Notes: generated from the letters alone by a model not told the origin. A stretch of DNA of 64,000 bases from an uncultured Ignavibacteriaceae bacterium (GCA_964534125.1 CAZHOJ010000003.1:265188-329187); one strand, 5' to 3'. Numbered from the stretch's first letter, positions 1 through 64,000 are shown. Translations and numbers: made by a program.

Positions 1-2
1 GA

Positions 3-296
3 CAGGATGCGGTCCTCCGCATGCTCGATGACCAGATCAGGGCCTACCGGAGCGGCGGAAAGTTCGCCGGTTCATTTCCCGAGCGCTGGCTCCCCTCCGC
101 GATGGCAGTACTGGGAGAGGGATTCACCGAGCAGAACAGAATGCTCAACAGCACGCTCAAGATGGTCCGGAGCCGCATCGTCGAGTTCTACAAGAACCGG
201 ATCGACTATATGCTGACGCCTGAAGGGAAAGAGGTGTGCAACCATCAGAACAGGACAATCATTCTGCGTCTCGATGAGCAGACGAACGGTTCGTAA
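3..296 (+). CDS. 3' end of an AMP-dependent acyl-CoA synthetase/ligase-like gene (partial, runs off the left edge)
   Basis: The frame is open from the window edge (QDAVLRMLDDQI..). The tail ..GFTEQNRMLNSTLKMVRSRIVEFYKNRI resembles the C-terminal end of long-chain acyl-CoA ligases. A hairpin plus T-run follows. Confidence 0.5.
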   Translation, partial: QDAVLRMLDDQIRAYRSGGKFAGSFPERWLPSAMAVLGEGFTEQNRMLNSTLKMVRSRIVEFYKNRIDYMLTPEGKEVCNHQNRTIILRLDEQTNGS

Positions 297-324
297 GGAT
301 TATCCGAACAAGATGGACTTTCAG

Positions 325-352
325 CCCCGGTCTGTTCCTGACCGGGGTTTTG
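325..352 (+). terminator. Intrinsic terminator
   Basis: CCCCGGTC (325-332), a 7-nt loop, GACCGGGG (340-347), then TTTTG. Confidence 0.7.
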
Positions 353-376
353 TATGAGACTTCTGTACCTTGAGGA

Positions 377-1096
377 ATGCCACCCCCGTCGCTCTCATTG
401 ACACCCATTGGTGTTATCCGCACGCCGTTCTCTTCGCGCTATTCCGCACCGAGACAACCTGGCACATCGAGGCGGCGGAGTGTCGGGACGATCACGCTTG
501 ATGCCGGACGGAACTTCGAGCAGGCGCTCGAGGACCTTGCCGGCTTCGAGTACGTGTGGATCCTCTTCTGGTTCGATCGTAATACGGGCTGGAAGCCGAA
601 AGTCCTGCCCCCGGCGAGCGACCGGAAGAAACGCGGCGTCTTTGCGACCCGCTCTCCCCACCGCCCCAATCCCATCGGCCTGTCTCTCTGCCGCCTCCTC
701 GAGGTCAAGGGCCGGACACTGAAGGTAGAAAATCCTGACCTGCTGGATAGAACACCCATCCTTGACATCAAGCCGTACATCCCGCACACGGAATCAAAGC
801 CGGGAGCCCGTGACGGTTGGATCGGCGATGCCCATGAGGACACCGAACGGCGGTTCAAGGTAACGATACGTCGGTCCGTCGTACAGCACGTGCGACAGAA
901 GGACATGCGCGGTGCAACAGAAATGCTCGACTATCTTCGGTCCGTCTTGTCGCGGGATCCGCACCCACATAATTACCGAAGGATCAAAGCTGCTGCAGAC
1001 GGCACAATGGAGATCGCGGTGAAGAAATGGAGGTTTGGATACCTGCTGAGAGGGATGAAGGTCAGCGTTGTGAAATGCTGGCGGGCTGATCTCTAA
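377..1096 (+). CDS. tsaA: tRNA m6t6A37 methyltransferase TsaA/TrmO (YaeB family)
   Basis: 239 aa with motifs IGVIRTPF, FEYVWILFWF, RSPHRPNPIGLS and DRTPILDIKPYIP, which are typical of the TsaA/YaeB fold. Confidence 0.85.
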   Translation: MPPPSLSLTPIGVIRTPFSSRYSAPRQPGTSRRRSVGTITLDAGRNFEQALEDLAGFEYVWILFWFDRNTGWKPKVLPPASDRKKRGVFATRSPHRPNPIGLSLCRLLEVKGRTLKVENPDLLDRTPILDIKPYIPHTESKPGARDGWIGDAHEDTERRFKVTIRRSVVQHVRQKDMRGATEMLDYLRSVLSRDPHPHNYRRIKAAADGTMEIAVKKWRFGYLLRGMKVSVVKCWRADL

Positions 1097-1109
1097 GACC
1101 TGCCCTACA

Positions 1110-1130
1110 CTCTTCGCTCTTCGCTCTTCG
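1110..1130. repeat. Tandem heptamer (CTCTTCG)x3 between convergent genes
   Basis: Three perfect head-to-tail copies, read directly from the sequence. Confidence 0.8.
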
Positions 1131-1151
1131 CTTCCTGCTTCCAACTCCCGC

Positions 1152-1430
1152 CTACTGCCTACTGTCCACTGCTCCCCAGTGTTCCTCCACCATCTCCCTC
1201 ACCCGTCGCAAGAGAGTTCTCCTGATCAGGTCGCTCGGGCATTCCTTCTCGAACGCGCCGCAGGCCTCGTCGGCCAGTGTGCGGGCTGCATCGCCCGATG
1301 GGGCCCCTTTGATCTTCTCTTCGATCCCACCACAATAGCGCTGAATGAGCTCCATCTGCTGCTGGCTGCTCATTCGCATGTAGCGTGCGTCGTCGAGAGG
1401 TTCTTCGTCCCCGAACATGATCGTCCCCAT
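1152..1430 (-). CDS. Hypothetical small acidic protein
   Basis: 92-aa ORF, co-directional with and 24 nt downstream of the DUF1858-like gene. The last codons (..AVDSRQ*) lie inside the CAGTAGGCAGTAG repeat. Confidence 0.5.
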   Translation of the reverse strand: MGTIMFGDEEPLDDARYMRMSSQQQMELIQRYCGGIEEKIKGAPSGDAARTLADEACGAFEKECPSDLIRRTLLRRVREMVEEHWGAVDSRQ

Positions 1431-1454
1431 GTGTCGTATTGCCTGATTCCCTGG

Positions 1455-1691
1455 TTATCCCCTGCCGGAGCCTGTCACGCCCTTTTTTTTATAGAGAGAC
1501 TCAAGTTCGTCAACGAGCGCGTCTATCTCCGCATCCGTATATCCCCTGGATCCCGCGATCCCTTCGATGGTCTCCCAGACAGGCTCACCGCAGGCGAGCG
1601 GTTTCATCCCTTTGCCGATAAGCACACTCACGGCATCCGGTAGGATGTCAACCAGCTCTTCGATCCACATACCGCGATGAATAGTCGCCAT
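1455..1691 (-). CDS. DUF1858-like (hybrid-cluster-protein-associated redox disulfide domain) protein
   Basis: 78 aa. ..ILPDAVSVLIGKGMKPLACGEPVWETIEGIA.. resembles DUF1858 proteins. It sits 19 nt downstream of the OsmC gene. Confidence 0.6.
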   Translation of the reverse strand: MATIHRGMWIEELVDILPDAVSVLIGKGMKPLACGEPVWETIEGIAGSRGYTDAEIDALVDELESLYKKKGVTGSGRG

Positions 1692-1710
1692 GGCATTGCC
1701 TTGCAGCTTT

Positions 1711-2166
1711 TTATTGGACCTCGATGACTGGTTCCACTGTCACGACTCCCTTGATCGAGTTCGAGATCAGACAGCTGTGATGCGCGTCCGACATCGTCTG
1801 TTTCGCCTGTTCGACCGCATCCTCAGACGCGACCACGACCTTCGGACGAACGACGACCTTCGTGAATGAATATCCGCCGTCGGTGAACTCCAGCGTCCCA
1901 TCTGCGCTGCTCTCATAGGATACGAGAGGTATCTTCAAGCGGGTGGCGAACGCGATGAACGTCGTCATCGTGCAGGCCTCAACGGCAGCGACAAAGAGGT
2001 CCTCTGGCGTCCACACCCCTGCCTCTCCCTTGAATTCCGGGGGACTTGCCACTCTGAACGAGGCTTTTCCATCCGAGGAGAGCTGTCCCGCGCGGTTCTC
2101 AAGCCAGGACAACTGCGTCGCGTAGCTGAACGATTTGTGTCTGACCTTTGGCTGACCCTGTTCCAT
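1711..2166 (-). CDS. OsmC/Ohr family peroxiredoxin-like protein
   Basis: Has PEDLFVAAVEACTMTTF and AHHSCLISNS (the two conserved Cys regions). The ORF is open up to 2217. I prefer the ATG at 2166 because GGAAAGGGA lies just upstream. Confidence 0.8.
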   Translation of the reverse strand: MEQGQPKVRHKSFSYATQLSWLENRAGQLSSDGKASFRVASPPEFKGEAGVWTPEDLFVAAVEACTMTTFIAFATRLKIPLVSYESSADGTLEFTDGGYSFTKVVVRPKVVVASEDAVEQAKQTMSDAHHSCLISNSIKGVVTVEPVIEVQ

Positions 2167-2380
2167 CTGATCCCTTTCCACGTATCTGTGAATACCAATA
2201 AGATGCGTGATCCGCATCGAAGATTCGTGCCCTGATTTCCGAAAAGCGGACGATTCCTCTCATTTTCCGGAATCCGTCCGCCGGGGGTGCATCCGGCAGG
2301 ACCATGAAATCCCATAAAATCCGGGCCCTTTGCGTTGTCTGTGCCCGCCACGAAGGGGCACGTTTTTTGAGACTTCTTAT

Positions 2381-2395
2381 TGACAATAATTGTCA
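2381..2395. promoter_or_regulatory. Fur-family operator candidate (perfect 7-1-7 palindrome TGACAAT-A-ATTGTCA)
   Basis: Perfect inverted repeat that overlaps a TTGACA hexamer (2380-2385). It lies 17 nt upstream of the fur-family start codon. Confidence 0.65.
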
Positions 2396-2411
2396 TTAAT
2401 TTTCACACACA

Positions 2412-2876
2412 ATGAGCACAAAGCACGAACGGGAACTTCACAGCCGGATACGGTCGCAGCACCTGCGCATGACGGTGCCACGGCGGTCGATCATCAAGGT
2501 GCTGAGTTCGACGGTCCAGCATCTCTCTGCGGAAGAGGTGTACAAGCGCGTCCACCGGACCCATCCGACCATCAGCCTGAAGACGGTGTATCGAACGCTC
2601 GACATCCTTGCGGCGATGGGTGTCGTCGCCAGGCTTCACTTCGGGGACGGCAAAGGCCGCTATGAACTGAACAAGAATCCACAGAAGCCCGAGCATCATC
2701 ACCATCTCGTCTGCACCGTCTGCAAACGCGTCATCGAGTACGATGATTTCATGGAAGAAGAGGTCGCCCTCATCCGGAAGCTCGAGAAACAATTGTCGCT
2801 GAAACATCGGTTCGACATCTCGGACCACATGATCCAGTTCTACGGTCAATGTCAGCCGTGCCGGGGAAGATCCTGA
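2412..2876 (+). CDS. Fur family transcriptional regulator (Zur/Fur-like)
   Basis: Winged-helix region (RRSIIKVL..EEVY..ISLKTVYRTLDIL), HHHHLVC, and two CxxC pairs (CTVC, CQPC). Confidence 0.9.
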   Translation: MSTKHERELHSRIRSQHLRMTVPRRSIIKVLSSTVQHLSAEEVYKRVHRTHPTISLKTVYRTLDILAAMGVVARLHFGDGKGRYELNKNPQKPEHHHHLVCTVCKRVIEYDDFMEEEVALIRKLEKQLSLKHRFDISDHMIQFYGQCQPCRGRS

Positions 2877-2892
2877 CACAACGGAAATCACC

Positions 2893-3339
2893 ATGGAAAA
2901 GCCCATAAAGATCGGCATCATCATCTGCCACCGGTATCATACGTGTGCCGGTGGAAAGTGCTTCCGATCGCTGCGCAATCGTGAGGGAGCTTTCAGCAGG
3001 TACAAAAACAGTGCTGTCGAAGTAGTCGGGTATACCACGTGTGCCGGTTGCCCCGGAGGCAACGTGGAGTACGCCCCGGAGGAAATGAAGCGGAATGGTG
3101 CCGAGGCCGTTCACTTTGCCACCGGTCTCGTCGTCGGATACCCTCCCTGCCCCTATGTCTTCTCCTTCCGCGACACGATACGGCAGAAGTACGGCATGGA
3201 GGTCGTGATCGGAACACACCCGATACCGCGGTCGTACTATGAGACCCATATGGCGCTGCATACATGGGACGACCCTGCATGGCAGGAGATCATCGGACCG
3301 CTTCTTGATGATGACACAATGATGGATGCGTATTCGTAG
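2893..3339 (+). CDS. CGGC-domain protein (Cys-rich, putative metal binding)
   Basis: IGIIICHRYHTCAGGKCF .. VVGYTTCAGCPGG .. YPPCPY matches the CGGC-domain layout. It starts 17 nt after the fur-family stop. Confidence 0.7.
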   Translation: MEKPIKIGIIICHRYHTCAGGKCFRSLRNREGAFSRYKNSAVEVVGYTTCAGCPGGNVEYAPEEMKRNGAEAVHFATGLVVGYPPCPYVFSFRDTIRQKYGMEVVIGTHPIPRSYYETHMALHTWDDPAWQEIIGPLLDDDTMMDAYS

Positions 3340-3356
3340 ACAGCAGTTCACGGTGA

Positions 3357-3851
3357 ATGACGTCACGGAAGCACACATATGGTATTCGGATCTACCCCGA
3401 CCCCGTGCTCCGGCAGGTCGCACACGCCGTCGATACAGTCGACGGACCAACGGTCGATGTCCTGCGCGCAATGGTCTCACAGATGTACGCGCGCGGAGGG
3501 ATCGGCCTCGCGGCAACGCAGGTGGGCGTTCTCAGGCGGATGATCATAGCGGACGTGGGGGACGGCCTCGTCTCCTTCATCAATCCGCTCATCCTCGACC
3601 GTTCGGGAGAATCCTCTCTCCTCGAAGGTTGCCTGAGTCTGCCGGACATAGGGGTCCATATCACACGCAGTGAGCGTATCACCGTCACAGGGCTTGACCG
3701 GGAGGGCGCAGAGACGACCCTCGAGCCCGACGGGCTCATGGCGCGGGTCATCCAACACGAGATCGATCACCTCGACGGCATTCTGATCATCGACCATGGG
3801 CCGCAGATCGATCTTCGCGAGCACGAGAACGCTCAGCCACACGCGGGATAG
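3357..3851 (+). CDS. def: Peptide deformylase
   Basis: All three signature motifs are present: GIGLAATQVG, EGCLSLP and QHEIDHLDG. Confidence 0.95.
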   Translation: MTSRKHTYGIRIYPDPVLRQVAHAVDTVDGPTVDVLRAMVSQMYARGGIGLAATQVGVLRRMIIADVGDGLVSFINPLILDRSGESSLLEGCLSLPDIGVHITRSERITVTGLDREGAETTLEPDGLMARVIQHEIDHLDGILIIDHGPQIDLREHENAQPHAG

Positions 3852-3884
3852 GTCGATCCCGCCCGTACACAAGGGAGTCATACC

Positions 3885-4289
3885 ATGCGGATAGCTGTCG
3901 CGACAGAGAATGGAAGGACGATCTCCGCTCATTTCGGACGGAGCCCCCTGTTCGCGATCTACGATATCGCCAACGGGACATTCACACAAAAAGAGCTGCG
4001 GAAGAACACCTTCACACAGCATTTCAAAGAGGGACATCAGCACGGGGAGGGACACGGGCAGGGCGCACATCATCATGGCGAAGGCCATGGAGACGGGCAT
4101 CGCGGCGTTGCCGCGGGGCTCAGCGATTGCCAGGTGGTCATCAGCCACGGCATGGGGCGGCGCGCCGTCGATGACCTCACCGCAGCGGGAAAGGAGATCT
4201 TCGTCACATCGGAGACCGATGTCCAGACGGCCGTTCGTGCCTGGATCGACAAGACGCTCACGACCGATGAACGGAGGATCCACGGGTGA
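3885..4289 (+). CDS. NifB/NifX-type (dinitrogenase FeMo-cofactor-binding fold) protein with a His-rich insert
   Basis: MRIAVATENGRTISAHFGRSPLFAIYD .. VVISHGMGRRAVDDL is typical of the NifX/NifB C-terminal domain family. The insert HFKEGHQHGEGHGQGAHHHGEGHGDGH lies at nt 4020-4100. Confidence 0.7.
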   Translation: MRIAVATENGRTISAHFGRSPLFAIYDIANGTFTQKELRKNTFTQHFKEGHQHGEGHGQGAHHHGEGHGDGHRGVAAGLSDCQVVISHGMGRRAVDDLTAAGKEIFVTSETDVQTAVRAWIDKTLTTDERRIHG

Positions 4290-4819
4290 GCGCGCCGGCG
4301 GAAGACCATCTCGACGGCCTTTCACGCGACGAACTGAAACGGCTCGTGCGCATGTATGCCAAGAACTGGCTTGCACATGACGGATGCTGGTTCCTCGCGG
4401 CAGAAGAGAAGTACGGTATGGATGCGGCCATGGAACTCGACGCAAAGTCCTGGGAGCGATTCGCAGCTGCAGAGGCGAAACGTATCATGCGGGAGTTCGA
4501 CGTCCCTCCCAACGGTGGATTGACATCCCTGGAAAAGGCCTTCCGCTACCGGCTGTACGCCGTCCTGAATCCCCAGCGAATCGAGAGGGTGGATGACCAT
4601 ACCCTCATCTTCAGAATGGTCGAGTGCCGCGTGCAGTCCGCCAGACATCAGAAGAACCTGCTGGATTTCCCCTGCAAGAGCGTTGGTATCGTGGAGTTCA
4701 CGCACTTCGCCCGCGCCATCGACCCGCGCATCCGCACCCGGTGCATCGCCTGCCCGCCTGACGAGACGTCGGAATTCGCGTGTGCATGGGAGTTCACGAT
4801 GGGCGTGGGCACAGAATGA
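4286..4819 (+). CDS. DUF6125-like cytosolic protein
   Basis: 177 aa. ..YAKNWLAHDGCWFLAAEEKYGMD.. resembles DUF6125 / ATC-hydrolase-like proteins as I recall them. Its ATG overlaps the upstream stop by 4 nt. Confidence 0.5.
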   Translation: MSAPAEDHLDGLSRDELKRLVRMYAKNWLAHDGCWFLAAEEKYGMDAAMELDAKSWERFAAAEAKRIMREFDVPPNGGLTSLEKAFRYRLYAVLNPQRIERVDDHTLIFRMVECRVQSARHQKNLLDFPCKSVGIVEFTHFARAIDPRIRTRCIACPPDETSEFACAWEFTMGVGTE

Positions 4820-5844
4820 GCTCTTTCCTCCCCATCCTCAACCAAACGCTGATGGTCACTGGCTTCGTCCTCGTGATGATGCTCGTGATCGAATATGTGC
4901 ATGTCCTGACGGCCGGCCAATGGCAGAAGCGTCTCCTGCGGTCCGGATTCAGCCAATATGCTCTGGCCGCACTCCTGGGGGCGACACCGGGCTGCCTGGG
5001 CGCCTTCGCTGTGGTCGCCATGTACTCCCATCGCATGGTCTCCCTGGGAGCGCTGGTCGCAGCCATGATCGCGACCAGCGGTGACGAGAGTTTTGTGATG
5101 TTCGCCCTCATTCCGCGGGAGGCCGTTATCCTGACGGGAGTTCTGTTCGTCACCGGTGTTCTCGGAGGCTATCTGACCGACGGTGTCCTTCGCCGTTCAG
5201 GCGATCTCCAGGCGGAACCCTGCAAAGGCCTCGCGTTGCATCAGGAGAACGCATGCCGCTGCTACCCCAGGGGAGAGATCCTCGCGCAGCTGCGGGCTTT
5301 GTCCCCGTTCCGCGCAGTCCTGCTGCTCGTCCTGGCATTGTTCATGTTCTCCGTCGTCCAGGGACAGCTCGGACCCGAGGAGTGGGGCTGGGTGCGATCG
5401 TCCATATTGCTGGCTGCGGCCATCGGATTCTTCATCGTCCTGACAGTGCCGGACCATTTTCTCGAAGAACATCTTTGGAACCACATCGCCCGCCGTCACG
5501 TGCCGCGCATCTTCCTCTGGACGCTGGGCTCGCTCCTTGTGCTGGATGTGCTGCTCGTCCAGCTCGACCTGACCTCGGTGATCCAGGAATCACCCTGGCT
5601 CGTCCTCGGCGCCAGCTCTCTGGTCGGCATCGTCCCGGAGTCCGGGCCCCATCTGATCTTTGTTACGCTGTTCCACAGCGGAACGGTCCCCTTCAGCATC
5701 CTGCTCGCCAGCTCCATCGTTCAGGACGGGCATGGCATGCTGCCGGTGCTCGCTCATTCCCGCCGAACATTCGTCGTGGTAAAGGCCATCAATCTTGTGA
5801 TCGGCGCAGGCATCGGAGCCCTCGCGCTGGGATTGGGACTGTAA
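4816..5844 (+). CDS. Polytopic membrane protein, ArsP_2-like putative heavy-metal exporter
   Basis: About 10 predicted TM segments. GATPGCLGAF and SGDESF motifs. ATGA overlap with the upstream gene (ATG 4816, TGA 4817-4819). Confidence 0.6.
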   Translation: MSSFLPILNQTLMVTGFVLVMMLVIEYVHVLTAGQWQKRLLRSGFSQYALAALLGATPGCLGAFAVVAMYSHRMVSLGALVAAMIATSGDESFVMFALIPREAVILTGVLFVTGVLGGYLTDGVLRRSGDLQAEPCKGLALHQENACRCYPRGEILAQLRALSPFRAVLLLVLALFMFSVVQGQLGPEEWGWVRSSILLAAAIGFFIVLTVPDHFLEEHLWNHIARRHVPRIFLWTLGSLLVLDVLLVQLDLTSVIQESPWLVLGASSLVGIVPESGPHLIFVTLFHSGTVPFSILLASSIVQDGHGMLPVLAHSRRTFVVVKAINLVIGAGIGALALGLGL

Positions 5845-5882
5845 TTTTTGGTATTTTTCAATTCATCTACGGATCAACGTCT

Positions 5883-7139
5883 ATGAGAATGCGTTTTCCC
5901 TTCATCGTACTGGTTCTTCTTGTACTGTTGCTCGCACCGGCAGTTGTAGCCCAGGATGCGTCCACACAGGGTTCGCCGTTCAGCCAGGCGAAGTTCGTCC
6001 CGGACATCTCCTTCATCATGGATGTGTCCGCTTTGATGCGCAATATCAGAGATGACGAGTACTCCCACCTTTCCGTTCCCGGCCTGGAGCCTGCGGAAGC
6101 CCATGGGCACGGACATGAGACAGCGTCAGAGGGAGTGAACCTGAACTATGCGGAGATCGTCATCGCTTCCATCGTCGACCCATACTTCGAGGTCTTCTCC
6201 GTGCTGCACGTGTCCCACGAGTCCACCGCCCTCGAAGAAGCGTTCCTGTTGACGAGAAAACTGCCTGCGGGGCTCCAGTTCAAGGCCGGAAAGTTCCTGT
6301 CCGGATTCGGCCGCATCAATGACGTTCATCCGCACTACTGGAGCTTCTCTGACCGGCCGTTGATACACTCAGCGCTGTTCGGGGACGAAGGACTGAACGA
6401 GGTCGGCGCACGCCTCACTATCGTCCCGCCGACCGACCTGTTCCTCTCGCTCGGCATCGAGGTCCTTATGGGAGAGAACGAGACCAGCTTCGGCCGCGAG
6501 GCGATCAGCGATGCGGCAGGGACCGTGTCCGTGAGTCCGGTCTTCGGCCCGGGGCTGCTTGTCGGAACGCTCAAAGCGTCGACCGACATAGGCGAAACGA
6601 CGATCCTTGCCGGGCTTTCCGTCGCACGCGGCGCTGCACGGCATGCGCATGATGAAGCGGGCGCCAGCGGCACATCGACAATTCTCGGCGGGGACCTGAC
6701 CATCCTGCACACATTCGATGCCGTGCGGTATCTCAGGGTCCAGGCAGAATATGTCCGCCGGGAGATGACCGGCACGAAGTATGACTTCCCGGCCTCTCTC
6801 CCTGTGACCATATCATCGCTGGAAAGGACGACCGACGGTCTGTATGCACAGGCCGTCCTGAAGTTCGCTCTGCGGATGCGTGCCGGGGTTCGTTTTGACC
6901 TGCTCAGAAGTCATGAACTGACGGTGCAGGGAACAAAGACCGTGTTCCCGGACAATCTCGCCAGGGTGACCGGCATGGCAGAGTTCAACGCCACAGAGTT
7001 CTCACGGCTGCGAGTGCAGTACAGATACGATACATCCCTGCATGAGGAGACTGCAACAGGGTTCAAGCAGGTACCTGTCCACGAGGTATCACTGCAGTTG
7101 AATCTCGCCATCGGCGCCCATGGCGCGCATTCATTCTGA
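5883..7139 (+). CDS. Putative outer-membrane beta-barrel protein with an HGHGH motif
   Basis: Signal peptide MRMRFPFIVLVLLVLLLAPAVVAQDAS, alternating beta-strand-like composition, and a C-terminal ..HGAHSF. The longer ORF from 5253 overlaps the previous gene and is rejected. Confidence 0.6.
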   Translation: MRMRFPFIVLVLLVLLLAPAVVAQDASTQGSPFSQAKFVPDISFIMDVSALMRNIRDDEYSHLSVPGLEPAEAHGHGHETASEGVNLNYAEIVIASIVDPYFEVFSVLHVSHESTALEEAFLLTRKLPAGLQFKAGKFLSGFGRINDVHPHYWSFSDRPLIHSALFGDEGLNEVGARLTIVPPTDLFLSLGIEVLMGENETSFGREAISDAAGTVSVSPVFGPGLLVGTLKASTDIGETTILAGLSVARGAARHAHDEAGASGTSTILGGDLTILHTFDAVRYLRVQAEYVRREMTGTKYDFPASLPVTISSLERTTDGLYAQAVLKFALRMRAGVRFDLLRSHELTVQGTKTVFPDNLARVTGMAEFNATEFSRLRVQYRYDTSLHEETATGFKQVPVHEVSLQLNLAIGAHGAHSF

Positions 7140-7157
7140 CCGACAAGGAAGGACTTC

Positions 7158-8051
7158 ATGAAACACATTATCACGGTGATCGCATTCATTCTTCTCCTTC
7201 ATATGCCGCTCGCCGCAGACCCGCTGCATGTGGTCGTGACGTACCCGTACATCGGAGACCTCGTCGAGCGCATCGGCGGTGATAATGTGACGGTGTTCGT
7301 GCTGGCCCGCGGGGATTACAATCCTCACATCATCATCCCCCGTCCTTCCTTCATCGCGCAGGTCCGGCGGGCCGACCTCGTCATCATCAACGGAGCACAG
7401 CTCGAGATAGGCTGGATGCCCCCGCTCCTGCGTCAGGCGAACAATCCCTCCGTCCAACCCGGCGAACCCGGTTTTCTGGACCTTTCCGGTTCGGTCAACC
7501 TGATCGATAAGCCTGAGTCGGTGTCCCGCGAGAAAGGGGACATTCACCCCGACGGCAATCCTCATTTCTATCTCGACCCGGAGAACATCCCTCTGATCGC
7601 CGAGGCCATTTCCGGAAGGCTGACGCAGCTCGACCCGGACAACGCTGCCCGGTATGGCGCACGGCTGAGCTCGTTCCGCGAGACCTGGTCGGCGAAGCTT
7701 GCCGAATGGAGCGCTGCCATGAAACCGCTCTCCGGGACGCCGGTCATCGAGTACCACAAGATCTTCGACTACTTCCTCCATCGGTACAATATCACGCTCG
7801 CCGGAACGGTGGAACCGCTGCCGGGCATTCCGCCGACCTCGCGGCACATGGAGCAGCTCGAATCGCTGCTGAAGACCCGTCCGGTCCATCTTGTCCTCCA
7901 GGATGTGTACAATCCGGCCGATGCATCGAAGCTGCTTGCGGAAACGTTCGGGTTGCGTCTCACTGTCCTTCCCCACGACGTGGGGGCAACCGGTGAAGCG
8001 ACCTCGATCGTGTCGCTGTTCGATGACATGGTCCGGAGAATGTCAGAGTGA
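7158..8051 (+). CDS. Metal ABC transporter substrate-binding protein (ZnuA/TroA cluster A-I type), copy 1
   Basis: Signal peptide, GDYNPH, DIHPDGNPHFYLDP, and a long linker-helix region typical of the family. Confidence 0.85.
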   Translation: MKHIITVIAFILLLHMPLAADPLHVVVTYPYIGDLVERIGGDNVTVFVLARGDYNPHIIIPRPSFIAQVRRADLVIINGAQLEIGWMPPLLRQANNPSVQPGEPGFLDLSGSVNLIDKPESVSREKGDIHPDGNPHFYLDPENIPLIAEAISGRLTQLDPDNAARYGARLSSFRETWSAKLAEWSAAMKPLSGTPVIEYHKIFDYFLHRYNITLAGTVEPLPGIPPTSRHMEQLESLLKTRPVHLVLQDVYNPADASKLLAETFGLRLTVLPHDVGATGEATSIVSLFDDMVRRMSE

Positions 8052-8151
8052 CCGGCGAATCACTCCGACGGACGATCAACGAACAACAGCAGCAGGACCA
8101 TACGGAACCTGCCGGCAACGGGTGTCCGTTCGATCCCGGAGGAGGTGTTAC

Positions 8152-9045
8152 ATGAAAAAGCCGATCCTGTCCATCGCCCTGGTGCTCCTGCTCGTCGTCC
8201 CCCTTCTGTCGAAACCACTGCATGTCGTCGCAACGTATCCGTACATCGGGGACCTTGTGGAACGCATCGGCGGCCGGAACGTGAGGGTGTTCGTGCTCGC
8301 ACGAGGAGACTACAATCCGCACATCATCATCCCGCGCCCCTCATTCATTGCCCAGATCCGCCGCGCCGACCTCATCGTCATCAGCGGGGCACAGCTTGAG
8401 ATCGGATGGATACCCCCTCTCCTCCGGCAAGCGAACAATCCTTCGGTGCAGCCGGGTGAACCGGGATTCCTCGATCTGTCGGGTTTCGTCACGTTGATCG
8501 ACAAGCCGGAGTCCGTATCGCGGGAAAAGGGGGATATTCACCCTGACGGCAACCCTCATTATTACCTCGATCCGGGTAACATCCTTCTTCTTGCGGAGGC
8601 CATCGCCGGCAGACTGACGCAGCTCGACTCGCGGAACAGCTCATTCTATGCCGAACGGCTCCGGGAATTCACCGACATGTGGAGTGGAAAGCTGAGCGAA
8701 TGGAACGATGCGATGAGGCCCCTCGAGGGCACCCGGATTGTCGAATATCACAAGAACTACGATTACTTTGTCCTTCGCTATGGCCTCGTCCTGGCCGGCA
8801 CCGTAGAGGTTCTGCCCGGCATCCCCCCGACCTCGAAGCACATCGAGCAGCTGGAGGCCATCCTGGCGACCGACCCGGCACGAATCGTCCTCCAGGACGT
8901 GTACAATCCCGATGATGCTTCGCGCCACCTGTGCGGGAAGCTGAACATGAAACTTGTCGTGCTGCCTCACGACATCGGGGCGGTGGACGAGGTGAACACC
9001 ATCGTATCCCTGTTCGACGAAATGGTCAGGAGGATCACACAATGA
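8152..9045 (+). CDS. Metal ABC transporter substrate-binding protein, tandem paralog copy 2
   Basis: Same motifs as copy 1 (DIHPDGNPHYYLDP). GGAGGAGG lies upstream of ATG 8152. The ORF extension back to 7891 overlaps copy 1 and is rejected. Confidence 0.85.
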   Translation: MKKPILSIALVLLLVVPLLSKPLHVVATYPYIGDLVERIGGRNVRVFVLARGDYNPHIIIPRPSFIAQIRRADLIVISGAQLEIGWIPPLLRQANNPSVQPGEPGFLDLSGFVTLIDKPESVSREKGDIHPDGNPHYYLDPGNILLLAEAIAGRLTQLDSRNSSFYAERLREFTDMWSGKLSEWNDAMRPLEGTRIVEYHKNYDYFVLRYGLVLAGTVEVLPGIPPTSKHIEQLEAILATDPARIVLQDVYNPDDASRHLCGKLNMKLVVLPHDIGAVDEVNTIVSLFDEMVRRITQ

Positions 9046-9797
9046 CGGATATCTTGCTCTCGGCGTTCGTTCTTTCCATCGTCCTGCTCGGCATCCATTC
9101 CTACTTCGGCCTGGAGATCATCAAGCGGGGGATCATCTTCACGGACCTTGCCATCGGACAGATGGCCGCGCTGGGAGCTGCCGTTTCCATCCTGTTCTTT
9201 GACGGAGAGTGGCTCGAACTCCTTTCCCTCTCCTTTGCACTGCTCGCAGGGGGCGTCGTCGCTGTTGCCGCTCATCGGACAGACACGCACGAGGCCTTCA
9301 TCGGGCTCCTGTATGCCTTCGGGCTGTCGGCGGTCTACATCATCCTGTCGCAGTCATACCACGGCATGGAAGCCTTCCAGAAGCTGATGGCCTCCGACAT
9401 CCTATTCACACCCTACGAGGAGATCCTTTGGACCGCTGTTGTGTACGCATTCCTCGGGCTCGTCATCTACTTCGTGTACCGGCGTGTCACGGGTTTCCTG
9501 AAGGAGGCTGTATTCTTCATCACCTTCGCCATCACGGTCACGCTGGCGGTCCGCCTGGCGGGTGTGCTGGTGGTGTTCGCGTTGCTCGTCGCTCCTGCCC
9601 TCATCGCAACGAAGATCAGGAAAGGGAACCGCCTGCTCAACGCATGGATCATCGGCACGCTGGTCAACGTCCTGGCGATTTTCATTTCCTACACCTTCGA
9701 TTTCCCCACCGGATACACGCTCGTTGCACTTCATGCCGCACTGGCACTTCTCTTCACGATGATCGCCGATTCGCCGCAGATGAAACAATCCGGGTAG
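9042..9797 (+). CDS. ABC-3 family metal transporter permease (ZnuB/TroC-like)
   Basis: 251 aa with about 7-8 TM segments. ATGA overlap with the copy-2 stop. IFTDLAIGQMAALGAA is typical of ABC-3 permeases. Confidence 0.85.
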   Translation: MTDILLSAFVLSIVLLGIHSYFGLEIIKRGIIFTDLAIGQMAALGAAVSILFFDGEWLELLSLSFALLAGGVVAVAAHRTDTHEAFIGLLYAFGLSAVYIILSQSYHGMEAFQKLMASDILFTPYEEILWTAVVYAFLGLVIYFVYRRVTGFLKEAVFFITFAITVTLAVRLAGVLVVFALLVAPALIATKIRKGNRLLNAWIIGTLVNVLAIFISYTFDFPTGYTLVALHAALALLFTMIADSPQMKQSG

Positions 9798-9854
9798 GCC
9801 TGCAGTTCATCCTCTGGAATGGTACATTGCAGGGAATATTGGCAAGGATGACCT

Positions 9855-10883
9855 ATGGCAACCGGCTCTCAGACGATCCTCATAACCGGTGCGAACGGTG
9901 AGATCGGGCACGCACTGATCGATCACCTCGCGGACCAGGACGGGACGCGCATCGTGGCGATGGACCTCGACCCGATCGACGAGCGGCTGCGGCCCAAATG
10001 CTCCCAGGTGTTCGTTGGCGACATCCTGAACACAGCCCTCCTTGAGAACATGTCGACGGGGTCGGACTTCGATGTGATCTATCACCTCGCCGCACTTCTC
10101 TCGACCCGCGCAGAGCGACAGCCTACCCTCGCCCACCATGTGAACGTTGACGGGACGCTGAATATCCTCGAGATGGCCGTCACTCAATCCCGCCTGCAGG
10201 GGCGCGAGATCAAGGTGGTCTATCCGAGCACGATCGCCGTGTATGGCCTGCCCGATCAGGAGTCCAAAGAACGGGCCGGGGCAGTCCGCGAGGACGAATG
10301 GTGCATGCCGCGGACGATCTACGGGCTCAATAAGCTCTACGCCGAACATCTTGGGCTGTATTATTCACGCTACTACCGCCAGCTCGACGCCGAGCAGGTG
10401 CAGGGCCGGGTCGATTTCCGGGGACTTCGCTTCCCCGGTCTGATCAGCTCGAACACTGTCCCCTCGGGCGGCACGAGCGACTACCTTCCAGAGATGCTCC
10501 ACGCCGCCGCACAGGGAAAGCCGTATGCCTCCTTCGTGCGCGAGGATTCCCGCATCCCTTTCATGACGATGCCCGATGCGGTCCGTGCTCTCCTGGGCCT
10601 CGCTGCCGCTGACCGGGAGAAGCTCACCCGGCAGGTCTACAACGTTCGGGCCTTCAATCCGTCCGCAACGGAGTTCCGCGACCGCGTCCTGAAGGCCTTT
10701 CCGGGGGCCGACATCTCCTTCAAGCCTGACCTCAAACGGCAACGGATCGTTGACAGCTGGCCGGCGGATGTCGATGCAAGCGCTGCAGCGCGAGACTGGA
10801 ACTGGAAGCCGGAGCATTCCTTCGACCATGCCTTTGCGGATTACCTCGTCCCCTCCGTGAGGAAGCGCTACGGGGCAGCATAA
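9855..10883 (+). CDS. NAD-dependent epimerase/dehydratase family SDR (L-threonine 3-dehydrogenase-like)
   Basis: ILITGANGEIGHALIDHL Rossmann motif and YGLNKLYAE (YxxxK). Confidence 0.8.
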   Translation: MATGSQTILITGANGEIGHALIDHLADQDGTRIVAMDLDPIDERLRPKCSQVFVGDILNTALLENMSTGSDFDVIYHLAALLSTRAERQPTLAHHVNVDGTLNILEMAVTQSRLQGREIKVVYPSTIAVYGLPDQESKERAGAVREDEWCMPRTIYGLNKLYAEHLGLYYSRYYRQLDAEQVQGRVDFRGLRFPGLISSNTVPSGGTSDYLPEMLHAAAQGKPYASFVREDSRIPFMTMPDAVRALLGLAAADREKLTRQVYNVRAFNPSATEFRDRVLKAFPGADISFKPDLKRQRIVDSWPADVDASAAARDWNWKPEHSFDHAFADYLVPSVRKRYGAA

Positions 10884-10887
10884 CGCC

Positions 10888-11502
10888 ATGGACGTCGATC
10901 AGATCATAAGGAGTGTTCCCGCGTCGGGAACGGATGTGCAGCTTCGGGAGCGCGGTTACGACCTTCTGGAGGAGTACCTGCGCATCATCCAGGCCGCGGG
11001 ATTCGACCCCATGCTTCCGGTGCTCGAACTGGCCAGCGGCCCGGGACGGGCTGCTGCACTCCTGAGCCGCCTCGGCTATCGCATCATTACGGGGGACATC
11101 ACTCTGGAGAAGGAGGCCGATATGCGCCATCGGATGACGCCGGCCTTCGAACACCTCCTCACAGCGTGCCGCCTTGACATGCTACACCTTCCCTTCCGCG
11201 ACAATGTTGTCCACTCCATTCTGTGCGTGAACACCATCCATGAGCTCCATGACCCGCGGCGATGCGTCGACGAGCTGGTCCGCATCCATCAACCCGATGG
11301 AACGCTCGTCCTGAGCGATTTCAACGAGGAGGGATTCGACCTGATGCAGGCGATCCACCTGGAGGTCCATGGAAAGGACCACTACCGCGGTGCGGTCGAT
11401 CTGTCAGAGCTCCTCCCCCATCTCCGGACACGATACGACCGGATAGCGACGATCGACACACCGCTCAATCGTAGCTACATTCTCAGGCGAAAAAGGGCCT
11501 GA
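10888..11502 (+). CDS. Class I SAM-dependent methyltransferase
   Basis: VLELASGPGRAAALL (motif I), and a downstream ..ILCVNTIHEL.. and ..DGTLVLSDF.. pattern. Confidence 0.75.
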   Translation: MDVDQIIRSVPASGTDVQLRERGYDLLEEYLRIIQAAGFDPMLPVLELASGPGRAAALLSRLGYRIITGDITLEKEADMRHRMTPAFEHLLTACRLDMLHLPFRDNVVHSILCVNTIHELHDPRRCVDELVRIHQPDGTLVLSDFNEEGFDLMQAIHLEVHGKDHYRGAVDLSELLPHLRTRYDRIATIDTPLNRSYILRRKRA

Positions 11503-11687
11503 GCCCTTCCCGATACGCTCCACTTCTCTCCACATTCCACACCGTCATCGTGAGGTTTGCCGTCCGGATTGCACATCCAGCGATCTGTCGTGTTCTCAGG
11601 GTTGCGATTGGCCGCTCAAGTCGTATCTTATAAGAGTTGGCGTTTCACGTTACACCCCATTTCTTCCACCTCACAAGGGAGGCCACT

Positions 11688-11933
11688 ATGAAAGTATCCG
11701 TCAAGCTCACGAAGGCAGAGAAGAAGAAACTCGCCAGACTGAAGCGGGATATGAAGAATACGCAGGGGAAGTTGCTGCGCACATACGACTCTATGGAACG
11801 GGCATGGAAGAAAGGGAGGAAGATCTCGTCCAGCGTCTCGAAGGATGTACAGGACACCGTAAAGCGTGCCAGGAAGGCGACGAACGAAGCGGCCACGTAC
11901 TTCGGCAAGCTGAAGCGCAAGTACCGCTCGTAG
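11688..11933 (+). CDS. Small highly basic hypothetical protein
   Basis: 81 aa, Lys/Arg-rich. GGGAGG lies 7 nt upstream of the ATG. A strong terminator follows. Confidence 0.55.
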   Translation: MKVSVKLTKAEKKKLARLKRDMKNTQGKLLRTYDSMERAWKKGRKISSSVSKDVQDTVKRARKATNEAATYFGKLKRKYRS

Positions 11934-11964
11934 CCCCCGGTCACATCCTTCCCGATCACACAAA

Positions 11965-11997
11965 AGCCCGGTCCTCACGCGACCGGGCTTCGTTTTG
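11965..11997. terminator. Bidirectional intrinsic terminator between convergent genes
   Basis: AGCCCGGTC, a 7-nt loop, GACCGGGCT, then TCGTTTT. An A-rich tract (CACAAAA) lies on the other side. Confidence 0.75.
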
Positions 11998-12049
11998 ATG
12001 ACCATCATCTAATGCGGGTGCCTGCTTCACGCAGGTCCACATGCGGCGA

Positions 12050-13135
12050 CTATCCGTGACGGATGGAAAGGATGTCGCCATCGTTCACAAGATATTCTTT
12101 TCCTTCCAGGCGCCAGTGCCCGGCTTCCTTCGCTTTGGCGAACGACCCTTCTGACGCTACGAAATGATCGTAGTGCACGACCTCCGCGCGGATGAACTTC
12201 TGCTCGAAATCAGAATGGATCGTGCCGGCCGCCTCCTGCGCGTTCATCCCCCGGCGGATCGTCCAGGCCCGGCATTCGTCCTCCCCGACGGTGAAGAACG
12301 ACTGCAGCCCCAGCAGGGCGTATGATTCCCGTATCAGCGTGTCCAGGGCGGAACTTTTGATCCCGTATTCCGCCATGAATGTCGCCGCCTCATCTTCGTT
12401 GAGCTCCGACATTTCCTGCTCGATCTTGCCGAAGAAGCTTATCACGCGGGTGTTCGTTCCGCTGATTGTTGAAGCAAGGGATGTCACGAGAGCGTCGGCC
12501 TTCTCAAGGTCCTCCTCCCCGCAATTCAATGCGATGAGCATCGGCTTGATCGTCAGCAGCTGGTATGTCCTGAGCATCCTGACCTCTTCAGGCTGCAGGT
12601 CGGCATCGCGAAGGAGCCGGCCCTCATCCAGATGCTTCTGGCAGGATTCGAGCAGCGATAGCTCGCGCTTCAAGGCATCGTCCGGGAGCTTCGCCAGCTG
12701 TTTCCGTGCCCGTTCGATGCGCCCCTCGAGAAGGGCCATGTCCGCAAGGATGAATTCGGTGTCGAGCGTCCGTATGTCGCGCATAGCATCGATCGACCCA
12801 TCCACATGAGCAACGCTCTCATCCCTGAACCCCCGCACCACGTGCACAAGCGCATCGTTGTTCTTCACATTCCCGAAGAAATTGGTGGTGAACTGCGCCG
12901 TTCCGGATTCCCCCTTCTTCAATCCCACCACGTCGACGAACTCGATGGCGGCATGAGTGGTCTTCCTGGGAGAGAAGAGCTCCACGAGCCGGTCCAGGCG
13001 CGTGTCGGGGACTTTGACCATCGCCTGGTGCGCTTCCGCCTTCACCAACGCGGCAGGGTCGAGGTGCGTTCGCGTGATCGTCTGGTAGAGGGTCGATTTG
13101 CCGGAGAACGGGAGTCCAACGATGCCTATCTGCAT
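12050..13135 (-). CDS. ychF: Redox-regulated ATPase YchF (Obg-like)
   Basis: MQIGIVGLPFSGKSTLYQ (P-loop), and a C-terminal TGS-like ..WTIRRGMNAQEAAGTIHSDF. Confidence 0.95.
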   Translation of the reverse strand: MQIGIVGLPFSGKSTLYQTITRTHLDPAALVKAEAHQAMVKVPDTRLDRLVELFSPRKTTHAAIEFVDVVGLKKGESGTAQFTTNFFGNVKNNDALVHVVRGFRDESVAHVDGSIDAMRDIRTLDTEFILADMALLEGRIERARKQLAKLPDDALKRELSLLESCQKHLDEGRLLRDADLQPEEVRMLRTYQLLTIKPMLIALNCGEEDLEKADALVTSLASTISGTNTRVISFFGKIEQEMSELNEDEAATFMAEYGIKSSALDTLIRESYALLGLQSFFTVGEDECRAWTIRRGMNAQEAAGTIHSDFEQKFIRAEVVHYDHFVASEGSFAKAKEAGHWRLEGKEYLVNDGDILSIRHG

Positions 13136-13169
13136 ATCATGCTTTCTCTGTCATATGATGTGAATATGC

Positions 13170-13218
13170 TCTCGCAACGTTCGCAACGAAGGCAACGACC
13201 GCAACGAAAGACAAAACG
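13170..13218 (+). repeat. Half copy of the 167-bp MITE-like element (left arm only)
   Basis: CTCGCAACGTTCGCAACGAAGGCAACGACCGCAACGAAAGACAAAAC aligns with the left arm of the copy at 58601-58767. Confidence 0.55.
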
Positions 13219-13394
13219 AGCATCTTGAAGAACATTGCTCCATGGCCCTTTCGTGAACAGCACTTTTGTATGATACATCGGACGCTCGGCAAGTTCAATT
13301 GCTCAGGCACTGCCGATCGATCCGGATACCCGTCATTCCCAAACTCCGGAATTCTCCTTCCTTCTTTCATCAAAAAACCGTATCACACTGCGTC

Positions 13395-14789
13395 ATGAGA
13401 ATCCAATTCCTCGGGGCGGCCAGGACGGTCACGGGCTCCATGCACCTGATCAGCGTGAACGGCAAGCAGGTCCTGCTCGACTGCGGGATGTTCCAGGGCA
13501 GCAGGAAGCACACCTATGAGCGGAACCACGAATTTCCGTTCGATCCGGCCACCATCGATGCTGTGGTCCTTTCCCATGCCCACATCGACCACGCCGGGAA
13601 CCTCCCGAACCTCGTCAAGCAGGGTTTTTCCGGCCCCATCTGCTGCACTCCCGCCACTGCCGACCTGTGCCGACTGATGCTGGCGGACAGCGCACGCATC
13701 CAGGAACGGGATGCAGAGTTCGTGAGCAAGCGCCACGCACGGAAGAAGAAGCCGCCGGTCGAGCCGCTCTACACCACCGAAGATGTGCAGCCCACGCTCG
13801 ATCTGCTGACGGAGGTCCCGTACGAAAAGCCGTTCGCTGTCGTCGACGGGGTCGACGGGGCGTTCTTCGATGCCGGTCACATCCTCGGATCTGCTTCTGT
13901 GCGTCTGTCGTTGCAAGAGAACGGAAAAGAGATGGTCCTTGGATTCTCCGGAGATGTCGGACGTCCTGTCACACCGATCCTCCGGCCCCCACAGCACATG
14001 GGCGAGCTCGACGCGCTTATCTGCGAGAGCACCTATGGCGGCCGAGTGCATGACGGGCTGAACACGATGACCGACCGTTTCCTGGATGTCATCACGCGAA
14101 CCGCTGACCGCGGCGGCAAGGTCATCATCCCGTCGTTCAGCGTCGGGCGGACGCAGGATATCGTCTTCAAGCTGAACAACCTGACGAACGAGGGAAAGCT
14201 GCCGGACATTCCGGTCTTCGTGGACAGCCCCCTTTCCACCAACGCCACCGAGGTCTTTCGCAGACACCCCGAGTGCTTCGACGAGAAGACCCGTGAGATC
14301 ATGAAGACAGACGACGACGTGTTCGGATTCGACCGGCTCACCTACACCCGGGACGTGGGAGAGTCGAAAGCGTTGAACGACCGGAAGGGGCCGTTCATCG
14401 TCATCTCTGCCTCGGGCATGTGCGAAGCGGGGCGCATTGTCCATCACCTCCGGAATTCCATCGAAGACCCGAAGAACACGGTGATGATCGTCGGGTACCA
14501 AGCGGAGAATACGCTGGGGAGGAAGATCGTGGAGCGGCACCCGGAGGTGCCCATCTTCGGGGAGGCGATGAAGCTGAACGCCGAGGTCGCCGTGATGAAC
14601 TCGTTCAGTGCACACGCCGATCGGAACGAACTCCTCGCCTGGGTCGACCGGTTCCCCGCCGGGAGGCTGCGGAAGATATTCCTTGTGCATGGCGATCAGG
14701 ACCAGTCGGATAAATTCGCCGGGACACTGACACAGCGCGGATTCCGGGAGGTCCATGTTCCCGAGCGCCTCGAAACAGCCGAGATCTGA
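13395..14789 (+). CDS. MBL-fold metallo-hydrolase, beta-CASP RNA-metabolising family
   Basis: SHAHIDHAG (HxHxDH), FDAGHILGS, CESTYG, SAHAD and a final ..LVHGD motif. Confidence 0.9.
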   Translation: MRIQFLGAARTVTGSMHLISVNGKQVLLDCGMFQGSRKHTYERNHEFPFDPATIDAVVLSHAHIDHAGNLPNLVKQGFSGPICCTPATADLCRLMLADSARIQERDAEFVSKRHARKKKPPVEPLYTTEDVQPTLDLLTEVPYEKPFAVVDGVDGAFFDAGHILGSASVRLSLQENGKEMVLGFSGDVGRPVTPILRPPQHMGELDALICESTYGGRVHDGLNTMTDRFLDVITRTADRGGKVIIPSFSVGRTQDIVFKLNNLTNEGKLPDIPVFVDSPLSTNATEVFRRHPECFDEKTREIMKTDDDVFGFDRLTYTRDVGESKALNDRKGPFIVISASGMCEAGRIVHHLRNSIEDPKNTVMIVGYQAENTLGRKIVERHPEVPIFGEAMKLNAEVAVMNSFSAHADRNELLAWVDRFPAGRLRKIFLVHGDQDQSDKFAGTLTQRGFREVHVPERLETAEI

Positions 14790-14894
14790 ACATTGTCATA
14801 CCCTCAGGTGGCGCGAAATTCATACGGAATTACTATCTTTGGGAACCTCATTCACGCTTCACAGCTGCACACCATCACTACACAGGAGGCATCC

Positions 14895-16565
14895 ATGAAC
14901 CGAACGTTACTGCTTGTCGCGGCAACGGTCCTTTTCGTCGTCGCCGGCACCGCCCAGACGTGGGAACTGACATGGAAACTGGACAATGTGCCGTTCTCAC
15001 AGAAGACCGACGAAATGGCCATGGTCAAGGCAGGATTCGACACAGACAATGACGGGTGGGGAGAATTCCTTTGTTCCTGGACGGACGAAGACACGAATGC
15101 CGTCCTTCTCTATGAGGCCACTGCGGACAACACGTACGAGCTCAAGTGGTGGTTCGTCTATCCAGTCTCTGGCGCATCCTTCGCTTCGTTCGCAGTCGGC
15201 GACGTGAACTCCAACGGAAAGGTTGACATCGTCGTCGCATTCCCGTCGTATGTCGACACGGACGTTAATCCCCCCCGGTTCTGGACATTCGAATGGAACG
15301 GCGTACAGGGAGAGAATGTGTATGGCACGTGGAACGCCGGATCCAATGCGTTCGAGCCAAACGACCACTGGAACCTGGGCGTTGCGGACAGCTATGAATT
15401 CCGGCCGTACAGCATACTTATCGACGATATCGATAAAGATTCACAGAACGAACTCATCGTCGGTGTGCGTCAGGCAACGCCCTCCTCAACCCGGGAGATC
15501 TATGTAGCATCCTTCGCTGGAGATTGGGGAGGATTTATGACGTGGGAGGTCGAGTATCGCTTCTCCGGAACATTCGGAGGTTCGCTGTACAGCACGACCA
15601 TCGGAGACCTTGATAATGATGGGAACAAGGAACTTCACGCCTTCATCTGGAACCTGTGGTCGCTGAAGGTCATCGAATGCACCGGCAACAAGCAGTATAC
15701 CGAGTCCGCATTCATCGATGCGTTGTATACGGCCGATGGCACAGACTACGGAGCAGTGGACGGCGTCGTGACGCTCGACGTGAATGGCGACAACTCGAAC
15801 GAGATGTACATCGCCGGAAGCGAGGACCCTAACAAGCTGTTCGTCCTCTCCGGGATCACGGACGTCAGCCTGCTCACAGGAACTGATGTGAAAGAGTTCT
15901 ACACGATCCCGCCAGTCGTCAATGGCGGGTTCCGATCGATGCAGGCCGCGGACCAGGACGGGGACGGAAAGATCGAACTGGTCATCGCGGGCGAAGCGGA
16001 AGGACGCATCCATTCTCTTGAGTACAAAGGGACGGGCGACCCTGCGGATTCCGCCAATTGGGAATATTCTTTGCTCTTTGATATTGCCACGGAGACTGAC
16101 TCGGCCGTGACGCCCAGGTTCTTCTATGGATATCCCGCAGGAGATATGGACAAGGACGGAAAGGCCGAATATGCATTCGTCAACTACAGCCCCGACTATG
16201 CTTCCTATCCGGGTGATGCACCCCTTCGCATCATCGAGATGAGCTCTGTGACGGATGTGCGGGACGATGGAGCCGGCATTCCGGAAGGATTCGAGCTCGG
16301 ACAGAACTTCCCGAATCCTTTCAATCCGACGACGTCGTTCACATACCGTGTTCCGCTCCACAGCCGTGTGCAGGTGCGTGTCTTCACTATCACGGGCGAG
16401 CTCGTGGCAATGCTCGTGAACGGCGAGAAGGAACCCGGTGCTTACACGGCGACCTGGGAGCCGAACCTCCCGAGCGGCACGTATCTTTACCAGATCGTGG
16501 CCGAGCCGCTCGACGGAAGCGGCCAGCGCTTCTCTGAGTCGAAGAAGATGATCCTGCTCCGATAA
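14895..16565 (+). CDS. FG-GAP/VCBS-repeat (integrin-alpha-like propeller) protein with a T9SS C-terminal sorting domain
   Basis: Signal peptide. Seven DxDxDG-like loops (DTDNDGWGEF, GDVNSNGKVD, DDIDKDSQNE, GDLDNDGNKE, LDVNGDNSNE, ADQDGDGKIE, GDMDKDGKAE). CTD is NFPNPFNPTTSF..KKMILLR. Confidence 0.85.
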   Translation: MNRTLLLVAATVLFVVAGTAQTWELTWKLDNVPFSQKTDEMAMVKAGFDTDNDGWGEFLCSWTDEDTNAVLLYEATADNTYELKWWFVYPVSGASFASFAVGDVNSNGKVDIVVAFPSYVDTDVNPPRFWTFEWNGVQGENVYGTWNAGSNAFEPNDHWNLGVADSYEFRPYSILIDDIDKDSQNELIVGVRQATPSSTREIYVASFAGDWGGFMTWEVEYRFSGTFGGSLYSTTIGDLDNDGNKELHAFIWNLWSLKVIECTGNKQYTESAFIDALYTADGTDYGAVDGVVTLDVNGDNSNEMYIAGSEDPNKLFVLSGITDVSLLTGTDVKEFYTIPPVVNGGFRSMQAADQDGDGKIELVIAGEAEGRIHSLEYKGTGDPADSANWEYSLLFDIATETDSAVTPRFFYGYPAGDMDKDGKAEYAFVNYSPDYASYPGDAPLRIIEMSSVTDVRDDGAGIPEGFELGQNFPNPFNPTTSFTYRVPLHSRVQVRVFTITGELVAMLVNGEKEPGAYTATWEPNLPSGTYLYQIVAEPLDGSGQRFSESKKMILLR

Positions 16566-16599
16566 ATACCGTGCGCACGCACCTCGTGCGCGATCCTAT

Positions 16600-16646
16600 G
16601 AAGGCCTCCTCCCCAGCGTACCGTCTGGCAGGAGGCCTTCGCTTTG
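16600..16646 (+). terminator. Intrinsic terminator
   Basis: GAAGGCCTCCT (16600-16610) pairs with AGGAGGCCTTC (16630-16640), followed by GCTTTG. Confidence 0.65.
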
Positions 16647-16680
16647 CATCCCATGGCAGCATGGTTCCATTGTATCCGGA

Positions 16681-17850
16681 GTGACCCTCATGCTCTCAAT
16701 GTTCATTCGTCAGCTCAGCCTCGGCCTGAGCATTTCGCTTGCCGGCATCTCATGCGGATTCCTCGCCGGCAATCTTCCATCCATGACGTCCCCCCTGGAC
16801 GGAGTGAAAGATATTTCGCTCCCGCCCGGTTTCTCCATCGAGGTCTACGTCGATGACATCGACGGGGCCCGTTCGATGACGCGAGGCCCGGGAGGTGTTC
16901 TGTTCGTTGGGAGCAGGAATACCGGGATCGTCTACGCCGTTAAAAGTACTGCGGGCGGATCAAAGGAGGTTCTCACGATCGCGAGCGGACTCAATTCGCC
17001 GAACGGAGTGGCGTTCAGGGACGGATCCCTGTACGTCGCCGAGATCTCAAGGGTCATCCGGTTCGACAATATCGAGTCTTCGCTGCACACTCCCCCGGAA
17101 CCCGTTGTGGTGAACGACAGCTTCCCCGCCGACCGCCATCACGGGTGGAAGTTCATCCGCTTCGGACCGGATGGAAAGCTCTACGTTCCGGTGGGCGCGC
17201 CCTGCAACACCTGCGAGCGGGACGATCCCCGGTATGCCTCCATCATGAGGATGAACCCGGATGGGACGGAGCTTGAACTGTTCGCATCGGGTGTCCGCAA
17301 TACGGTCGGCTTCGACTGGGATCCCGCCGATGATGTGCTTTGGTTCACCGATAACGGGCGCGACAACCTTGGAGATGACATTCCGCCGGACGAGCTCAAC
17401 GCGGCACCGCGAAAAGGGATGCACTTCGGCTTTCCGTACCTGTTCGGCAGGAACGTCCGGGATCCGGCGTATGCTCCCGTAGCAGATGTATTGCGATACA
17501 CGCCGCCTGAAGCGGAATTCGGGGCACATGTCGCGGCGCTAGGGATGCGGTTCTACACCGGGACGATGTTCCCGGAACGTTACCGCAACGGCATCTTCGT
17601 CGCCGAGCATGGTTCCTGGAACCGGTCGGTACCCGACGGATACAGAGTGACCTTCATTCCCGTCACGAACGGAAAGGCCGGGAAACCGGAAGTGTTTGCG
17701 GAAGGTTGGCTGGATGGCTCAACGGCCTGGGGACGTCCTGTGGATGTGGAGGTCCTGCCGGACGGATCGTTGCTGATATCGGACGATAAGGGTGATGCGA
17801 TCTACCGGGTGACATATCGGGAGGAAGAAGCAGTACGCAGTAGGCAGTAG
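16681..17850 (+). CDS. PQQ-dependent sugar (sorbosone/aldose) dehydrogenase-like beta-propeller
   Basis: LNSPNGVAF, HHGWKFIRFGPDGKLYV, GVRNTVGFDWDP, WFTDNGRD, DELN..GMHFGFPY. N-terminal lipoprotein-like signal. GTG start as given by the track. Confidence 0.85.
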   Translation: MTLMLSMFIRQLSLGLSISLAGISCGFLAGNLPSMTSPLDGVKDISLPPGFSIEVYVDDIDGARSMTRGPGGVLFVGSRNTGIVYAVKSTAGGSKEVLTIASGLNSPNGVAFRDGSLYVAEISRVIRFDNIESSLHTPPEPVVVNDSFPADRHHGWKFIRFGPDGKLYVPVGAPCNTCERDDPRYASIMRMNPDGTELELFASGVRNTVGFDWDPADDVLWFTDNGRDNLGDDIPPDELNAAPRKGMHFGFPYLFGRNVRDPAYAPVADVLRYTPPEAEFGAHVAALGMRFYTGTMFPERYRNGIFVAEHGSWNRSVPDGYRVTFIPVTNGKAGKPEVFAEGWLDGSTAWGRPVDVEVLPDGSLLISDDKGDAIYRVTYREEEAVRSRQ

Positions 17851-17997
17851 GCAGAGGTCAGAAATCGGAGGTCAGATACAGGAAGAGGGCGTTTGCAGGT
17901 TATTGCCTGACTACTGAAATCTGTCTTCTGTCATACTCTCCTTGTTTCTCTGCTCAGCTATCAATAGGTTACACCATCTTTGAAGAGCAGGAAGGCC

Positions 17998-18189
17998 ATG
18001 GGAACGAAGAAACGAACACCAGTCACGCCAGCATCACCACGAAAGCGATCGACGCGGTCCGGGGCAACGAAGTCAACTCCACCTGTTGCGCCTCCGGCGC
18101 CTCCAGCTGAAGAAGGAGAGATCCAGACGAAGGTCCTGGATACGCTTCTTTCCGTCGTCAAGCGTCTGCGGAAATCGCTCGGTTCCTGA
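17998..18189 (+). CDS. Small basic Pro-rich hypothetical protein
   Basis: 63 aa with AGGAAGG upstream of the ATG. No recognisable family. Confidence 0.35.
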   Translation: MGTKKRTPVTPASPRKRSTRSGATKSTPPVAPPAPPAEEGEIQTKVLDTLLSVVKRLRKSLGS

Positions 18190-18225
18190 ATCCGCCGTCG
18201 GCCGGATAGACACTTTGGTCCCGGC

Positions 18226-18265
18226 GAAAATAAATGAGCAAGGCAGATGATCCGCCTTGCTCATT
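18226..18265 (-). terminator. Intrinsic terminator of the Met/Lys/Glu-repeat gene
   Basis: 12-bp perfect stem AATGAGCAAGGC/GCCTTGCTCATT with a 9-nt loop. Read on the minus strand it is followed by TATTTT. Confidence 0.7.
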
Positions 18266-18304
18266 CACATGTGTGCCTCCCGAGGAGAGGCCGAACGAGG
18301 ACCG

Positions 18305-18733
18305 CTACTGGTCCTTCTTCTTCTTCACTTCCTCTTTCTTCTTCTCGTCATCCTTCTTCATCTGCTCCTCCTTCATCTTCTTCTCTCCCATCTTCTCCAT
18401 CTTCTCCGCTTTCTTGTCCATCATTTCACCCTTCTTCTCCATCTTCTCCCCCTTCTTCTCCATCATCTCGGCCTTCTTCTGCATTTCCTCCCCCTTCTTG
18501 ACCATCTCTTCGTTCCCCTCTTCCTTCCCCTTCTTCTGAAGCATCTCGCCCTTCTTCTTCATCTCCTCTGCCTTATCCTGCACCGCCTCGCCCTTCGCTT
18601 CCATCTTCTCACCCTTCTTCTCCATCATCTGCTCCTTCTTCGCCTCTTTCTTCACATCCTTCTCCTGCGCTGATGCCGGCTGGAGGACCAGCATCGCGAA
18701 CGCAACGACCAGGAATCCTGTGATGACTCTCAT
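18305..18733 (-). CDS. Secreted Met/Lys/Glu-rich heptad-repeat protein
   Basis: Signal peptide MRVITGFLVVAFAMLVLQPASAQ, then about 120 aa of (M/E)KKGE(K/M)M-type 7-aa (21-nt) repeats. AAGGAGAG RBS. The ORF extension to 18862 is rejected. Confidence 0.7.
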   Translation of the reverse strand: MRVITGFLVVAFAMLVLQPASAQEKDVKKEAKKEQMMEKKGEKMEAKGEAVQDKAEEMKKKGEMLQKKGKEEGNEEMVKKGEEMQKKAEMMEKKGEKMEKKGEMMDKKAEKMEKMGEKKMKEEQMKKDDEKKKEEVKKKKDQ

Positions 18734-18825
18734 AGTCACTCTCCTTGTGGTGTGGAACAACATGGCAGCATGGCCACTGCAAACCCATGCGACGATACCA
18801 CTTCTCTGCTTCAAATACCAGACAG

Positions 18826-19776
18826 CTATACGGTGGCCGCCCCGGCTTGTTTCAGATACCACTGCACCGTTCGTTCCAGCCCCGTTTCGATAGGAGTTGC
18901 GCGTACCCCGAAAGCCTGCCGGATCCGCCTGTCGTCCACAACAAAATCCTCAGTAAACTCATACATCATCTCGACCGTTTCCCGAGCAGGCGCAATGAAC
19001 AGGCCGGCGAGGCGCATCATGAAAGGTGTAATGATACTCATTCTCGATTCGGCACCAAGGATGCGGGCAGCTTCTTCGATTATTTTTCCCTGTGTCCAGG
19101 GGGCAGCATGCGGCGCGATCCACACCTTTCCGGCTGCATCTGTATGGGTTCCAATGATTGCTGCCGCCGTTCCAACGTCCTCGATGTATGCTACCGAATG
19201 GAGCTTGTCCTTCGCCCCGCTTATCTGAGCTTTCTTCCCCTTCACCAGATTTCCGAAGACCATTTCTCCCATTGCTGACCCGAGGACTCCGGGACCATAG
19301 TAATCGCTCGAGCGAAGGGTGGTCGCCTCCACGTCTCCTCTGCGGTGAGCATCCAGGACCTCCTGTGCCATGCGGGCACGCAGCGCCCCCTTCTTCGACC
19401 GTGGCTCGACCGGAGAGTCCTCTGTCATCGGGCCCGATGAGTCATACATGTAGAGGTTCTCGACCGAGACATACCGAGCACCCGCCGCCTTTGCCGCGGC
19501 AAGTGCTCCGGCCTGCAGGGAGGGAAAGAATTCGTGCCATTGGTGATACTCAGGGTTCAGTGCCTGATACACCACCGACGCACCGCGCGCTGCGTCCTTC
19601 GCTGCGGACAGGTCTGTGACGTCGGCAGCGACGATCTCTGCATCAGCAGGCATCAGGGATGGCCGCTTGCCTGACCGGTTCACGGCACGGATGGGGATAT
19701 TCTGCTCACGAAGGGAGCGTGCGATCCAGCATCCGACGGGACCCGTCCCGAAGATAACATGCAGATTGCTGGCCAT
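18826..19776 (-). CDS. NAD(P)-binding SDR/NmrA-like oxidoreductase
   Basis: HVIFGTGPVGCWIARSL Rossmann motif. GAGGAA lies upstream of the ATG at 19776. The ORF is open to 19809. Confidence 0.75.
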   Translation of the reverse strand: MASNLHVIFGTGPVGCWIARSLREQNIPIRAVNRSGKRPSLMPADAEIVAADVTDLSAAKDAARGASVVYQALNPEYHQWHEFFPSLQAGALAAAKAAGARYVSVENLYMYDSSGPMTEDSPVEPRSKKGALRARMAQEVLDAHRRGDVEATTLRSSDYYGPGVLGSAMGEMVFGNLVKGKKAQISGAKDKLHSVAYIEDVGTAAAIIGTHTDAAGKVWIAPHAAPWTQGKIIEEAARILGAESRMSIITPFMMRLAGLFIAPARETVEMMYEFTEDFVVDDRRIRQAFGVRATPIETGLERTVQWYLKQAGAATV

Positions 19777-19937
19777 ATGGTTCCTCAGAATGATCTGTAC
19801 GAGCGACACGCGAGACGAACATTCTGCAAATATACGAAGCTGTCATGGTCCGAACCAGCGTGTTTCAGGTCACGATGGTGATCGGGAACATGCCGTCTGT
19901 TCTGACGCGTGCGTATCCTGCATGTGGACATTGAACC

Positions 19938-20330
19938 ATGCTTTACGAGTGCAGACATACTATCAACGATGAAGGCCCGTACAAGCTGCGATGGTTCCAC
20001 AGCTCTTTCTTCGATCTCGATGTGTGGCTGGCTCCGGACGGATCAATCCATAGCTTCCTGCTCTCCTACAACAAGCCCAGGGACGAGCACGCTATCGCCT
20101 GGAGCACGGGCTCGGGATTTCTGCATCATAAGGTCGATGACGGCGAAGGCCGGCCCGGGAAACACAAATCATCCCCACTATTGCTCGCCAACGGTGACGT
20201 GGACGTCCCGCACCTTGCGGAGCGGTTCCGTCAGGAAAGCCGGGATATATCTCCGACCATCGCGGACTTCATCCTGCGGACGATCCTGACCCTGCCGAAA
20301 CCCCCTCCCCGGCCTGAGATGAGGTTCTGA
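19938..20330 (+). CDS. Hypothetical protein
   Basis: 130-aa ORF with ordinary composition and no recognised motif. Confidence 0.45.
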   Translation: MLYECRHTINDEGPYKLRWFHSSFFDLDVWLAPDGSIHSFLLSYNKPRDEHAIAWSTGSGFLHHKVDDGEGRPGKHKSSPLLLANGDVDVPHLAERFRQESRDISPTIADFILRTILTLPKPPPRPEMRF

Positions 20331-20406
20331 AGTTCCCGCTGGCGATTTGCATCATTGGACCGTACTATCGTAGAGTCCGTGACCACTACGACTACGGTGT
20401 CGACCG

Positions 20407-22011
20407 ATGCAGGCAACGTCCTTTCGTCGCAATCTGTTCGTCCTTCTTCTCGGCCTCCACGGCCTCTTCGCGCTGTTCTGGATCTCACGCCTGAGCACGG
20501 CGATCGATGATCAGCGGTACTACACCCTGTTCGACGACGCCATGGTCTCCATGCGGTATGCAAAGAACCTGGCCGATGGGAACGGACTTGTGTGGAACGC
20601 AGGAGGTGAGAAGGTCGAAGGATTCTCGAATCCCCTCTGGACCTTTGCGATGGCCGGCGCCCACCTGCTCGGGCTGCCGGCGCGGCATGTCAGCCTGGTG
20701 ATCCAGCTGCTGTCGGTCGGCCTGATGACCGGCACGCTCGTGTTCGTGCGGAAGATCGTCCTCCTGTTCGACCGGGAGGAGTCATACACACCCCATATTG
20801 CCGTGGTCCTCACGGCGTTCTATCTCCCGCTCCAATACTGGGGCATTCATGGCATGGAAGTGCATGCCCAGACCTTCCTGCTGGCTGTCGGCACGTATCT
20901 GATCCTCAAGGGAACGTTCAGGGACAGTGATCGCCACTTTTTTCACATTGTGCTTTTCATTGTTCCGTGGGTCCGGCTCGACTTCGTCGTTCCGTTCCTC
21001 GCCCTCCTTGGCGGCGCATGGCTCATCGACCGCAGGTCGAACACCCGTTCAGTGCTCGTCGGCATCGCCGTTCTCTGCGGAAGCGTCGCGGTCCAGACGG
21101 GGGCGCGATGGCTGTACTATGGCGACATCGTTCCCAACACGTTCCATCTGAAACTGTCGGATATCCCCCTCCTCCTGCGGTTCTCTGAAGGAAGCGCTGC
21201 GGTCATCTCATTCCTCGCCGGCGTCGGCCCGCTGCTTGTCGCTCTTGCGCTTGCCTCCCCCTGGCTGAAGCGGGCCAGGCCGCTGCATCTTCTGCTGCTC
21301 ATCCTGGCTGCACAGCTGGCATATACGATCTACATCGGCGGTGACAGCTGGGAGAGGTTCGGGGGGAGCAATCGTTTCATATCGGTGCAGATGCCTCTCT
21401 TCTTCTGTCTGGTCGCTCTCGCCGGGGTCCATGTCTTCAGGCTGGTCCTTTCGTCTCGCAGTACCGGCATCGGGCTGGGGAGCGTCGCAACTGCCGTTCT
21501 CGTCGTTGTGACGGGCCTCTGGATGATGCACAGAGAGACGCTCTGGCAGGACGGCGATTACCTTATGCTGCGTACGCAGCCGTACCACATCGTCGAACAC
21601 CGGAATCATGTGCGGAAGGCGGTGGCACTCGAGAAAGGGATCACGAAGGAGGCGAAGGTAGCTGTCGTGTGGGCAGGCATCGTGCCATACTTCATTGACA
21701 ATGAGTGCATCGATATTCTCGGTAAGAACGATCCCCGCATCGCCCGGCTGGCGGGGACTCCGCCGTCAGCAGCCTCACCCGGACCGTACGAGCCGGGACA
21801 CGTCAAAGTCGACTATGCGTATTCGATCGGTGAGCTCCGGCCGGATGTGATCGTCGAGCTATGGAACAGGAAGGAAGAAGCATTTGCGGCGATGGGAGAA
21901 GACTACATGCGGGGGACGATTGGCGGACAGGCGTTCTACTTCCGGAAGGGGTCGCCGGAGGTGCGGTGGGATAACGTGCACGATGTTGAGCCCATCGTGC
22001 CTGATGAATAG
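20407..22011 (+). CDS. GT-C-type polytopic membrane glycosyltransferase-like protein (ArnT/PMT-like)
   Basis: More than 10 TM segments. The first-loop motif YTLFDDAMVSMRYAKNLADGNGLVWNAGGEKVEGFSNPLW resembles GT-C arabinosyl/mannosyl transferases. Confidence 0.55.
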   Translation: MQATSFRRNLFVLLLGLHGLFALFWISRLSTAIDDQRYYTLFDDAMVSMRYAKNLADGNGLVWNAGGEKVEGFSNPLWTFAMAGAHLLGLPARHVSLVIQLLSVGLMTGTLVFVRKIVLLFDREESYTPHIAVVLTAFYLPLQYWGIHGMEVHAQTFLLAVGTYLILKGTFRDSDRHFFHIVLFIVPWVRLDFVVPFLALLGGAWLIDRRSNTRSVLVGIAVLCGSVAVQTGARWLYYGDIVPNTFHLKLSDIPLLLRFSEGSAAVISFLAGVGPLLVALALASPWLKRARPLHLLLLILAAQLAYTIYIGGDSWERFGGSNRFISVQMPLFFCLVALAGVHVFRLVLSSRSTGIGLGSVATAVLVVVTGLWMMHRETLWQDGDYLMLRTQPYHIVEHRNHVRKAVALEKGITKEAKVAVVWAGIVPYFIDNECIDILGKNDPRIARLAGTPPSAASPGPYEPGHVKVDYAYSIGELRPDVIVELWNRKEEAFAAMGEDYMRGTIGGQAFYFRKGSPEVRWDNVHDVEPIVPDE

Positions 22012-22046
22012 CAGGTGGATCCTAGGAATAGTCCCGGGTGACTTTC

Positions 22047-22193
22047 AACTGCCAAGCGATCAACTGCCAATGAACAGATGACTGCTAACCGTCAGTTGTC
22101 AAACAGAATGGTTTTGGATTACACAACCCTATTGGTAGTTCTCTTTTGGGCAGTTGGCAGTCAGTGACAATTGAGCATTGTCAATTGGCAGTT
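22047..22193. repeat. Palindromic word cluster (CAACTGCCAA x2 forward, TTGGCAG x2 reverse) between convergent genes
   Basis: CAACTGCCAA at 22047 and 22061, TTGGCAG at 22154 and 22184. TGACAAT-N5-ATTGTCA at 22165-22183. Confidence 0.6.
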
Positions 22194-22246
22194 ACCCGAA
22201 GGTCGACTTCATGCTGCTCCCGCTTCCTCCTGCCTGCTGATACTGC

Positions 22247-22807
22247 CTACTGATCTTCTCCCTTTACCGGAACCGCAAAGCTTCCCACCCCGCCCCCCAC
22301 GTCCGACACACGATATTCATCCGACAGATTAAAGGCAGCCAGCGCTTCAGAGATCTGTTTGGCTGCCCCCTTTATCTCATGTACGGTCCTCGCCGCGACT
22401 GACGGGTCAGCAGTACCTCCGGAGAGGGCATCTGCCTTCATCATGATGATCTCGAGGGGATTGTTCACCTTGTCCTGCACACCCCTGATGACCTCGTGAA
22501 GCGTCTTCACCTGGATGTGTTTGGTCTCGAGCTCTGAATGTGCATGCAGCCTGCGGCTCTCGGATTCATGCAACCGGGACCGATATTCGATGACTTTGAC
22601 GAGCGAAAAGGCCAGGAGCCAGAGAAACGGCACCGCAATGAAGGTCTCATAGACGCGGATGAAGCTTGCATCCCCTGTCTTGACCAGCCAGAAGAAACGG
22701 ATGATGCAGAGGAAGAGGTAAGAATAAATGATATATCCGGAAAGCGTAGCAGGATAGCGAACGACGAATGCTTTCAGGCTTTTCCAGAGCTCGCGTAGGG
22801 ACCTCAT
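22247..22807 (-). CDS. Membrane protein with a histidine-kinase DHp-like helix but no ATPase domain
   Basis: Two or three N-terminal TM segments, then ..VKTLHEVIRGVQDKVNNPLEII.. (an H-box-like helix). It ends 80 aa later without N/G1/G2 boxes. Start chosen at MRSLRELW. Confidence 0.5.
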   Translation of the reverse strand: MRSLRELWKSLKAFVVRYPATLSGYIIYSYLFLCIIRFFWLVKTGDASFIRVYETFIAVPFLWLLAFSLVKVIEYRSRLHESESRRLHAHSELETKHIQVKTLHEVIRGVQDKVNNPLEIIMMKADALSGGTADPSVAARTVHEIKGAAKQISEALAAFNLSDEYRVSDVGGGVGSFAVPVKGEDQ

Positions 22808-22995
22808 AGGTGTTCTCCGTGGATCGGAATGTGTCCGGCAATTCGATGAGCATTCCAATATATAGCACGCTTCGTTCCCCTGCGAGCGCCGGAACTGTTC
22901 CCGCATCATGTTGAATTCTCAGCAACGGGAATGCCAATATCGTATACTAGGGCGTCCCTTATCCATCTCGGCACCGGCCTACAACGGAGGATTCC

Positions 22996-24294
22996 ATGAA
23001 GGCTTCGTTCCTGCTCGTCCTCGCAGCCAGTTCGCTTTGCGTCGCCCAGCAACGATATGCTGATTCCCTCTTTGCAGTTCAACAGACCGACACGAACCTC
23101 GTCTATGCAACGGCTCCTCAGCTTCAATCGCCATACGCCGGCGAGAGTGCCACCCAGAGCACTAGCCTGAAAATGCATGTGTTCCAACCGGCGGGCGACA
23201 CGGAGCAGGAGCGGCCGATGCTGCTTTGTTTTCATGGCGGTGCGTTCGTCAGCGGGAACAAAGAGCATGATGACATGCTGGCCTTCTGCAGGACCTTCGC
23301 GGCGAAGGGGTACGTGACCGCGACCGTTCAATACCGGCTGGGCATGAACGCCACCAGCGCCGTCAGTGGTACTCGCTCTGTCTATCGGGCACTTCAGGAC
23401 GGCCGGGCGGCCATCCGATACGCAAAGGCCCATGCATCGACGTTCGGGATCGATACCTCGAGAGTCTTCATGCTCGGGAGCAGCGCCGGCGCTTTCATCG
23501 GCCTCCAGGCGATCTATATGAACACGTCGGCGGAAAAGCCTGCCGCCGCAGGACATATTTCCCATATGCCTCCGACGCTCGACGACGGTCCCGACCTCGG
23601 CGGACTGGATGCGATAGAGTCATCGTTGACCGGATTCGGCCAGCCGGCTGCCGTCATCTCCTTGTGGGGTGCCGTTCAGGATACCGTGCTTATTACCCCG
23701 ACCGACGTAACGCCCGTACTTCTGGTGCATGGCACCGCCGACAACATCGTTCCGTTCGGCGTGGGCTCGCCGTTCAACCTCACATCGCTTCCCGCCACAT
23801 ACGGCAGCAGCCCCATCCATGAGCGTCTGATGAACCTCGGCTTTCCCCATGAGACATACTTCGTCCCAGGAGAGGGGCATGAATTCTACGGGGTCTCCAA
23901 CGGCATGTGGAATCCGGCACCGAATGCATACTGGGACACGGTGGTCACGCGAGTCACGGAGTTCCTGCTTCCAAAGGTCACTTCAGTGAAGGAGGCGTAT
24001 TCCAATGACATTCCGGGAATGTTCGTGCTGGACCAGAACTTTCCGAATCCGTTCAATCCCTCGACCAGGATCTCCTTCCAACTTCCAATTGCTTCTCATG
24101 TTTCGCTCGCCGTGTATGATCTCCTCGGACGCGAGGTGGATGTGCTCCTTGACAGCAGGATGCCAGCGGGAGCCCACACGGCGGTCTGGAACGCAGCGCG
24201 CATGCCAACCGGCATGTATCTCTGCAAACTGACAGCGACGGCGCTGGATGGATCAACAGCATCCGGGATCAGAAGAATGGTCCTCCTTCGCTAG
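22996..24294 (+). CDS. Alpha/beta-hydrolase carbohydrate-esterase-like protein with a T9SS C-terminal sorting domain
   Basis: Signal peptide, HGGAFVSG (oxyanion), GSSAGA (nucleophile elbow), HGTADNIVP. CTD is NFPNPFNPSTRISF..RRMVLLR. Confidence 0.85.
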   Translation: MKASFLLVLAASSLCVAQQRYADSLFAVQQTDTNLVYATAPQLQSPYAGESATQSTSLKMHVFQPAGDTEQERPMLLCFHGGAFVSGNKEHDDMLAFCRTFAAKGYVTATVQYRLGMNATSAVSGTRSVYRALQDGRAAIRYAKAHASTFGIDTSRVFMLGSSAGAFIGLQAIYMNTSAEKPAAAGHISHMPPTLDDGPDLGGLDAIESSLTGFGQPAAVISLWGAVQDTVLITPTDVTPVLLVHGTADNIVPFGVGSPFNLTSLPATYGSSPIHERLMNLGFPHETYFVPGEGHEFYGVSNGMWNPAPNAYWDTVVTRVTEFLLPKVTSVKEAYSNDIPGMFVLDQNFPNPFNPSTRISFQLPIASHVSLAVYDLLGREVDVLLDSRMPAGAHTAVWNAARMPTGMYLCKLTATALDGSTASGIRRMVLLR

Positions 24295-24379
24295 GGATTT
24301 CTCGCACACATTCCCAACTCTGAGAATGCATGTTGATTTCCACACCCGGCTGACGTACGTTTGCTAGACCTATAGTGCT

Positions 24380-24457
24380 CCCCGGAGACCGGGGACACAG
24401 GAAATTCTGAAGGCCTCTGGGGAGCGCATCTGCGTTCACGGAGGCCTTCAATTTTTT
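24380..24457 (+). repeat. Two-hairpin element, copy A (the second hairpin is an intrinsic terminator)
   Basis: CCCCGG-AGA-CCGGGG (24380-24394), linker ACACAGGAAATTCTGAA, then stem TGAAGGCCTC/GAGGCCTTCA (24408-24450) plus ATTTTTT. Confidence 0.65.
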
Positions 24458-24494
24458 GGACCACTTTTGCAGGAGACCATCTCAAGAATACATA

Positions 24495-24586
24495 CCGCAG
24501 AGAACACAAAGAACACATGATCGATCCTCCCTCAATTCTGCTTTCTCTGCGTTCTTTGTGGCAATTTCTTCTGCGCTGAGAAGGTT
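24495..24586 (-). repeat. Intergenic repeat family R2, inverted copy
   Basis: The reverse complement matches 54476-54606 at both ends (..CAGAAGAAATTGCC[AG]CAAAGAAC.. and ATGTGTTCTTTGTGTTCTCTG). Confidence 0.6.
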
Positions 24587-24749
24587 TGTATAGCAACACC
24601 CAGCAGGACACGGAGCAACATCCCAAACCACCTGAAGGATGCTTTGTGTCATATCTGATCTCTGCGTGCTCCTGGACTTCCTTCCGCTTCCGAAGCCGTC
24701 CTCTCCCCTCCTTTCCAGCTGCTGAATGCCATTCTGAAAGTCGCCATCC

Positions 24750-25412
24750 ATGAACAAGGAATCGTTGTTCCAAAGACTGATCCCGGAACAATACCGGAAT
24801 CTCTATGCGGTTGCGTACTCGATCATATCCCTCCTCTCGATTCTTCTCTCAGTTCCGCGGATAGTCCGTGAAGCGGGAGGCCGCTCCGCTGGTATCGCCG
24901 CGGGCATTGTGTGGGGACTCCTGCTGATCGGTTCCGTTGTCTTCCTTATGGTGCGATGGAGCGATATCGCCCGATACCGGCGAAGATTGGTACAATCAAG
25001 CAATGTTCTTCTTGCCACGGGCTTCGTGCTTGCATCCGGCTGGATCGTGTACACGAGCGGCTCCCCCGTCCGTCTGTTAGCCTGGCCAGCTGTGATCCTT
25101 TTCTTTGCGATGATGTTCATCGGCGGCTCCATGCTCTTGCTGTGGTTGGGCCAACGCGAAGAACGAACGCTTGCGAACACCCTGAAAGACAGTTGTGCGC
25201 TTTTTCAGCAAACGTTCTTGAATGGAATAGCAGAGGCGATGAATGCAACGAAAGAGATGTATGGATTCGAGAGGTTCCATGCTGCGCTGGAGAAATGGCA
25301 CGATCTGCCGGCAACGGCAATACGGGACAGGCTGCTAGCAGATGTGAAGGAGTTCACGGGAGCAGCAGCGCAGCATGATGATATGACGGTAGTGGTAGTC
25401 AGAGTTCTATAA
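24750..25412 (+). CDS. Truncated paralog: 4-TM membrane domain fused to only the last ~60 aa of a SpoIIE/PP2C domain
   Basis: The C-terminus EAMNATKEMYGFERFHAALEKWHDLPATAIRDRLLADVKEF..HDDMTVVVVRVL is near-identical to the end of the 27899-30370 product. The rest of the PP2C domain is absent. Confidence 0.65.
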   Translation: MNKESLFQRLIPEQYRNLYAVAYSIISLLSILLSVPRIVREAGGRSAGIAAGIVWGLLLIGSVVFLMVRWSDIARYRRRLVQSSNVLLATGFVLASGWIVYTSGSPVRLLAWPAVILFFAMMFIGGSMLLLWLGQREERTLANTLKDSCALFQQTFLNGIAEAMNATKEMYGFERFHAALEKWHDLPATAIRDRLLADVKEFTGAAAQHDDMTVVVVRVL

Positions 25413-25499
25413 TTGGGCATAGAGCTTTCAGCCAACGGAATCAGTCATCAAAGAGAATATTGACAACGGGGACCGTTCGGACATTCGAGAAAGGTCAAA

Positions 25500-27902
25500 A
25501 TGAAGCGTACAATCGTTCTGTCATCGTCTGCTTTCGTCTTTATGTGTGTCGTGAGCAGCTGGGCGTTCGGGACCTATGGCGCGGGCAGCCTTCGCGAGAC
25601 TGGACAGCAGCTCACGCTCATTCTCGTCAACATGCTCATCGGTCTTGGCGCGTCCTTTCTGGTTCTCCGGATTGTTGCGAAGCTGATCGGCCGGCGTATG
25701 AAGCCTTTCTCGCGAAAGGTGCACCGTGCCGTGGTCCTGACCACCATCACCGCGGGTCTGTTCGCTGCTCCGATGCTCAACTTTGAGATCGGACTAACAC
25801 TTCGATATTTATTCGGGGACTTGACCGCATCCTCCCACCTCCTCGTCAACGAGTCCTCCGTATGGATGCTCCTTATCGCATCCATCGTTGGCTGGATCAC
25901 AGTCGCGTATGTCCTCCCACTCATCTACGAGGAATGGATCGGACGCCGGTCACGTATGGTCGCGCCCGTTGTATCCAGAAAGGAACGGTTGTTTCTGTTG
26001 TTGAAACTTGCTCTCGGCGGTTTCGTCGTCTGGCTGCTCGTCCTCGCAACAATGTCGGGTGATTGGACGGGGATCCTCCAGCGAGGCGGTATCATGGACG
26101 ACCTCACAGGATCAAGAAGAGTTGAAAGTGATTCCATTGTCGTCATTGATCTCATATTGCCGGCAATGAGCCATTATACCTACCTGAACGGTGTACGTCG
26201 CGTCGGAATGGAGGTCGACAAGCATGGAGCAAGGATCAAGCTTGTTATCCTTCCGGCGGACCTTGAACAGTCGTCACGCATCGCCGGCGTCATCCGGGAC
26301 ATCGCGACTCAGGGCAATGTCGTGTTCGCAGTCCCCCCACAACATCGCACACGCAATACCGATATCCGTTTGGCAGAGAATCCTATCCATGACGCCATAC
26401 CGATCGATTGGGGGGTGGCGAGCACCATGGATCTGAAAGACAGATATCTCTGGTGGCCACCCCTCACGTTCCGGCCAGTCGGGTACATCGAGGAGACCAC
26501 GGGCGAGGTTGTGCCGGAGGCTGTGCTTCGCCTCGTCGCCCGTTTCGTGGATGATGCAGACACGACACATGGACATGTTGAGGGATCCCGGTTCACAATG
26601 GGATCATATTCAACTGGCCTTTTTGCAGACGGAGAGGCACCAATTGTTCGGCGGCTTGCGACATGGAAGCTCCCTCGGGGCGCGGTCTCATGGCAGGAGG
26701 ACAATGATACGCTCCGATATGCCTACAACAATATGCAGCTGACGACACTTGACTCAGCCGGAGTGAACGCTTTCAGGGGGAAGATCGTCATCCTCGATCC
26801 CGGGGGTTCTGCGGGCTTCCCTGCTCAGGGAGAATCGTACGGCGAGACCGCGGCAATCATCACGCACCAGATACTCCGGGGATATTCCCGGACTCCTCTG
26901 GATACCTGGACGGACTGGATCGTTCTCGGTACACTGGTTGCCTGTATCGCGATGATGCTCTACCTGCAGCCAATCGTCGCAGCGATTGTCATTTTTATGT
27001 TGGGGTACGGCGATCTGATCCTCGGTATGTGGATATCGAACCAGCTCGAGGTTGTTGCCCAGATCCTTCCGCCGGCGCTGACCGCCTTCTGGTCCGTCCC
27101 TGTGCTCCTTTTCGTACGGGTCTTTCATGACCGTCGGCGACTTGAGTCGCGGGAGAAGAAGCGGGCTGAGGAGGAACTCAAGACCGCCCGCGAGATGCAG
27201 ATGGGACTCATGCCCACAGTGGATCCCACCATCCCCGGATTCCAGATCAGCGGCATCTGCCGTCCGGCGAACGAGGTGGGGGGCGACTTCTTCGACTATG
27301 TGTGGCTCGACGACCGAAAGACACGCCTGGGCATCGTCATCGTCGATGTGAGCGGCAAAGCTATGAAAGCGGCCATTACAGCGGTCCTCACAAGCGGCAT
27401 GCTCTACCGGGAGATGGGGACTAAGGACACGCCCAAGACCATCCTTCGCAAGATCAACAAGCCGATGTACCTCAAGACGGACCGCCGCGTGTTCACGGCG
27501 ATGACATTCGCGGTGCTGGATGTGAAGAAAAAGACGCTCCAGCTGTCGAATGCCGGGCAGACATTCCCCGTCCTTATCCGGGGTGGGAAATCAGAACTGG
27601 TGCGCCTGAAGGGCCAGCGGCTCCCGCTGGGGGTACAGGAAGAGACGTTGTATGAGGACCGGACGGTCCGGCTGAAGAAGGGAGATACGGTGCTGTTCTA
27701 CACGGACGGTATCACGGAAGCGATGAACGAGAAGGGTGAGATGTACGGGTTCGAACGATTTGTCGAGGCGACGACAGCACTGGACACCGACCGCACTGCA
27801 CGGCAGTCTGTAGGGTTGTTGATGGACTCTGTCACCGGCTTCGCAGGCTCTGCAGCGCAGCATGACGATATGACCATCGTCTCTCTCAGGGTGCTGGCAT
27901 GA
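25500..27902 (+). CDS. Membrane sensor PP2C (SpoIIE/RsbU-type) phosphatase with a CHASE2-like extracytoplasmic domain
   Basis: 800 aa: N-terminal TM bundle, about 270-aa loop (SIVVIDLILPA..), three TMs, a coiled linker, then PP2C motifs (GGDFFDY, VIVDVSGKAMKAA, FYTDGITEA, QHDDMTIV). Confidence 0.85.
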   Translation: MKRTIVLSSSAFVFMCVVSSWAFGTYGAGSLRETGQQLTLILVNMLIGLGASFLVLRIVAKLIGRRMKPFSRKVHRAVVLTTITAGLFAAPMLNFEIGLTLRYLFGDLTASSHLLVNESSVWMLLIASIVGWITVAYVLPLIYEEWIGRRSRMVAPVVSRKERLFLLLKLALGGFVVWLLVLATMSGDWTGILQRGGIMDDLTGSRRVESDSIVVIDLILPAMSHYTYLNGVRRVGMEVDKHGARIKLVILPADLEQSSRIAGVIRDIATQGNVVFAVPPQHRTRNTDIRLAENPIHDAIPIDWGVASTMDLKDRYLWWPPLTFRPVGYIEETTGEVVPEAVLRLVARFVDDADTTHGHVEGSRFTMGSYSTGLFADGEAPIVRRLATWKLPRGAVSWQEDNDTLRYAYNNMQLTTLDSAGVNAFRGKIVILDPGGSAGFPAQGESYGETAAIITHQILRGYSRTPLDTWTDWIVLGTLVACIAMMLYLQPIVAAIVIFMLGYGDLILGMWISNQLEVVAQILPPALTAFWSVPVLLFVRVFHDRRRLESREKKRAEEELKTAREMQMGLMPTVDPTIPGFQISGICRPANEVGGDFFDYVWLDDRKTRLGIVIVDVSGKAMKAAITAVLTSGMLYREMGTKDTPKTILRKINKPMYLKTDRRVFTAMTFAVLDVKKKTLQLSNAGQTFPVLIRGGKSELVRLKGQRLPLGVQEETLYEDRTVRLKKGDTVLFYTDGITEAMNEKGEMYGFERFVEATTALDTDRTARQSVGLLMDSVTGFAGSAAQHDDMTIVSLRVLA

Positions 27903-30370
27903 AGATCTCGCAATCATTGTCCCGCAATGAATGGACCGCGATCCTCACGGCTTGCGGCCTGCTGTATCTCCTCGGGGTGATGAATCTCCTTCTGGAACGA
28001 TGGTGGCTGAACGCATGGAGTATCACATGGCTCCTGATCGGACTGGTTCCCTATGCCGTCATCATACTGTTCCTCTCTCTGGTGGCTCTGCTTCTGGACC
28101 GGGCCCGGAGAGCGTACGGCTGGGATTCCACCAGGCCGAGCGTTCGTATTCTCCGCACAGGCGTATTGTTTGCAACGGCTTTTCTCTCGGGCCTGCTCGG
28201 ACAAGTGGCGTTCAACGTGGCCCTGAATCTGACAGGGCGCATACAGGTGGATATTTTCCGGGTCTACCCGACAGAGCTCATCGCAGGCATAACTGCCGGG
28301 ATCGTGATCCTTGTCCTCATGTGGGCATATGGCACTCAGCGCCGGTTCATTGTTGCGGTCGGTGTGCTAGGTGCAGCACTGTATGTGCTGCCCTCTGTCG
28401 TTCCTGGCTCTCTCCAACGGGATCTGGAAGCTGGATGGATCGATGTGCTGAACAGCACCAATCCGGATCCCGCATATGTTCCGGACACGTCTGTCGTTGT
28501 CATCCATCTGGATTCCTGGACAGGGGCCGAGGACATGCGTTCGCTCTTCCGGCTCATCGCCCGGTCTGGTCCGTCTGCGATAGGGATCATGTTTCCTGTG
28601 TACACCTTCGTGGATGCCGGGAAGGATCCCACGATGTACGCTATTCTTCCCAAAGAGCGGACAGTGTTTGGGGTCTTCCCATATGGAAAAGACCGAGACA
28701 CACCAGACACATGGAATCGGCTCGAACGCGTTACCGATGTACGTTCCGGAAGCGCGTCGGGCGTGAACTCTGAAGAAAAGTGGTTCCTGCCCAGGGGCAC
28801 GTATCTGCCTGTTATTCAGCAAGACTCCCTTCTCCGCTTCTCCCATCGTGCATGTGACGCCGGTCTCGCACTGGCCCTCATCCACCGGAACGCTGACCTG
28901 CCTCTCCCCATAGAACGCGTATCTTCTCTCTTGTTTGGCGAAACCATTCGGATCGACGGACTCTCTATTCCAACAACATCAACCGGAGCCGCCATTGTCA
29001 ACCGGTTCAGGGACGAGAGCGTTTGGGGCCAGGCAGTACTCAAAGCTGAGCAACGGGAAATGCCCTTCGGAGGCGGAGTGGCCCTGTATCTGCACCCACA
29101 TGGGCTCCAGGGTTCGGACGGCTATGTCATGCCCAAACGCATGGCAGACGGGTCCGAAGATGTTGCATTCGGCGTGCCGGGTCCCTACGCAGCCAGCACA
29201 GACACGGATCACATTCCGGGGCTTCGGGGAAGGATCGTTCTCATAACCATGCGGTCGCAGCATGATGTTCCGAAAATCCTTCCCCAGCATATGGAGGCCG
29301 CAGAGGATGCTGCAGGGACCTCCTATAACGCTATCATCAAGGGTCTGCTGGTCGTCGATCCGATACGCTCCCTGAACGATACGATTTCATCGATCCTGTT
29401 CCTGCTAATGATGCTGTTGGTGCTCTGGCTCTTCAGGCGCCATCGGCCCTTCAGAGCAGCAGTCCAGGTCACTATGATCACGATAGCCGCTCTCCTTATC
29501 GGGGTGATCCTCTTCGGTGTTGCAGACGTCCACATCCCCGGTTCACCCGTACTGATCCCCGCCGGGCTGGGACTCATCATCCTCTTCCCTGCTGAGCTGG
29601 CGAGAGAGCGCCGACTCATCCAGGCAGAACGGGCCAGACTCTCTTCTGAACTCAAAACTGCCCACGACATGCAGATGGGTCTGATGCCGAAGGAGGATCC
29701 GGTCATTCCGGGACTCGACATTTCTGCATCCTGTGTACCTGCTTCCGAAGTTGGGGGGGATTTCTATGATTTTGTCTGGCTGGACCGGAGACATACGAAG
29801 CTCGGCATCGCGGTAGCAGATGTGTCAGGGAAAGCCATGAAGGCAGCCATGACCGCCGTGATGACCAGCGGGATGCTCTCTAGCGAGGTACAAAAAAGCA
29901 GCTCCCCCAGAGAAGTCCTCCGGCGCATCAATCATCCGCTCTACATCAGATCGGACAGACGTGTTTTTACCGCGTTGGCGTTTGCCGTGATAAACACCAA
30001 AGACAAAACTCTGACATACTCCAGCGCAGGACAAACACCGCCCGCACTTGTGCGGAGAGCCAGGATCCAAGATCTCAAGATCCAAGGAGTACGTCTGCCG
30101 TTGGGAGTAAAGGAAGACGTGATATATAAGGAGCTGAAGCTCGTGCTGCAGAAAGGCGACGTACTGGTGCTGTCCACGGATGGCATCGTCGAGGCGATGA
30201 ATGCAAAGAAGGAGCTGTATGGATTCGAGAGGTTCCATGCTGCGCTGGAGAAATGGCACGATCTGCCGGCAACGGCCATCCGAGACAGGCTGCTGGCGGA
30301 TGTGAAGGAGTTTGCAGGAACAACGGCACAGTATGATGATATGACTGTTGTCATTGTGAAGATCATGTAG
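27899..30370 (+). CDS. Second membrane sensor PP2C phosphatase with a CHASE2-like domain
   Basis: 823 aa with the same architecture (VVVIHLDSW.., GGDFYDF, AVADVSGKAMKAA, STDGIVEA, QYDDMTVV). ATGA overlap with the upstream gene. Confidence 0.85.
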   Translation: MKISQSLSRNEWTAILTACGLLYLLGVMNLLLERWWLNAWSITWLLIGLVPYAVIILFLSLVALLLDRARRAYGWDSTRPSVRILRTGVLFATAFLSGLLGQVAFNVALNLTGRIQVDIFRVYPTELIAGITAGIVILVLMWAYGTQRRFIVAVGVLGAALYVLPSVVPGSLQRDLEAGWIDVLNSTNPDPAYVPDTSVVVIHLDSWTGAEDMRSLFRLIARSGPSAIGIMFPVYTFVDAGKDPTMYAILPKERTVFGVFPYGKDRDTPDTWNRLERVTDVRSGSASGVNSEEKWFLPRGTYLPVIQQDSLLRFSHRACDAGLALALIHRNADLPLPIERVSSLLFGETIRIDGLSIPTTSTGAAIVNRFRDESVWGQAVLKAEQREMPFGGGVALYLHPHGLQGSDGYVMPKRMADGSEDVAFGVPGPYAASTDTDHIPGLRGRIVLITMRSQHDVPKILPQHMEAAEDAAGTSYNAIIKGLLVVDPIRSLNDTISSILFLLMMLLVLWLFRRHRPFRAAVQVTMITIAALLIGVILFGVADVHIPGSPVLIPAGLGLIILFPAELARERRLIQAERARLSSELKTAHDMQMGLMPKEDPVIPGLDISASCVPASEVGGDFYDFVWLDRRHTKLGIAVADVSGKAMKAAMTAVMTSGMLSSEVQKSSSPREVLRRINHPLYIRSDRRVFTALAFAVINTKDKTLTYSSAGQTPPALVRRARIQDLKIQGVRLPLGVKEDVIYKELKLVLQKGDVLVLSTDGIVEAMNAKKELYGFERFHAALEKWHDLPATAIRDRLLADVKEFAGTTAQYDDMTVVIVKIM

Positions 30371-30494
30371 AGATGGAAGATGAGAGATAAGAGACATCAG
30401 ACCAAAGATGGAAGATGAAAGACGGCAGAATATTTCTGAATGAAGATCCAGCTGCTACCTGACGGAAAATCGCATGGGTGAAGGAGACATCGCG

Positions 30495-30926
30495 ATGAAA
30501 GATCATACGAACATGGTCGAGGTCCACCTGCCGAACGAGCTCGGCTACGAAAAGATAGCCATGGAAGCGGCGGCGGCGACCGCAAAGATGCTCGGCTTCT
30601 CACCGGACCGCGTGGACGACCTCCGTACAGCGGTGAGCGAGGCCTGTATTAATGCCATCGAGCATGGACCGAAACAGCAGAGGACAGAGCGTCTTCTGAT
30701 CACGCTCAAGGCCGGCGAAGGAGAGCTTCAGGTGGAGGTCCACGATACAGGCGATCCATATACAATCCCCCACAAGAGACCCAACCTGAAGCGGAAAATG
30801 GAGGGAGGCTCTCCGCCCCGCGGCTGGGGGCTCTTCCTCATCAGGAACCTCGTCGACAAGTTCGAAGTGGCCGCCAGCGAAGGCGGCAACGTGACACGCA
30901 TGATCATCACCCTGCACAAGAGTTGA
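30495..30926 (+). CDS. RsbW/SpoIIAB-type anti-sigma-like serine kinase (HATPase_c)
   Basis: N-box EACINAIEHG, G1 HDTGDP, G2 RGWGLFLI. GAAGGAG lies 8 nt upstream of ATG 30495. The ORF is open from 30474. Confidence 0.85.
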   Translation: MKDHTNMVEVHLPNELGYEKIAMEAAAATAKMLGFSPDRVDDLRTAVSEACINAIEHGPKQQRTERLLITLKAGEGELQVEVHDTGDPYTIPHKRPNLKRKMEGGSPPRGWGLFLIRNLVDKFEVAASEGGNVTRMIITLHKS

Positions 30927-30950
30927 GCACTATCATCCAAGGAGCCATCT

Positions 30951-31310
30951 ATGGACCAGCAACCGACCATCGACATCGTCACCCGGGACAATACGGCGGT
31001 GCTGAACATCACGGGGGACGTGACCAGCTTCGCCGAAGAGCCGGTGATGAACGCTTATTCGAAGGCTTCCCAGGAGGGAAGCAAGAACATCCTCCTGAAA
31101 TTCCAGGAGGCGACCTACATCAACAGCGCCGGCATCGCCATCATCATCGGCATGATGTCGGACGCTCAGAAGGCGAAGCAGCGGGTCGCTGTCTGCGGTC
31201 TGTCAAACCATTTCAAGAAGATCTTCGACATGATCGGCCTGGTCGACTACCTCGAACTCTACGATGACGAGCAGCAGGCGCTGGACAAGCTGAACAAGAA
31301 GAAGCGATGA
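30951..31310 (+). CDS. STAS-domain anti-sigma-factor antagonist (RsbV/SpoIIAA-like)
   Basis: 119 aa. ..EATYINSAGIAIIIG.. carries the phosphorylatable Ser in the usual position. AAGGAG RBS. Confidence 0.85.
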   Translation: MDQQPTIDIVTRDNTAVLNITGDVTSFAEEPVMNAYSKASQEGSKNILLKFQEATYINSAGIAIIIGMMSDAQKAKQRVAVCGLSNHFKKIFDMIGLVDYLELYDDEQQALDKLNKKKR

Positions 31311-32566
31311 GACGACGATCCGCTCTGCCGCAGCGGAACGAGATCCTCGGCGACCTGGAACGCCTGCAGCGCCTGCATGTGGGGCTCGAGGCGCGTCTGC
31401 AGACAATTCTTGACCTCACACACCCGGACCAGACGTCAGGACAGCTTCCGTCGCTCGAGGAATCTCTGGCCTCGACGCTCTACAGCCTTGTCGGCAACTT
31501 CGGCACGCTCGGCGGTGCCGTCTATGTGATACGCCGTCAGGTCCCTTCCGCACAGCGTGTGGCATCGACCGTCCTGCCCCGCAATCACTGTGAGGACCTC
31601 GCGGCAGCCCTCGCAGCGGCCAATCTGACCGACTTTCCGTCGAAGATCCTTTCCGCACGATCGTTCAAGTCCCTGCGGGCATTTCCGGGAGTCGCCGAGC
31701 TGCTCCGGTCCATGAAGGTCTCTGTCCTTGCCCCCCTTCCGCTTGGGAAAGACCAGAGCGCGTTCATCATCCTCGGCCGGCGCATGAACCGGAAGCCATT
31801 CTCCAGGGCCGATGTATCGGTCCTTTCCGTTCTCATTGCCACGGCCTCGCTCTCCGCCAGGTTCGCGGGGATGATGCAGACGAACCTCGAGCTCCAGATG
31901 CAGCGGTTCAGGGTCCAGGGATTGCTCGAGGAGTTCATCGCCCCAGAGGTCGTCCAGCAGCTATTGTCCAGCCCCCGACGTCGGGCCACCACTGACCGCC
32001 GTCGGGTCAGTGTGCTCATGGCGGACATCCGGAACTTCACTGCAACGTCGGAGATCACCCCGCCGGAGGTCCTCGTCCGATGCATGAACTCGTTTTACGA
32101 CTCAGTGGCGGCCGTGACGATGCGACATGGGGGCACGGTCGACAAGTTCATCGGTGATGCCATCCTTGCCGTCTTTGGCGCTCCCGTTGCAATGGACGAC
32201 CATGCTCAACGGGCGGTCAGGGCGGGTCAGGACATGGTGCGGATCTTCGAGGAGCTGAAAGAGAAAGAAGAGGAGTTCGGAGAGGTCTTCCGATCGTCTG
32301 GACTCGGCGTCGGGATCGCCACCGGCGAGGTCATCAGCGGCTCGATGGGGTCTGGCAAGCGGGTCGACTACACGGTGATCGGACGAACGGTCAACCTGGC
32401 AGCACGCATTACCTCCCTTGCTGGTCCGCAGCAGGTCGTCTTCGATGAGACCACGCGAGCAGACCTCGGAGACAGCATCACCTTCTCGACGCTCCCCTCA
32501 CAACTTGTGAAGGGGATCGGGGAGAAAGTTGCGCTCTTCGAGGCAGGAGATGGCTCACAAGAATGA
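31307..32566 (+). CDS. Class III adenylate/guanylate cyclase with an N-terminal GAF-like domain
   Basis: Catalytic motifs VLMADIRNFT, FIGDAILAVFGAP and IGRTVNLAARI. The ATG overlaps the STAS stop (ATGA). Confidence 0.85.
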   Translation: MRRRSALPQRNEILGDLERLQRLHVGLEARLQTILDLTHPDQTSGQLPSLEESLASTLYSLVGNFGTLGGAVYVIRRQVPSAQRVASTVLPRNHCEDLAAALAAANLTDFPSKILSARSFKSLRAFPGVAELLRSMKVSVLAPLPLGKDQSAFIILGRRMNRKPFSRADVSVLSVLIATASLSARFAGMMQTNLELQMQRFRVQGLLEEFIAPEVVQQLLSSPRRRATTDRRRVSVLMADIRNFTATSEITPPEVLVRCMNSFYDSVAAVTMRHGGTVDKFIGDAILAVFGAPVAMDDHAQRAVRAGQDMVRIFEELKEKEEEFGEVFRSSGLGVGIATGEVISGSMGSGKRVDYTVIGRTVNLAARITSLAGPQQVVFDETTRADLGDSITFSTLPSQLVKGIGEKVALFEAGDGSQE

Positions 32567-32670
32567 TCTGGCGGAGGTCCTGCACTTCCCTGTCAGAGAT
32601 GCCATTTCTGACTTCCGTCACCCCCGCCTGCCGGCTCACGGTTAACGGTTCACTGTTCCCTTTCCCCGTT

Positions 32671-34911
32671 CTACCGCAGCAATATCATCCTCCGCACCTG
32701 CATCACATCCCCTACCAACAGACGATAGAAATACACGCCGCTCGGGAATCCCTGCGCACTCCAGGTCACCGAATGCGAGCCCGCGGGAAGGACATCGCTC
32801 ATAAGCACAGCCACTTCACGCCCAAGCACGTCGAACACTGACACCTTCGCATATCCTCTCTCCTCCATCCTCCATCCTATCGTCGTACTCGGGTTGAATG
32901 GGTTCGGGTAGTTCTGCTCAAGAGTGAAGTCTACGGGCGTCTGCACCGTATTGTCCACACCTGTGACGACAGGATATTTCAGCCGCACGTCGTCCAGGTA
33001 GATCGTCCCCGACGTCACCGTTCCGGCCGTTGTGGCAGGGGCAAGCTGTATCTCGATGCGCTTGAGCGCCAGCGGATAGCTCACGTTCGACACTCCCGAG
33101 AGAGGCGTCAGGCCGATCATCGCCGCATTGACCGCGAGGAACTTCGTGCTGTCGTTCAGGTATTTCAGGCCGAGAGCACGGAATATATTCCCCTCGGCAT
33201 CTTCGAATCGGTAGTAGAGCCTATGCCGGCGGCCGTCGGTCTGGGCATCCAGATAAATCGAGTCGGGAATCCCATAGATGGGGATATCTTTGTTCAGGTA
33301 GATCATGTACGGCGACTTCGAGACATCATACGTAAGCGAATACTCGATGCCGAACCACTGGTTCTGCTCCCCACCTGTAGTGGTCACGATGCCCACGAAA
33401 AGCGAATCCAGGGTCGGCCCCTCGAAGGTCCAGCCGGTCAATTCATGCAACGGATCGATAGTCTGAAAGCCGCTTGCCACCTCCACACGGACCTCACTCG
33501 TATCGCTATAGCCGCCGAGCGTTGCGATGATATGCGTGGTGCCTGTCTGTTTTCCCGTGAAGACACCTGCCGCATCGACTGTCCCTACCGATGGATCCGT
33601 CGAGACGAGCGAGAACATCGAGATTGGTATATCGTACTTCAGCGAGTCGGCATCATACGTATCGATCCGCAAGGCCACTGTGCGCGACGTGTCTGTGACA
33701 ACCAGCTTCGGCCGGATCTCGAAGAACGCGAAATCGAAGGTGGATACATAGCAGGAATCCGTGACACCATTGAACAGCGCATAGACGTAGCCGCTGTCTG
33801 CATGGTCTGACGGCGTGAAGATGCCCGTCGGTGCGATGGTCCCGATGCCCGCATCGCAGCTGTACTGCACCATCGATTGCGGCAGCATGATGCGGTTCCC
33901 GTTCGGGTCGAGAACGGTCGAGGTGAAGAGGTGCCTGTCGTACCGGAAGACTCTCAGCGAATCGGACGCGAGCTGCATCGATGTCAGGTCCTGCGGAGCA
34001 ACGGACGAGAGAACGATAAGGGAATAGAGGAATTCGGCGGCGAACCCACGGAGGATGTCCTCGTTGCCGCCGTGAGCCATAGTGGGGAAGAACATGCTCT
34101 GTGTGTAGATGCCGAGCTCAGTAGCGACCCGGTCGATGCGGACGCCGCCGTAGATGACGATCGTGAAATCCGTCGAGACGCCGCTGTCAGGCGGGACGAC
34201 CGGATCGAGCAGTCCGTGGAAATTGGCGACCGGAACATCGCCTGCTTCGATCCATGACGGATCCATCGTCGCGCCGACGTAATTGACGATCCCATGGATC
34301 CCCGTCGAGTAGCCGGGATTTCCGCTGGTCCCTTCGATGTCACCCCATGTCACCTGGTCCACGTCCGGAGGGATCTCATCCTGGTCCCAGTACGCATAAT
34401 GTACTGCCACCATCGAGCCGGCCGATGAACCGTAGAGATAGATGTGAGAGGTATCGATACTGTACTCTGCCGCTTTCGACCTGAGAAATCTCACCGCCGC
34501 CTTGGTGTCCTGCACTCCTCTGAGCAATTCCTCAAGGATCGTCGTCACGCCCTTCGGGGATTCGATGCCCAGGCGATAGTCGATGGTCGCCGCGACATAT
34601 CCGCGGCGGGCCGCATCGCTGCAGAAGGTCGCCATACCCCCCCGGTCGCCGCTTATCAGACTCCCCCCGTGGATGAACACGATGAGCGGCCGTGATTGCA
34701 TCGTATCGCCGGTCGGGACGTAGAGGTCGAGGCGCAGCGTATCGACCGAGCCGCTGATGCCGGTGTTGCTGCCGAACACGATCCCCGCGGTCGTCGTGGC
34801 CGAGGGGAAGATAAGGTCTTTGAATCTTGTCTGGGCGTCCGAAGCTGAGGCGAAGAGGATCACGGAGGCGATCACCAGCGCCCGGAGACTTGAGCGATGC
34901 GGAGAGAGCAT
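32671..34911 (-). CDS. Multidomain esterase (alpha/beta hydrolase) with Ig-like/carbohydrate-binding-like modules and a T9SS C-terminal sorting domain
   Basis: Signal peptide from MLSPHRSSLRALVIASVILFASASDAQ, HGGSLISG, GSSAGS. CTD is NYPNPFNPSTTIGW..RRMILLR. The esterase domain is paralogous to 22996-24294. Confidence 0.85.
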   Translation of the reverse strand: MLSPHRSSLRALVIASVILFASASDAQTRFKDLIFPSATTTAGIVFGSNTGISGSVDTLRLDLYVPTGDTMQSRPLIVFIHGGSLISGDRGGMATFCSDAARRGYVAATIDYRLGIESPKGVTTILEELLRGVQDTKAAVRFLRSKAAEYSIDTSHIYLYGSSAGSMVAVHYAYWDQDEIPPDVDQVTWGDIEGTSGNPGYSTGIHGIVNYVGATMDPSWIEAGDVPVANFHGLLDPVVPPDSGVSTDFTIVIYGGVRIDRVATELGIYTQSMFFPTMAHGGNEDILRGFAAEFLYSLIVLSSVAPQDLTSMQLASDSLRVFRYDRHLFTSTVLDPNGNRIMLPQSMVQYSCDAGIGTIAPTGIFTPSDHADSGYVYALFNGVTDSCYVSTFDFAFFEIRPKLVVTDTSRTVALRIDTYDADSLKYDIPISMFSLVSTDPSVGTVDAAGVFTGKQTGTTHIIATLGGYSDTSEVRVEVASGFQTIDPLHELTGWTFEGPTLDSLFVGIVTTTGGEQNQWFGIEYSLTYDVSKSPYMIYLNKDIPIYGIPDSIYLDAQTDGRRHRLYYRFEDAEGNIFRALGLKYLNDSTKFLAVNAAMIGLTPLSGVSNVSYPLALKRIEIQLAPATTAGTVTSGTIYLDDVRLKYPVVTGVDNTVQTPVDFTLEQNYPNPFNPSTTIGWRMEERGYAKVSVFDVLGREVAVLMSDVLPAGSHSVTWSAQGFPSGVYFYRLLVGDVMQVRRMILLR

Positions 34912-35118
34912 TGCGTTCTTCCTTTCTTTTCCCCCTTCGATCGAACCGGGAATCATCAATTTGACCCAGCGGAAGCCCATTGTCAAGAAGAGGGTTCTCC
35001 CTGGCATTCCCATTCGTGCGATGTGGCTGCATGCAGGGAATTCTTCAGGAAACTCTTGGCCCTCTGAACGGATTTTCTATCATATTGGTGACAACCATCC
35101 TCGCAGAAGGACACAACC

Positions 35119-35643
35119 ATGAAGAATCCTCTCGTGTGCCTGGCCACCCTCCTCATCGGTTGCGTGAGCGTTCCGGAGAACGTCACCCCCATCGAACCGT
35201 TCGAGCTTGAACGATATCTTGGGACATGGTACGAGATCGCGCGCCTCGACCACTCCTTCGAGCGCGGCCTGAGCCGCGTGACCGCGAACTACACGATGCG
35301 TGATGACGGAGGTGTGCGTGTCCTGAACCGGGGATACAACGAGGAGAAGAAGGAGTGGAGGGAAGCCGAAGGAAAAGCGTACTTCGTGGAGCGATCGGAC
35401 CAGGGTTTCCTGAAGGTGTCGTTCTTCGGTCCGTTCTACGGATCATACATCATCGTAGAGCTGGATCAGGAGGACTACCAGTACTCGCTCGTCTGCGGTC
35501 CGGACAAGGACTACCTGTGGATCCTCTCGCGGACACCGGCGATGGATGAGGCGACGAAGGAGAAGCTTGTGACAAAGGCGAGGGAATTGGGGTTTGAGAC
35601 GGAGAAGCTGATCTATGTAGAACAAAACGAAATCGGAAAGTAG
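35119..35643 (+). CDS. blc: Outer-membrane lipocalin lipoprotein Blc
   Basis: Lipobox LLIGC, YLGTWYEIARLD, YSLVCGPDKDYLWILSR. Confidence 0.9.
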   Translation: MKNPLVCLATLLIGCVSVPENVTPIEPFELERYLGTWYEIARLDHSFERGLSRVTANYTMRDDGGVRVLNRGYNEEKKEWREAEGKAYFVERSDQGFLKVSFFGPFYGSYIIVELDQEDYQYSLVCGPDKDYLWILSRTPAMDEATKEKLVTKARELGFETEKLIYVEQNEIGK

Positions 35644-35699
35644 CAAGAGGCGAGAGGGTGAAGGCCGGGGGGCTCACGCGACGTTTGCACATGAGGACC

Positions 35700-36175
35700 A
35701 GAAAAAGGCGATCCCCGCTAAAAGCATGCGGGGATGACATAGGAGCAGGCCAGCGATTCCCCGCCAAACAACTGGCGCCAGCTCGAACGCCACAGACGGG
35801 CGGAGGCGGGCATACGTGAGGCATGCAGGAATGACGGAGGTCGGGAATGGCATGAGTTCTTGATGACATTGAAGGAAGCCCACCAAGCCCCACGTCACCC
35901 CTGCCTGCCCTGACGGTCAGTCAGGCAGGCCGTCACGTGGTTAGACGGGGTCGCCATTGTGGGACCTTCCTTCAGGGAAGGCGATTCCACGCCACAAAGA
36001 CGGCGTGCAGGCCACTAGAAGCATGTGGGAATGACGCACGTCGGGGTTGGCTGGAGTCCTTCGGAACTATGATCGATGTTCACCCCGACCTCCGTCACCC
36101 CCGCCCGACCGGCGTGGTCGCGACGGGCGGGGGCGGGCACTCCGGCAGGCAGGCCGACGAACGTCGGGATCTCAG
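35700..36175. repeat. Array of GC-rich palindromic modules (M = GCATG[CT][GA]GG[GA]ATGAC, H = CGTCACCCC[CT]GCC.. hairpin)
   Basis: M at 35724, 35821 and 36021. H at 35893 and 36093. GGCAGGC/GCCTGCC stems. No credible ORF. Confidence 0.7.
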
Positions 36176-36263
36176 TGACCAGCGTCTGTGGATGTCGATC
36201 GGATGGATCATGAATCATTCGCTTGCGCGAATGTCCAGGATAACAAAGGAGAGCGAGAATACC

Positions 36264-36656
36264 CTATTGCGCCTCGACAGGTACTACAGCTTCACGCCAA
36301 TCGGCTGTCGTCTTCACGAGCCGCTCCGCGAGCATGAGCATCATCTTCCTGGCAAGCTCAGGATATTCCTTGATCAGCTCATCGAGGCTCACTCTGATGT
36401 GAAGAAGGATCGTCGGTTCCTGGGCGATGAGGGTGGCCGTGCGGGGAATGTTGAGGAGGAAGCCGAGCTCACCGATGACCGTGCCGATCTTCGAGATCTC
36501 TGCGACCGTGAGGTCGCTCTTGAAAACACCCACCTTGCCCGAGAGGAGCACATACCATCCGTCGGTCTTGTCCCCTTCACGGAGGATGATGTCGCCCGGG
36601 TTGAAGTAGCGTTTGCCCGACGGCAGTTTGGCGTATTCGGAGATGTCGGTGGCCAT
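36264..36656 (-). CDS. Stand-alone cyclic-nucleotide-binding domain protein
   Basis: 130 aa. FNPGDIILREGD.., GTVIGELGFLLNIPRTATLIA (the phosphate-binding-cassette-like G-E-L..R-T-A). No DNA-binding domain. Confidence 0.8.
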   Translation of the reverse strand: MATDISEYAKLPSGKRYFNPGDIILREGDKTDGWYVLLSGKVGVFKSDLTVAEISKIGTVIGELGFLLNIPRTATLIAQEPTILLHIRVSLDELIKEYPELARKMMLMLAERLVKTTADWREAVVPVEAQ

Positions 36657-36989
36657 GGCAGCGTCTTATGAGGATCGGAGGAGAGAGACGAACACTCTCC
36701 TCACATGACGAGCGCAACGATGTGCATGCTCGCGCACGACACAAAAATGCATCGACGACGCCTGATTTGCTATGGGTGCCATCATGTTTTTCCGTTAGAA
36801 AATTCTTAGCTGCCTGGCTGCCTCTTTTCTGAATGCATGGATTTCTCAGAAATAGGGCCTCCCTGCCGCCGCGATATTCTCTCTGCCCCCTGCATCCTCT
36901 CTCAATGGCCATCGTAGTATGAGGGTGCACGAAAGATCGTGCGTCTCCCCATAGGTCCCCAGGACATGGGGATCGTGCCCCACTCCCAA

Positions 36990-37156
36990 TAGCAGGCTGC
37001 GGAAAAAGTCAGCCAAGTAGGTTTCGCGCAGCGCTCGCAGCGGGAGCAGCGAACGCAACGATCAAAATATCATCAAAAACCGTGGCGTGCGTGGCATATT
37101 TGACATTCCCTGACCGTCGCGGTCGTTGCGCGAAATGTTTTTCCGCAAGCTCATAG
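36990..37156 (+). mobile_element. MITE-like 167-bp element R1, copy 1
   Basis: Imperfect terminal inverted repeats TAGCAGGCTGCGGAAAAA / TTTTTCCGCAAGCTCATAG. The arms are internally self-complementary. No coding capacity. It ends 20 nt before ATG 37176. Confidence 0.7.
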
Positions 37157-37175
37157 TGTATGGAGGCCTAGGATC

Positions 37176-39317
37176 ATGAAAAAAAGAGCTCTTGTCGGAT
37201 CAGGCGTATGCCTGGGTCTTTCTATCATCAGTGGATTGGTCACATATCAGCTCTCTGACATCCCGTTCGGCACTGCCTTCAGCATCAGCTTCCACCTCAC
37301 ATTCCTTTGTCTCTCCTTCGCCCTCTTCGGGCTGGCGTTCGTCCTGTGCCTTTCGGAACGAGTATGGATCCGGTCGATAGGGATCATCCCTGCAGTTCTG
37401 GGCCTTGGAATTCTTGTCGTCCAGATAGCGGTACAGGCGGACCCACGGGTGATCCATTACAGGGGAATCCCCCCTTCGCCGACGGCTCAGGAGTGGCAGG
37501 AGGATGCACGATTCCTCGTCGGGGAAATGGAAGCGAAGCATGCCGATCTGTTCGCTCTTGTGGACCGTACGCTCTGGGACTCGGTCACAGCAGACGCCGT
37601 GTCACGCATCCCCTCCCTGTCCGAAGCCGGGATCCTGATGGAACTCACCCGCATCGTGGGCCTGCCGAAGGATGGCCACACCTTCCCGTTCATCATGGCG
37701 CCATGCTTCAGGCTCCACAGCTTTCCCGTCGTGTTGTATGGCTTTCCCGAGGGATGGTATGTTGTCAAAACGGGGAGAGGCCTGAACGACCTCGTGGGAG
37801 CAAAGCTGCTCTCTGTCGGCGGGCGTGATATAGAGGATATCTTCGAGACCTGCTCTCAGCTGATCGCCTGGGAAAATGAACAGTCGCGACGGGAGCACTT
37901 CACCTACATGATCACCATGGCGGAGTGGCTCACGTATCATGGGCTCATCGATGATGTTGACGAGGCCACGTTCACCTTTCTGACGGCGGATGGAGACACG
38001 GCGGTCCGCACGATATCGTCCGTCGATTTCTGGCCGCAGTTCCTCTGGACAGGCGTGTTCCCGATCGCCAACGATGCACCACCGGTCTTCACGAATTCCC
38101 GGGAGGATGCCTATACGTTCAGAACGCTCGATGACGGGAAGGCGCTGTACGTACAGTTCAATCAATGCATCGATCAGCCGGGACGGGAGACGGCGAAGGA
38201 CTTCGCTCTTGAGGTGGAACGATATCTCGATGACCATCCGGTGGAACGCTGCATCATCGATCTCCGGAACAACGACGGAGGCCAGAGGGTCTACACGGAG
38301 CTCCTGCGGGTCATTCGTGACAATCCCTCGATCGATCGGCGCGGTCATCTGTTCGTCCTGACCGGCCGCCGCACATTCTCCGCCGCGGTGATGTTCTCGA
38401 CGGAGATCCAGCTGCAGACAAATGCCCTGTTAGTCGGAGAACCGACAGGGCAAGGACCGATCTTCTATTCGAGGCCGCGACTCACGGAATTGCCACACTC
38501 GGGGCTGAAGTTCGCGATATCGGGATACCACAATATTGCCGGTCTCCCGTTCGATACAAGAGAGGCAATCGAGCCCGACATTGCCGTGCCGTATGGCATC
38601 GACGATTTTCTTTCGGGACGTGATCCTGTCATGACCGCTGCACTCACCTATCAGGAACCTGCCGCACCTGTCGCAGGCAGATCGCAAACCGGCAGCTGGC
38701 GCATTGCGGGGAGATATCAGAAGGACGAGACCATGCTCCTTGAGGTCTCTGAGCAGAATGGAACATTGTCCTGCAGGGTGACCGACGCTCTCCCGAACAC
38801 ATCGGCACTATTCCTGTCCGCTCTGCGGGCATCGGACGACGGATCCTACGCCACAAGATTGCCCGACGTCTCGCTCCGGTTCGGGATGAACCGCTCGGGG
38901 GATCCTGTGCATGCAACGCTCCACTGGATGGGAGAAGAGGTCAGATTCCTGCGGGCAGATGATGCGTATCAGATACCGTTCGAACGATTTGCGGAGAGCG
39001 ACATCGCGGGAGGATGTTCCATGATACGCGCAGACGCCGAACGATACATGCGACTCTATCCCAACCTTGAATTTGTCCTGAATCAGCTGGGATATCAGTA
39101 CCTGCGAGGCGGGGAGACGCCGGAAGCACTACAGGTGTTCCTGCTGAACGTCGAGCTGTATCCCCTCTCCTCGAATGTGTACGACAGCTACGGCGAAGCA
39201 CTGATGGTGAACGACCAGATCGACAGTTCGATCGCAAGCTACACCAGGTCGCTGGAGCTCAATCCGGACAATGACAATGCTGCTCGCGTAATAGAACGCT
39301 TGCGCGAACTGCAATAG
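37176..39317 (+). CDS. Membrane-anchored peptidase S41-like protein with a C-terminal TPR region
   Basis: Three N-terminal TMs, DLRNNDGGQ .. TGRRTFSAAVMF (S41-type Ser region), and a TPR-like tail (..YDSYGEALMVNDQIDSSIASYTRSLELNPDN). Confidence 0.7.
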   Translation: MKKRALVGSGVCLGLSIISGLVTYQLSDIPFGTAFSISFHLTFLCLSFALFGLAFVLCLSERVWIRSIGIIPAVLGLGILVVQIAVQADPRVIHYRGIPPSPTAQEWQEDARFLVGEMEAKHADLFALVDRTLWDSVTADAVSRIPSLSEAGILMELTRIVGLPKDGHTFPFIMAPCFRLHSFPVVLYGFPEGWYVVKTGRGLNDLVGAKLLSVGGRDIEDIFETCSQLIAWENEQSRREHFTYMITMAEWLTYHGLIDDVDEATFTFLTADGDTAVRTISSVDFWPQFLWTGVFPIANDAPPVFTNSREDAYTFRTLDDGKALYVQFNQCIDQPGRETAKDFALEVERYLDDHPVERCIIDLRNNDGGQRVYTELLRVIRDNPSIDRRGHLFVLTGRRTFSAAVMFSTEIQLQTNALLVGEPTGQGPIFYSRPRLTELPHSGLKFAISGYHNIAGLPFDTREAIEPDIAVPYGIDDFLSGRDPVMTAALTYQEPAAPVAGRSQTGSWRIAGRYQKDETMLLEVSEQNGTLSCRVTDALPNTSALFLSALRASDDGSYATRLPDVSLRFGMNRSGDPVHATLHWMGEEVRFLRADDAYQIPFERFAESDIAGGCSMIRADAERYMRLYPNLEFVLNQLGYQYLRGGETPEALQVFLLNVELYPLSSNVYDSYGEALMVNDQIDSSIASYTRSLELNPDNDNAARVIERLRELQ

Positions 39318-39343
39318 ATCAGCGAGGATGTGAATCTAAGAAG

Positions 39344-39378
39344 ACAGCCCGGGTGATCGCCCGGGCTGTTCGTTTGTT
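39344..39378 (+). terminator. Intrinsic terminator
   Basis: ACAGCCCGGG, a 6-nt loop, CCCGGGCTGT, then TCGTTTGTT. Confidence 0.75.
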
Positions 39379-39536
39379 CGAACTCGGTGTGGCCAGAAGC
39401 CATCACAAAAAAGCCTCTCGCAAAAAGCGCAAAGACGAGAATGGAATCAGGAACACTCCATCACACTGGGCCTGGCGAACTCGGCGGTCTTTGCGAGAGT
39501 CAGTTTCCAGTTGTTCTTGCTTGTTGAGACGGGCCC

Positions 39537-39702
39537 TAGCAGGCTGCGGAAAAATCCCCTTGGGAAGGTTTCGCGCGGCGCTCGCAACGTTGGCGACGAA
39601 CGCAACGATCACATAGTTATCAAAAACGTAGCGTGCGTGGCATATTTGACCTTCTTTGACCGTTGCGCTCGCTGCGAGAAATATTTTTCCGCAAGCTCCT
39701 AG
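39537..39702 (+). mobile_element. MITE-like element R1, copy 2
   Basis: Same ends and core as copy 1 (long identical runs such as GCGTGCGTGGCATATTTGAC). Its right end supplies the TAG stop of the convergent galM-like gene. Confidence 0.7.
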
Positions 39703-40841
39703 TCCATCAGACCGAACCGATAGACCGTTTCCTGCGTGTAATCCTCTCCCGGCCGCAGCACAGTCGGAGCGAAGGACGGCTGGTTGGGGGAATCCGGATA
39801 GTGCTGGGCCTCGAGACAGAAGCCGTAATATTTCTTGTATGAGATACCGTTCTTCCCGGCGATGCTTCCGTCCAGGAAATTCCCGCTGTAGAACTGCAGG
39901 CCGGGCTCGGTCGTCCAGACCTCCATCACCCTCCCGCTCGCCGACTCGGTCACCTCCGCAGCCAGTTCAAGCCCCTTCCCCTTCCTGGTCAGGACAAAGT
40001 TGTGGTCGTACCCGCCTTTGACATTGGCGATCCTCGCCCCGATCTCCTCCGCCTGCCGGAAATCGAACGGAGTGCCCTTCACGCTCTCGACCTTGCCTGT
40101 CGGGATGAGCACCTCATTGACTGGCGTATAGGCGTCCGCATGGATCATCATCTCATGTCCCAGAACGTCCCCTGCGGCGGGCCCCGCGAGATTGAAATAG
40201 CTGTGATGCGTGAGGTTCACGATCGTCGATTTGTCAGTCGTCGCAGCATACAGGATGCGAAGCTCGTTCTTCGTCGTCACCACATATGAGACGGTCACAC
40301 GAAGCTCTCCGGGATAGCCCTGTTCGCCGTCAGCGCTGACATATGTCAGGGTAAGAGCGACGGAGTCCCGCCCCTTCAGCGGAGTGGCCTTCCACACAAC
40401 TTTGTCGAACCCGCGTATGCCACCGTGGAGGTGGTTCTGCCCATCGTTGATTGTGAGCTGGTATCGCTCCCCGTCGAGCGTGAAGGCCCCCTTGGCGATG
40501 CGGTTCCCGTACCTGCCGACGAGGCAGCCGAAATAGGGATTCGCACCGAGGTAACCGCCAAGACTGTCGAATCCCAGCACGACATCTCCGGATACCCCCG
40601 CTCGGTCCGGCACCGACAGCTCAGTGACCGCTCCGCCGTAGGTGGTGATCTTCACCGTCATCGATCCGTTCGTCAGCGTGTACAATGCCACGGCCTCGCC
40701 CTCCGGGGTCTTGCCGTATGATTCTTCAGAGATGTTCAATGTCGGTTCCTCCTTCGTACTGCAGGCGATGAGCATTCCCAGAGCGAGCACGAGCATCAGT
40801 GTGCTCATACGATGCGAGCGTGACATCATACCAGTCCTCAT
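39699..40841 (-). CDS. galM: Aldose 1-epimerase (galactose mutarotase), lipoprotein-type signal
   Basis: NHLHGGIRGFDKVVW, HHSYFNL, GFCLEAQHYPDSPN. Lipobox LIACS. The start among Met31/35/36/42 of the ORF is uncertain. Confidence 0.85.
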   Translation of the reverse strand: MRTGMMSRSHRMSTLMLVLALGMLIACSTKEEPTLNISEESYGKTPEGEAVALYTLTNGSMTVKITTYGGAVTELSVPDRAGVSGDVVLGFDSLGGYLGANPYFGCLVGRYGNRIAKGAFTLDGERYQLTINDGQNHLHGGIRGFDKVVWKATPLKGRDSVALTLTYVSADGEQGYPGELRVTVSYVVTTKNELRILYAATTDKSTIVNLTHHSYFNLAGPAAGDVLGHEMMIHADAYTPVNEVLIPTGKVESVKGTPFDFRQAEEIGARIANVKGGYDHNFVLTRKGKGLELAAEVTESASGRVMEVWTTEPGLQFYSGNFLDGSIAGKNGISYKKYYGFCLEAQHYPDSPNQPSFAPTVLRPGEDYTQETVYRFGLMD

Positions 40842-40881
40842 GCGAGTGGTTCTGTCGCTACGACAAGATACCTCCTGCCGT

Positions 40882-43260
40882 TCAATCAGAATGCCTCCGG
40901 ACCGTCCGGACGTCGAACACCGGTCCGGCAAAGGCGTTCGGCTGGCAGAAGAATCCCACGGTGACCTCTTTCTTTCCGCGGGTCAGATCATACGGGACCG
41001 GATACTCCTTCCGGGTGAATTCCGGAGGGGAGCCGGTGAGATCCTCGGAAGCTATTGCCTTGCCGTCTACAGAGACCTCGAAACGACGGTCCGGCCCCTC
41101 GCTTCCTCTATAGGTGCACACGATCGTCATAGGAACCTCAGGGTCGACGGCCAGCACGTAGCTGAACCGTCCGGCTGCGGCCTCCCGACCTTTCCGGTTG
41201 TCATACCAGTGATCCCGCGACCCAGTACCCTCCAGCCCGTGGCCGATCTCATCTGAGCGAACATGCACATCGACACGATCGATCGTATGCTTCTCAATGC
41301 CAGCCCATTTTTCGCTCCGCTTCCGCAGGGTTCCGGTATAGGCAGCAAACGCTTTGCCGTCCATGATACGCCAGTAGACAGTATACCGACGATGGTGGAT
41401 CTCATGGAACGGGAGGAGATCCATGCTCGCCGGATGATCCGCATCCCGGTCCGCGACGAACGCCTCGGCACGTCTGTCGGCATAGAGCAGTGTCCGCACA
41501 TCGGTCGCACCCGGTGCCACCAGGACAGGCAACTCTGCCGGTGTCAAGGACGGGAACGCCGGTGCTTCCGGTCCGTATTCCGTCGTCCGCCCGATCCCCT
41601 CCGCACCCAGATCGCCCGCCAGGACGATGGGACCTTTCAGGAATGCCACGACCGCCGGATCATCGGGCATCGGCTCGACGGAAACGGTCATTGGATAAAC
41701 GAGTTCCACAACGTCACCGGACGTCCATCCACGGACGATCGAAAGATACGAACCTGGTCGCAACGATTCTTCCCATCGGGCACCGTTCACCGTCACCATA
41801 GCTCCCGATGTTGCCCATGCTGGGACGCGAACCCTGAGGCTGAATGTCCCCGACGGTGCCGCGGCCATGACGAGCCTGATGCCATCGGTGCGGGGAAATT
41901 GCGTTTCCTGCCGTAGCACCACCCCCTTGTCTCTCCACCGGACCTCGGATGGCACAAAAAGGTTGACCAGAAGGGAGTGTTCGTCGTGCATGTAGATCGC
42001 TTCGACGAACCGTTCCGGATTCTCCATCCCTGTACCGACGCAGCACCAGAAAGAGGAATGCGGGGTCGAGTACGTCTTGTACGCCCCCGGCTTCAGCGAT
42101 ATATAGTAGCAGTACATTCCCGTTGCCGGGTCCTGCGATGCCAGGATATGGTTGTACAGCACACGCTCGAAGAACTCCATATACCTGGCCTCGGGAGCAT
42201 GGCAGAACAAGGCACGGGTGAGCTTCAGCATATTGTAGCTGTTGCATGTCTCTGTGGTCGCCGCACCCAGGTTATATGCCATCTGCCCGACGGGCGTGAA
42301 GTGCTCGTCATTCGTGTTCCCGCCGATGACATACGACCGGTGGTTCACAACCCGTTCCCAGAAGAAGGACGCGATATCGAAGTATCGTTTCTCACCGGTG
42401 AGTTCGTGTTCGCGCATCGCACCGATCATCTTTGGGATCTGGGTGTTCCCATGAAGGCCGTCGAGTGAATCCACGCCCCGGGAAAGGGGTCCGAAGACCA
42501 CTTCGTGATCGAACATCCCGGCAAGCCGGAGATGGTCCGGATCGGCAGTAACGGAATAGAGCTGAGCAAGGATATCGTTCATGCCACCGAACTCGGTCTG
42601 CAGCATTGCCTGCTGCTGCTCCTTCGTGAGGCGATCCATGCGGAACCGGACCCACTCCGCCATTGCGCTCACCATATCCAGCGCATCGTTGCTGCCGCAA
42701 TACAGATACATGTCGAGAAGGCCGGCCATGATCTTGTGAAGCGTATAGTACGGGGCCCACACTCGCTTCCGATGCTCGACCCTGTCGATGAACTCCTCCG
42801 GAAAGGCGGAGAGATAGCCGGGGTATGTGGCACTGTCGGCCAATGCTTTCTGCACCTTCTGAAGTTCGCCAACGATGTATGCACCGCGGTCTTTGAACCG
42901 CTCGTCGGCCGTGTTCGCATACATGAGCGCACACGCCGTCAGGTAATGTCCGATCGTATGGCCACGAACCTCGATGTTCGGCGCCTCCCACCCTTCGAGC
43001 GGCGCAGCCGACGACGGCAGATCGGCATTGAGCCTGAATGTGTGGAGCAGACGGTCAGGGTCGAGCGCCAGAAGCACGCGTGCGGTGCGTTCCCGGGCCT
43101 CGAGGAACGGACTGTCGAGAAGGGTCACCTCGGAGTATCCGAACGGCAGCACCTTCGGAGCTGCTTTGTCGGGGACAGTGGCCGGGCGCTGGGGCTGAGC
43201 CATAAGGAGGGGACAGGAAAGAACAACGAAGAAGGAGAGAGAATGTCGAAAGATCTTCAT
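40882..43260 (-). CDS. DUF1680 glycoside hydrolase (GH127/GH146-type beta-L-arabinofuranosidase-like)
   Basis: Signal peptide, HTIGHYLTA, and a FWCCVGTGMEN Cys-pair motif characteristic of the DUF1680 fold. Confidence 0.8.
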   Translation of the reverse strand: MKIFRHSLSFFVVLSCPLLMAQPQRPATVPDKAAPKVLPFGYSEVTLLDSPFLEARERTARVLLALDPDRLLHTFRLNADLPSSAAPLEGWEAPNIEVRGHTIGHYLTACALMYANTADERFKDRGAYIVGELQKVQKALADSATYPGYLSAFPEEFIDRVEHRKRVWAPYYTLHKIMAGLLDMYLYCGSNDALDMVSAMAEWVRFRMDRLTKEQQQAMLQTEFGGMNDILAQLYSVTADPDHLRLAGMFDHEVVFGPLSRGVDSLDGLHGNTQIPKMIGAMREHELTGEKRYFDIASFFWERVVNHRSYVIGGNTNDEHFTPVGQMAYNLGAATTETCNSYNMLKLTRALFCHAPEARYMEFFERVLYNHILASQDPATGMYCYYISLKPGAYKTYSTPHSSFWCCVGTGMENPERFVEAIYMHDEHSLLVNLFVPSEVRWRDKGVVLRQETQFPRTDGIRLVMAAAPSGTFSLRVRVPAWATSGAMVTVNGARWEESLRPGSYLSIVRGWTSGDVVELVYPMTVSVEPMPDDPAVVAFLKGPIVLAGDLGAEGIGRTTEYGPEAPAFPSLTPAELPVLVAPGATDVRTLLYADRRAEAFVADRDADHPASMDLLPFHEIHHRRYTVYWRIMDGKAFAAYTGTLRKRSEKWAGIEKHTIDRVDVHVRSDEIGHGLEGTGSRDHWYDNRKGREAAAGRFSYVLAVDPEVPMTIVCTYRGSEGPDRRFEVSVDGKAIASEDLTGSPPEFTRKEYPVPYDLTRGKKEVTVGFFCQPNAFAGPVFDVRTVRRHSD

Positions 43261-43262
43261 GC

Positions 43263-45668
43263 TCACTCCACCTTCCATTCATGAATGCCGGACGAGAAGG
43301 AATCCGGGAGGGCGACCTCTATCCGGAGGGCCATGGTCTTCACGGGCGAGAACCGCGTCACGTTGTAGACATCGGGATCCGTCCCGTATACCGACGGCTC
43401 GTCCACAGGCTTCCAGTCGTCACCGTCCCGATACGAGAGGGACCACGATTTCGGGACCCTGCATTCTCCGATGCCTGTGTCATCGTACCAATAGACCTGC
43501 ACGGAAGAGACCGTCGTCGGCTCTGCAAAGTCGTACTGGACCCACTCCGCTGTCCCTTTACGGGGCCACCAGTGCAGGTATCTGTACGTCCTGTCGATTG
43601 AACTCTTCGGCTCCCGCTGATCGTTGAGCGCTCCTGCGTCTCCTCCCGATGAGGAAGGCCGCGCTTCGGATGCAAGGGTCGGCGGCGGGACAGGCTCGGC
43701 CGCCCCTTCCGTCCGGGCAAGCCACACCTGCATCTCTCCTCTCCCCCTGTTGGCCCATGCGAAGTACGGGATAGCGTTCACTGCCGAAGCCTCACTGCGA
43801 ACAGTGCCATCAGTATTGCTGTAGCGTCCGCGAGCGGATGCCAGGATCGCCGGGATCCCGCCGAAGAGAGACGTCCGGAAATCGCACAGAAGGAACGCAT
43901 CGTCAGGCATCACGAGGTTTGTCACATGGCCGTCCTTTGTATCAACACCTTCGACACAGAAGACCAGCGGACCGCGCTGAAGAGCGATGCGCTCCCTGTT
44001 TGCCTCGACCTCATGTCTGCTCACGACCCTTCGGACCGCCATGGGGAGAACGAGTTCCACGATGTCGCCGCTGTGCCAGGACCGCTTCACGGCCGCGTAC
44101 CCTTTGTCGAGTGACAGCGGAACTGCGTCGCCATTCACCGTCAGCGTGGCGGTCTCATCGGAAGGCTCCAGGAACGAATACAGTCCGAGCGGTATCGTTT
44201 CACCCCGCGCCCATCCCGGAATGCGTACCTTCAGCGTGAACTCCTGGCCGGGTCGCTCTGGTTTGACCACGATGCGGACACCCCCCTCGTACGGATAGAA
44301 CGTGGCCACATCCAGGCGAACAGTCCCGGAGGGATGCGCAATCGTGACACCACCCTGTATGAAGAGGTTCAGATAGACGTGCTGTGCATCGAACGCATAT
44401 GCCTGCGCCGCCACCTGCGGGATGATACGTGCGATGTTCGGCGGACAGCATGCCACCGCAAACCACGGCGACCTGCTCATGCTGCCGTCTGATTCGAGCG
44501 GATTGTCGTAAAAAAATGTCCGGCCGCCATAACTGACACCGGAAAGGACACTATTATAGAGGGAGCGTTCGAGAACATCGACGTACTTGGCGTCGCCATG
44601 AAGCCGGAACATCCTGCCGTTCCACAGAACATTGGCGATCCCCGCGCACGTCTCGCAATACGCCGACCGGTTGGGCAACTGGAACGCCTCGGCAAATCCT
44701 TCATGCCCTCCTTCTGCCCCGATGCCGCCCGTCACATAGATCTTCTTCCCGACCACGTCGTCCCATAAACGGTCAAGCGCCCGGGCATATGCGGTGTCGC
44801 CGTAGAGCGCCACGATGTCCGCCATCCCTGCATACATATAGAGCGCCCGTACAGCGTGCCCGACCGCTTCTGCCTGCTCAACGACAGGCATGTGGTCCTG
44901 GTTGTACGTGCCGTAGAGTGCATGTCCATCGCTCCGGCCGCGCTCATCGAGAAAGAACTTTGCCAGCTCCGCATACTTCCTGTTCCCGGTCGTCCGATAG
45001 AGCTTCACGAGCCCGATCTCGATCTCCTGATGACCGGGAACGAGGCGGCTCTTTCCCGGACCGAACACCTCGAGGAGCAGGTCCGCACTCCTGATGGCCA
45101 CGTCCAGCAGGGTGCGCTTGCCGGTAGCCTTATAGTATGCGATGGCAGCCTCGTACATGTGCCCGAGGTCATACAATTCGTGGCTGTGGCGAACGCTGTC
45201 CCATCTCGTCGTACCGATATAGCGGGCGAAGCGATAATCGGGCGCTGTTGTCCTGCGGGGCGTGAACAGATAGCCGTCCGGTTCCTGCGCCGCCGCGATA
45301 GCCGAGATGATCGTATCGACGCGCGCCTCGAGGGACGGATCGGGATACATCGCAAGGACATACGCCGCCGCCTCGAGCGCCTTGTAGACATCGGAATCGT
45401 TGAACCACCATCCCTCGAAGTATCCCTCCTTGCGGCCTGCCGCTTTCAGGAAGTTATCGATGCGGCCGGTGGCCTCGCACTGGTCGAACAGGTGGGGCAC
45501 CGTCGCAGAAACGTTCGTGTCGAGGCGCGGGGACCAGAAGCCGTCGCTGACACGGACCGAACCCGGGGTAGAAAAGGTGATCGGGTATGTGCCGAGGTCC
45601 TGTGCGACAGAGAGCGTTGCGGGGATGGAGAGAAGGAGGAGAAGCTGTCTCATGTCCGGGTGCCTCAT
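43263..45668 (-). CDS. GH127-type beta-L-arabinofuranosidase-like protein with a C-terminal discoidin/F5-8-like module
   Basis: WFAVACCPPNIARI (the HypBA1-type CCPPN motif). The C-terminal ..WVQYDF..VQVYWYDD..WKVE is carbohydrate-binding-module-like. Confidence 0.8.
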   Translation of the reverse strand: MRHPDMRQLLLLLSIPATLSVAQDLGTYPITFSTPGSVRVSDGFWSPRLDTNVSATVPHLFDQCEATGRIDNFLKAAGRKEGYFEGWWFNDSDVYKALEAAAYVLAMYPDPSLEARVDTIISAIAAAQEPDGYLFTPRRTTAPDYRFARYIGTTRWDSVRHSHELYDLGHMYEAAIAYYKATGKRTLLDVAIRSADLLLEVFGPGKSRLVPGHQEIEIGLVKLYRTTGNRKYAELAKFFLDERGRSDGHALYGTYNQDHMPVVEQAEAVGHAVRALYMYAGMADIVALYGDTAYARALDRLWDDVVGKKIYVTGGIGAEGGHEGFAEAFQLPNRSAYCETCAGIANVLWNGRMFRLHGDAKYVDVLERSLYNSVLSGVSYGGRTFFYDNPLESDGSMSRSPWFAVACCPPNIARIIPQVAAQAYAFDAQHVYLNLFIQGGVTIAHPSGTVRLDVATFYPYEGGVRIVVKPERPGQEFTLKVRIPGWARGETIPLGLYSFLEPSDETATLTVNGDAVPLSLDKGYAAVKRSWHSGDIVELVLPMAVRRVVSRHEVEANRERIALQRGPLVFCVEGVDTKDGHVTNLVMPDDAFLLCDFRTSLFGGIPAILASARGRYSNTDGTVRSEASAVNAIPYFAWANRGRGEMQVWLARTEGAAEPVPPPTLASEARPSSSGGDAGALNDQREPKSSIDRTYRYLHWWPRKGTAEWVQYDFAEPTTVSSVQVYWYDDTGIGECRVPKSWSLSYRDGDDWKPVDEPSVYGTDPDVYNVTRFSPVKTMALRIEVALPDSFSSGIHEWKVE

Positions 45669-46047
45669 GGGGTGGAATGACAGACCGGCGGTGCGTCCTA
45701 AGGTACGACCGGCCGGTGAATAGCTCAAGACGAATCGGTGCTCATGGACATACTTCCGGAACGCCAGGTGCCCTTGGCGATGCCCTGCCACATGGCGCAG
45801 CTCCATCCTCCGTCAGGCGTAAGAACCGAACGATGGCAAGGATACGGATTGGGGGTTGTCGACCTGAACCTGGGCATGTTCGATCCGCGATGGGCGTCCC
45901 TCCGCAGGGACGGCCACCTGGGGTTGCAGTTCGGGTTCAGTACGCTGGTCGGATATCTCCACAACAACGAACGCCCGACGATATGCCGGGCGTTCGTGAT
46001 ACATCGACGATCCAGAGCATCGGCTCGGGCAGCGGCCCGTCCCGTGA

Positions 46048-49000
46048 TTACTTCAGAAGGACCATGCTGCGCGTCCGCACCTCCCCTCCTGCTCTGAGGA
46101 CATAGACATAGAGCCCGCTTGGCATCGATGAGCCATCCCACGGAACATTGTGGAAACCGGCCGGCAGTTCCCTGTTGAGGAGGACCGCCACCTCCCGGCC
46201 CAGGATATCATAGACCATCAGTGAAACCTGCTGTTGCATGGGATTGTCGACGCGGATGGTCGTCGTCGGATTGAACGGATTTGGATAGTTCTGCGAAAGG
46301 CTCAGGACCTGCGGCACAGCATCCGCTTCCGGGCCGCCGGCCGAGACCGTTGAGCCGGTGAACGATCCGATGTTCCCGATGGCCCAGTCCGAGAAGGACG
46401 TCACATTTCCGACCGACGCCTCATATGGGCCTGTCCCGCTCACAGCGGCCTTCATTTCCGTCCATCCCGTGCCGTCATGTTTTCCGAGTACGACCGTGTC
46501 GCCCCGGGCGAATCCCGGCGCCTCATCTCCGGCATTCCACATCAGCGTCACCTGCGCCTGTGTCCCTCCGGCGACCTCCTCGCGGATCGTCCACATTCGC
46601 CGGACGGTCTTGCCTGTGTCGTTGGCAGCGTTGCGGACCGAATTCTGGACTCTCACTCTGAACTGATCTGCCGATCCCGCGTTCATCAGCTTCAACGGGG
46701 AGTACGTATGGGTACCGACGGGGAATTCGTGCGTGGCTCCGCTTCCGGCGTGGTACATCGTGAGCGCGCCACTGTCATTCGTGACCACGTACCGTGATGC
46801 GGTCGCTCCATCGATGGTGTCAACGCTCAGGCCATGAGGGCCGAGCATAAGCTTCCCATCCTCCAGCTTGAGGACGCCGTTCAAGCGCTGCTGCTTGCTC
46901 AGCGCAACGCCGAACGCATTCTTGACCACCAGCCCGTAGACGGTGTCCGGGAGGAGTGTGCCGGTCACCTGCCCTTCTGTTCCTTCATACGCGTAGGTCG
47001 CCTGCGTACTGAGCTGCACCGCTCCCGAACTCTTCACGTTGCCGTTCAGCCCCTGGGCATGCCGTGTGATCAATATGGCCCCGGAATCGACGACGACCGA
47101 GCCGCTCCCCGCGAGGGCACACGTATCGAGATCGAGCGTCGTCCCCGCCTGCAGTCTCACGGGGAAAGCCGTCATGGTATTGCCCGCGCCGAACCGCAGC
47201 TGCTGGACCCCTTGTTTCGCGAAAATGAACCGTGCGCCGGCACCGTTCGAATTCTGGGTCGTTGCGCCCGACATCGTCAGGTCGTCATGCAGGTACCACG
47301 ACGTCGTGCCTGTGCCCCCCTGGCTTCCCCGGCTGACGGAGAAGTTCCCGCCAGTGATCTCCACCGGGCCCATCGTGTGTATGGTGATATCAGTGAAACC
47401 GGCGCTCGTCCCATTGGAGGTCAGATTACCCCCCGTCTGAAGGATCCGGCCGTTCATCGTCACAGAGGCCGTCGTCCGCTCTGTGGCTGTGCCGGCCGGC
47501 GGCGCACAGAATTGCCATCTGCCCGATCCGGTACTGACGACCGTGATGTCCCCACGGATGGTGTTGCCATTCCAGCCGAGGTTCAGGTTCGCGGTCTGGG
47601 ACGGGCAATCCCAGATGACATGATGGAAATCCTGGTTCCCCCCGGACGGAGCTGCCGTTGTGATGCCCGTGAATTCACAGACCGAGCCTTCCTGCCATGC
47701 ACCCGGCGGTACGGCATCCCCATTGACCGCATGGAGGTATCGGGCGCCGTCGCGGAAAACAAGGGTATCGTTGGCATCGATGGAATGCTCGTTCGCGAGC
47801 GTCCCCCGTATCTCGCTTCGCGTCATGATGCGGAGGGTATCTCCCGCAGAGGTCGAGAGCCTGCACGCCGAATCGACCTCCACCGTTCCGGCCGCCACGC
47901 TCGCCGAGAGTGCGAGCCCCGCCTTGTTCGCCGAGCGAAGCGCGAGCACCGTATCCGGCATCAACGCTCCCGTGACCTGCGGGGCATCACTCCCAAATGC
48001 GAACTGTGCCTGCTTGCTGAGCGTCACACCGCCCGACTGCTGAAATGCTCCGTCCAGGCCCAGAGCGTGGCCGACCATGAGATGAGCTCCGGAATCGACG
48101 GCGCAGGTACCCGAGCCCTGTATCACCGCCGCGCCGACCATGAGGACGTATGCCGCTCCGTTGATGGCACAGACACCATTGACCGTGAGGGAGCCACGAT
48201 GTTCAATTTCTGTCTTCGCCCCATCAGCGGCCAGGGAGGTCAGCAGGTCCTTCCCCACTGCGAGCGATGCTCCTTCGCCGATGAGGAGCCGTGCTGCCTT
48301 TCCCGCACCTTGCGACTTCAGGTTCAGCGAACTATTCGGGCCGGAAAGATCAACATCGCCGTAGAAAGCATACGTGACGCTCTGACCTGAGGCAGAGCTG
48401 GCGCTGCTTCCCACCGCAACGCTCGCGTAGTTCGCAAACCTGACGGCCTTCCCTGCGCTAACGACAAAGGTATTGCCGTCCGTTTGCGGATACAGAGCGA
48501 CGCCGCCAGTCCCCGTCGAACCTGTGTACATGAACCTGGCGTCGATGTCGAGCACCGTCGTCGTGTTCGAGACGCCGGAGTTCACACGCAGACGCGATGG
48601 CGCGAACAATCCCGCTCCAGTGATGGTCACCGTCCCGCTGTCATTGGCATTCTCGATGGCTATGGCATCTCCCGTACCTGTCGTGTCGCCGAAGGCGCCG
48701 TTGACGATGACTGTCGGTCCCGTCACCCGCACGTACCGTATGGACGATGTCGGCAGCGCGACGCCTGTGCGGAAGGTCGCCCCGCTGTCGATGGTCAGTG
48801 TCAGGCAGTACTTGCCGGAGGCGTCAAGCACGACGTTAAAGCCATTCCGTATCGTGACGTTGTTGGCTGAGGAGGGCGCGGCAGAGGCGGATTCCCATGC
48901 CGCTCCGTTGAACACCTCCCATGTAGCTGCCGTGCCCCAGTTTCCGTTATTGACTGCCGAACGATAGTCGCCCGATGTCTGGGCAAATGCTGATGATGCG

Positions 49001-49050
49001 AAGAGAGCACATGCGAGCAGCAGAGTGATAGCTGGTAAGCTCTTGTGCAT
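46048..49050 (-). CDS. 1000-aa secreted beta-helix/adhesin-like protein with a T9SS C-terminal sorting domain
   Basis: Signal peptide, Gly/Thr/Ser/Ala-rich repeats, an internal ~75-aa duplication (GSGTCAVDSGAHLMVGHALGLDG.. versus GSGSVVVDSGAILITRHAQGLNG..). CTD is NYPNPFNPTTTIRV..SMVLLK. Confidence 0.85.
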   Translation of the reverse strand: MHKSLPAITLLLACALFASSAFAQTSGDYRSAVNNGNWGTAATWEVFNGAAWESASAAPSSANNVTIRNGFNVVLDASGKYCLTLTIDSGATFRTGVALPTSSIRYVRVTGPTVIVNGAFGDTTGTGDAIAIENANDSGTVTITGAGLFAPSRLRVNSGVSNTTTVLDIDARFMYTGSTGTGGVALYPQTDGNTFVVSAGKAVRFANYASVAVGSSASSASGQSVTYAFYGDVDLSGPNSSLNLKSQGAGKAARLLIGEGASLAVGKDLLTSLAADGAKTEIEHRGSLTVNGVCAINGAAYVLMVGAAVIQGSGTCAVDSGAHLMVGHALGLDGAFQQSGGVTLSKQAQFAFGSDAPQVTGALMPDTVLALRSANKAGLALSASVAAGTVEVDSACRLSTSAGDTLRIMTRSEIRGTLANEHSIDANDTLVFRDGARYLHAVNGDAVPPGAWQEGSVCEFTGITTAAPSGGNQDFHHVIWDCPSQTANLNLGWNGNTIRGDITVVSTGSGRWQFCAPPAGTATERTTASVTMNGRILQTGGNLTSNGTSAGFTDITIHTMGPVEITGGNFSVSRGSQGGTGTTSWYLHDDLTMSGATTQNSNGAGARFIFAKQGVQQLRFGAGNTMTAFPVRLQAGTTLDLDTCALAGSGSVVVDSGAILITRHAQGLNGNVKSSGAVQLSTQATYAYEGTEGQVTGTLLPDTVYGLVVKNAFGVALSKQQRLNGVLKLEDGKLMLGPHGLSVDTIDGATASRYVVTNDSGALTMYHAGSGATHEFPVGTHTYSPLKLMNAGSADQFRVRVQNSVRNAANDTGKTVRRMWTIREEVAGGTQAQVTLMWNAGDEAPGFARGDTVVLGKHDGTGWTEMKAAVSGTGPYEASVGNVTSFSDWAIGNIGSFTGSTVSAGGPEADAVPQVLSLSQNYPNPFNPTTTIRVDNPMQQQVSLMVYDILGREVAVLLNRELPAGFHNVPWDGSSMPSGLYVYVLRAGGEVRTRSMVLLK

Positions 49051-49402
49051 GATCTACCTCCATGATTTTGTCGTTGAACTACAGTGATCGTCCATGCGAC
49101 TCAGAATTGTGATCGGGAGAAAATTGCATCGCCCCGAAGCAGGAAGCGTTGATGTATGTCACGCGCAACTATTGCGTGCATGAAGTGTTGAGTAGCTCAA
49201 CAGCGACCCGAACGATCAAGGACCATATGGTCGATAAAGAGGAGGTCGCCCAGATAATCGCGTCGACGAGCTTCTGACATTTTTACGAATCACTGACCGT
49301 GATACATTCCCTCCATCTTTTTCTCATTTCTGAACCATCCCTAGCTGAAGGGATTGGCAGGATTCAGCGCCGATAGCATAATTTAGGACTCGCGAACCGG
49401 TC

Positions 49403-49636
49403 ATGGACCCCGTCATTCCATGGGGTCTTGTTCTGTGCAGCATGCGGCGGGGAGGCGATACGTTCGGGTTCACCGCTTCAGCCCGTTCAGACGAGCTTGC
49501 CAGACCGGGAGAAGAGATCCTCGGGACGACGATACAGGGATGCCGGCGGATCGAATCGACGGCCTCAGGGCTGGTGGTGGGCGACATCCGCTTCTTCGTG
49601 GCAGGCGAACATCGGTTCGCGCATACGGACATCTGG
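49403..49636 (+). pseudogene. Relic of a TonB-dependent receptor paralog (5' end fused in frame to an internal plug-domain fragment)
   Basis: 49321-49420 aligns with 55368-55466 (leader plus the first 6 codons). 49421-49633 aligns with 55879-56091 (..MRRGGDTFGFTASARSDELARPGE..FFVAGEHRFAH). There is no homology beyond that. Confidence 0.7.
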
Positions 49637-49987
49637 GATCACAGTTCGGCCACAGCACTCTTGCCGCCTACGTGCTGGAGTATGGCAGTCCGATGGCCGT
49701 CAAGTGCAATCGAGGAGCGGATCGGACCATCAACCAGGCGATGGTTCCGGTCTTGAATGCGCTTGTCGATGTGCTATTCGAACATCTCGGTGCGCGCGGG
49801 TCCGACCAGGAGGACGATCTGTCCGGCATGCTCGATCAGCTTGAGGAGACGCCGGATGATGTCCATCAATAACCATTCAAGACAGAACCAGACAAGCCGG
49901 GACTTCGTGTGTGCCTCATTCTGCCTCTCATTTGTAGGAATGCCCCGTCGAACATTTTTCCCCTGAATTCGTAGATTACGCATCCAG

Positions 49988-51121
49988 ATGCAGTTCTCCC
50001 TCACATCCTGCAGGATGCTCCCGCTCGTCTTTGCGATGGCCGTCGGGAGCCTTCATCTTGCATTCTCCCAGACAGTCTCACTGAACGGTCAGGCATCCTC
50101 CTGGCTCACCTCACATCCGGACGACGCACTCCTGTCCCACGCAGGCCTGCGGTATGTGCCGGAACTAAGCATCCCGGACATGGCGATCGCCGATGGATGG
50201 ACAGCGAACCTCGAAGCATCGGTCAATGCGTGGCTCGCGCTGAGCATAGCCAACAACCGCAGCACACAGACCGACAAGAACATCAAGCCATACCGGATGT
50301 GGCTGCGACTGGCGAGCGATCAGTTCGAGGCCCGCGTCGGCCTGCAGAAGATCAATTTCGGGTCCGCAATGCTGTTCCGGCCGCTCATGTGGTTCGACCG
50401 GCTCGACCCGCGGGATCCCCTGCAGCTCACCGACGGCGTCTACGCCGCCCTTGTCCGCTACTATTTTGCGGACAACACCAACATCTGGGTATGGGGACTG
50501 TACGGCAATGACGGAACGAAAGGATGGGAGACGATACCGACGAAGAAGAGAAGTATGGAGCTTGGAGGACGGATACAGCTGCCCAGCTTGTCGGGCGAGA
50601 TGGCCGCTTCGTACCACCATCGGTCTGCTTCTCTGCGCGACACGCTTGTCGCAGAAGACCGGTTCGCGCTTGACGGTAAATGGGACGTGGGGATCGGCCT
50701 CTGGTTCGAAGCGACCCTCACGCATCGAACGAGCGACCTGTCGCTGACCGCATATCAACGCCAGTGGACGTTAGGAGCAGACTATACGTTCGACATCGGG
50801 AACGGCCTGAATGTACTGACTGAATACTTCCGGTCGGAACAGGCAGACCGCCCGCTCGCGAAGGCTGACGGCGCAGGCCTCTCCGCCCTTTCAGCAAGCT
50901 ACCCTTTCGGCATCCTTGACAGAGGCTCTGTAATTCTCTACCGTGACTGGACGAACGACAACTGGTACCGCATCGCCACCTGGCAGCGGACGTACGACAA
51001 CTGGATCATCTATCTGCTGGCATTCTGGAACCCTGAGCAGGTGGAGCTGTACCAGACCCAGAGCGGCGGCAGTCCATTCAGCGGGACGGGCGTGCAGATC
51101 ATGGTAGTGTTCAACCATTAG
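49988..51121 (+). CDS. Putative outer-membrane beta-barrel protein
   Basis: Signal peptide ..AVGSLHLAFSQ, amphipathic beta-strand pattern, aromatic-rich. It is the first gene of the ABC cassette. Confidence 0.6.
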   Translation: MQFSLTSCRMLPLVFAMAVGSLHLAFSQTVSLNGQASSWLTSHPDDALLSHAGLRYVPELSIPDMAIADGWTANLEASVNAWLALSIANNRSTQTDKNIKPYRMWLRLASDQFEARVGLQKINFGSAMLFRPLMWFDRLDPRDPLQLTDGVYAALVRYYFADNTNIWVWGLYGNDGTKGWETIPTKKRSMELGGRIQLPSLSGEMAASYHHRSASLRDTLVAEDRFALDGKWDVGIGLWFEATLTHRTSDLSLTAYQRQWTLGADYTFDIGNGLNVLTEYFRSEQADRPLAKADGAGLSALSASYPFGILDRGSVILYRDWTNDNWYRIATWQRTYDNWIIYLLAFWNPEQVELYQTQSGGSPFSGTGVQIMVVFNH

Positions 51122-51148
51122 CCAGCATGAAGAGATATTTCACACAGA

Positions 51149-51168
51149 CCTGCCTGCCGGCAGGCAGG
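51149..51168. repeat. Perfect 20-nt palindrome CCTGCCTGCCGGCAGGCAGG
   Basis: Read directly, 28 nt after the stop at 51121. The same CCTGCCTGC/GCAGGCAGG word pair recurs at 54524-54549 and 35901-35930. Confidence 0.8.
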
Positions 51169-51286
51169 GACGCAGAGAGCGCAGAGGAAGGGACAATGAT
51201 ATGAATACATCCCCTATCTATTGCCTTGCATCTCTGCGCCTCAGCGTCTCTGCGTGTATTCATTTTCGCTGACAGCGGAGCTCCAT

Positions 51287-51988
51287 ATGCAGAACTCGGC
51301 TTTCATCCACACCCACACCCTCGACAAGATCTACAAGCTCGGCCTGACCTCGCTCAGGGCCCTCGACGGAGTGAGCCTTACCATCGAGAAAGGCGAGTTC
51401 CTGGGCTTCGTCGGTCCCAGCGGCTCGGGGAAGACGACCTTGCTGAACATCATCGGCTCGCTCGACGTGCCGACGAACGGCTCGGCAGAGGTGCTCGGGA
51501 ACAGGATCGAGACGCTCTCGCACAAGGACGCGGCACGGCTCCGGAACAAGCATCTGGGATTCATCTTCCAGACGTTCAACCTCCTTCCGGTCTACACCGT
51601 CTTCGAGAACGTCGAGTTCCCCCTCCTCCTGCTTGGATTGAACGGCAACGAGCGGCACAAAGCGGTCATGGAAGCTCTTGAATGGGTCGGCCTGGCCGAC
51701 AGGGCAGACTCGAAGCCTGCAGAACTGTCGGGAGGACAAAGCCAGCGCGTGGCCATTGCACGGGCCATCGTGAAGAAGCCCGAGCTCGTGCTTGCAGATG
51801 AGCCGACGGCGAACCTCGACGCACAGAACTCGCACCACATCATGAAGACGATGGTGCAGCTGAACCAGGACCTGCACACCACGTTCATCTTCGCGACCCA
51901 TGACGAAAAAGTGATCTCTTATTTGCGGAGGATCATCACGCTCGTCGACGGGAAGATCGCGAAGGACGAACGGGCATCCGGAAAGTGA
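51287..51988 (+). CDS. ABC transporter ATP-binding protein (MacB/LolD type)
   Basis: GPSGSGKTTLLN (Walker A), LSGGQSQRVAIARA (signature), LVLADEPT (Walker B). Confidence 0.95.
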   Translation: MQNSAFIHTHTLDKIYKLGLTSLRALDGVSLTIEKGEFLGFVGPSGSGKTTLLNIIGSLDVPTNGSAEVLGNRIETLSHKDAARLRNKHLGFIFQTFNLLPVYTVFENVEFPLLLLGLNGNERHKAVMEALEWVGLADRADSKPAELSGGQSQRVAIARAIVKKPELVLADEPTANLDAQNSHHIMKTMVQLNQDLHTTFIFATHDEKVISYLRRIITLVDGKIAKDERASGK

Positions 51989-51997
51989 GGTGATCCG

Positions 51998-53170
51998 ATG
52001 CTGACGCTCAAGCTTGCACTTCGCAACGTGCTCGGAGCAGGGCTTAAGACATGGCTGAACGTTGCAGCGCTGTCGTTCGCGTTCTTTGCCATCGTGTTCA
52101 TGCAGGGGCTTTACACAGGGATGGGCGACCAGATGGAGCAGGCGACAATAGACGCTCTCTACGGCGGCGGACAGTACTGGCATGCGTCCTACGACCCGTA
52201 CAATCCGCTCGAGCTGGAGGATGCGCATGGAACCGTTCCCCCTGAGCTGCAGGCACTCGTCGACGGGAGAACGGCAACCCCGATCCTCATCCGGCAGGCG
52301 GTCACGTATCCCGAAGGCCGATTCCGGAGCGTCCTGCTGAAAGGGATCGACCCGGCCCAGAACATTCTCACCGTCCCCTCCTCATTGCTGACGTCGGAGG
52401 ATGGAGCCATCCCCGCCGTGATCGGCACGAGGATGGCAAAGAGTACCGGCCTCCGGAAAGGCGACTACGCGACCGTCCAGTGGCGCGATGTGAACGGGAC
52501 ATTCGACGCGCGTGAGATCAGGATCGCGGAGGTCTTCCGGTCGAACGTTCAGACGATCGACCAGAGCCAGTTCTGGATCCCGCTCGAACAGCTCCGCCAG
52601 TTGACCGGTATGCCCGGCGAGGCCACGATGGTGGTCCTCTCGCGCGACGCACAATCCATCGCAGCGCCCGACGGCTGGGAATTCAAGGACCTCGACGCGC
52701 TCCTCAGCGATGTCCGCGCGATGGTGCAGACAAAGACGATCGGAGGAAGCATCTTCTATACGATCCTCATGTTCCTCGCGATGCTTGCCATATTCGATAC
52801 GCAGGTCCTTTCGATCTTCCGCCGGAAGAAAGAAATGGGCACGCTGATGGCCCTCGGCATGACCCGGCCTCACCTCATCGGCCTGTTCACGCTGGAGGGG
52901 GCCATCCACGCGGTGTTCGCGACGATCGTCGCGGCCATCTATGGAACACCGCTCCTCATCTGGATCTCCACCGCCGGCTGGCCATTGCCGGAAGCGACGG
53001 ACGACTTCGGGTTCGCGCTCGGCGAGAAACTGCTCCCGGTCTATCCGGCCGGGCTCATCATCGGCACGACGGTCCTCGTCCTCATTGTCACCACGATCGT
53101 CAGCTTCCTGCCGACGAGGAGGATCGCGCGCCTCAAGCCGACGGACGCGCTCAGGGGGAAGATATCATGA
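51998..53170 (+). CDS. FtsX/MacB-type ABC permease 1
   Basis: 390 aa: TM1, a large periplasmic domain, then 3 TMs. C-terminal ..PTRRIARLKPTDALRG. Confidence 0.85.
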   Translation: MLTLKLALRNVLGAGLKTWLNVAALSFAFFAIVFMQGLYTGMGDQMEQATIDALYGGGQYWHASYDPYNPLELEDAHGTVPPELQALVDGRTATPILIRQAVTYPEGRFRSVLLKGIDPAQNILTVPSSLLTSEDGAIPAVIGTRMAKSTGLRKGDYATVQWRDVNGTFDAREIRIAEVFRSNVQTIDQSQFWIPLEQLRQLTGMPGEATMVVLSRDAQSIAAPDGWEFKDLDALLSDVRAMVQTKTIGGSIFYTILMFLAMLAIFDTQVLSIFRRKKEMGTLMALGMTRPHLIGLFTLEGAIHAVFATIVAAIYGTPLLIWISTAGWPLPEATDDFGFALGEKLLPVYPAGLIIGTTVLVLIVTTIVSFLPTRRIARLKPTDALRGKIS

Positions 53171-54435
53171 TCCGATTCCTTCTGAAGGGACTGTTCCGCG
53201 ACCGTTCCCGCTCCCTGTTTCCTCTCATCATCGTCAGCGCCGGCGTCTTTCTGACCGTCGGCATGCAGGCATGGATCGGCGGTATGATGACGCTCATGAT
53301 CCAGACCTCTGCTCATTTCAATTCCGGACATCTGCAGGTGGCGACGAAGGCCTATGCCGGCGAGTCTGACCAGGCGGCGAACGACCTCGCGATACTGGGT
53401 ATCACGCCGGTCCTCACCGAGCTTCGGCAGGACTATCCCGACCTCCTCTGGACTCCTCGCATCCGCTTCGGCGGCATCCTGGACATCCCTGATGAGCAGG
53501 GTGAAACGCGCAGTCAGGCGACCGTCGGAGGGCTTGCTGTGGACCTGAACGACGACAGTCCGGAGATGGGGATCCTGAGCCTCCGGGAGGCCATCGTCGG
53601 CGGGCAGCTGCCTGAAGCGCCCGGAGAGATCCTTATCTCTGATGAGCTTGCACGAACGCTCGGCGTCGCTCCCGGAGGGACCGCCACGCTCATGACCACG
53701 ACGATGTACGGAAGCATGTCCGTAACGAACTTCACAGTCGCCGGGACGTTCAGCTTCGGTATATCAGCGATGGACCGCGGGATGATCCTCGCCTCGTTGC
53801 CCGACATACAGCACGCCCTCGACATGACGGATGGCGCCGGGGAGATCCTTGGCTTCTTCAATGACGACCTGTACCACCACGAGCGTGTGGCGGAGGTGAC
53901 CACCGGCTTCACTGCGGACCACGGGTCGGATGATCCGTTCTCTCTGACCATGAGGACTTTCCGGGATGTGAGCGGCCTCGGAGAGTACCTGGACCTGATC
54001 GGCGTGTTCAACGTCGTCATCATCGGCATCTTCCTGTTCGCGATGTCGCTCGTGCTCTGGAATGTGGGTCTGACCTCCGGCCTGCGGCGGTACGGCGAGA
54101 TCGGCGTACGGCTCGCAATCGGCGAGGAAAAGGGACATGTCTACCGCACCATGATCGCCGAATCGGTCATGCTCGGCATCGGCGGCTCTGTTGTGGGAAC
54201 GGCCATGGGGCTTGCTGTGGCCTACTACCTGCAGATACATGGGATCGACATCGGCTCGATGATGAAGGGAAGCACGGCCCTGCTGACGAACGTCGTCCGG
54301 GCCCAGGTGTCGCCGTTCACGTATGTCATCGGATTCATTCCCGGCCTGCTTGCGACAGTGCTCGGGGCAGGCATTGCCGGCATCCGCATCTACCAGCGAC
54401 AAACCGCCCAGCTCTTCAAGGAACTTGAAACATGA
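53167..54435 (+). CDS. FtsX/MacB-type ABC permease 2
   Basis: 422 aa with the same topology. 4-nt overlap with permease 1. Confidence 0.85.
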   Translation: MIRFLLKGLFRDRSRSLFPLIIVSAGVFLTVGMQAWIGGMMTLMIQTSAHFNSGHLQVATKAYAGESDQAANDLAILGITPVLTELRQDYPDLLWTPRIRFGGILDIPDEQGETRSQATVGGLAVDLNDDSPEMGILSLREAIVGGQLPEAPGEILISDELARTLGVAPGGTATLMTTTMYGSMSVTNFTVAGTFSFGISAMDRGMILASLPDIQHALDMTDGAGEILGFFNDDLYHHERVAEVTTGFTADHGSDDPFSLTMRTFRDVSGLGEYLDLIGVFNVVIIGIFLFAMSLVLWNVGLTSGLRRYGEIGVRLAIGEEKGHVYRTMIAESVMLGIGGSVVGTAMGLAVAYYLQIHGIDIGSMMKGSTALLTNVVRAQVSPFTYVIGFIPGLLATVLGAGIAGIRIYQRQTAQLFKELET

Positions 54436-55340
54436 CGCGCGCCCTTCTCGTCTCCCCGGAAGCCAGCTCAGCGATCCTCTCGGCACAGAAGAAATTGCCG
54501 CAAAGAACCTGCCCGACGAATACCTGCCTGCTGAATACCTGCAGGCAGGCGCATAGAACGCAGAATCGTAAGAAACATTCGTTATGTGTTCTTTGTGTTC
54601 TCTGTGGCAAAGTGCTTTGGGGGTGGCTTCTCGCATCTCCCCTCCTGCTCCACGCACAGTCCCTCACCGGTGATGAGATCCTTCAGCGGGTCGATAGGAA
54701 CATGTTCTCCGAGAACAGGATCATTACCTCGCGAATGGTCATACACGGCCGCCGGGGGGACAGGACCGTAGAGTCGAGATCGTGGCAAAGGGGCACGAAC
54801 GAAGCCTTCACCGAGTTCCTCGCCCCGGCGCGGGAGAAGGGGACCAAGATGCTGAAGCTGGAGGACCGATTGTGGACATATTCCCCCTCCACCGACCGGA
54901 CCATCCTCATATCCGGCCACATGCTCCGCCAGTCCATCATGGGTTCTGACCTCTCGTACGAGGACATGATGGAGGACCCGCATCTTCCGAACATCTACAG
55001 CGCCGCGATTGCCGGAGAAGAGACGGTCATCGGAAGGACATGCTGGGTGCTGGAGCTGAAAGCAAAGCGGGAGGACATCGCATACGATAGCCGGAAAGCA
55101 TGGGTGGACAAGGAGCGCTACATCGTGCTGAAGGAACACCTGTTCGCCAAGAGCGGCACACTCCTGAAGACGCTCGAGGTGAGTGAAGTCAGGCAGGTGC
55201 AGGACCGATGGGTAGGGACGTCAGCGCTCTACAAAGATGCGTTGAAAGAGGGGGAAGGAACGGAATTCCACATCGATTCGGTCGTTTTCGACACTTCCAT
55301 ACCGGCACATTACTTCACGAAGGCGGCGTTGCGGCGGTAG
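54432..55340 (+). CDS. Outer-membrane lipoprotein-sorting (LolA-like) protein
   Basis: The mature part (..LTGDEILQRVDRNMF..TKMLKLEDRLWTYSPS..WVDKERYIVLK..) is LolA-like. ATG 54432 overlaps the permease stop, but codons 1-60 are repeat DNA. The signal-peptide-like core starts near GTG 54612, so the start is uncertain. Confidence 0.7.
   Translation: MTRALLVSPEASSAILSAQKKLPQRTCPTNTCLLNTCRQAHRTQNRKKHSLCVLCVLCGKVLWGWLLASPLLLHAQSLTGDEILQRVDRNMFSENRIITSRMVIHGRRGDRTVESRSWQRGTNEAFTEFLAPAREKGTKMLKLEDRLWTYSPSTDRTILISGHMLRQSIMGSDLSYEDMMEDPHLPNIYSAAIAGEETVIGRTCWVLELKAKREDIAYDSRKAWVDKERYIVLKEHLFAKSGTLLKTLEVSEVRQVQDRWVGTSALYKDALKEGEGTEFHIDSVVFDTSIPAHYFTKAALRR
54476..54606 (+). repeat. Intergenic-type repeat family R2, forward copy (lies inside the 5' extension of the next ORF)
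   Basis: Its ends match the inverted copy at 24495-24586. The interior carries GAATACCTGC x2 and a CCTGCCTGC..GCAGGCAGG hairpin. Confidence 0.6.
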
Positions 55341-55448
55341 CGGACCGATCCACGCTGTCACCCGCTTTCTCATTTCTGGTGTATCCCCAATTTTAGGGAT
55401 TGACTCGGTTCGTCGGCGGTGGCATATTTGCTGACAGGCAAACCGGTC

Positions 55449-58202
55449 ATGGGTCCCGTCACTTCAATCCTTCCTCTTCGGAAACTCCACACCGGGGTCC
55501 TCATTCTTCTGGCCCTGCTCCTGCCTGCGTCAGCTCCTGCGGACGTGCATGCCTCCGACTCTTCCGTTGTGCGCGACACGACATCGCGTGCACCCCAGCA
55601 AGGCACTGCCTGGACATCATACAGCATCTCGCGTGATGACCTCCTCGCCTACCCATCCCAGGAGCTCAGCGACTACCTCGAACTCATCCCCGGCGTCACG
55701 AAGGTCGACGGGCAGATCCACTTCCGCGGAGCGCGGCAGGACGCGGTCTTCTATGGCCTCGACGGTTTTGGAATCACTAACCCCGTCACGAACTCTCCCA
55801 TCCTCTCCCTCATCCCCGAAGCGGTCAGTCGCATCGATGTGCATACAGGAGCATACGGCGCTGCGTACGGCAGGTCCACAGGAGGGCTTGTTCTGAGCAG
55901 CATGCGGCAGGGAGGCGACACGTTCGGGTTCACCGCTTCCGCCCGCACGGACGAACTCGCCAGACCTGGGGAACAGGTACTTGGGACGACGGTGCAGGGA
56001 TACCGACGGCTCGCATTGACGGCCTCAGGGCCGGTGGTGAGCGGCATCCGCTTCTTTGTCGCCGGCGAACACCGGTTCGCACACAATCGTCAGCCGATGT
56101 TCCTCGAGCCGTTCAGGTTCGACAGTCTGCGGGTCGATCGGAACAGCAGTTACTATGATTCATCCCTCCCGGATGATCAGCAGGTGCTTCTTCCTGGCCC
56201 CGTCGAGTTCCGGCGGAACTATGTACCCAGCAACTTCCAGGAGAGCAACACCGCGCAAGGGAACATATCGATCGATATCGAAGGCGCCACGATGCTCTTC
56301 CTGGCGAGCGTGAATTCGACAGAGACAGCACAGGGTGGATGGCCGTGGGTGCGCGAGAACTACTACCGGCAGAACAGGAGAATGACCGAACAGAGCTCGA
56401 CCACATTCATAGGGGTGAGGCTGACACAGCAGAGACATCAAAGGTTCCGATATTCGATCTCGTACGGATATTCACGGCAGAAACGGATCCTCGTGGACCC
56501 GCATTTCGGGGAAGAATGGAAACTGTACTCTGACAGTCTCTTAAACGCACTGGCTGGCTTCACCGGATTCAGGTACAGGTATAGCGGATTTCCGCCATCG
56601 TATGCCACGCTTGGAGGATTGGTGTTCGCACACCCGTTTGCCCCCAACGCGTCGTATGAGAAGTTCGACGAGCTCTCACATCAGGTCTCCTTCGCCGGCG
56701 AGGCGTTTCCCATCGACCTCTGGACGGTCCGCTTCGGTGCCGCATACGAGACGTGGACCTTGCGGAAATACTCGCTCCAAAGAGTTGATTACCTGATGCA
56801 GTATGGCATCGGCCGCGATCAGGTGTATCGGAACGAGGCTGACCGGCATGCTCAGATGATAAGGTTGGGGGGAATCCGAACGTACGGATTCGATCCTGAC
56901 GGCGGCAACGTCGATACGGGTCCATACTCCCCGTACAAACCGGATGCGACCTCCGCGTATGTCGATAACGAATTCCACGAAGAGGCGTGCCGCCTGAACT
57001 TCGGTTTCCAGTATGAACGGTATCATCCACGCCTCCGCTACTATCCCGATGAGAACAACGTTCCTTACGTGTGGAGCATCGACCTGCCCAACGATACAGT
57101 TGCGCTGATAACCACACCGCACGAGGAGGTGCTTCCCCGCATCTCCGCCTCTTTCGCTGCCACCGCGTCGCTGTTGCTGCACTTTTCATTCGGCAGGTAC
57201 GCACAGTTCCCTGAGCTCAAGGACCTGCTGACAACGTCATTGGATAGAGATTACTCACGAAATCTCCGATTTCAGGCCAAAGGGGGACAGGTGCCGTCGG
57301 GTGAGGTCCGCCCCGAACGATCCTCCCAGATGGAGGTCGGGGTCGACTGGCGAAACACCGGGGGTACGTGGGCAGTCTCAGGGACGGCCTTTCGGAAGGT
57401 GCTCCCCAATCAGCTCGCGCTGGCGGAGTTTGACTCGGCGAGGGACGGCTCCGTGTTCGTCTTCAGGAACGAAGGCGAATCCTCGATTCTGGGGATGGAA
57501 ATGCTCTGTTCCCTCCGACCATCAGACCGATTCTCAGCGTCGATTCGCTACACGTACGCGGGTATGAAGGGGACACAAACATATCCGAAGTCCAACTGGG
57601 CAATACTGTATCTGGACCAGGTATACCGGCCCGATGCATTCTATGAACCCGATTACGCCCGATCGCACACGATTCACGTGATAGCCGACCTCCATTTCCT
57701 CCCCGAGGATGGCCCATTCCTCGAGGGACTGCGGATCGTTCCGGTCCTATCCATGCTCAGCGGGCGTCGCTATACCAGGGAGCATGAATTCTGGTGGCTG
57801 GGATCGACAAACCCATGGCGGATGGGAGTGCGGACGCTCGACGATCCCCGGCTCTCTGAACCGGTTGAACCGACCAACTCATCCACGACACCGTGGATCC
57901 TCAACTGCGACCTGCATGTGTCGAAACTCTTCGCCATCGGGCCGGTTCGTGCTTCTCTGACGGTCGACATCCTGAACCTGCTGGACAGCAAACAAGCGGA
58001 GAATGTCTATCCCGTGACCGGGAAGTCCGAGGATGACGGTTGGCTGAACAATTCCATGTCCCGGTATTTCACGTACCCCGGATATCGTGAAGGATATCAG
58101 ATACTGAACAATCAGAACCGTGAGCACTACTTCAAGGCGACGGGAGTCGATATCTATCGGCCGCCGAGGCAGTTCAGAGTGGGAGTGAGGGTGGAGATGT
58201 AA
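55449..58202 (+). CDS. TonB-dependent receptor (plug plus 22-strand-barrel size class)
   Basis: Signal peptide. Plug motifs (LELIPGVT, IHFRGARQDAVFYGLDGF, VSRIDVHTGAYGAAYG). About 900 aa, Tyr/Gly/Asn-rich barrel. The ATG at 55449 is the one conserved in the relic copy. Confidence 0.85.
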   Translation: MGPVTSILPLRKLHTGVLILLALLLPASAPADVHASDSSVVRDTTSRAPQQGTAWTSYSISRDDLLAYPSQELSDYLELIPGVTKVDGQIHFRGARQDAVFYGLDGFGITNPVTNSPILSLIPEAVSRIDVHTGAYGAAYGRSTGGLVLSSMRQGGDTFGFTASARTDELARPGEQVLGTTVQGYRRLALTASGPVVSGIRFFVAGEHRFAHNRQPMFLEPFRFDSLRVDRNSSYYDSSLPDDQQVLLPGPVEFRRNYVPSNFQESNTAQGNISIDIEGATMLFLASVNSTETAQGGWPWVRENYYRQNRRMTEQSSTTFIGVRLTQQRHQRFRYSISYGYSRQKRILVDPHFGEEWKLYSDSLLNALAGFTGFRYRYSGFPPSYATLGGLVFAHPFAPNASYEKFDELSHQVSFAGEAFPIDLWTVRFGAAYETWTLRKYSLQRVDYLMQYGIGRDQVYRNEADRHAQMIRLGGIRTYGFDPDGGNVDTGPYSPYKPDATSAYVDNEFHEEACRLNFGFQYERYHPRLRYYPDENNVPYVWSIDLPNDTVALITTPHEEVLPRISASFAATASLLLHFSFGRYAQFPELKDLLTTSLDRDYSRNLRFQAKGGQVPSGEVRPERSSQMEVGVDWRNTGGTWAVSGTAFRKVLPNQLALAEFDSARDGSVFVFRNEGESSILGMEMLCSLRPSDRFSASIRYTYAGMKGTQTYPKSNWAILYLDQVYRPDAFYEPDYARSHTIHVIADLHFLPEDGPFLEGLRIVPVLSMLSGRRYTREHEFWWLGSTNPWRMGVRTLDDPRLSEPVEPTNSSTTPWILNCDLHVSKLFAIGPVRASLTVDILNLLDSKQAENVYPVTGKSEDDGWLNNSMSRYFTYPGYREGYQILNNQNREHYFKATGVDIYRPPRQFRVGVRVEM

Positions 58203-58513
58203 GAAACTAGTGGGCAGTGGTCACTTCGCAGTATTCAGAATGCTTGCTCCTATCCGAAAGGCACGATCTACTGCTTTATACCAAAGACCCGAAAACGACA
58301 GTTCTGTCATCGATACTACACGGCAATGTGATCAGCGCACTGCACATGAGCTTTCAGTCCTTCGGTTTGTCCCTCTCGACGTGCAGTGCGGTGGACGTTT
58401 ACCCGCCGGTATTTTTGGCGGGCGCCCCGAAGTCGTCCCCAAGAGCGCCGAGGGGCGCTTCAGAGAGCCGTGTACAGTGGTCACGATTCGTTTTCGGGCC
58501 TGGTTTCTTTCTG

Positions 58514-58545
58514 TGCTACTCTTTCTTTCCAAAGAAAGAGTAGCA
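58514..58545. repeat. 15-bp hairpin (TGCTACTCTTTCTTT/AAAGAAAGAGTAGCA), family R4 copy A
   Basis: Read directly. The flanks GTTTCTTT..CAACA are shared with the copy at 61946-61978. Confidence 0.7.
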
Positions 58546-58600
58546 ACATGTATCTCATAGAGGACATTCCCGCCTTCATTGGCACTTCGGGGAAAATGGG

Positions 58601-58767
58601 TAGAAGCTATCTCAAAAATACCCTCCACAGGATGGTTTCTCGCAAAACTCGCAACGAAGGCAGCGCCCGCAACGCAAAAACATAACATAATGTAGGGTTC
58701 TCACGTTGCGATCTCTCTTTGTTACCGTGGCGGTCGTTGCGTGAGATGTTTTTGAGATGGCTTCTAG
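58601..58767 (+). mobile_element. MITE-like element R1, diverged copy 3
   Basis: Ends TAGAAGCTATCTCAAAAA / TTTTTGAGATGGCTTCTAG (near-perfect TIR). The core aligns with copies 1 and 2 (GGTTTC.CGC..CTCGCAACG..CGCAACG..GCGGTCGTTGCG). It ends 16 nt before ATG 58783. Confidence 0.65.
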
Positions 58768-58782
58768 CCACAAATTGACCAC

Positions 58783-61467
58783 ATGATCTACCGGCAGCAT
58801 CTAATATTGGCTGCTTGCGCTCTGGTGTCGGCCGCAGCCCAAAAGAAGGACGGGATTCCATCACCTCATCCCTCCCTGCCCAAGACCGCCCAGACCAAGA
58901 ATGCCGCCATCCTGAACATCAACAACTACACGACATGGCAGCGGTCGGGAGGCCAGGGTCAAATGCCGCCCAGCAATGGAGGAAATGGAGGGGTCTTTCC
59001 GCGCGGGACCGCGTGGGTCATGTACGCCGATGGTTTCATCTGGGGGGCCAAGACGTACGCGGATCCAGCATATACACAGCCAACGTCGCAGCTGATCCGC
59101 GTCGGGGGGAGCACATACAACGAGGGGAACAAAGTCGGATGGGTCGAGGGGTTCGGTCCGACAGCCCGCGCTGTATCGTCCGACGATCCGCGGGCGCGGA
59201 TCTATCGTATCCGGCGCGACTATGCATCCATGTTGTATTGGGAATTGACTCGCGATGCCGCCGAGAACGGGGAGACCTCCACAAGTCTTGTGACCGCATC
59301 CGCCATGGCAGAGGTGCTCCGGCAATATGAAACTGACTGGAACGAATGGCCGGTAGACCTGGGCGCCCCGTACATCGAGCGGAATGGCAACCCCGGCTAC
59401 CAGAAGCCGCCACCCTTCAGCGACGGCTTTACACATGACTCGCTCATATCGGGCAAGTATGACGAACCGGGGATTGCAGGGAGCGACCCATACCTTCCCG
59501 GCGACCAGGTCATCTGGTTCGTCTGCAATGACCTGAACATTTCGCAGATGCAGTCCTTCGCGGGCAGCAATCCGATGGGACTGGAGGTCCAGATGACGCT
59601 TTGGGCGTATGACCGCTCCGACTGGTTCGGCAGCGTATACATGAAGAAGCTCATCATGATCAACAAAGGTGGCGGGCTGGTCAACGATACGACGAGAGGT
59701 GCACTCTACCTCGACAGCGTCTTTGTTGGACAATGGTCAGATCCGGACGTCGGCCGCTACACCGACGATCTCATCGGATACGACACCTCCCTCGCACTTG
59801 CATTCGCCTATAACGGCAATCGGGTGGACGAAGAATATGCCCGGTTCGGTCTCCCCCCTCCCTCGGCAGGTTACGACTGGCTCCAAGGGCCCATCGTGCC
59901 TTCACCCGGCGATACAGCGATTCAGCGGCTTATGCTGCTCCCCGGCTATCGCAACCTCCCGCCGACATCGTTCGTGCATGTTGCCTCTCTGGCCATGGAG
60001 GACGCATGGTTCTATGAACTCACGCAGAGGTATTGGAGACTGCTGCGGGGATTTGCGCCCGACCCATCCCCGAGTCCGCTCCGTTACTACCCAACACCCC
60101 CTGGGATCGCTCAGACAACATTTCTCTTCACGGGAGATCCTGTCAGCGGTTCGGGATTCCTCGATGGCCTGGACTGGCTTACGCCAGGAGACAGGCGATT
60201 TGTCCTCGGCTGCGGCCCGTTCAGGCTAGCTCCTGGAGATACACAGGAGATCATTGTAGCAGGAGTCGCCGCGCTCGGAGCCGATCGTCTTTCCAGTATA
60301 TCAGCTCTGAGATTGCATGACCGGGCCGTCCAGGATGTCTATGACGCATCTCTTGATTTTCCCCGGGCTCCTGCTCCCCCACGCGTTACTGCTATTGAGC
60401 TCAATTCAGAGGTCATTCTTGAATGGGGAAGCCCGGCCGGGTTTGTGAGCGAGAATGAGGGGCTTGTTGTTGCCGGGAAATACAATTTCGAGGGTTACGT
60501 CGTCTATCAGCTTCCACGAAGTGATGCTCCTCTCTCCGAAGCGGTCCGAGTCGCCACATTCGACAAGGTCAACGATATCTCAACGATCCTCGGCATAACG
60601 ATGGACCCGGTGTCAGGGGCGTTGATCCCCATCCTCAGACAGAAGGGCACGAATACGGGGCTGAAGCGGTCGATACGGATCACTCGGGACGCCATTTCTG
60701 ACCATGACCTGCGCAACGGGACGGACTACTACTTTGCTGTGACGGCTTATAACGCAGCGGTCGATCCTCTTGGCGTGGCCAGCCAGGAGAGCGACCCGGT
60801 GGCGATCCACGTCCGTCCTGCAACTCCGTTCGGAGCATCCGGCCTCTTGAACTACGGTGACACCATCGCGGTGTCACACACCTCCGGGAGCGGCACAGGG
60901 ACAGTGCTCCCCACGGTGGTCAATCCACTCGCCTCGACCGGGAATACCTATGAGGTACGGTTCAACCCCGGCGGGACCGGCATCGTCTGGTCGCTCTGGA
61001 ATGTCACCGAAAACAGATCGATTGCATCCGACCTGCCCCTCCACTCCGGACCGGATGATCCGCCGATTGTCGAAGGCGGATTGCTCCTGAAGGTTTCCGG
61101 ATCGTTCAGCACAACAGACGTATTTCGATACGAGACTGCTGCTATCGACAGCAGCTGGACAGCGGTTCAGGAGAGTATTGAGCGCATCAGCGTCTATCCC
61201 AATCCAACCAACGGCGAATCGTGGGCGATGTTCTCCAACCTGCCGCGGCATGCCGTCATCCGGATCTTCAGCCTGACGGGAGAACAGGTGCGGAAGCTCG
61301 AGAAGAACGATCCTTCCCAGTTCCTCCGCTGGGACCTTATGAACGAGGCAAGCAGGCAGGTCGCAAGCGGCATCTACCTGTGCGTGGTCGAAATGCCGGA
61401 CCTGAATCAGACGAGGGTACTGAAGCTTGCGGTGATACAGTCCCGGGTGTACCCGGGAGGGTGGTGA
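58783..61467 (+). CDS. 894-aa secreted protein of unknown function with a T9SS C-terminal sorting domain
   Basis: Signal peptide MIYRQHLILAACALVSAAAQ. CTD is ISVYPNPTNGE..IRIFSLTGEQV..GIYLCVV..RVLKLAVIQ. No catalytic motif recognised. Confidence 0.8.
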   Translation: MIYRQHLILAACALVSAAAQKKDGIPSPHPSLPKTAQTKNAAILNINNYTTWQRSGGQGQMPPSNGGNGGVFPRGTAWVMYADGFIWGAKTYADPAYTQPTSQLIRVGGSTYNEGNKVGWVEGFGPTARAVSSDDPRARIYRIRRDYASMLYWELTRDAAENGETSTSLVTASAMAEVLRQYETDWNEWPVDLGAPYIERNGNPGYQKPPPFSDGFTHDSLISGKYDEPGIAGSDPYLPGDQVIWFVCNDLNISQMQSFAGSNPMGLEVQMTLWAYDRSDWFGSVYMKKLIMINKGGGLVNDTTRGALYLDSVFVGQWSDPDVGRYTDDLIGYDTSLALAFAYNGNRVDEEYARFGLPPPSAGYDWLQGPIVPSPGDTAIQRLMLLPGYRNLPPTSFVHVASLAMEDAWFYELTQRYWRLLRGFAPDPSPSPLRYYPTPPGIAQTTFLFTGDPVSGSGFLDGLDWLTPGDRRFVLGCGPFRLAPGDTQEIIVAGVAALGADRLSSISALRLHDRAVQDVYDASLDFPRAPAPPRVTAIELNSEVILEWGSPAGFVSENEGLVVAGKYNFEGYVVYQLPRSDAPLSEAVRVATFDKVNDISTILGITMDPVSGALIPILRQKGTNTGLKRSIRITRDAISDHDLRNGTDYYFAVTAYNAAVDPLGVASQESDPVAIHVRPATPFGASGLLNYGDTIAVSHTSGSGTGTVLPTVVNPLASTGNTYEVRFNPGGTGIVWSLWNVTENRSIASDLPLHSGPDDPPIVEGGLLLKVSGSFSTTDVFRYETAAIDSSWTAVQESIERISVYPNPTNGESWAMFSNLPRHAVIRIFSLTGEQVRKLEKNDPSQFLRWDLMNEASRQVASGIYLCVVEMPDLNQTRVLKLAVIQSRVYPGGW

Positions 61468-61945
61468 GGGCGGGGATGATCTCTGACGAGTAGGGAGTAC
61501 GGAGAGATCAGCAGATTCTCCGAGAGTGGGGACTTGGCACTGGGGAGAAGACTTGGAACGAGGACGGATTCGGGACAATGGAGAGAGCGGTAGAGCTGTT
61601 GGGAGTGGCTGGGTTTGCCTACAGACACATGTGGCACCCCTACGGGGTGCTCCCCGTTTCCGTAGGCCAAAGTTAGAAACCTTCGACCCCTATCGGGGTC
61701 GGACGACGGGATGTTCATGATCGCCTGGAGGATATCGAGTTATACCAGCGGGCTCAGCTGCCCGCACGAAATCATTCGGCAGGAAACCTTGTTCTCCTAG
61801 CGGAAAGAGACCTTCCGGGAACGGCTCGCGCTCATTTAATTCCCTCGACGCTGTGGTAGTCGATCTTCTACTGGTGTCGAGGGAATTAGTCTAGCGGTTG
61901 AACGCGAGCCGCGTGAGGCTTTGATTTCGTGCAAGTTTCTTTTTC

Positions 61946-61978
61946 TGCCGCTTTTTCTTTCTAAAAGAAAAAGCGGCA
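61946..61978. repeat. Hairpin family R4 copy B (TGCCGCTTTTTCTTT/AAAGAAAAAGCGGCA)
   Basis: Read directly. The outer stem bases differ from copy A with compensating changes. Confidence 0.7.
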
Positions 61979-62023
61979 ACAAGAGGATATGGCACTCATG
62001 TGGAATCGTTGGCCCGACCAAAT

Positions 62024-62082
62024 GTCATCACCGCATGCTTCTGGTGGCCTGCCCGACTGACGCCAGGCAGGCGGGGGTGACG
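62024..62082 (-). repeat. Inverted copy of the M+H palindromic modules
   Basis: The reverse complement reads CGTCACCCCCGCCTGCC..GGCAGGCC..AGAAGCATGCGGTGATGAC, matching the modules at 35821-36035. Confidence 0.6.
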
Positions 62083-62287
62083 CAGCTCATAGTGGGCATC
62101 TCCACCTTCCATCGCTTCTATCTGCGCCCCACCGAAAAGATCCGGAGTCAGCCTTCTGCTGCGAATCCGAAGGCAGACTTCTGTTAATGCTTTTCACTTT
62201 CCTCAATATAGTAGTAACTCCCAACTTCATCGATTTCTCAGCAACGGGAATTGCGGCTCAGTATATTCTGCTGACCTGAACGGAGTC

Positions 62288-62362
62288 CCCCAGAGACTGG
62301 GGACACTGGAAATCTGAACAACGCCTCTGGAGAGTGCTTCGGCATTCGAGAGAGGCATTTTT
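62288..62362 (+). repeat. Two-hairpin element, copy B (the second hairpin is an intrinsic terminator with a UUCG-type loop)
   Basis: CCCCAG-AGA-CTGGGG (62288-62302), linker ACACTGGAAATCTGAA, GCCTCT..GAGTGC-TTCG-GCATTC..AGAGGC (62323-62356), then ATTTTT. Confidence 0.65.
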
Positions 62363-62390
62363 CATTTGTATCCCTCCTGTGAGGCAGACA

Positions 62391-63179
62391 ATGATGCGAC
62401 CTTGGAGTATGATCCTGCTGATGTCTTTCGCCATGTGCATGGCAGCGTACGGACAGGAAATTCAGGACGTCCTCATCCTCAAGGACGGCACCCGCCTCGT
62501 CGGATTCATCGAAACGATCGTGCCGGACAAGAGCGTGACACTGCGATCGTCGGACGGGACACTCTACGTCCTCGATTGGGACAGGATCGAAAGGATCGAG
62601 AAGGCACCACGGACTCCGGAGATCACCCCAGGAACCCCCGCGACCGCTCCGAAGCCATACAAACCGGGACTTGAATCCTGGTACGCCTACCTTTCACTCG
62701 GATATGCCTGGACATCCCTTCCGGCAGGCACCCGGCAATACATCGACCAGTTCATCCAGCCTCTCGATCCCTCGCATGTCGCTGTCGCCGTCGACTTCCT
62801 CGGCTTCTACTGGCCCCTTGCGAACGAACGGACGCTCATCGGCTGCGTCATCACCGGAGCTGCGGACCGGTACACCTATACGGACGGGCTCTCCAATTCC
62901 AAAAGCATACAGTTCAATCAGTACCTCTACGCTGCAAGCATGATGCATTTCTTCGGAGAGATCCCCGGAGATGGCCCGTATCTCCGCGGTGAGCTGGGAA
63001 TAGCAGCTTTGGCCAGCGAACTGGATACTGAAAGCGGTTTTGGGTTGCAGGTGAGTGGCGGGTATGGGATCGTTCTCTCAGTCGAAACACGCATCCTTGT
63101 GCAGGCAGGATTTGCTTACAGGCGTCTCGACAGCGGTGACGCTACAACGTGGACCATTACCATCGGCTGGCTTTTATAG
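62391..63179 (+). CDS. Small outer-membrane beta-barrel-like protein with an N-terminal SH3-like module
   Basis: Signal peptide MMRPWSMILLMSFAMCMAAYGQ, then the module VLILKDGTRLVGFIETIVPDKSVTLRSSDGTLYVLDWDRIERIE, a Pro-rich linker, and a Gly/Tyr/aromatic strand pattern. Confidence 0.7.
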   Translation: MMRPWSMILLMSFAMCMAAYGQEIQDVLILKDGTRLVGFIETIVPDKSVTLRSSDGTLYVLDWDRIERIEKAPRTPEITPGTPATAPKPYKPGLESWYAYLSLGYAWTSLPAGTRQYIDQFIQPLDPSHVAVAVDFLGFYWPLANERTLIGCVITGAADRYTYTDGLSNSKSIQFNQYLYAASMMHFFGEIPGDGPYLRGELGIAALASELDTESGFGLQVSGGYGIVLSVETRILVQAGFAYRRLDSGDATTWTITIGWLL

Positions 63180-63216
63180 CCTGTCACAGAGGCCCAGTCG
63201 CCGACAGAGAGAATCT

Positions 63217-63900
63217 ATGAGAGCACATTCGCACACTTCCCTTGTCATTATCGTGCCGATTCTCTCCGCCTTTGTGTGCTCGGGCGGCTGCAGTGCGTCG
63301 GTCTATGTCACTCTCGACGGTTCAGGCGACTCGCTCAGCTACACGGAATTCAATGATGAGATCTCAGCAGAGAAAGTGCAGGTACGGACTACGATGTCGC
63401 GCACCATGTACGCACGAAATCTTGCTGTGACCCCTGATTCCTGCACGTGGTTCGACGGAGAGACAGGAGCACGGTTGCGCACCCCGCTATCCGACATGAA
63501 GCAGGTGACCTTCGTCGACCATTTACGGGGATTCTGGAAGGGGGTGCTCTTTGGCGGGCTTGTCGGAGCGGGCGTTGGATACATCGTGTCCCAGGTGGGG
63601 GAATGGGAAAGCGGCCGGGACAGAGAACTCGCTTCGGTCTTATTCCCGGCGATCTGGGGCACGCTTGGGGCGCTCACCGGCGGCCTTGCCGGTATCCTGA
63701 CCGGCTATGAGACCGGATATGTGATCCTTCCTTACAGTGGCGGGGCGACCGTTCTGTACCTGCATGACGGGACACGCGTCATCGGGACAGTCGAAGAGCT
63801 CGTGCCGGAGAAGCATGTCGTCATGAGGACGTGGGACGGCAAGCGCGTGGTGATAGATCATGCGCTGATCGAGAGGATTGAGATTCCTAAGAATGAGTAA
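63217..63900 (+). CDS. Lipoprotein-like protein with a glycine-zipper segment and a C-terminal SH3-like module
   Basis: N-terminus ..ILSAFVCSGGC (lipobox-like). GVLFGGLVGAGVGYIV and GTLGALTGGLAGILTG glycine zippers. The C-terminal VLYLHDGTRVIGTVEELVPEKHVVMRTWDGKRVVIDHALIERIE is homologous to the N-terminal module of the previous protein. Confidence 0.7.
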   Translation: MRAHSHTSLVIIVPILSAFVCSGGCSASVYVTLDGSGDSLSYTEFNDEISAEKVQVRTTMSRTMYARNLAVTPDSCTWFDGETGARLRTPLSDMKQVTFVDHLRGFWKGVLFGGLVGAGVGYIVSQVGEWESGRDRELASVLFPAIWGTLGALTGGLAGILTGYETGYVILPYSGGATVLYLHDGTRVIGTVEELVPEKHVVMRTWDGKRVVIDHALIERIEIPKNE

Positions 63901-64000
63901 GTGTGGGAATATCAGAAACAAGAATTGTTCGCTTTTTATTCATAATGGAATTGCCGACACTTTCTTGCATCTCATACTGTGAACGCTGACATTAGCAAAT

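What the first reader, a model, noticed from the sequence alone, without database searches (positions are those of the whole stretch)
25500..32566. Partner-switching module (two CHASE2-like PP2C sensors, RsbW-like kinase, STAS antagonist) wired to a class III nucleotidyl cyclase instead of a sigma factor
Five same-strand genes are tightly packed. The two sensor PP2C phosphatases overlap by ATGA. The kinase and the STAS gene follow with canonical RBSs. The STAS stop overlaps the ATG of a GAF-like/class III cyclase (31307, ATGA). No sigma factor gene exists anywhere in the 64-kb window. The STAS protein keeps the phosphorylatable Ser (YINSAG). The kinase keeps its N, G1 and G2 boxes. The cyclase keeps its metal-binding Asp residues (ADI, GDA) and the Asn/Arg of VNLAAR, so all parts look functional. 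Partner-switching modules with non-sigma outputs are known, for example Pseudomonas HsbR/HsbA acting on a diguanylate cyclase, Vibrio SypE/SypA and Bordetella BtrUVW. I do not know of a characterised case that gates a class III cAMP/cGMP cyclase from two periplasmic CHASE2-type inputs. This is the best candidate in the window for an undescribed signalling system.
Basis: partly seen in the sequence, partly recalled or inferred. Interest (0 to 1): 0.75.

Follow-up and report, generated by a model that had tools for sequence, protein, structure and literature searches.

The report
Partner-switching cassette wired to adenylate cyclase
Five same-strand genes encode two membrane sensor phosphatases, a small serine kinase, its STAS-domain substrate and a soluble adenylate cyclase; the kinase, STAS and cyclase genes stay together in at least five distant bacteria, so a phosphorylation switch best known for controlling sigma factors probably controls cAMP synthesis here, which has not been described.

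Summary
Five + strand genes (25500-32566) encode two SpoIIE-type PP2C phosphatases behind multi-pass membrane sensors, an RsbW-like kinase, a STAS protein with the phosphorylatable Ser59, and a GAF-like/class III cyclase. The ATGA overlaps are real and all catalytic residues are present. No sigma factor lies in the window.

Three refinements:
- CHASE2 and GAF are not called by Pfam. Profile-profile comparison supports both (98% and 93%).
- The cyclase carries the Lys280/Thr356 pair of class IIIb adenylate cyclases.
- The kinase probably starts at 30495.

The decisive test was synteny. An exhaustive search found five more full-length orthologues of this cyclase. In every case where the upstream DNA is readable (window plus four others, GC 42-64%, unrelated flanks), kinase and STAS genes sit directly upstream, with a gap of -4 to +38 nt. 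Unrelated cyclases almost never have this arrangement. No sigma factor co-occurs with the module.

The STAS/kinase family is wider than the cyclase linkage: one nested subclade and the Chloroflexales lack the cyclase. The module is therefore generic, and the cyclase is a lineage-specific but anciently conserved output.

Control of the cyclase is inferred, not shown. I found no published precedent. The closest analogue is Pseudomonas HsbR/HsbA/HsbD. This is a new variant of a known kind.

The parts
24750..25412 (+). Truncated third sensor-phosphatase gene: three TM helices plus only the last ~60 residues of a SpoIIE domain. Probably non-functional.
   Evidence: Pfam SpoIIE covers profile positions 132-191 only. 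Nucleotides 25222-25393 are 87% identical to 30180-30351, the 3' end of PP2C-2. TM scan.
25500..27902 (+). Sensor phosphatase 1 (800 aa): 5 TM helices, a ~280-aa extracytoplasmic domain, 3 TM helices, a helical linker and a SpoIIE/PPM domain. The CHASE2-like region is about 26034-27164. The PPM domain is 27321-27893.
   Evidence: SpoIIE 1e-42. Topology. hhalign against 41 CHASE2 regions gives prob 98.2%, E 3.6e-14 over 335 columns; the control gives 0.1%. Metal motifs GGDFFD594, DVSGK616, TDGI735 and HDDMT788.
27899..30370 (+). Sensor phosphatase 2 (823 aa) with the same layout. The sensor part is unrelated to phosphatase 1 by BLASTP but related by profile. The PPM domain is 29795-30364. Its start overlaps the stop of gene 1 (ATGA).
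   Evidence: SpoIIE 7e-45. 47% identity to phosphatase 1 over the last 310 aa only. hhalign to CHASE2 gives 97.5% but only over 132 membrane-proximal columns; sensor 1 versus sensor 2 gives 92% over 370 columns. Motifs.
30371..30494 (+). Only sizeable intergenic gap in the unit. It contains AGATGGAAGATGA twice, 37 nt apart. It may hold an internal regulatory or promoter site.
   Evidence: Sequence. No consensus sigma-70 promoter or terminator was found there.
30474..30926 (+). RsbW-like serine kinase (GHKL, HATPase_c_2). The likely true start is ATG 30495 (143 aa).
   Evidence: HATPase_c_2 4e-27. Best solved relative is RsbW 6m36, E 1e-12, with N, G1 and G2 boxes aligned. Below the NCBIfam RsbW/SpoIIAB equivalog cut-offs: 61 versus 145 bits. 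GGAG lies 8 nt before 30495.
30951..31310 (+). Single-domain STAS protein (119 aa) with phosphorylatable Ser59. A unique 5-residue C-terminal extension (NKKKR) creates the ATGA overlap with the cyclase.
   Evidence: STAS 1e-13. Ser59 aligns with SpoIIAA Ser58. INSAG is invariant in 14 family members.
31307..32566 (+). Soluble class IIIb adenylate cyclase (419 aa): N-terminal helix plus divergent GAF-like domain (about 31352-31888), a long connecting helix (residues 167-208), and the catalytic domain (32000-32518).
   Evidence: Guanylate_cyc 3e-21. D240, K280, D284, T356, N363 and R367. AF2 catalytic domain pLDDT >95; Foldseek TM 0.92 to CyaB 3r5g and 0.86 to CyaC and Cya2. N-terminal region versus GAF regions gives hhalign 93%, E 3.5e-7.
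36264..36656 (-). Stand-alone cyclic-nucleotide-binding protein (130 aa). It is a possible receptor for the cyclase product. It is not part of the operon and is not conserved next to the orthologous cassettes.
   Evidence: cNMP_binding 1.3e-15. No equivalent in L090, L178, L179 or L180.

Best explanation
The five genes form one signalling unit in which a partner-switching phosphorylation cycle sets the activity of a soluble class IIIb adenylate cyclase.

Proposed steps:
1. The RsbW-like kinase uses ATP to keep the STAS protein phosphorylated on Ser59.
2. Each membrane phosphatase senses something outside the cytoplasmic membrane through a CHASE2-like domain. It passes the signal through its last TM helix and a short helical linker to the PPM domain, which removes the phosphate.
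3. The phosphorylation state of STAS decides what it binds.
4. The output is the cyclase encoded right behind STAS. I think STAS most likely docks directly on the degenerate GAF-like domain or the long connecting helix of the cyclase dimer and changes cAMP synthesis, as HsbA does with the diguanylate cyclase HsbD.
5. The kinase competes for unphosphorylated STAS.

Several sensors can thus converge on one cyclase with an ATP-dependent reset.

Shown: gene layout, domains, intact catalytic and phospho-acceptor residues, and conserved kinase-STAS-cyclase synteny.

Inferred: every protein-protein contact, the sign of regulation, the ligand, and the cAMP product.
For: - Layout and overlaps.
- All catalytic residues are intact.
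- Reciprocal synteny: the exhaustive search gives five more full-length orthologues. L090, L178, L179 and L180 all show KIN-STAS-cyclase with STAS-to-cyclase spacing of +4, +12, +38 and -1 nt, against -4 in the window. GC ranges from 42 to 64% and the flanks are unrelated.
- Background: 78 of 80 loci with other class III cyclases, and 4 of 4 other GAF-cyclase loci, have no STAS, kinase or PP2C nearby.
- An independent STAS-to-GAF-GAF-cyclase pair exists in L151.
- On the STAS tree the cyclase-linked genes span the whole Bacteroidota-like clade, and the cyclase-less loci form one nested subclade. This fits an ancestral linkage with one loss.
- No sigma factor lies in the window, and there is no conserved sigma near 87 family loci.
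- The gene order kinase-STAS-target, with translational coupling of STAS and target, differs from the canonical STAS-kinase-sigma order and favours STAS as the direct partner (inference).
- Precedents for STAS proteins regulating enzymes: HsbA-HsbD (PMC5085249) and an Anabaena STAS/glycosyltransferase module (PMC13555669).
- Linker-mediated control of PPM phosphatases by exchangeable sensor domains: PMC12143880.
Against: - There are no biochemical or genetic data for any member.
- The three closest-clustered STAS/kinase relatives of the window (L006, L010, L011; 58-62% STAS identity) and about 70 Chloroflexales loci have the module without a cyclase within 10 kb. The module can therefore work on something else, and may also do so here.
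- The kinase's nearest solved relative is the anti-sigma factor RsbW, and only 64 kb of the genome was visible.
- One orthologous cyclase (P0177) is not preceded by STAS within the 42-99 nt available and has lost Lys280.
- The GAF-like domain is modelled with low confidence, pLDDT 50-80.
- Which protein touches the cyclase cannot be decided from sequence.
Confidence: 0.6

Rival explanations
1. Canonical wiring with the cyclase in the place of the sigma factor. The RsbW-like kinase binds and holds the cyclase inactive. Dephosphorylated STAS captures the kinase and frees the cyclase. STAS itself never touches the cyclase.
For: This is how RsbW/sigma-B and SpoIIAB/sigma-F work. The kinase is most similar to RsbW among solved structures. 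Kinase, STAS and cyclase genes are always together.
Against: In canonical operons the target gene follows the kinase gene. Here it always follows, and is often translationally coupled to, the STAS gene. L151 shows a STAS-cyclase pair, although its upstream DNA is cut off. A GAF-cyclase has no resemblance to the sigma regions that RsbW-type proteins bind (inference).
Confidence: 0.22
2. The partner switch acts on a target encoded elsewhere, such as a sigma factor, an anti-sigma factor or another enzyme. The cyclase is only a co-transcribed passenger or a parallel, independently regulated output.
For: The same STAS/kinase family occurs without any cyclase in L006, L010, L011 and in Chloroflexales. 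Only 64 kb of a contig of at least 347 kb was examined. HsbA in Pseudomonas has more than one partner (PMC5085249, PMC6482189).
Against: A passenger gene would not stay glued to STAS in five lineages with 28-42% cyclase identity and unrelated flanks. This cyclase subfamily is essentially found only in that position. No sigma factor co-occurs within 10 kb.
Confidence: 0.15
3. A Pycsar-like anti-phage system. The cyclase makes a cyclic pyrimidine or other nucleotide on infection, and the nearby cNMP-binding protein is the effector.
For: The cyclase matches PADLOC PycC models (best 2.7e-20). The 130-aa cNMP-binding ORF at 36264-36656 matches the nucleotide-binding part of PycTIR models. L178 has integrase fragments downstream.
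Against: The matches are at the level of the shared class III and cNMP-binding folds. Pfam Guanylate_cyc scores equally well. The cNMP protein has no TIR or TM killing domain, lies 3.7 kb away on the other strand, and is absent from the orthologous cassettes. The cyclase has the Lys/Thr purine (ATP) pair of class IIIb enzymes such as CyaB and CyaC. Pycsar has no PP2C, kinase or STAS components.
Confidence: 0.02

Closest known systems
Pseudomonas aeruginosa HsbR / HsbA / HsbD (HptB branch)
   Same: A PP2C phosphatase plus an RsbW-like kinase act on a STAS protein (HsbA). HsbA physically interacts with a nucleotide-second-messenger synthase encoded nearby, so there is a non-sigma output (PMC5085249). 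The gene order phosphatase/kinase then STAS then cyclase is similar.
   Different: HsbD is a GGDEF diguanylate cyclase making c-di-GMP, not a class III cyclase. HsbR fuses receiver, PP2C and kinase in one cytoplasmic protein fed by a phosphorelay. Here the phosphatases are separate membrane sensors and the kinase is a separate 143-150 aa protein. There is no sequence orthology beyond the shared domains.
Bacillus RsbU/RsbP - RsbV - RsbW - sigma-B and SpoIIE - SpoIIAA - SpoIIAB - sigma-F
   Same: The same three protein families with the same catalytic and phospho-acceptor residues. STAS Ser59 aligns with SpoIIAA Ser58. The kinase's best solved match is RsbW.
   Different: There is no sigma factor in the window or near 85 of 87 family loci. 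The gene order is kinase-STAS-target instead of STAS-kinase-sigma. The proteins score far below the NCBIfam equivalog cut-offs.
CHASE2-class III adenylate cyclase fusion proteins
   Same: The same kind of input (a CHASE2-type extracytoplasmic domain followed by three TM helices) and the same kind of output (a class III cyclase). About 40 of the 120 nearest homologues of the window cyclase are such fusions.
   Different: Here sensor and cyclase are separate proteins. They are connected through PP2C, a phospho-STAS and a kinase, which lets several sensors feed one cyclase.
Vibrio SypE/SypA, Bordetella BtrU/BtrW/BtrV, Rhodobacter RbaV/W/Y, Nostoc HmpU/V/W and HcyA-D, Anabaena HenR-STAS-glycosyltransferase
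   Same: Partner-switching modules whose output is not a sigma factor and where the STAS protein is the likely output-carrying component (PMC8256260, PMC9127174, PMC13555669).
   Different: Their targets are unknown or belong to other classes (biofilm, T3SS, gene transfer agent, motility, glycosyltransferase). None involves cAMP or a class III cyclase.
Class IIIb adenylate cyclases CyaB (P. aeruginosa), CyaC (Spirulina), and GAF-cyclases such as CyaB1
   Same: The catalytic domain fold (TM 0.86-0.92) and residues, including the Lys/Thr substrate pair. The architecture is an N-terminal GAF-type regulatory domain plus a helix.
   Different: The N-terminal domain is too divergent for Pfam GAF (E 0.023). 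The subfamily (~415 aa) is found almost only behind kinase-STAS genes (and the context calls).

Membership tests
Partner-switching system (RsbU/RsbV/RsbW type) | PPM/PP2C phosphatase of the SpoIIE/RsbU subfamily with metal-binding Asp motifs | tested here: met
   Pfam SpoIIE 1e-42 and 7e-45. GGDF(F/Y)D, DVSGK, TDGI and (H/Y)DDMT are present in both. PDB matches are SpoIIE, RssB and Rv1364c.
Partner-switching system (RsbU/RsbV/RsbW type) | Small GHKL serine kinase (HATPase_c_2) with N, G1 and G2 boxes | tested here: met
   HATPase_c_2 4e-27. Alignment to RsbW 6m36 at E 1e-12 with the boxes conserved.
Partner-switching system (RsbU/RsbV/RsbW type) | Single-domain STAS protein with the conserved phosphorylatable Ser | tested here: met
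   STAS 1e-13. Ser59 aligns with SpoIIAA Ser58. It is invariant in the family.
Partner-switching system (RsbU/RsbV/RsbW type) | The kinase phosphorylates STAS, the PP2C dephosphorylates it, and partner binding alternates | not testable with these tools
   Needs biochemistry.
Sigma-factor-controlling partner switch (sigma-B / sigma-F type) | Cognate sigma factor gene in or next to the operon | tested here: not met
   There is no sigma-70 or sigma-54 family ORF in six frames of 64 kb: best 4.6 bits against 18 bits for a divergent control. A sigma lies within 10 kb in only 2 of 87 family loci.
Sigma-factor-controlling partner switch (sigma-B / sigma-F type) | Equivalog-level similarity to RsbW/SpoIIAB and RsbV/SpoIIAA | tested here: not met
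   NCBIfam gives RsbW 61 bits against a cut-off of 145, SpoIIAB 47 against 135, and SpoIIAA 56 against 115.
CHASE2 sensor domain (PF05226) | Match to the family profile at the curated threshold | tested here: not met
   No Pfam CHASE2 hit even at E<=10 for residues 1-560 and 1-585.
CHASE2 sensor domain (PF05226) | Remote homology and topology: an extracytoplasmic ~300-aa domain followed by three TM helices | tested here: inconclusive
   hhalign of the sensor-1 family against 41 CHASE2 regions gives 98.2%, E 3.6e-14 over 335 of 406 columns. The sensor-2 family gives 97.5% but over only 132 columns. The L090/L178/L179 set gives 93.5% over 100 columns. The control gives 0.1%. The topology fits. 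There are five N-terminal TM helices instead of one.
Class III nucleotidyl cyclase, subclass IIIb adenylate cyclase | Cyclase homology domain with two metal Asp, a transition-state Asn and Arg, and the Lys/Thr substrate pair | tested here: met
   Guanylate_cyc 3e-21. D240, D284, K280, T356 (seven residues before N363), N363 and R367 are conserved in the five linked orthologues. Fold TM is 0.92 to CyaB and 0.86 to CyaC.
Class III nucleotidyl cyclase, subclass IIIb adenylate cyclase | cAMP synthesis; bicarbonate/CO2 responsiveness | not testable with these tools
   Needs an enzyme assay.
GAF domain | Match to a GAF profile | tested here: inconclusive
   Pfam GAF_3 gives E 0.023, 15.6 bits against a cut-off of 27. 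hhalign against GAF regions of GAF-cyclases gives 93%, E 3.5e-7 over 165 columns. The order of helices and strands in the AF2 model looked GAF-like to me by eye (no structural comparison of this domain alone), at pLDDT 50-80. The orthologue P0177 carries a weak GAF_3 hit.
HsbR/HsbA/HsbD-type module (STAS protein regulating a nucleotide cyclase) | STAS protein binds the cyclase; the cyclase is a GGDEF enzyme | tested here: not met
   The enzyme is class III, not GGDEF. Binding is not testable. It works like this system by analogy but is not a member.
Pycsar anti-phage system | PycC cyclase adjacent to an effector with a cNMP-binding domain plus a TM or TIR domain | tested here: not met
   Only domain-level PycC hits. 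The cNMP-binding ORF has no effector domain, lies 3.7 kb away on the other strand, and is not conserved.

The most novel reading that the evidence does not exclude
A dedicated, anciently conserved kinase-STAS-cyclase cassette in which the phosphorylation state of a STAS protein acts as a protein 'ligand' for a degenerate GAF domain and so switches cAMP synthesis. This would be the first link between partner switching and cAMP. It would be an 'unbundled' form of the common CHASE2-cyclase fusion that lets a variable set of membrane sensor phosphatases (one to at least five) converge on one cyclase.
Probability: 0.4. Interest if true: 0.75.

Novelty: new variant of a known kind. Interest (0 to 1): 0.62.

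Why it matters
Partner switching is the textbook way bacteria control alternative sigma factors. A handful of cases show it can drive other outputs, but the targets are mostly unknown. This cassette offers a defined, enzymatically measurable target (cAMP synthesis), supported by conserved gene order in at least five lineages.

If confirmed, it would:
- add cAMP to the second messengers governed by Ser phosphorylation of STAS proteins;
- give a function to a degenerate GAF domain as a protein-docking module;
- show how the same sensor type (CHASE2) and output type (class III cyclase) can be joined either by fusion or through a phospho-switch that integrates several sensors and consumes ATP to reset.

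It would also give a tractable in vitro system for asking how STAS proteins choose partners. The organisms are uncultured Bacteroidota-like bacteria, so the physiological role is open.

Tried and rejected
1. Word-indexed homologue searches with the cyclase and with PP2C-2 found only domain-level relatives. At first this suggested the cyclase was an orphan. The exhaustive HMMER search corrected this.
2. The three best STAS relatives on long contigs (L006, L010, L011) lack the cyclase. The tree shows they are one nested subclade.
3. A Pfam search for CHASE2 and GAF at E<=10 was negative or sub-threshold. I replaced it with hhalign plus a negative control.
4. The consensus promoter/terminator scan was uninformative: counts were near the shuffled expectation, and sigma-70 consensus may not apply to this phylum.
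5. I checked generic GAF-cyclases (P0012, P0023, P0053, P0003) for STAS neighbours and found none.
6. Conserved neighbours in Chloroflexales are a carboxyl transferase, PfkB and WecG. They say nothing about the output.
7. The Pycsar reading is rejected.
8. Six literature searches found no description of a partner switch acting on a class III cyclase. The 'adenylate cyclase' hits were two-hybrid methods.
9. I considered a linker-fused STAS-cyclase AlphaFold run but did not attempt it.
10. The Foldseek hits on the whole model say little about the N-terminal domain.

Full report
**What is there**

Window 25500-32566 holds five tightly packed + strand ORFs:
- 25500-27902 (800 aa)
- 27899-30370 (823 aa)
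- 30474-30926 (150 aa)
- 30951-31310 (119 aa)
- 31307-32566 (419 aa)

The first pair and the last pair overlap by ATGA. The next gene (32671-35013) is convergent, so the unit ends at the cyclase.

Pfam calls SpoIIE at the C-termini of both large proteins (1e-42, 7e-45), HATPase_c_2 (4e-27), STAS (1e-13) and Guanylate_cyc (3e-21). NCBIfam places the kinase and STAS near RsbW/SpoIIAB and SpoIIAA, but far below the equivalog cut-offs.

**Residues**

- STAS Ser59 (YINSAG) aligns with the phospho-acceptor Ser58 of SpoIIAA. It is invariant in a family alignment.
- The kinase aligns best with RsbW (6m36, E 1e-12), with N (EACINAIEH), G1 (HDTGD) and G2 (GWGL) boxes.
- Both PPM domains keep GGDF(F/Y)D, DVSGK, TDGI and (H/Y)DDMT.
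- The cyclase keeps the metal Asp240 and Asp284, and the transition-state Asn363 and Arg367.
- The cyclase substrate pair is Lys280/Thr356. Thr356 sits seven residues before Asn363, the position of the specificity Asp in mammalian enzymes. This is the class IIIb adenylate pair as I recall it from the literature on these enzymes.
- Its nearest solved relatives are Cya2, CyaB, CyaC and soluble AC.
- An AlphaFold model has pLDDT above 95 across the catalytic domain. It superposes on CyaB (TM 0.92) and on CyaC and Cya2 (0.86).
- The kinase more likely starts at ATG 30495. A GGAG lies 8 nt upstream, and the resulting 143 aa matches the relatives.

**Sensor and regulatory domains**

Both phosphatases have five N-terminal TM helices, an extracytoplasmic stretch of about 280-320 residues, three more TM helices and a short helical linker before the PPM domain. 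Their PPM halves are 47% identical, but the sensor halves are unrelated by BLASTP.

Pfam does not call CHASE2 even at E<=10. The word-indexed search found no homologue of the sensor part. Profile-profile comparison against 41 CHASE2 regions taken from CHASE2-cyclases gave:
- sensor-1 family: 98.2% (E 3.6e-14) over 335 of 406 columns;
- sensor-2 family: 97.5%, but only over 132 membrane-proximal columns;
- HAMP-type control: 0.1%.

Sensors from related loci fall into the same two types. 'CHASE2-like' is therefore fair as remote homology.

The cyclase N-terminus gives only GAF_3 E 0.023 in Pfam. It matches GAF regions of GAF-cyclases by hhalign (93%, E 3.5e-7, 165 columns). By my reading of its helix and strand order, the model is GAF-like and ends in a long helix (residues 167-208) that leads into the catalytic domain.

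**No sigma factor**

phmmer --max with E. coli RpoD, FliA, RpoE and RpoN, and two ECF sigmas taken from related loci, was run against every stop-to-stop ORF of at least 50 aa in six frames. The best result was 4.6 bits (E 0.64). With the same queries a divergent DUF6596-type ECF in a control locus reached 18 bits. Pfam scans of the unidentified ORFs also showed none.

**Is the cyclase part of the module?**

Starting from STAS:
- The STAS protein belongs to a tight family defined by YINSAGIAI and KIFDMIGL.
- Its three best relatives on long contigs (L006, L010, L011; 58-62% identity) have one to at least four membrane SpoIIE genes, a 139-aa kinase and a 114-aa STAS. A different gene follows each time, never a cyclase and never an adjacent sigma.
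- A scan of one genome per species returned 80 loci.
- About 70 are Chloroflexales with kinase-kinase-STAS and no PP2C, cyclase or sigma within 10 kb.
- One, L090 (a 'Bacteroidetes bacterium' MAG, GC 42%), has PP2C-PP2C-kinase-STAS-cyclase. Its cyclase aligns with the window's over the full length (33% identity, residues 16-413, E 4e-67), and its flanking genes are unrelated.

Starting from the cyclase:
- A metagenome scan found only the L090 contig again as a full-length match.
- It also found L151, where a 108-aa STAS is followed after 51 nt by a GAF-GAF-cyclase.
- The other 78 cyclase loci had no STAS, kinase or PP2C.
- Four other GAF-cyclases had none either.

The exhaustive HMMER search of 1.84 billion representatives then found five more full-length orthologues of about 415 aa: P0159, P0160, P0162 (413 aa, which I take to be the L090 cyclase from its length and match range; not checked by sequence), P0176 and P0177. 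Their contexts are:
- L178: PP2C-kinase-STAS, 12 nt, cyclase.
- L179: PP2C-kinase-STAS, 38 nt, cyclase.
- L180: kinase-STAS, overlapping TGATG, cyclase, with a GAF-SpoIIE 3 kb upstream.
- L181-183 (P0177): the contigs end in a repeat 42-99 nt upstream, with no STAS in that stretch. This orthologue has also lost Lys280.

So every orthologue with readable upstream DNA, five including the window, has kinase-STAS directly upstream. GC ranges from 42 to 64% and cyclase identities are only 28-42%.

On a neighbour-joining tree of STAS proteins, the cyclase-linked genes are spread over the whole Bacteroidota-like clade. The three cyclase-less loci form one nested subclade beside the window. This fits an ancestral linkage and a single loss. 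The window's STAS has a unique five-residue tail (NKKKR) that creates the overlap with the cyclase start.

**Interpretation**

That test fails, and the conserved kinase-STAS-cyclase triad is strong comparative evidence for a functional unit.

I propose the following. The kinase keeps STAS phosphorylated. The CHASE2-like sensor phosphatases dephosphorylate it on signal, via the linker-based activation described for RsbU-type PPMs (PMC12143880). The STAS phosphorylation state then controls the cyclase.

I favour direct STAS docking on the GAF-like domain or connecting helix, for two reasons:
- The target gene always follows STAS and is often translationally coupled to it. In canonical operons the order is STAS-kinase-sigma.
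- STAS proteins are known to bind enzymes directly, as with HsbA-HsbD (PMC5085249) and an Anabaena STAS/glycosyltransferase module.

The alternative, that the kinase sequesters the cyclase, cannot be excluded.

The STAS/kinase family also exists without the cyclase, so a second target, here or elsewhere, is possible. A Pycsar-type defence reading is rejected. The PADLOC hits are at fold level only. The nearby cNMP-binding ORF has no effector domain, lies 3.7 kb away on the other strand, and is not conserved.

**Novelty**

Six full-text searches and a STAS review gave no report of a partner switch controlling a class III cyclase or cAMP.

About 40 of the 120 nearest homologues of the catalytic domain are CHASE2-cyclase fusions. 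The cassette therefore looks like an unbundled version of a common sensor-output pair, with a phosphorylation switch inserted and a variable number of sensors.

I rate it a new variant of a known kind: partner switching with a new class of output.
- Interest: 0.62.
- Confidence that the module regulates the cyclase: about 0.6 to 0.7.
- Confidence in the specific STAS-to-GAF wiring: about 0.4.

**Limits**

- All evidence is comparative. Nothing was tested biochemically.
- Most orthologous loci are short metagenomic contigs without taxonomy.
- Only 64 kb of the genome was visible.
- The representative library collapses relatives above 50% identity, so the true number of cassettes is unknown.

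Noticed in passing
window 24750-25412 (+): A 220-aa ORF with three TM helices and only the last ~60 residues of a SpoIIE domain. Its 3' 172 nt (25222-25393) are 87% identical to the 3' end of PP2C-2 (30180-30351). It looks like a truncated third sensor-phosphatase gene. This fits the variable PP2C copy number in relatives, from 1 to at least 5.
   Followed up: partly
window 36264-36656 (-): A 130-aa protein consisting only of a cyclic-nucleotide-binding domain (Pfam 1.3e-15), 3.7 kb downstream of the cyclase on the other strand. It is a possible cAMP receptor. It is not conserved near the orthologous cassettes.
   Followed up: partly
window 30371-30430 (+): AGATGGAAGATGA occurs twice, 37 nt apart, in the only real intergenic gap of the unit, between PP2C-2 and the kinase. 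It may be an internal regulatory site.
   Followed up: no
L013-L091 (Chloroflexales loci, e.g. L040 7198-10357): The same STAS family sits behind two tandem HATPase_c_2 kinase genes in about 70 Chloroflexales genomes. It lies downstream of a carboxyl transferase gene and beside a PfkB kinase gene, with no PP2C, cyclase or sigma within 10 kb. The role of a two-kinase, one-STAS unit is unexplained.
   Followed up: partly
L151 91-2448: A 108-aa STAS gene is followed after 51 nt by a 659-aa GAF-GAF-class III cyclase in an unrelated metagenomic contig. This is an independent STAS-cyclase pairing. The contig starts 90 nt upstream of STAS, so any kinase is unseen.
   Followed up: partly
L181 1-1344 (also L182, L183): A sixth orthologue of the cyclase (P0177, GC 68-70%) has Ser in place of the adenine-binding Lys (MDSFMGD). 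It is preceded by a (GTGAGTGG)n/(CCACTCAC)n inverted repeat at which all three contigs end.
   Followed up: no
L010 1-9351: At least four, probably five, consecutive membrane SpoIIE sensor-phosphatase genes (707-982 aa) precede one kinase-STAS pair. This is an extreme case of many sensors feeding one switch.
   Followed up: no
window 2412-9797: An apparent metal-homeostasis cluster, read by eye from the translations. It has a Fur-family regulator (2412-2876), two tandem ZnuA-like binding-protein genes with near-identical stretches (7158-8051 and about 8150-9045), and an ABC-3 permease (8931-9797).
   Followed up: no
window 14793-16565, 22996-24294, 32671-35013, 46048-49050: Several large secreted proteins end in the NYPNPFNPST-type C-terminal sorting sequence, which I recognise from memory as a type IX secretion signal (no domain search was run on them). 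Together with the 'Bacteroidetes bacterium' labels of the nearest STAS relatives, this points to a Bacteroidota-like host.
   Followed up: no
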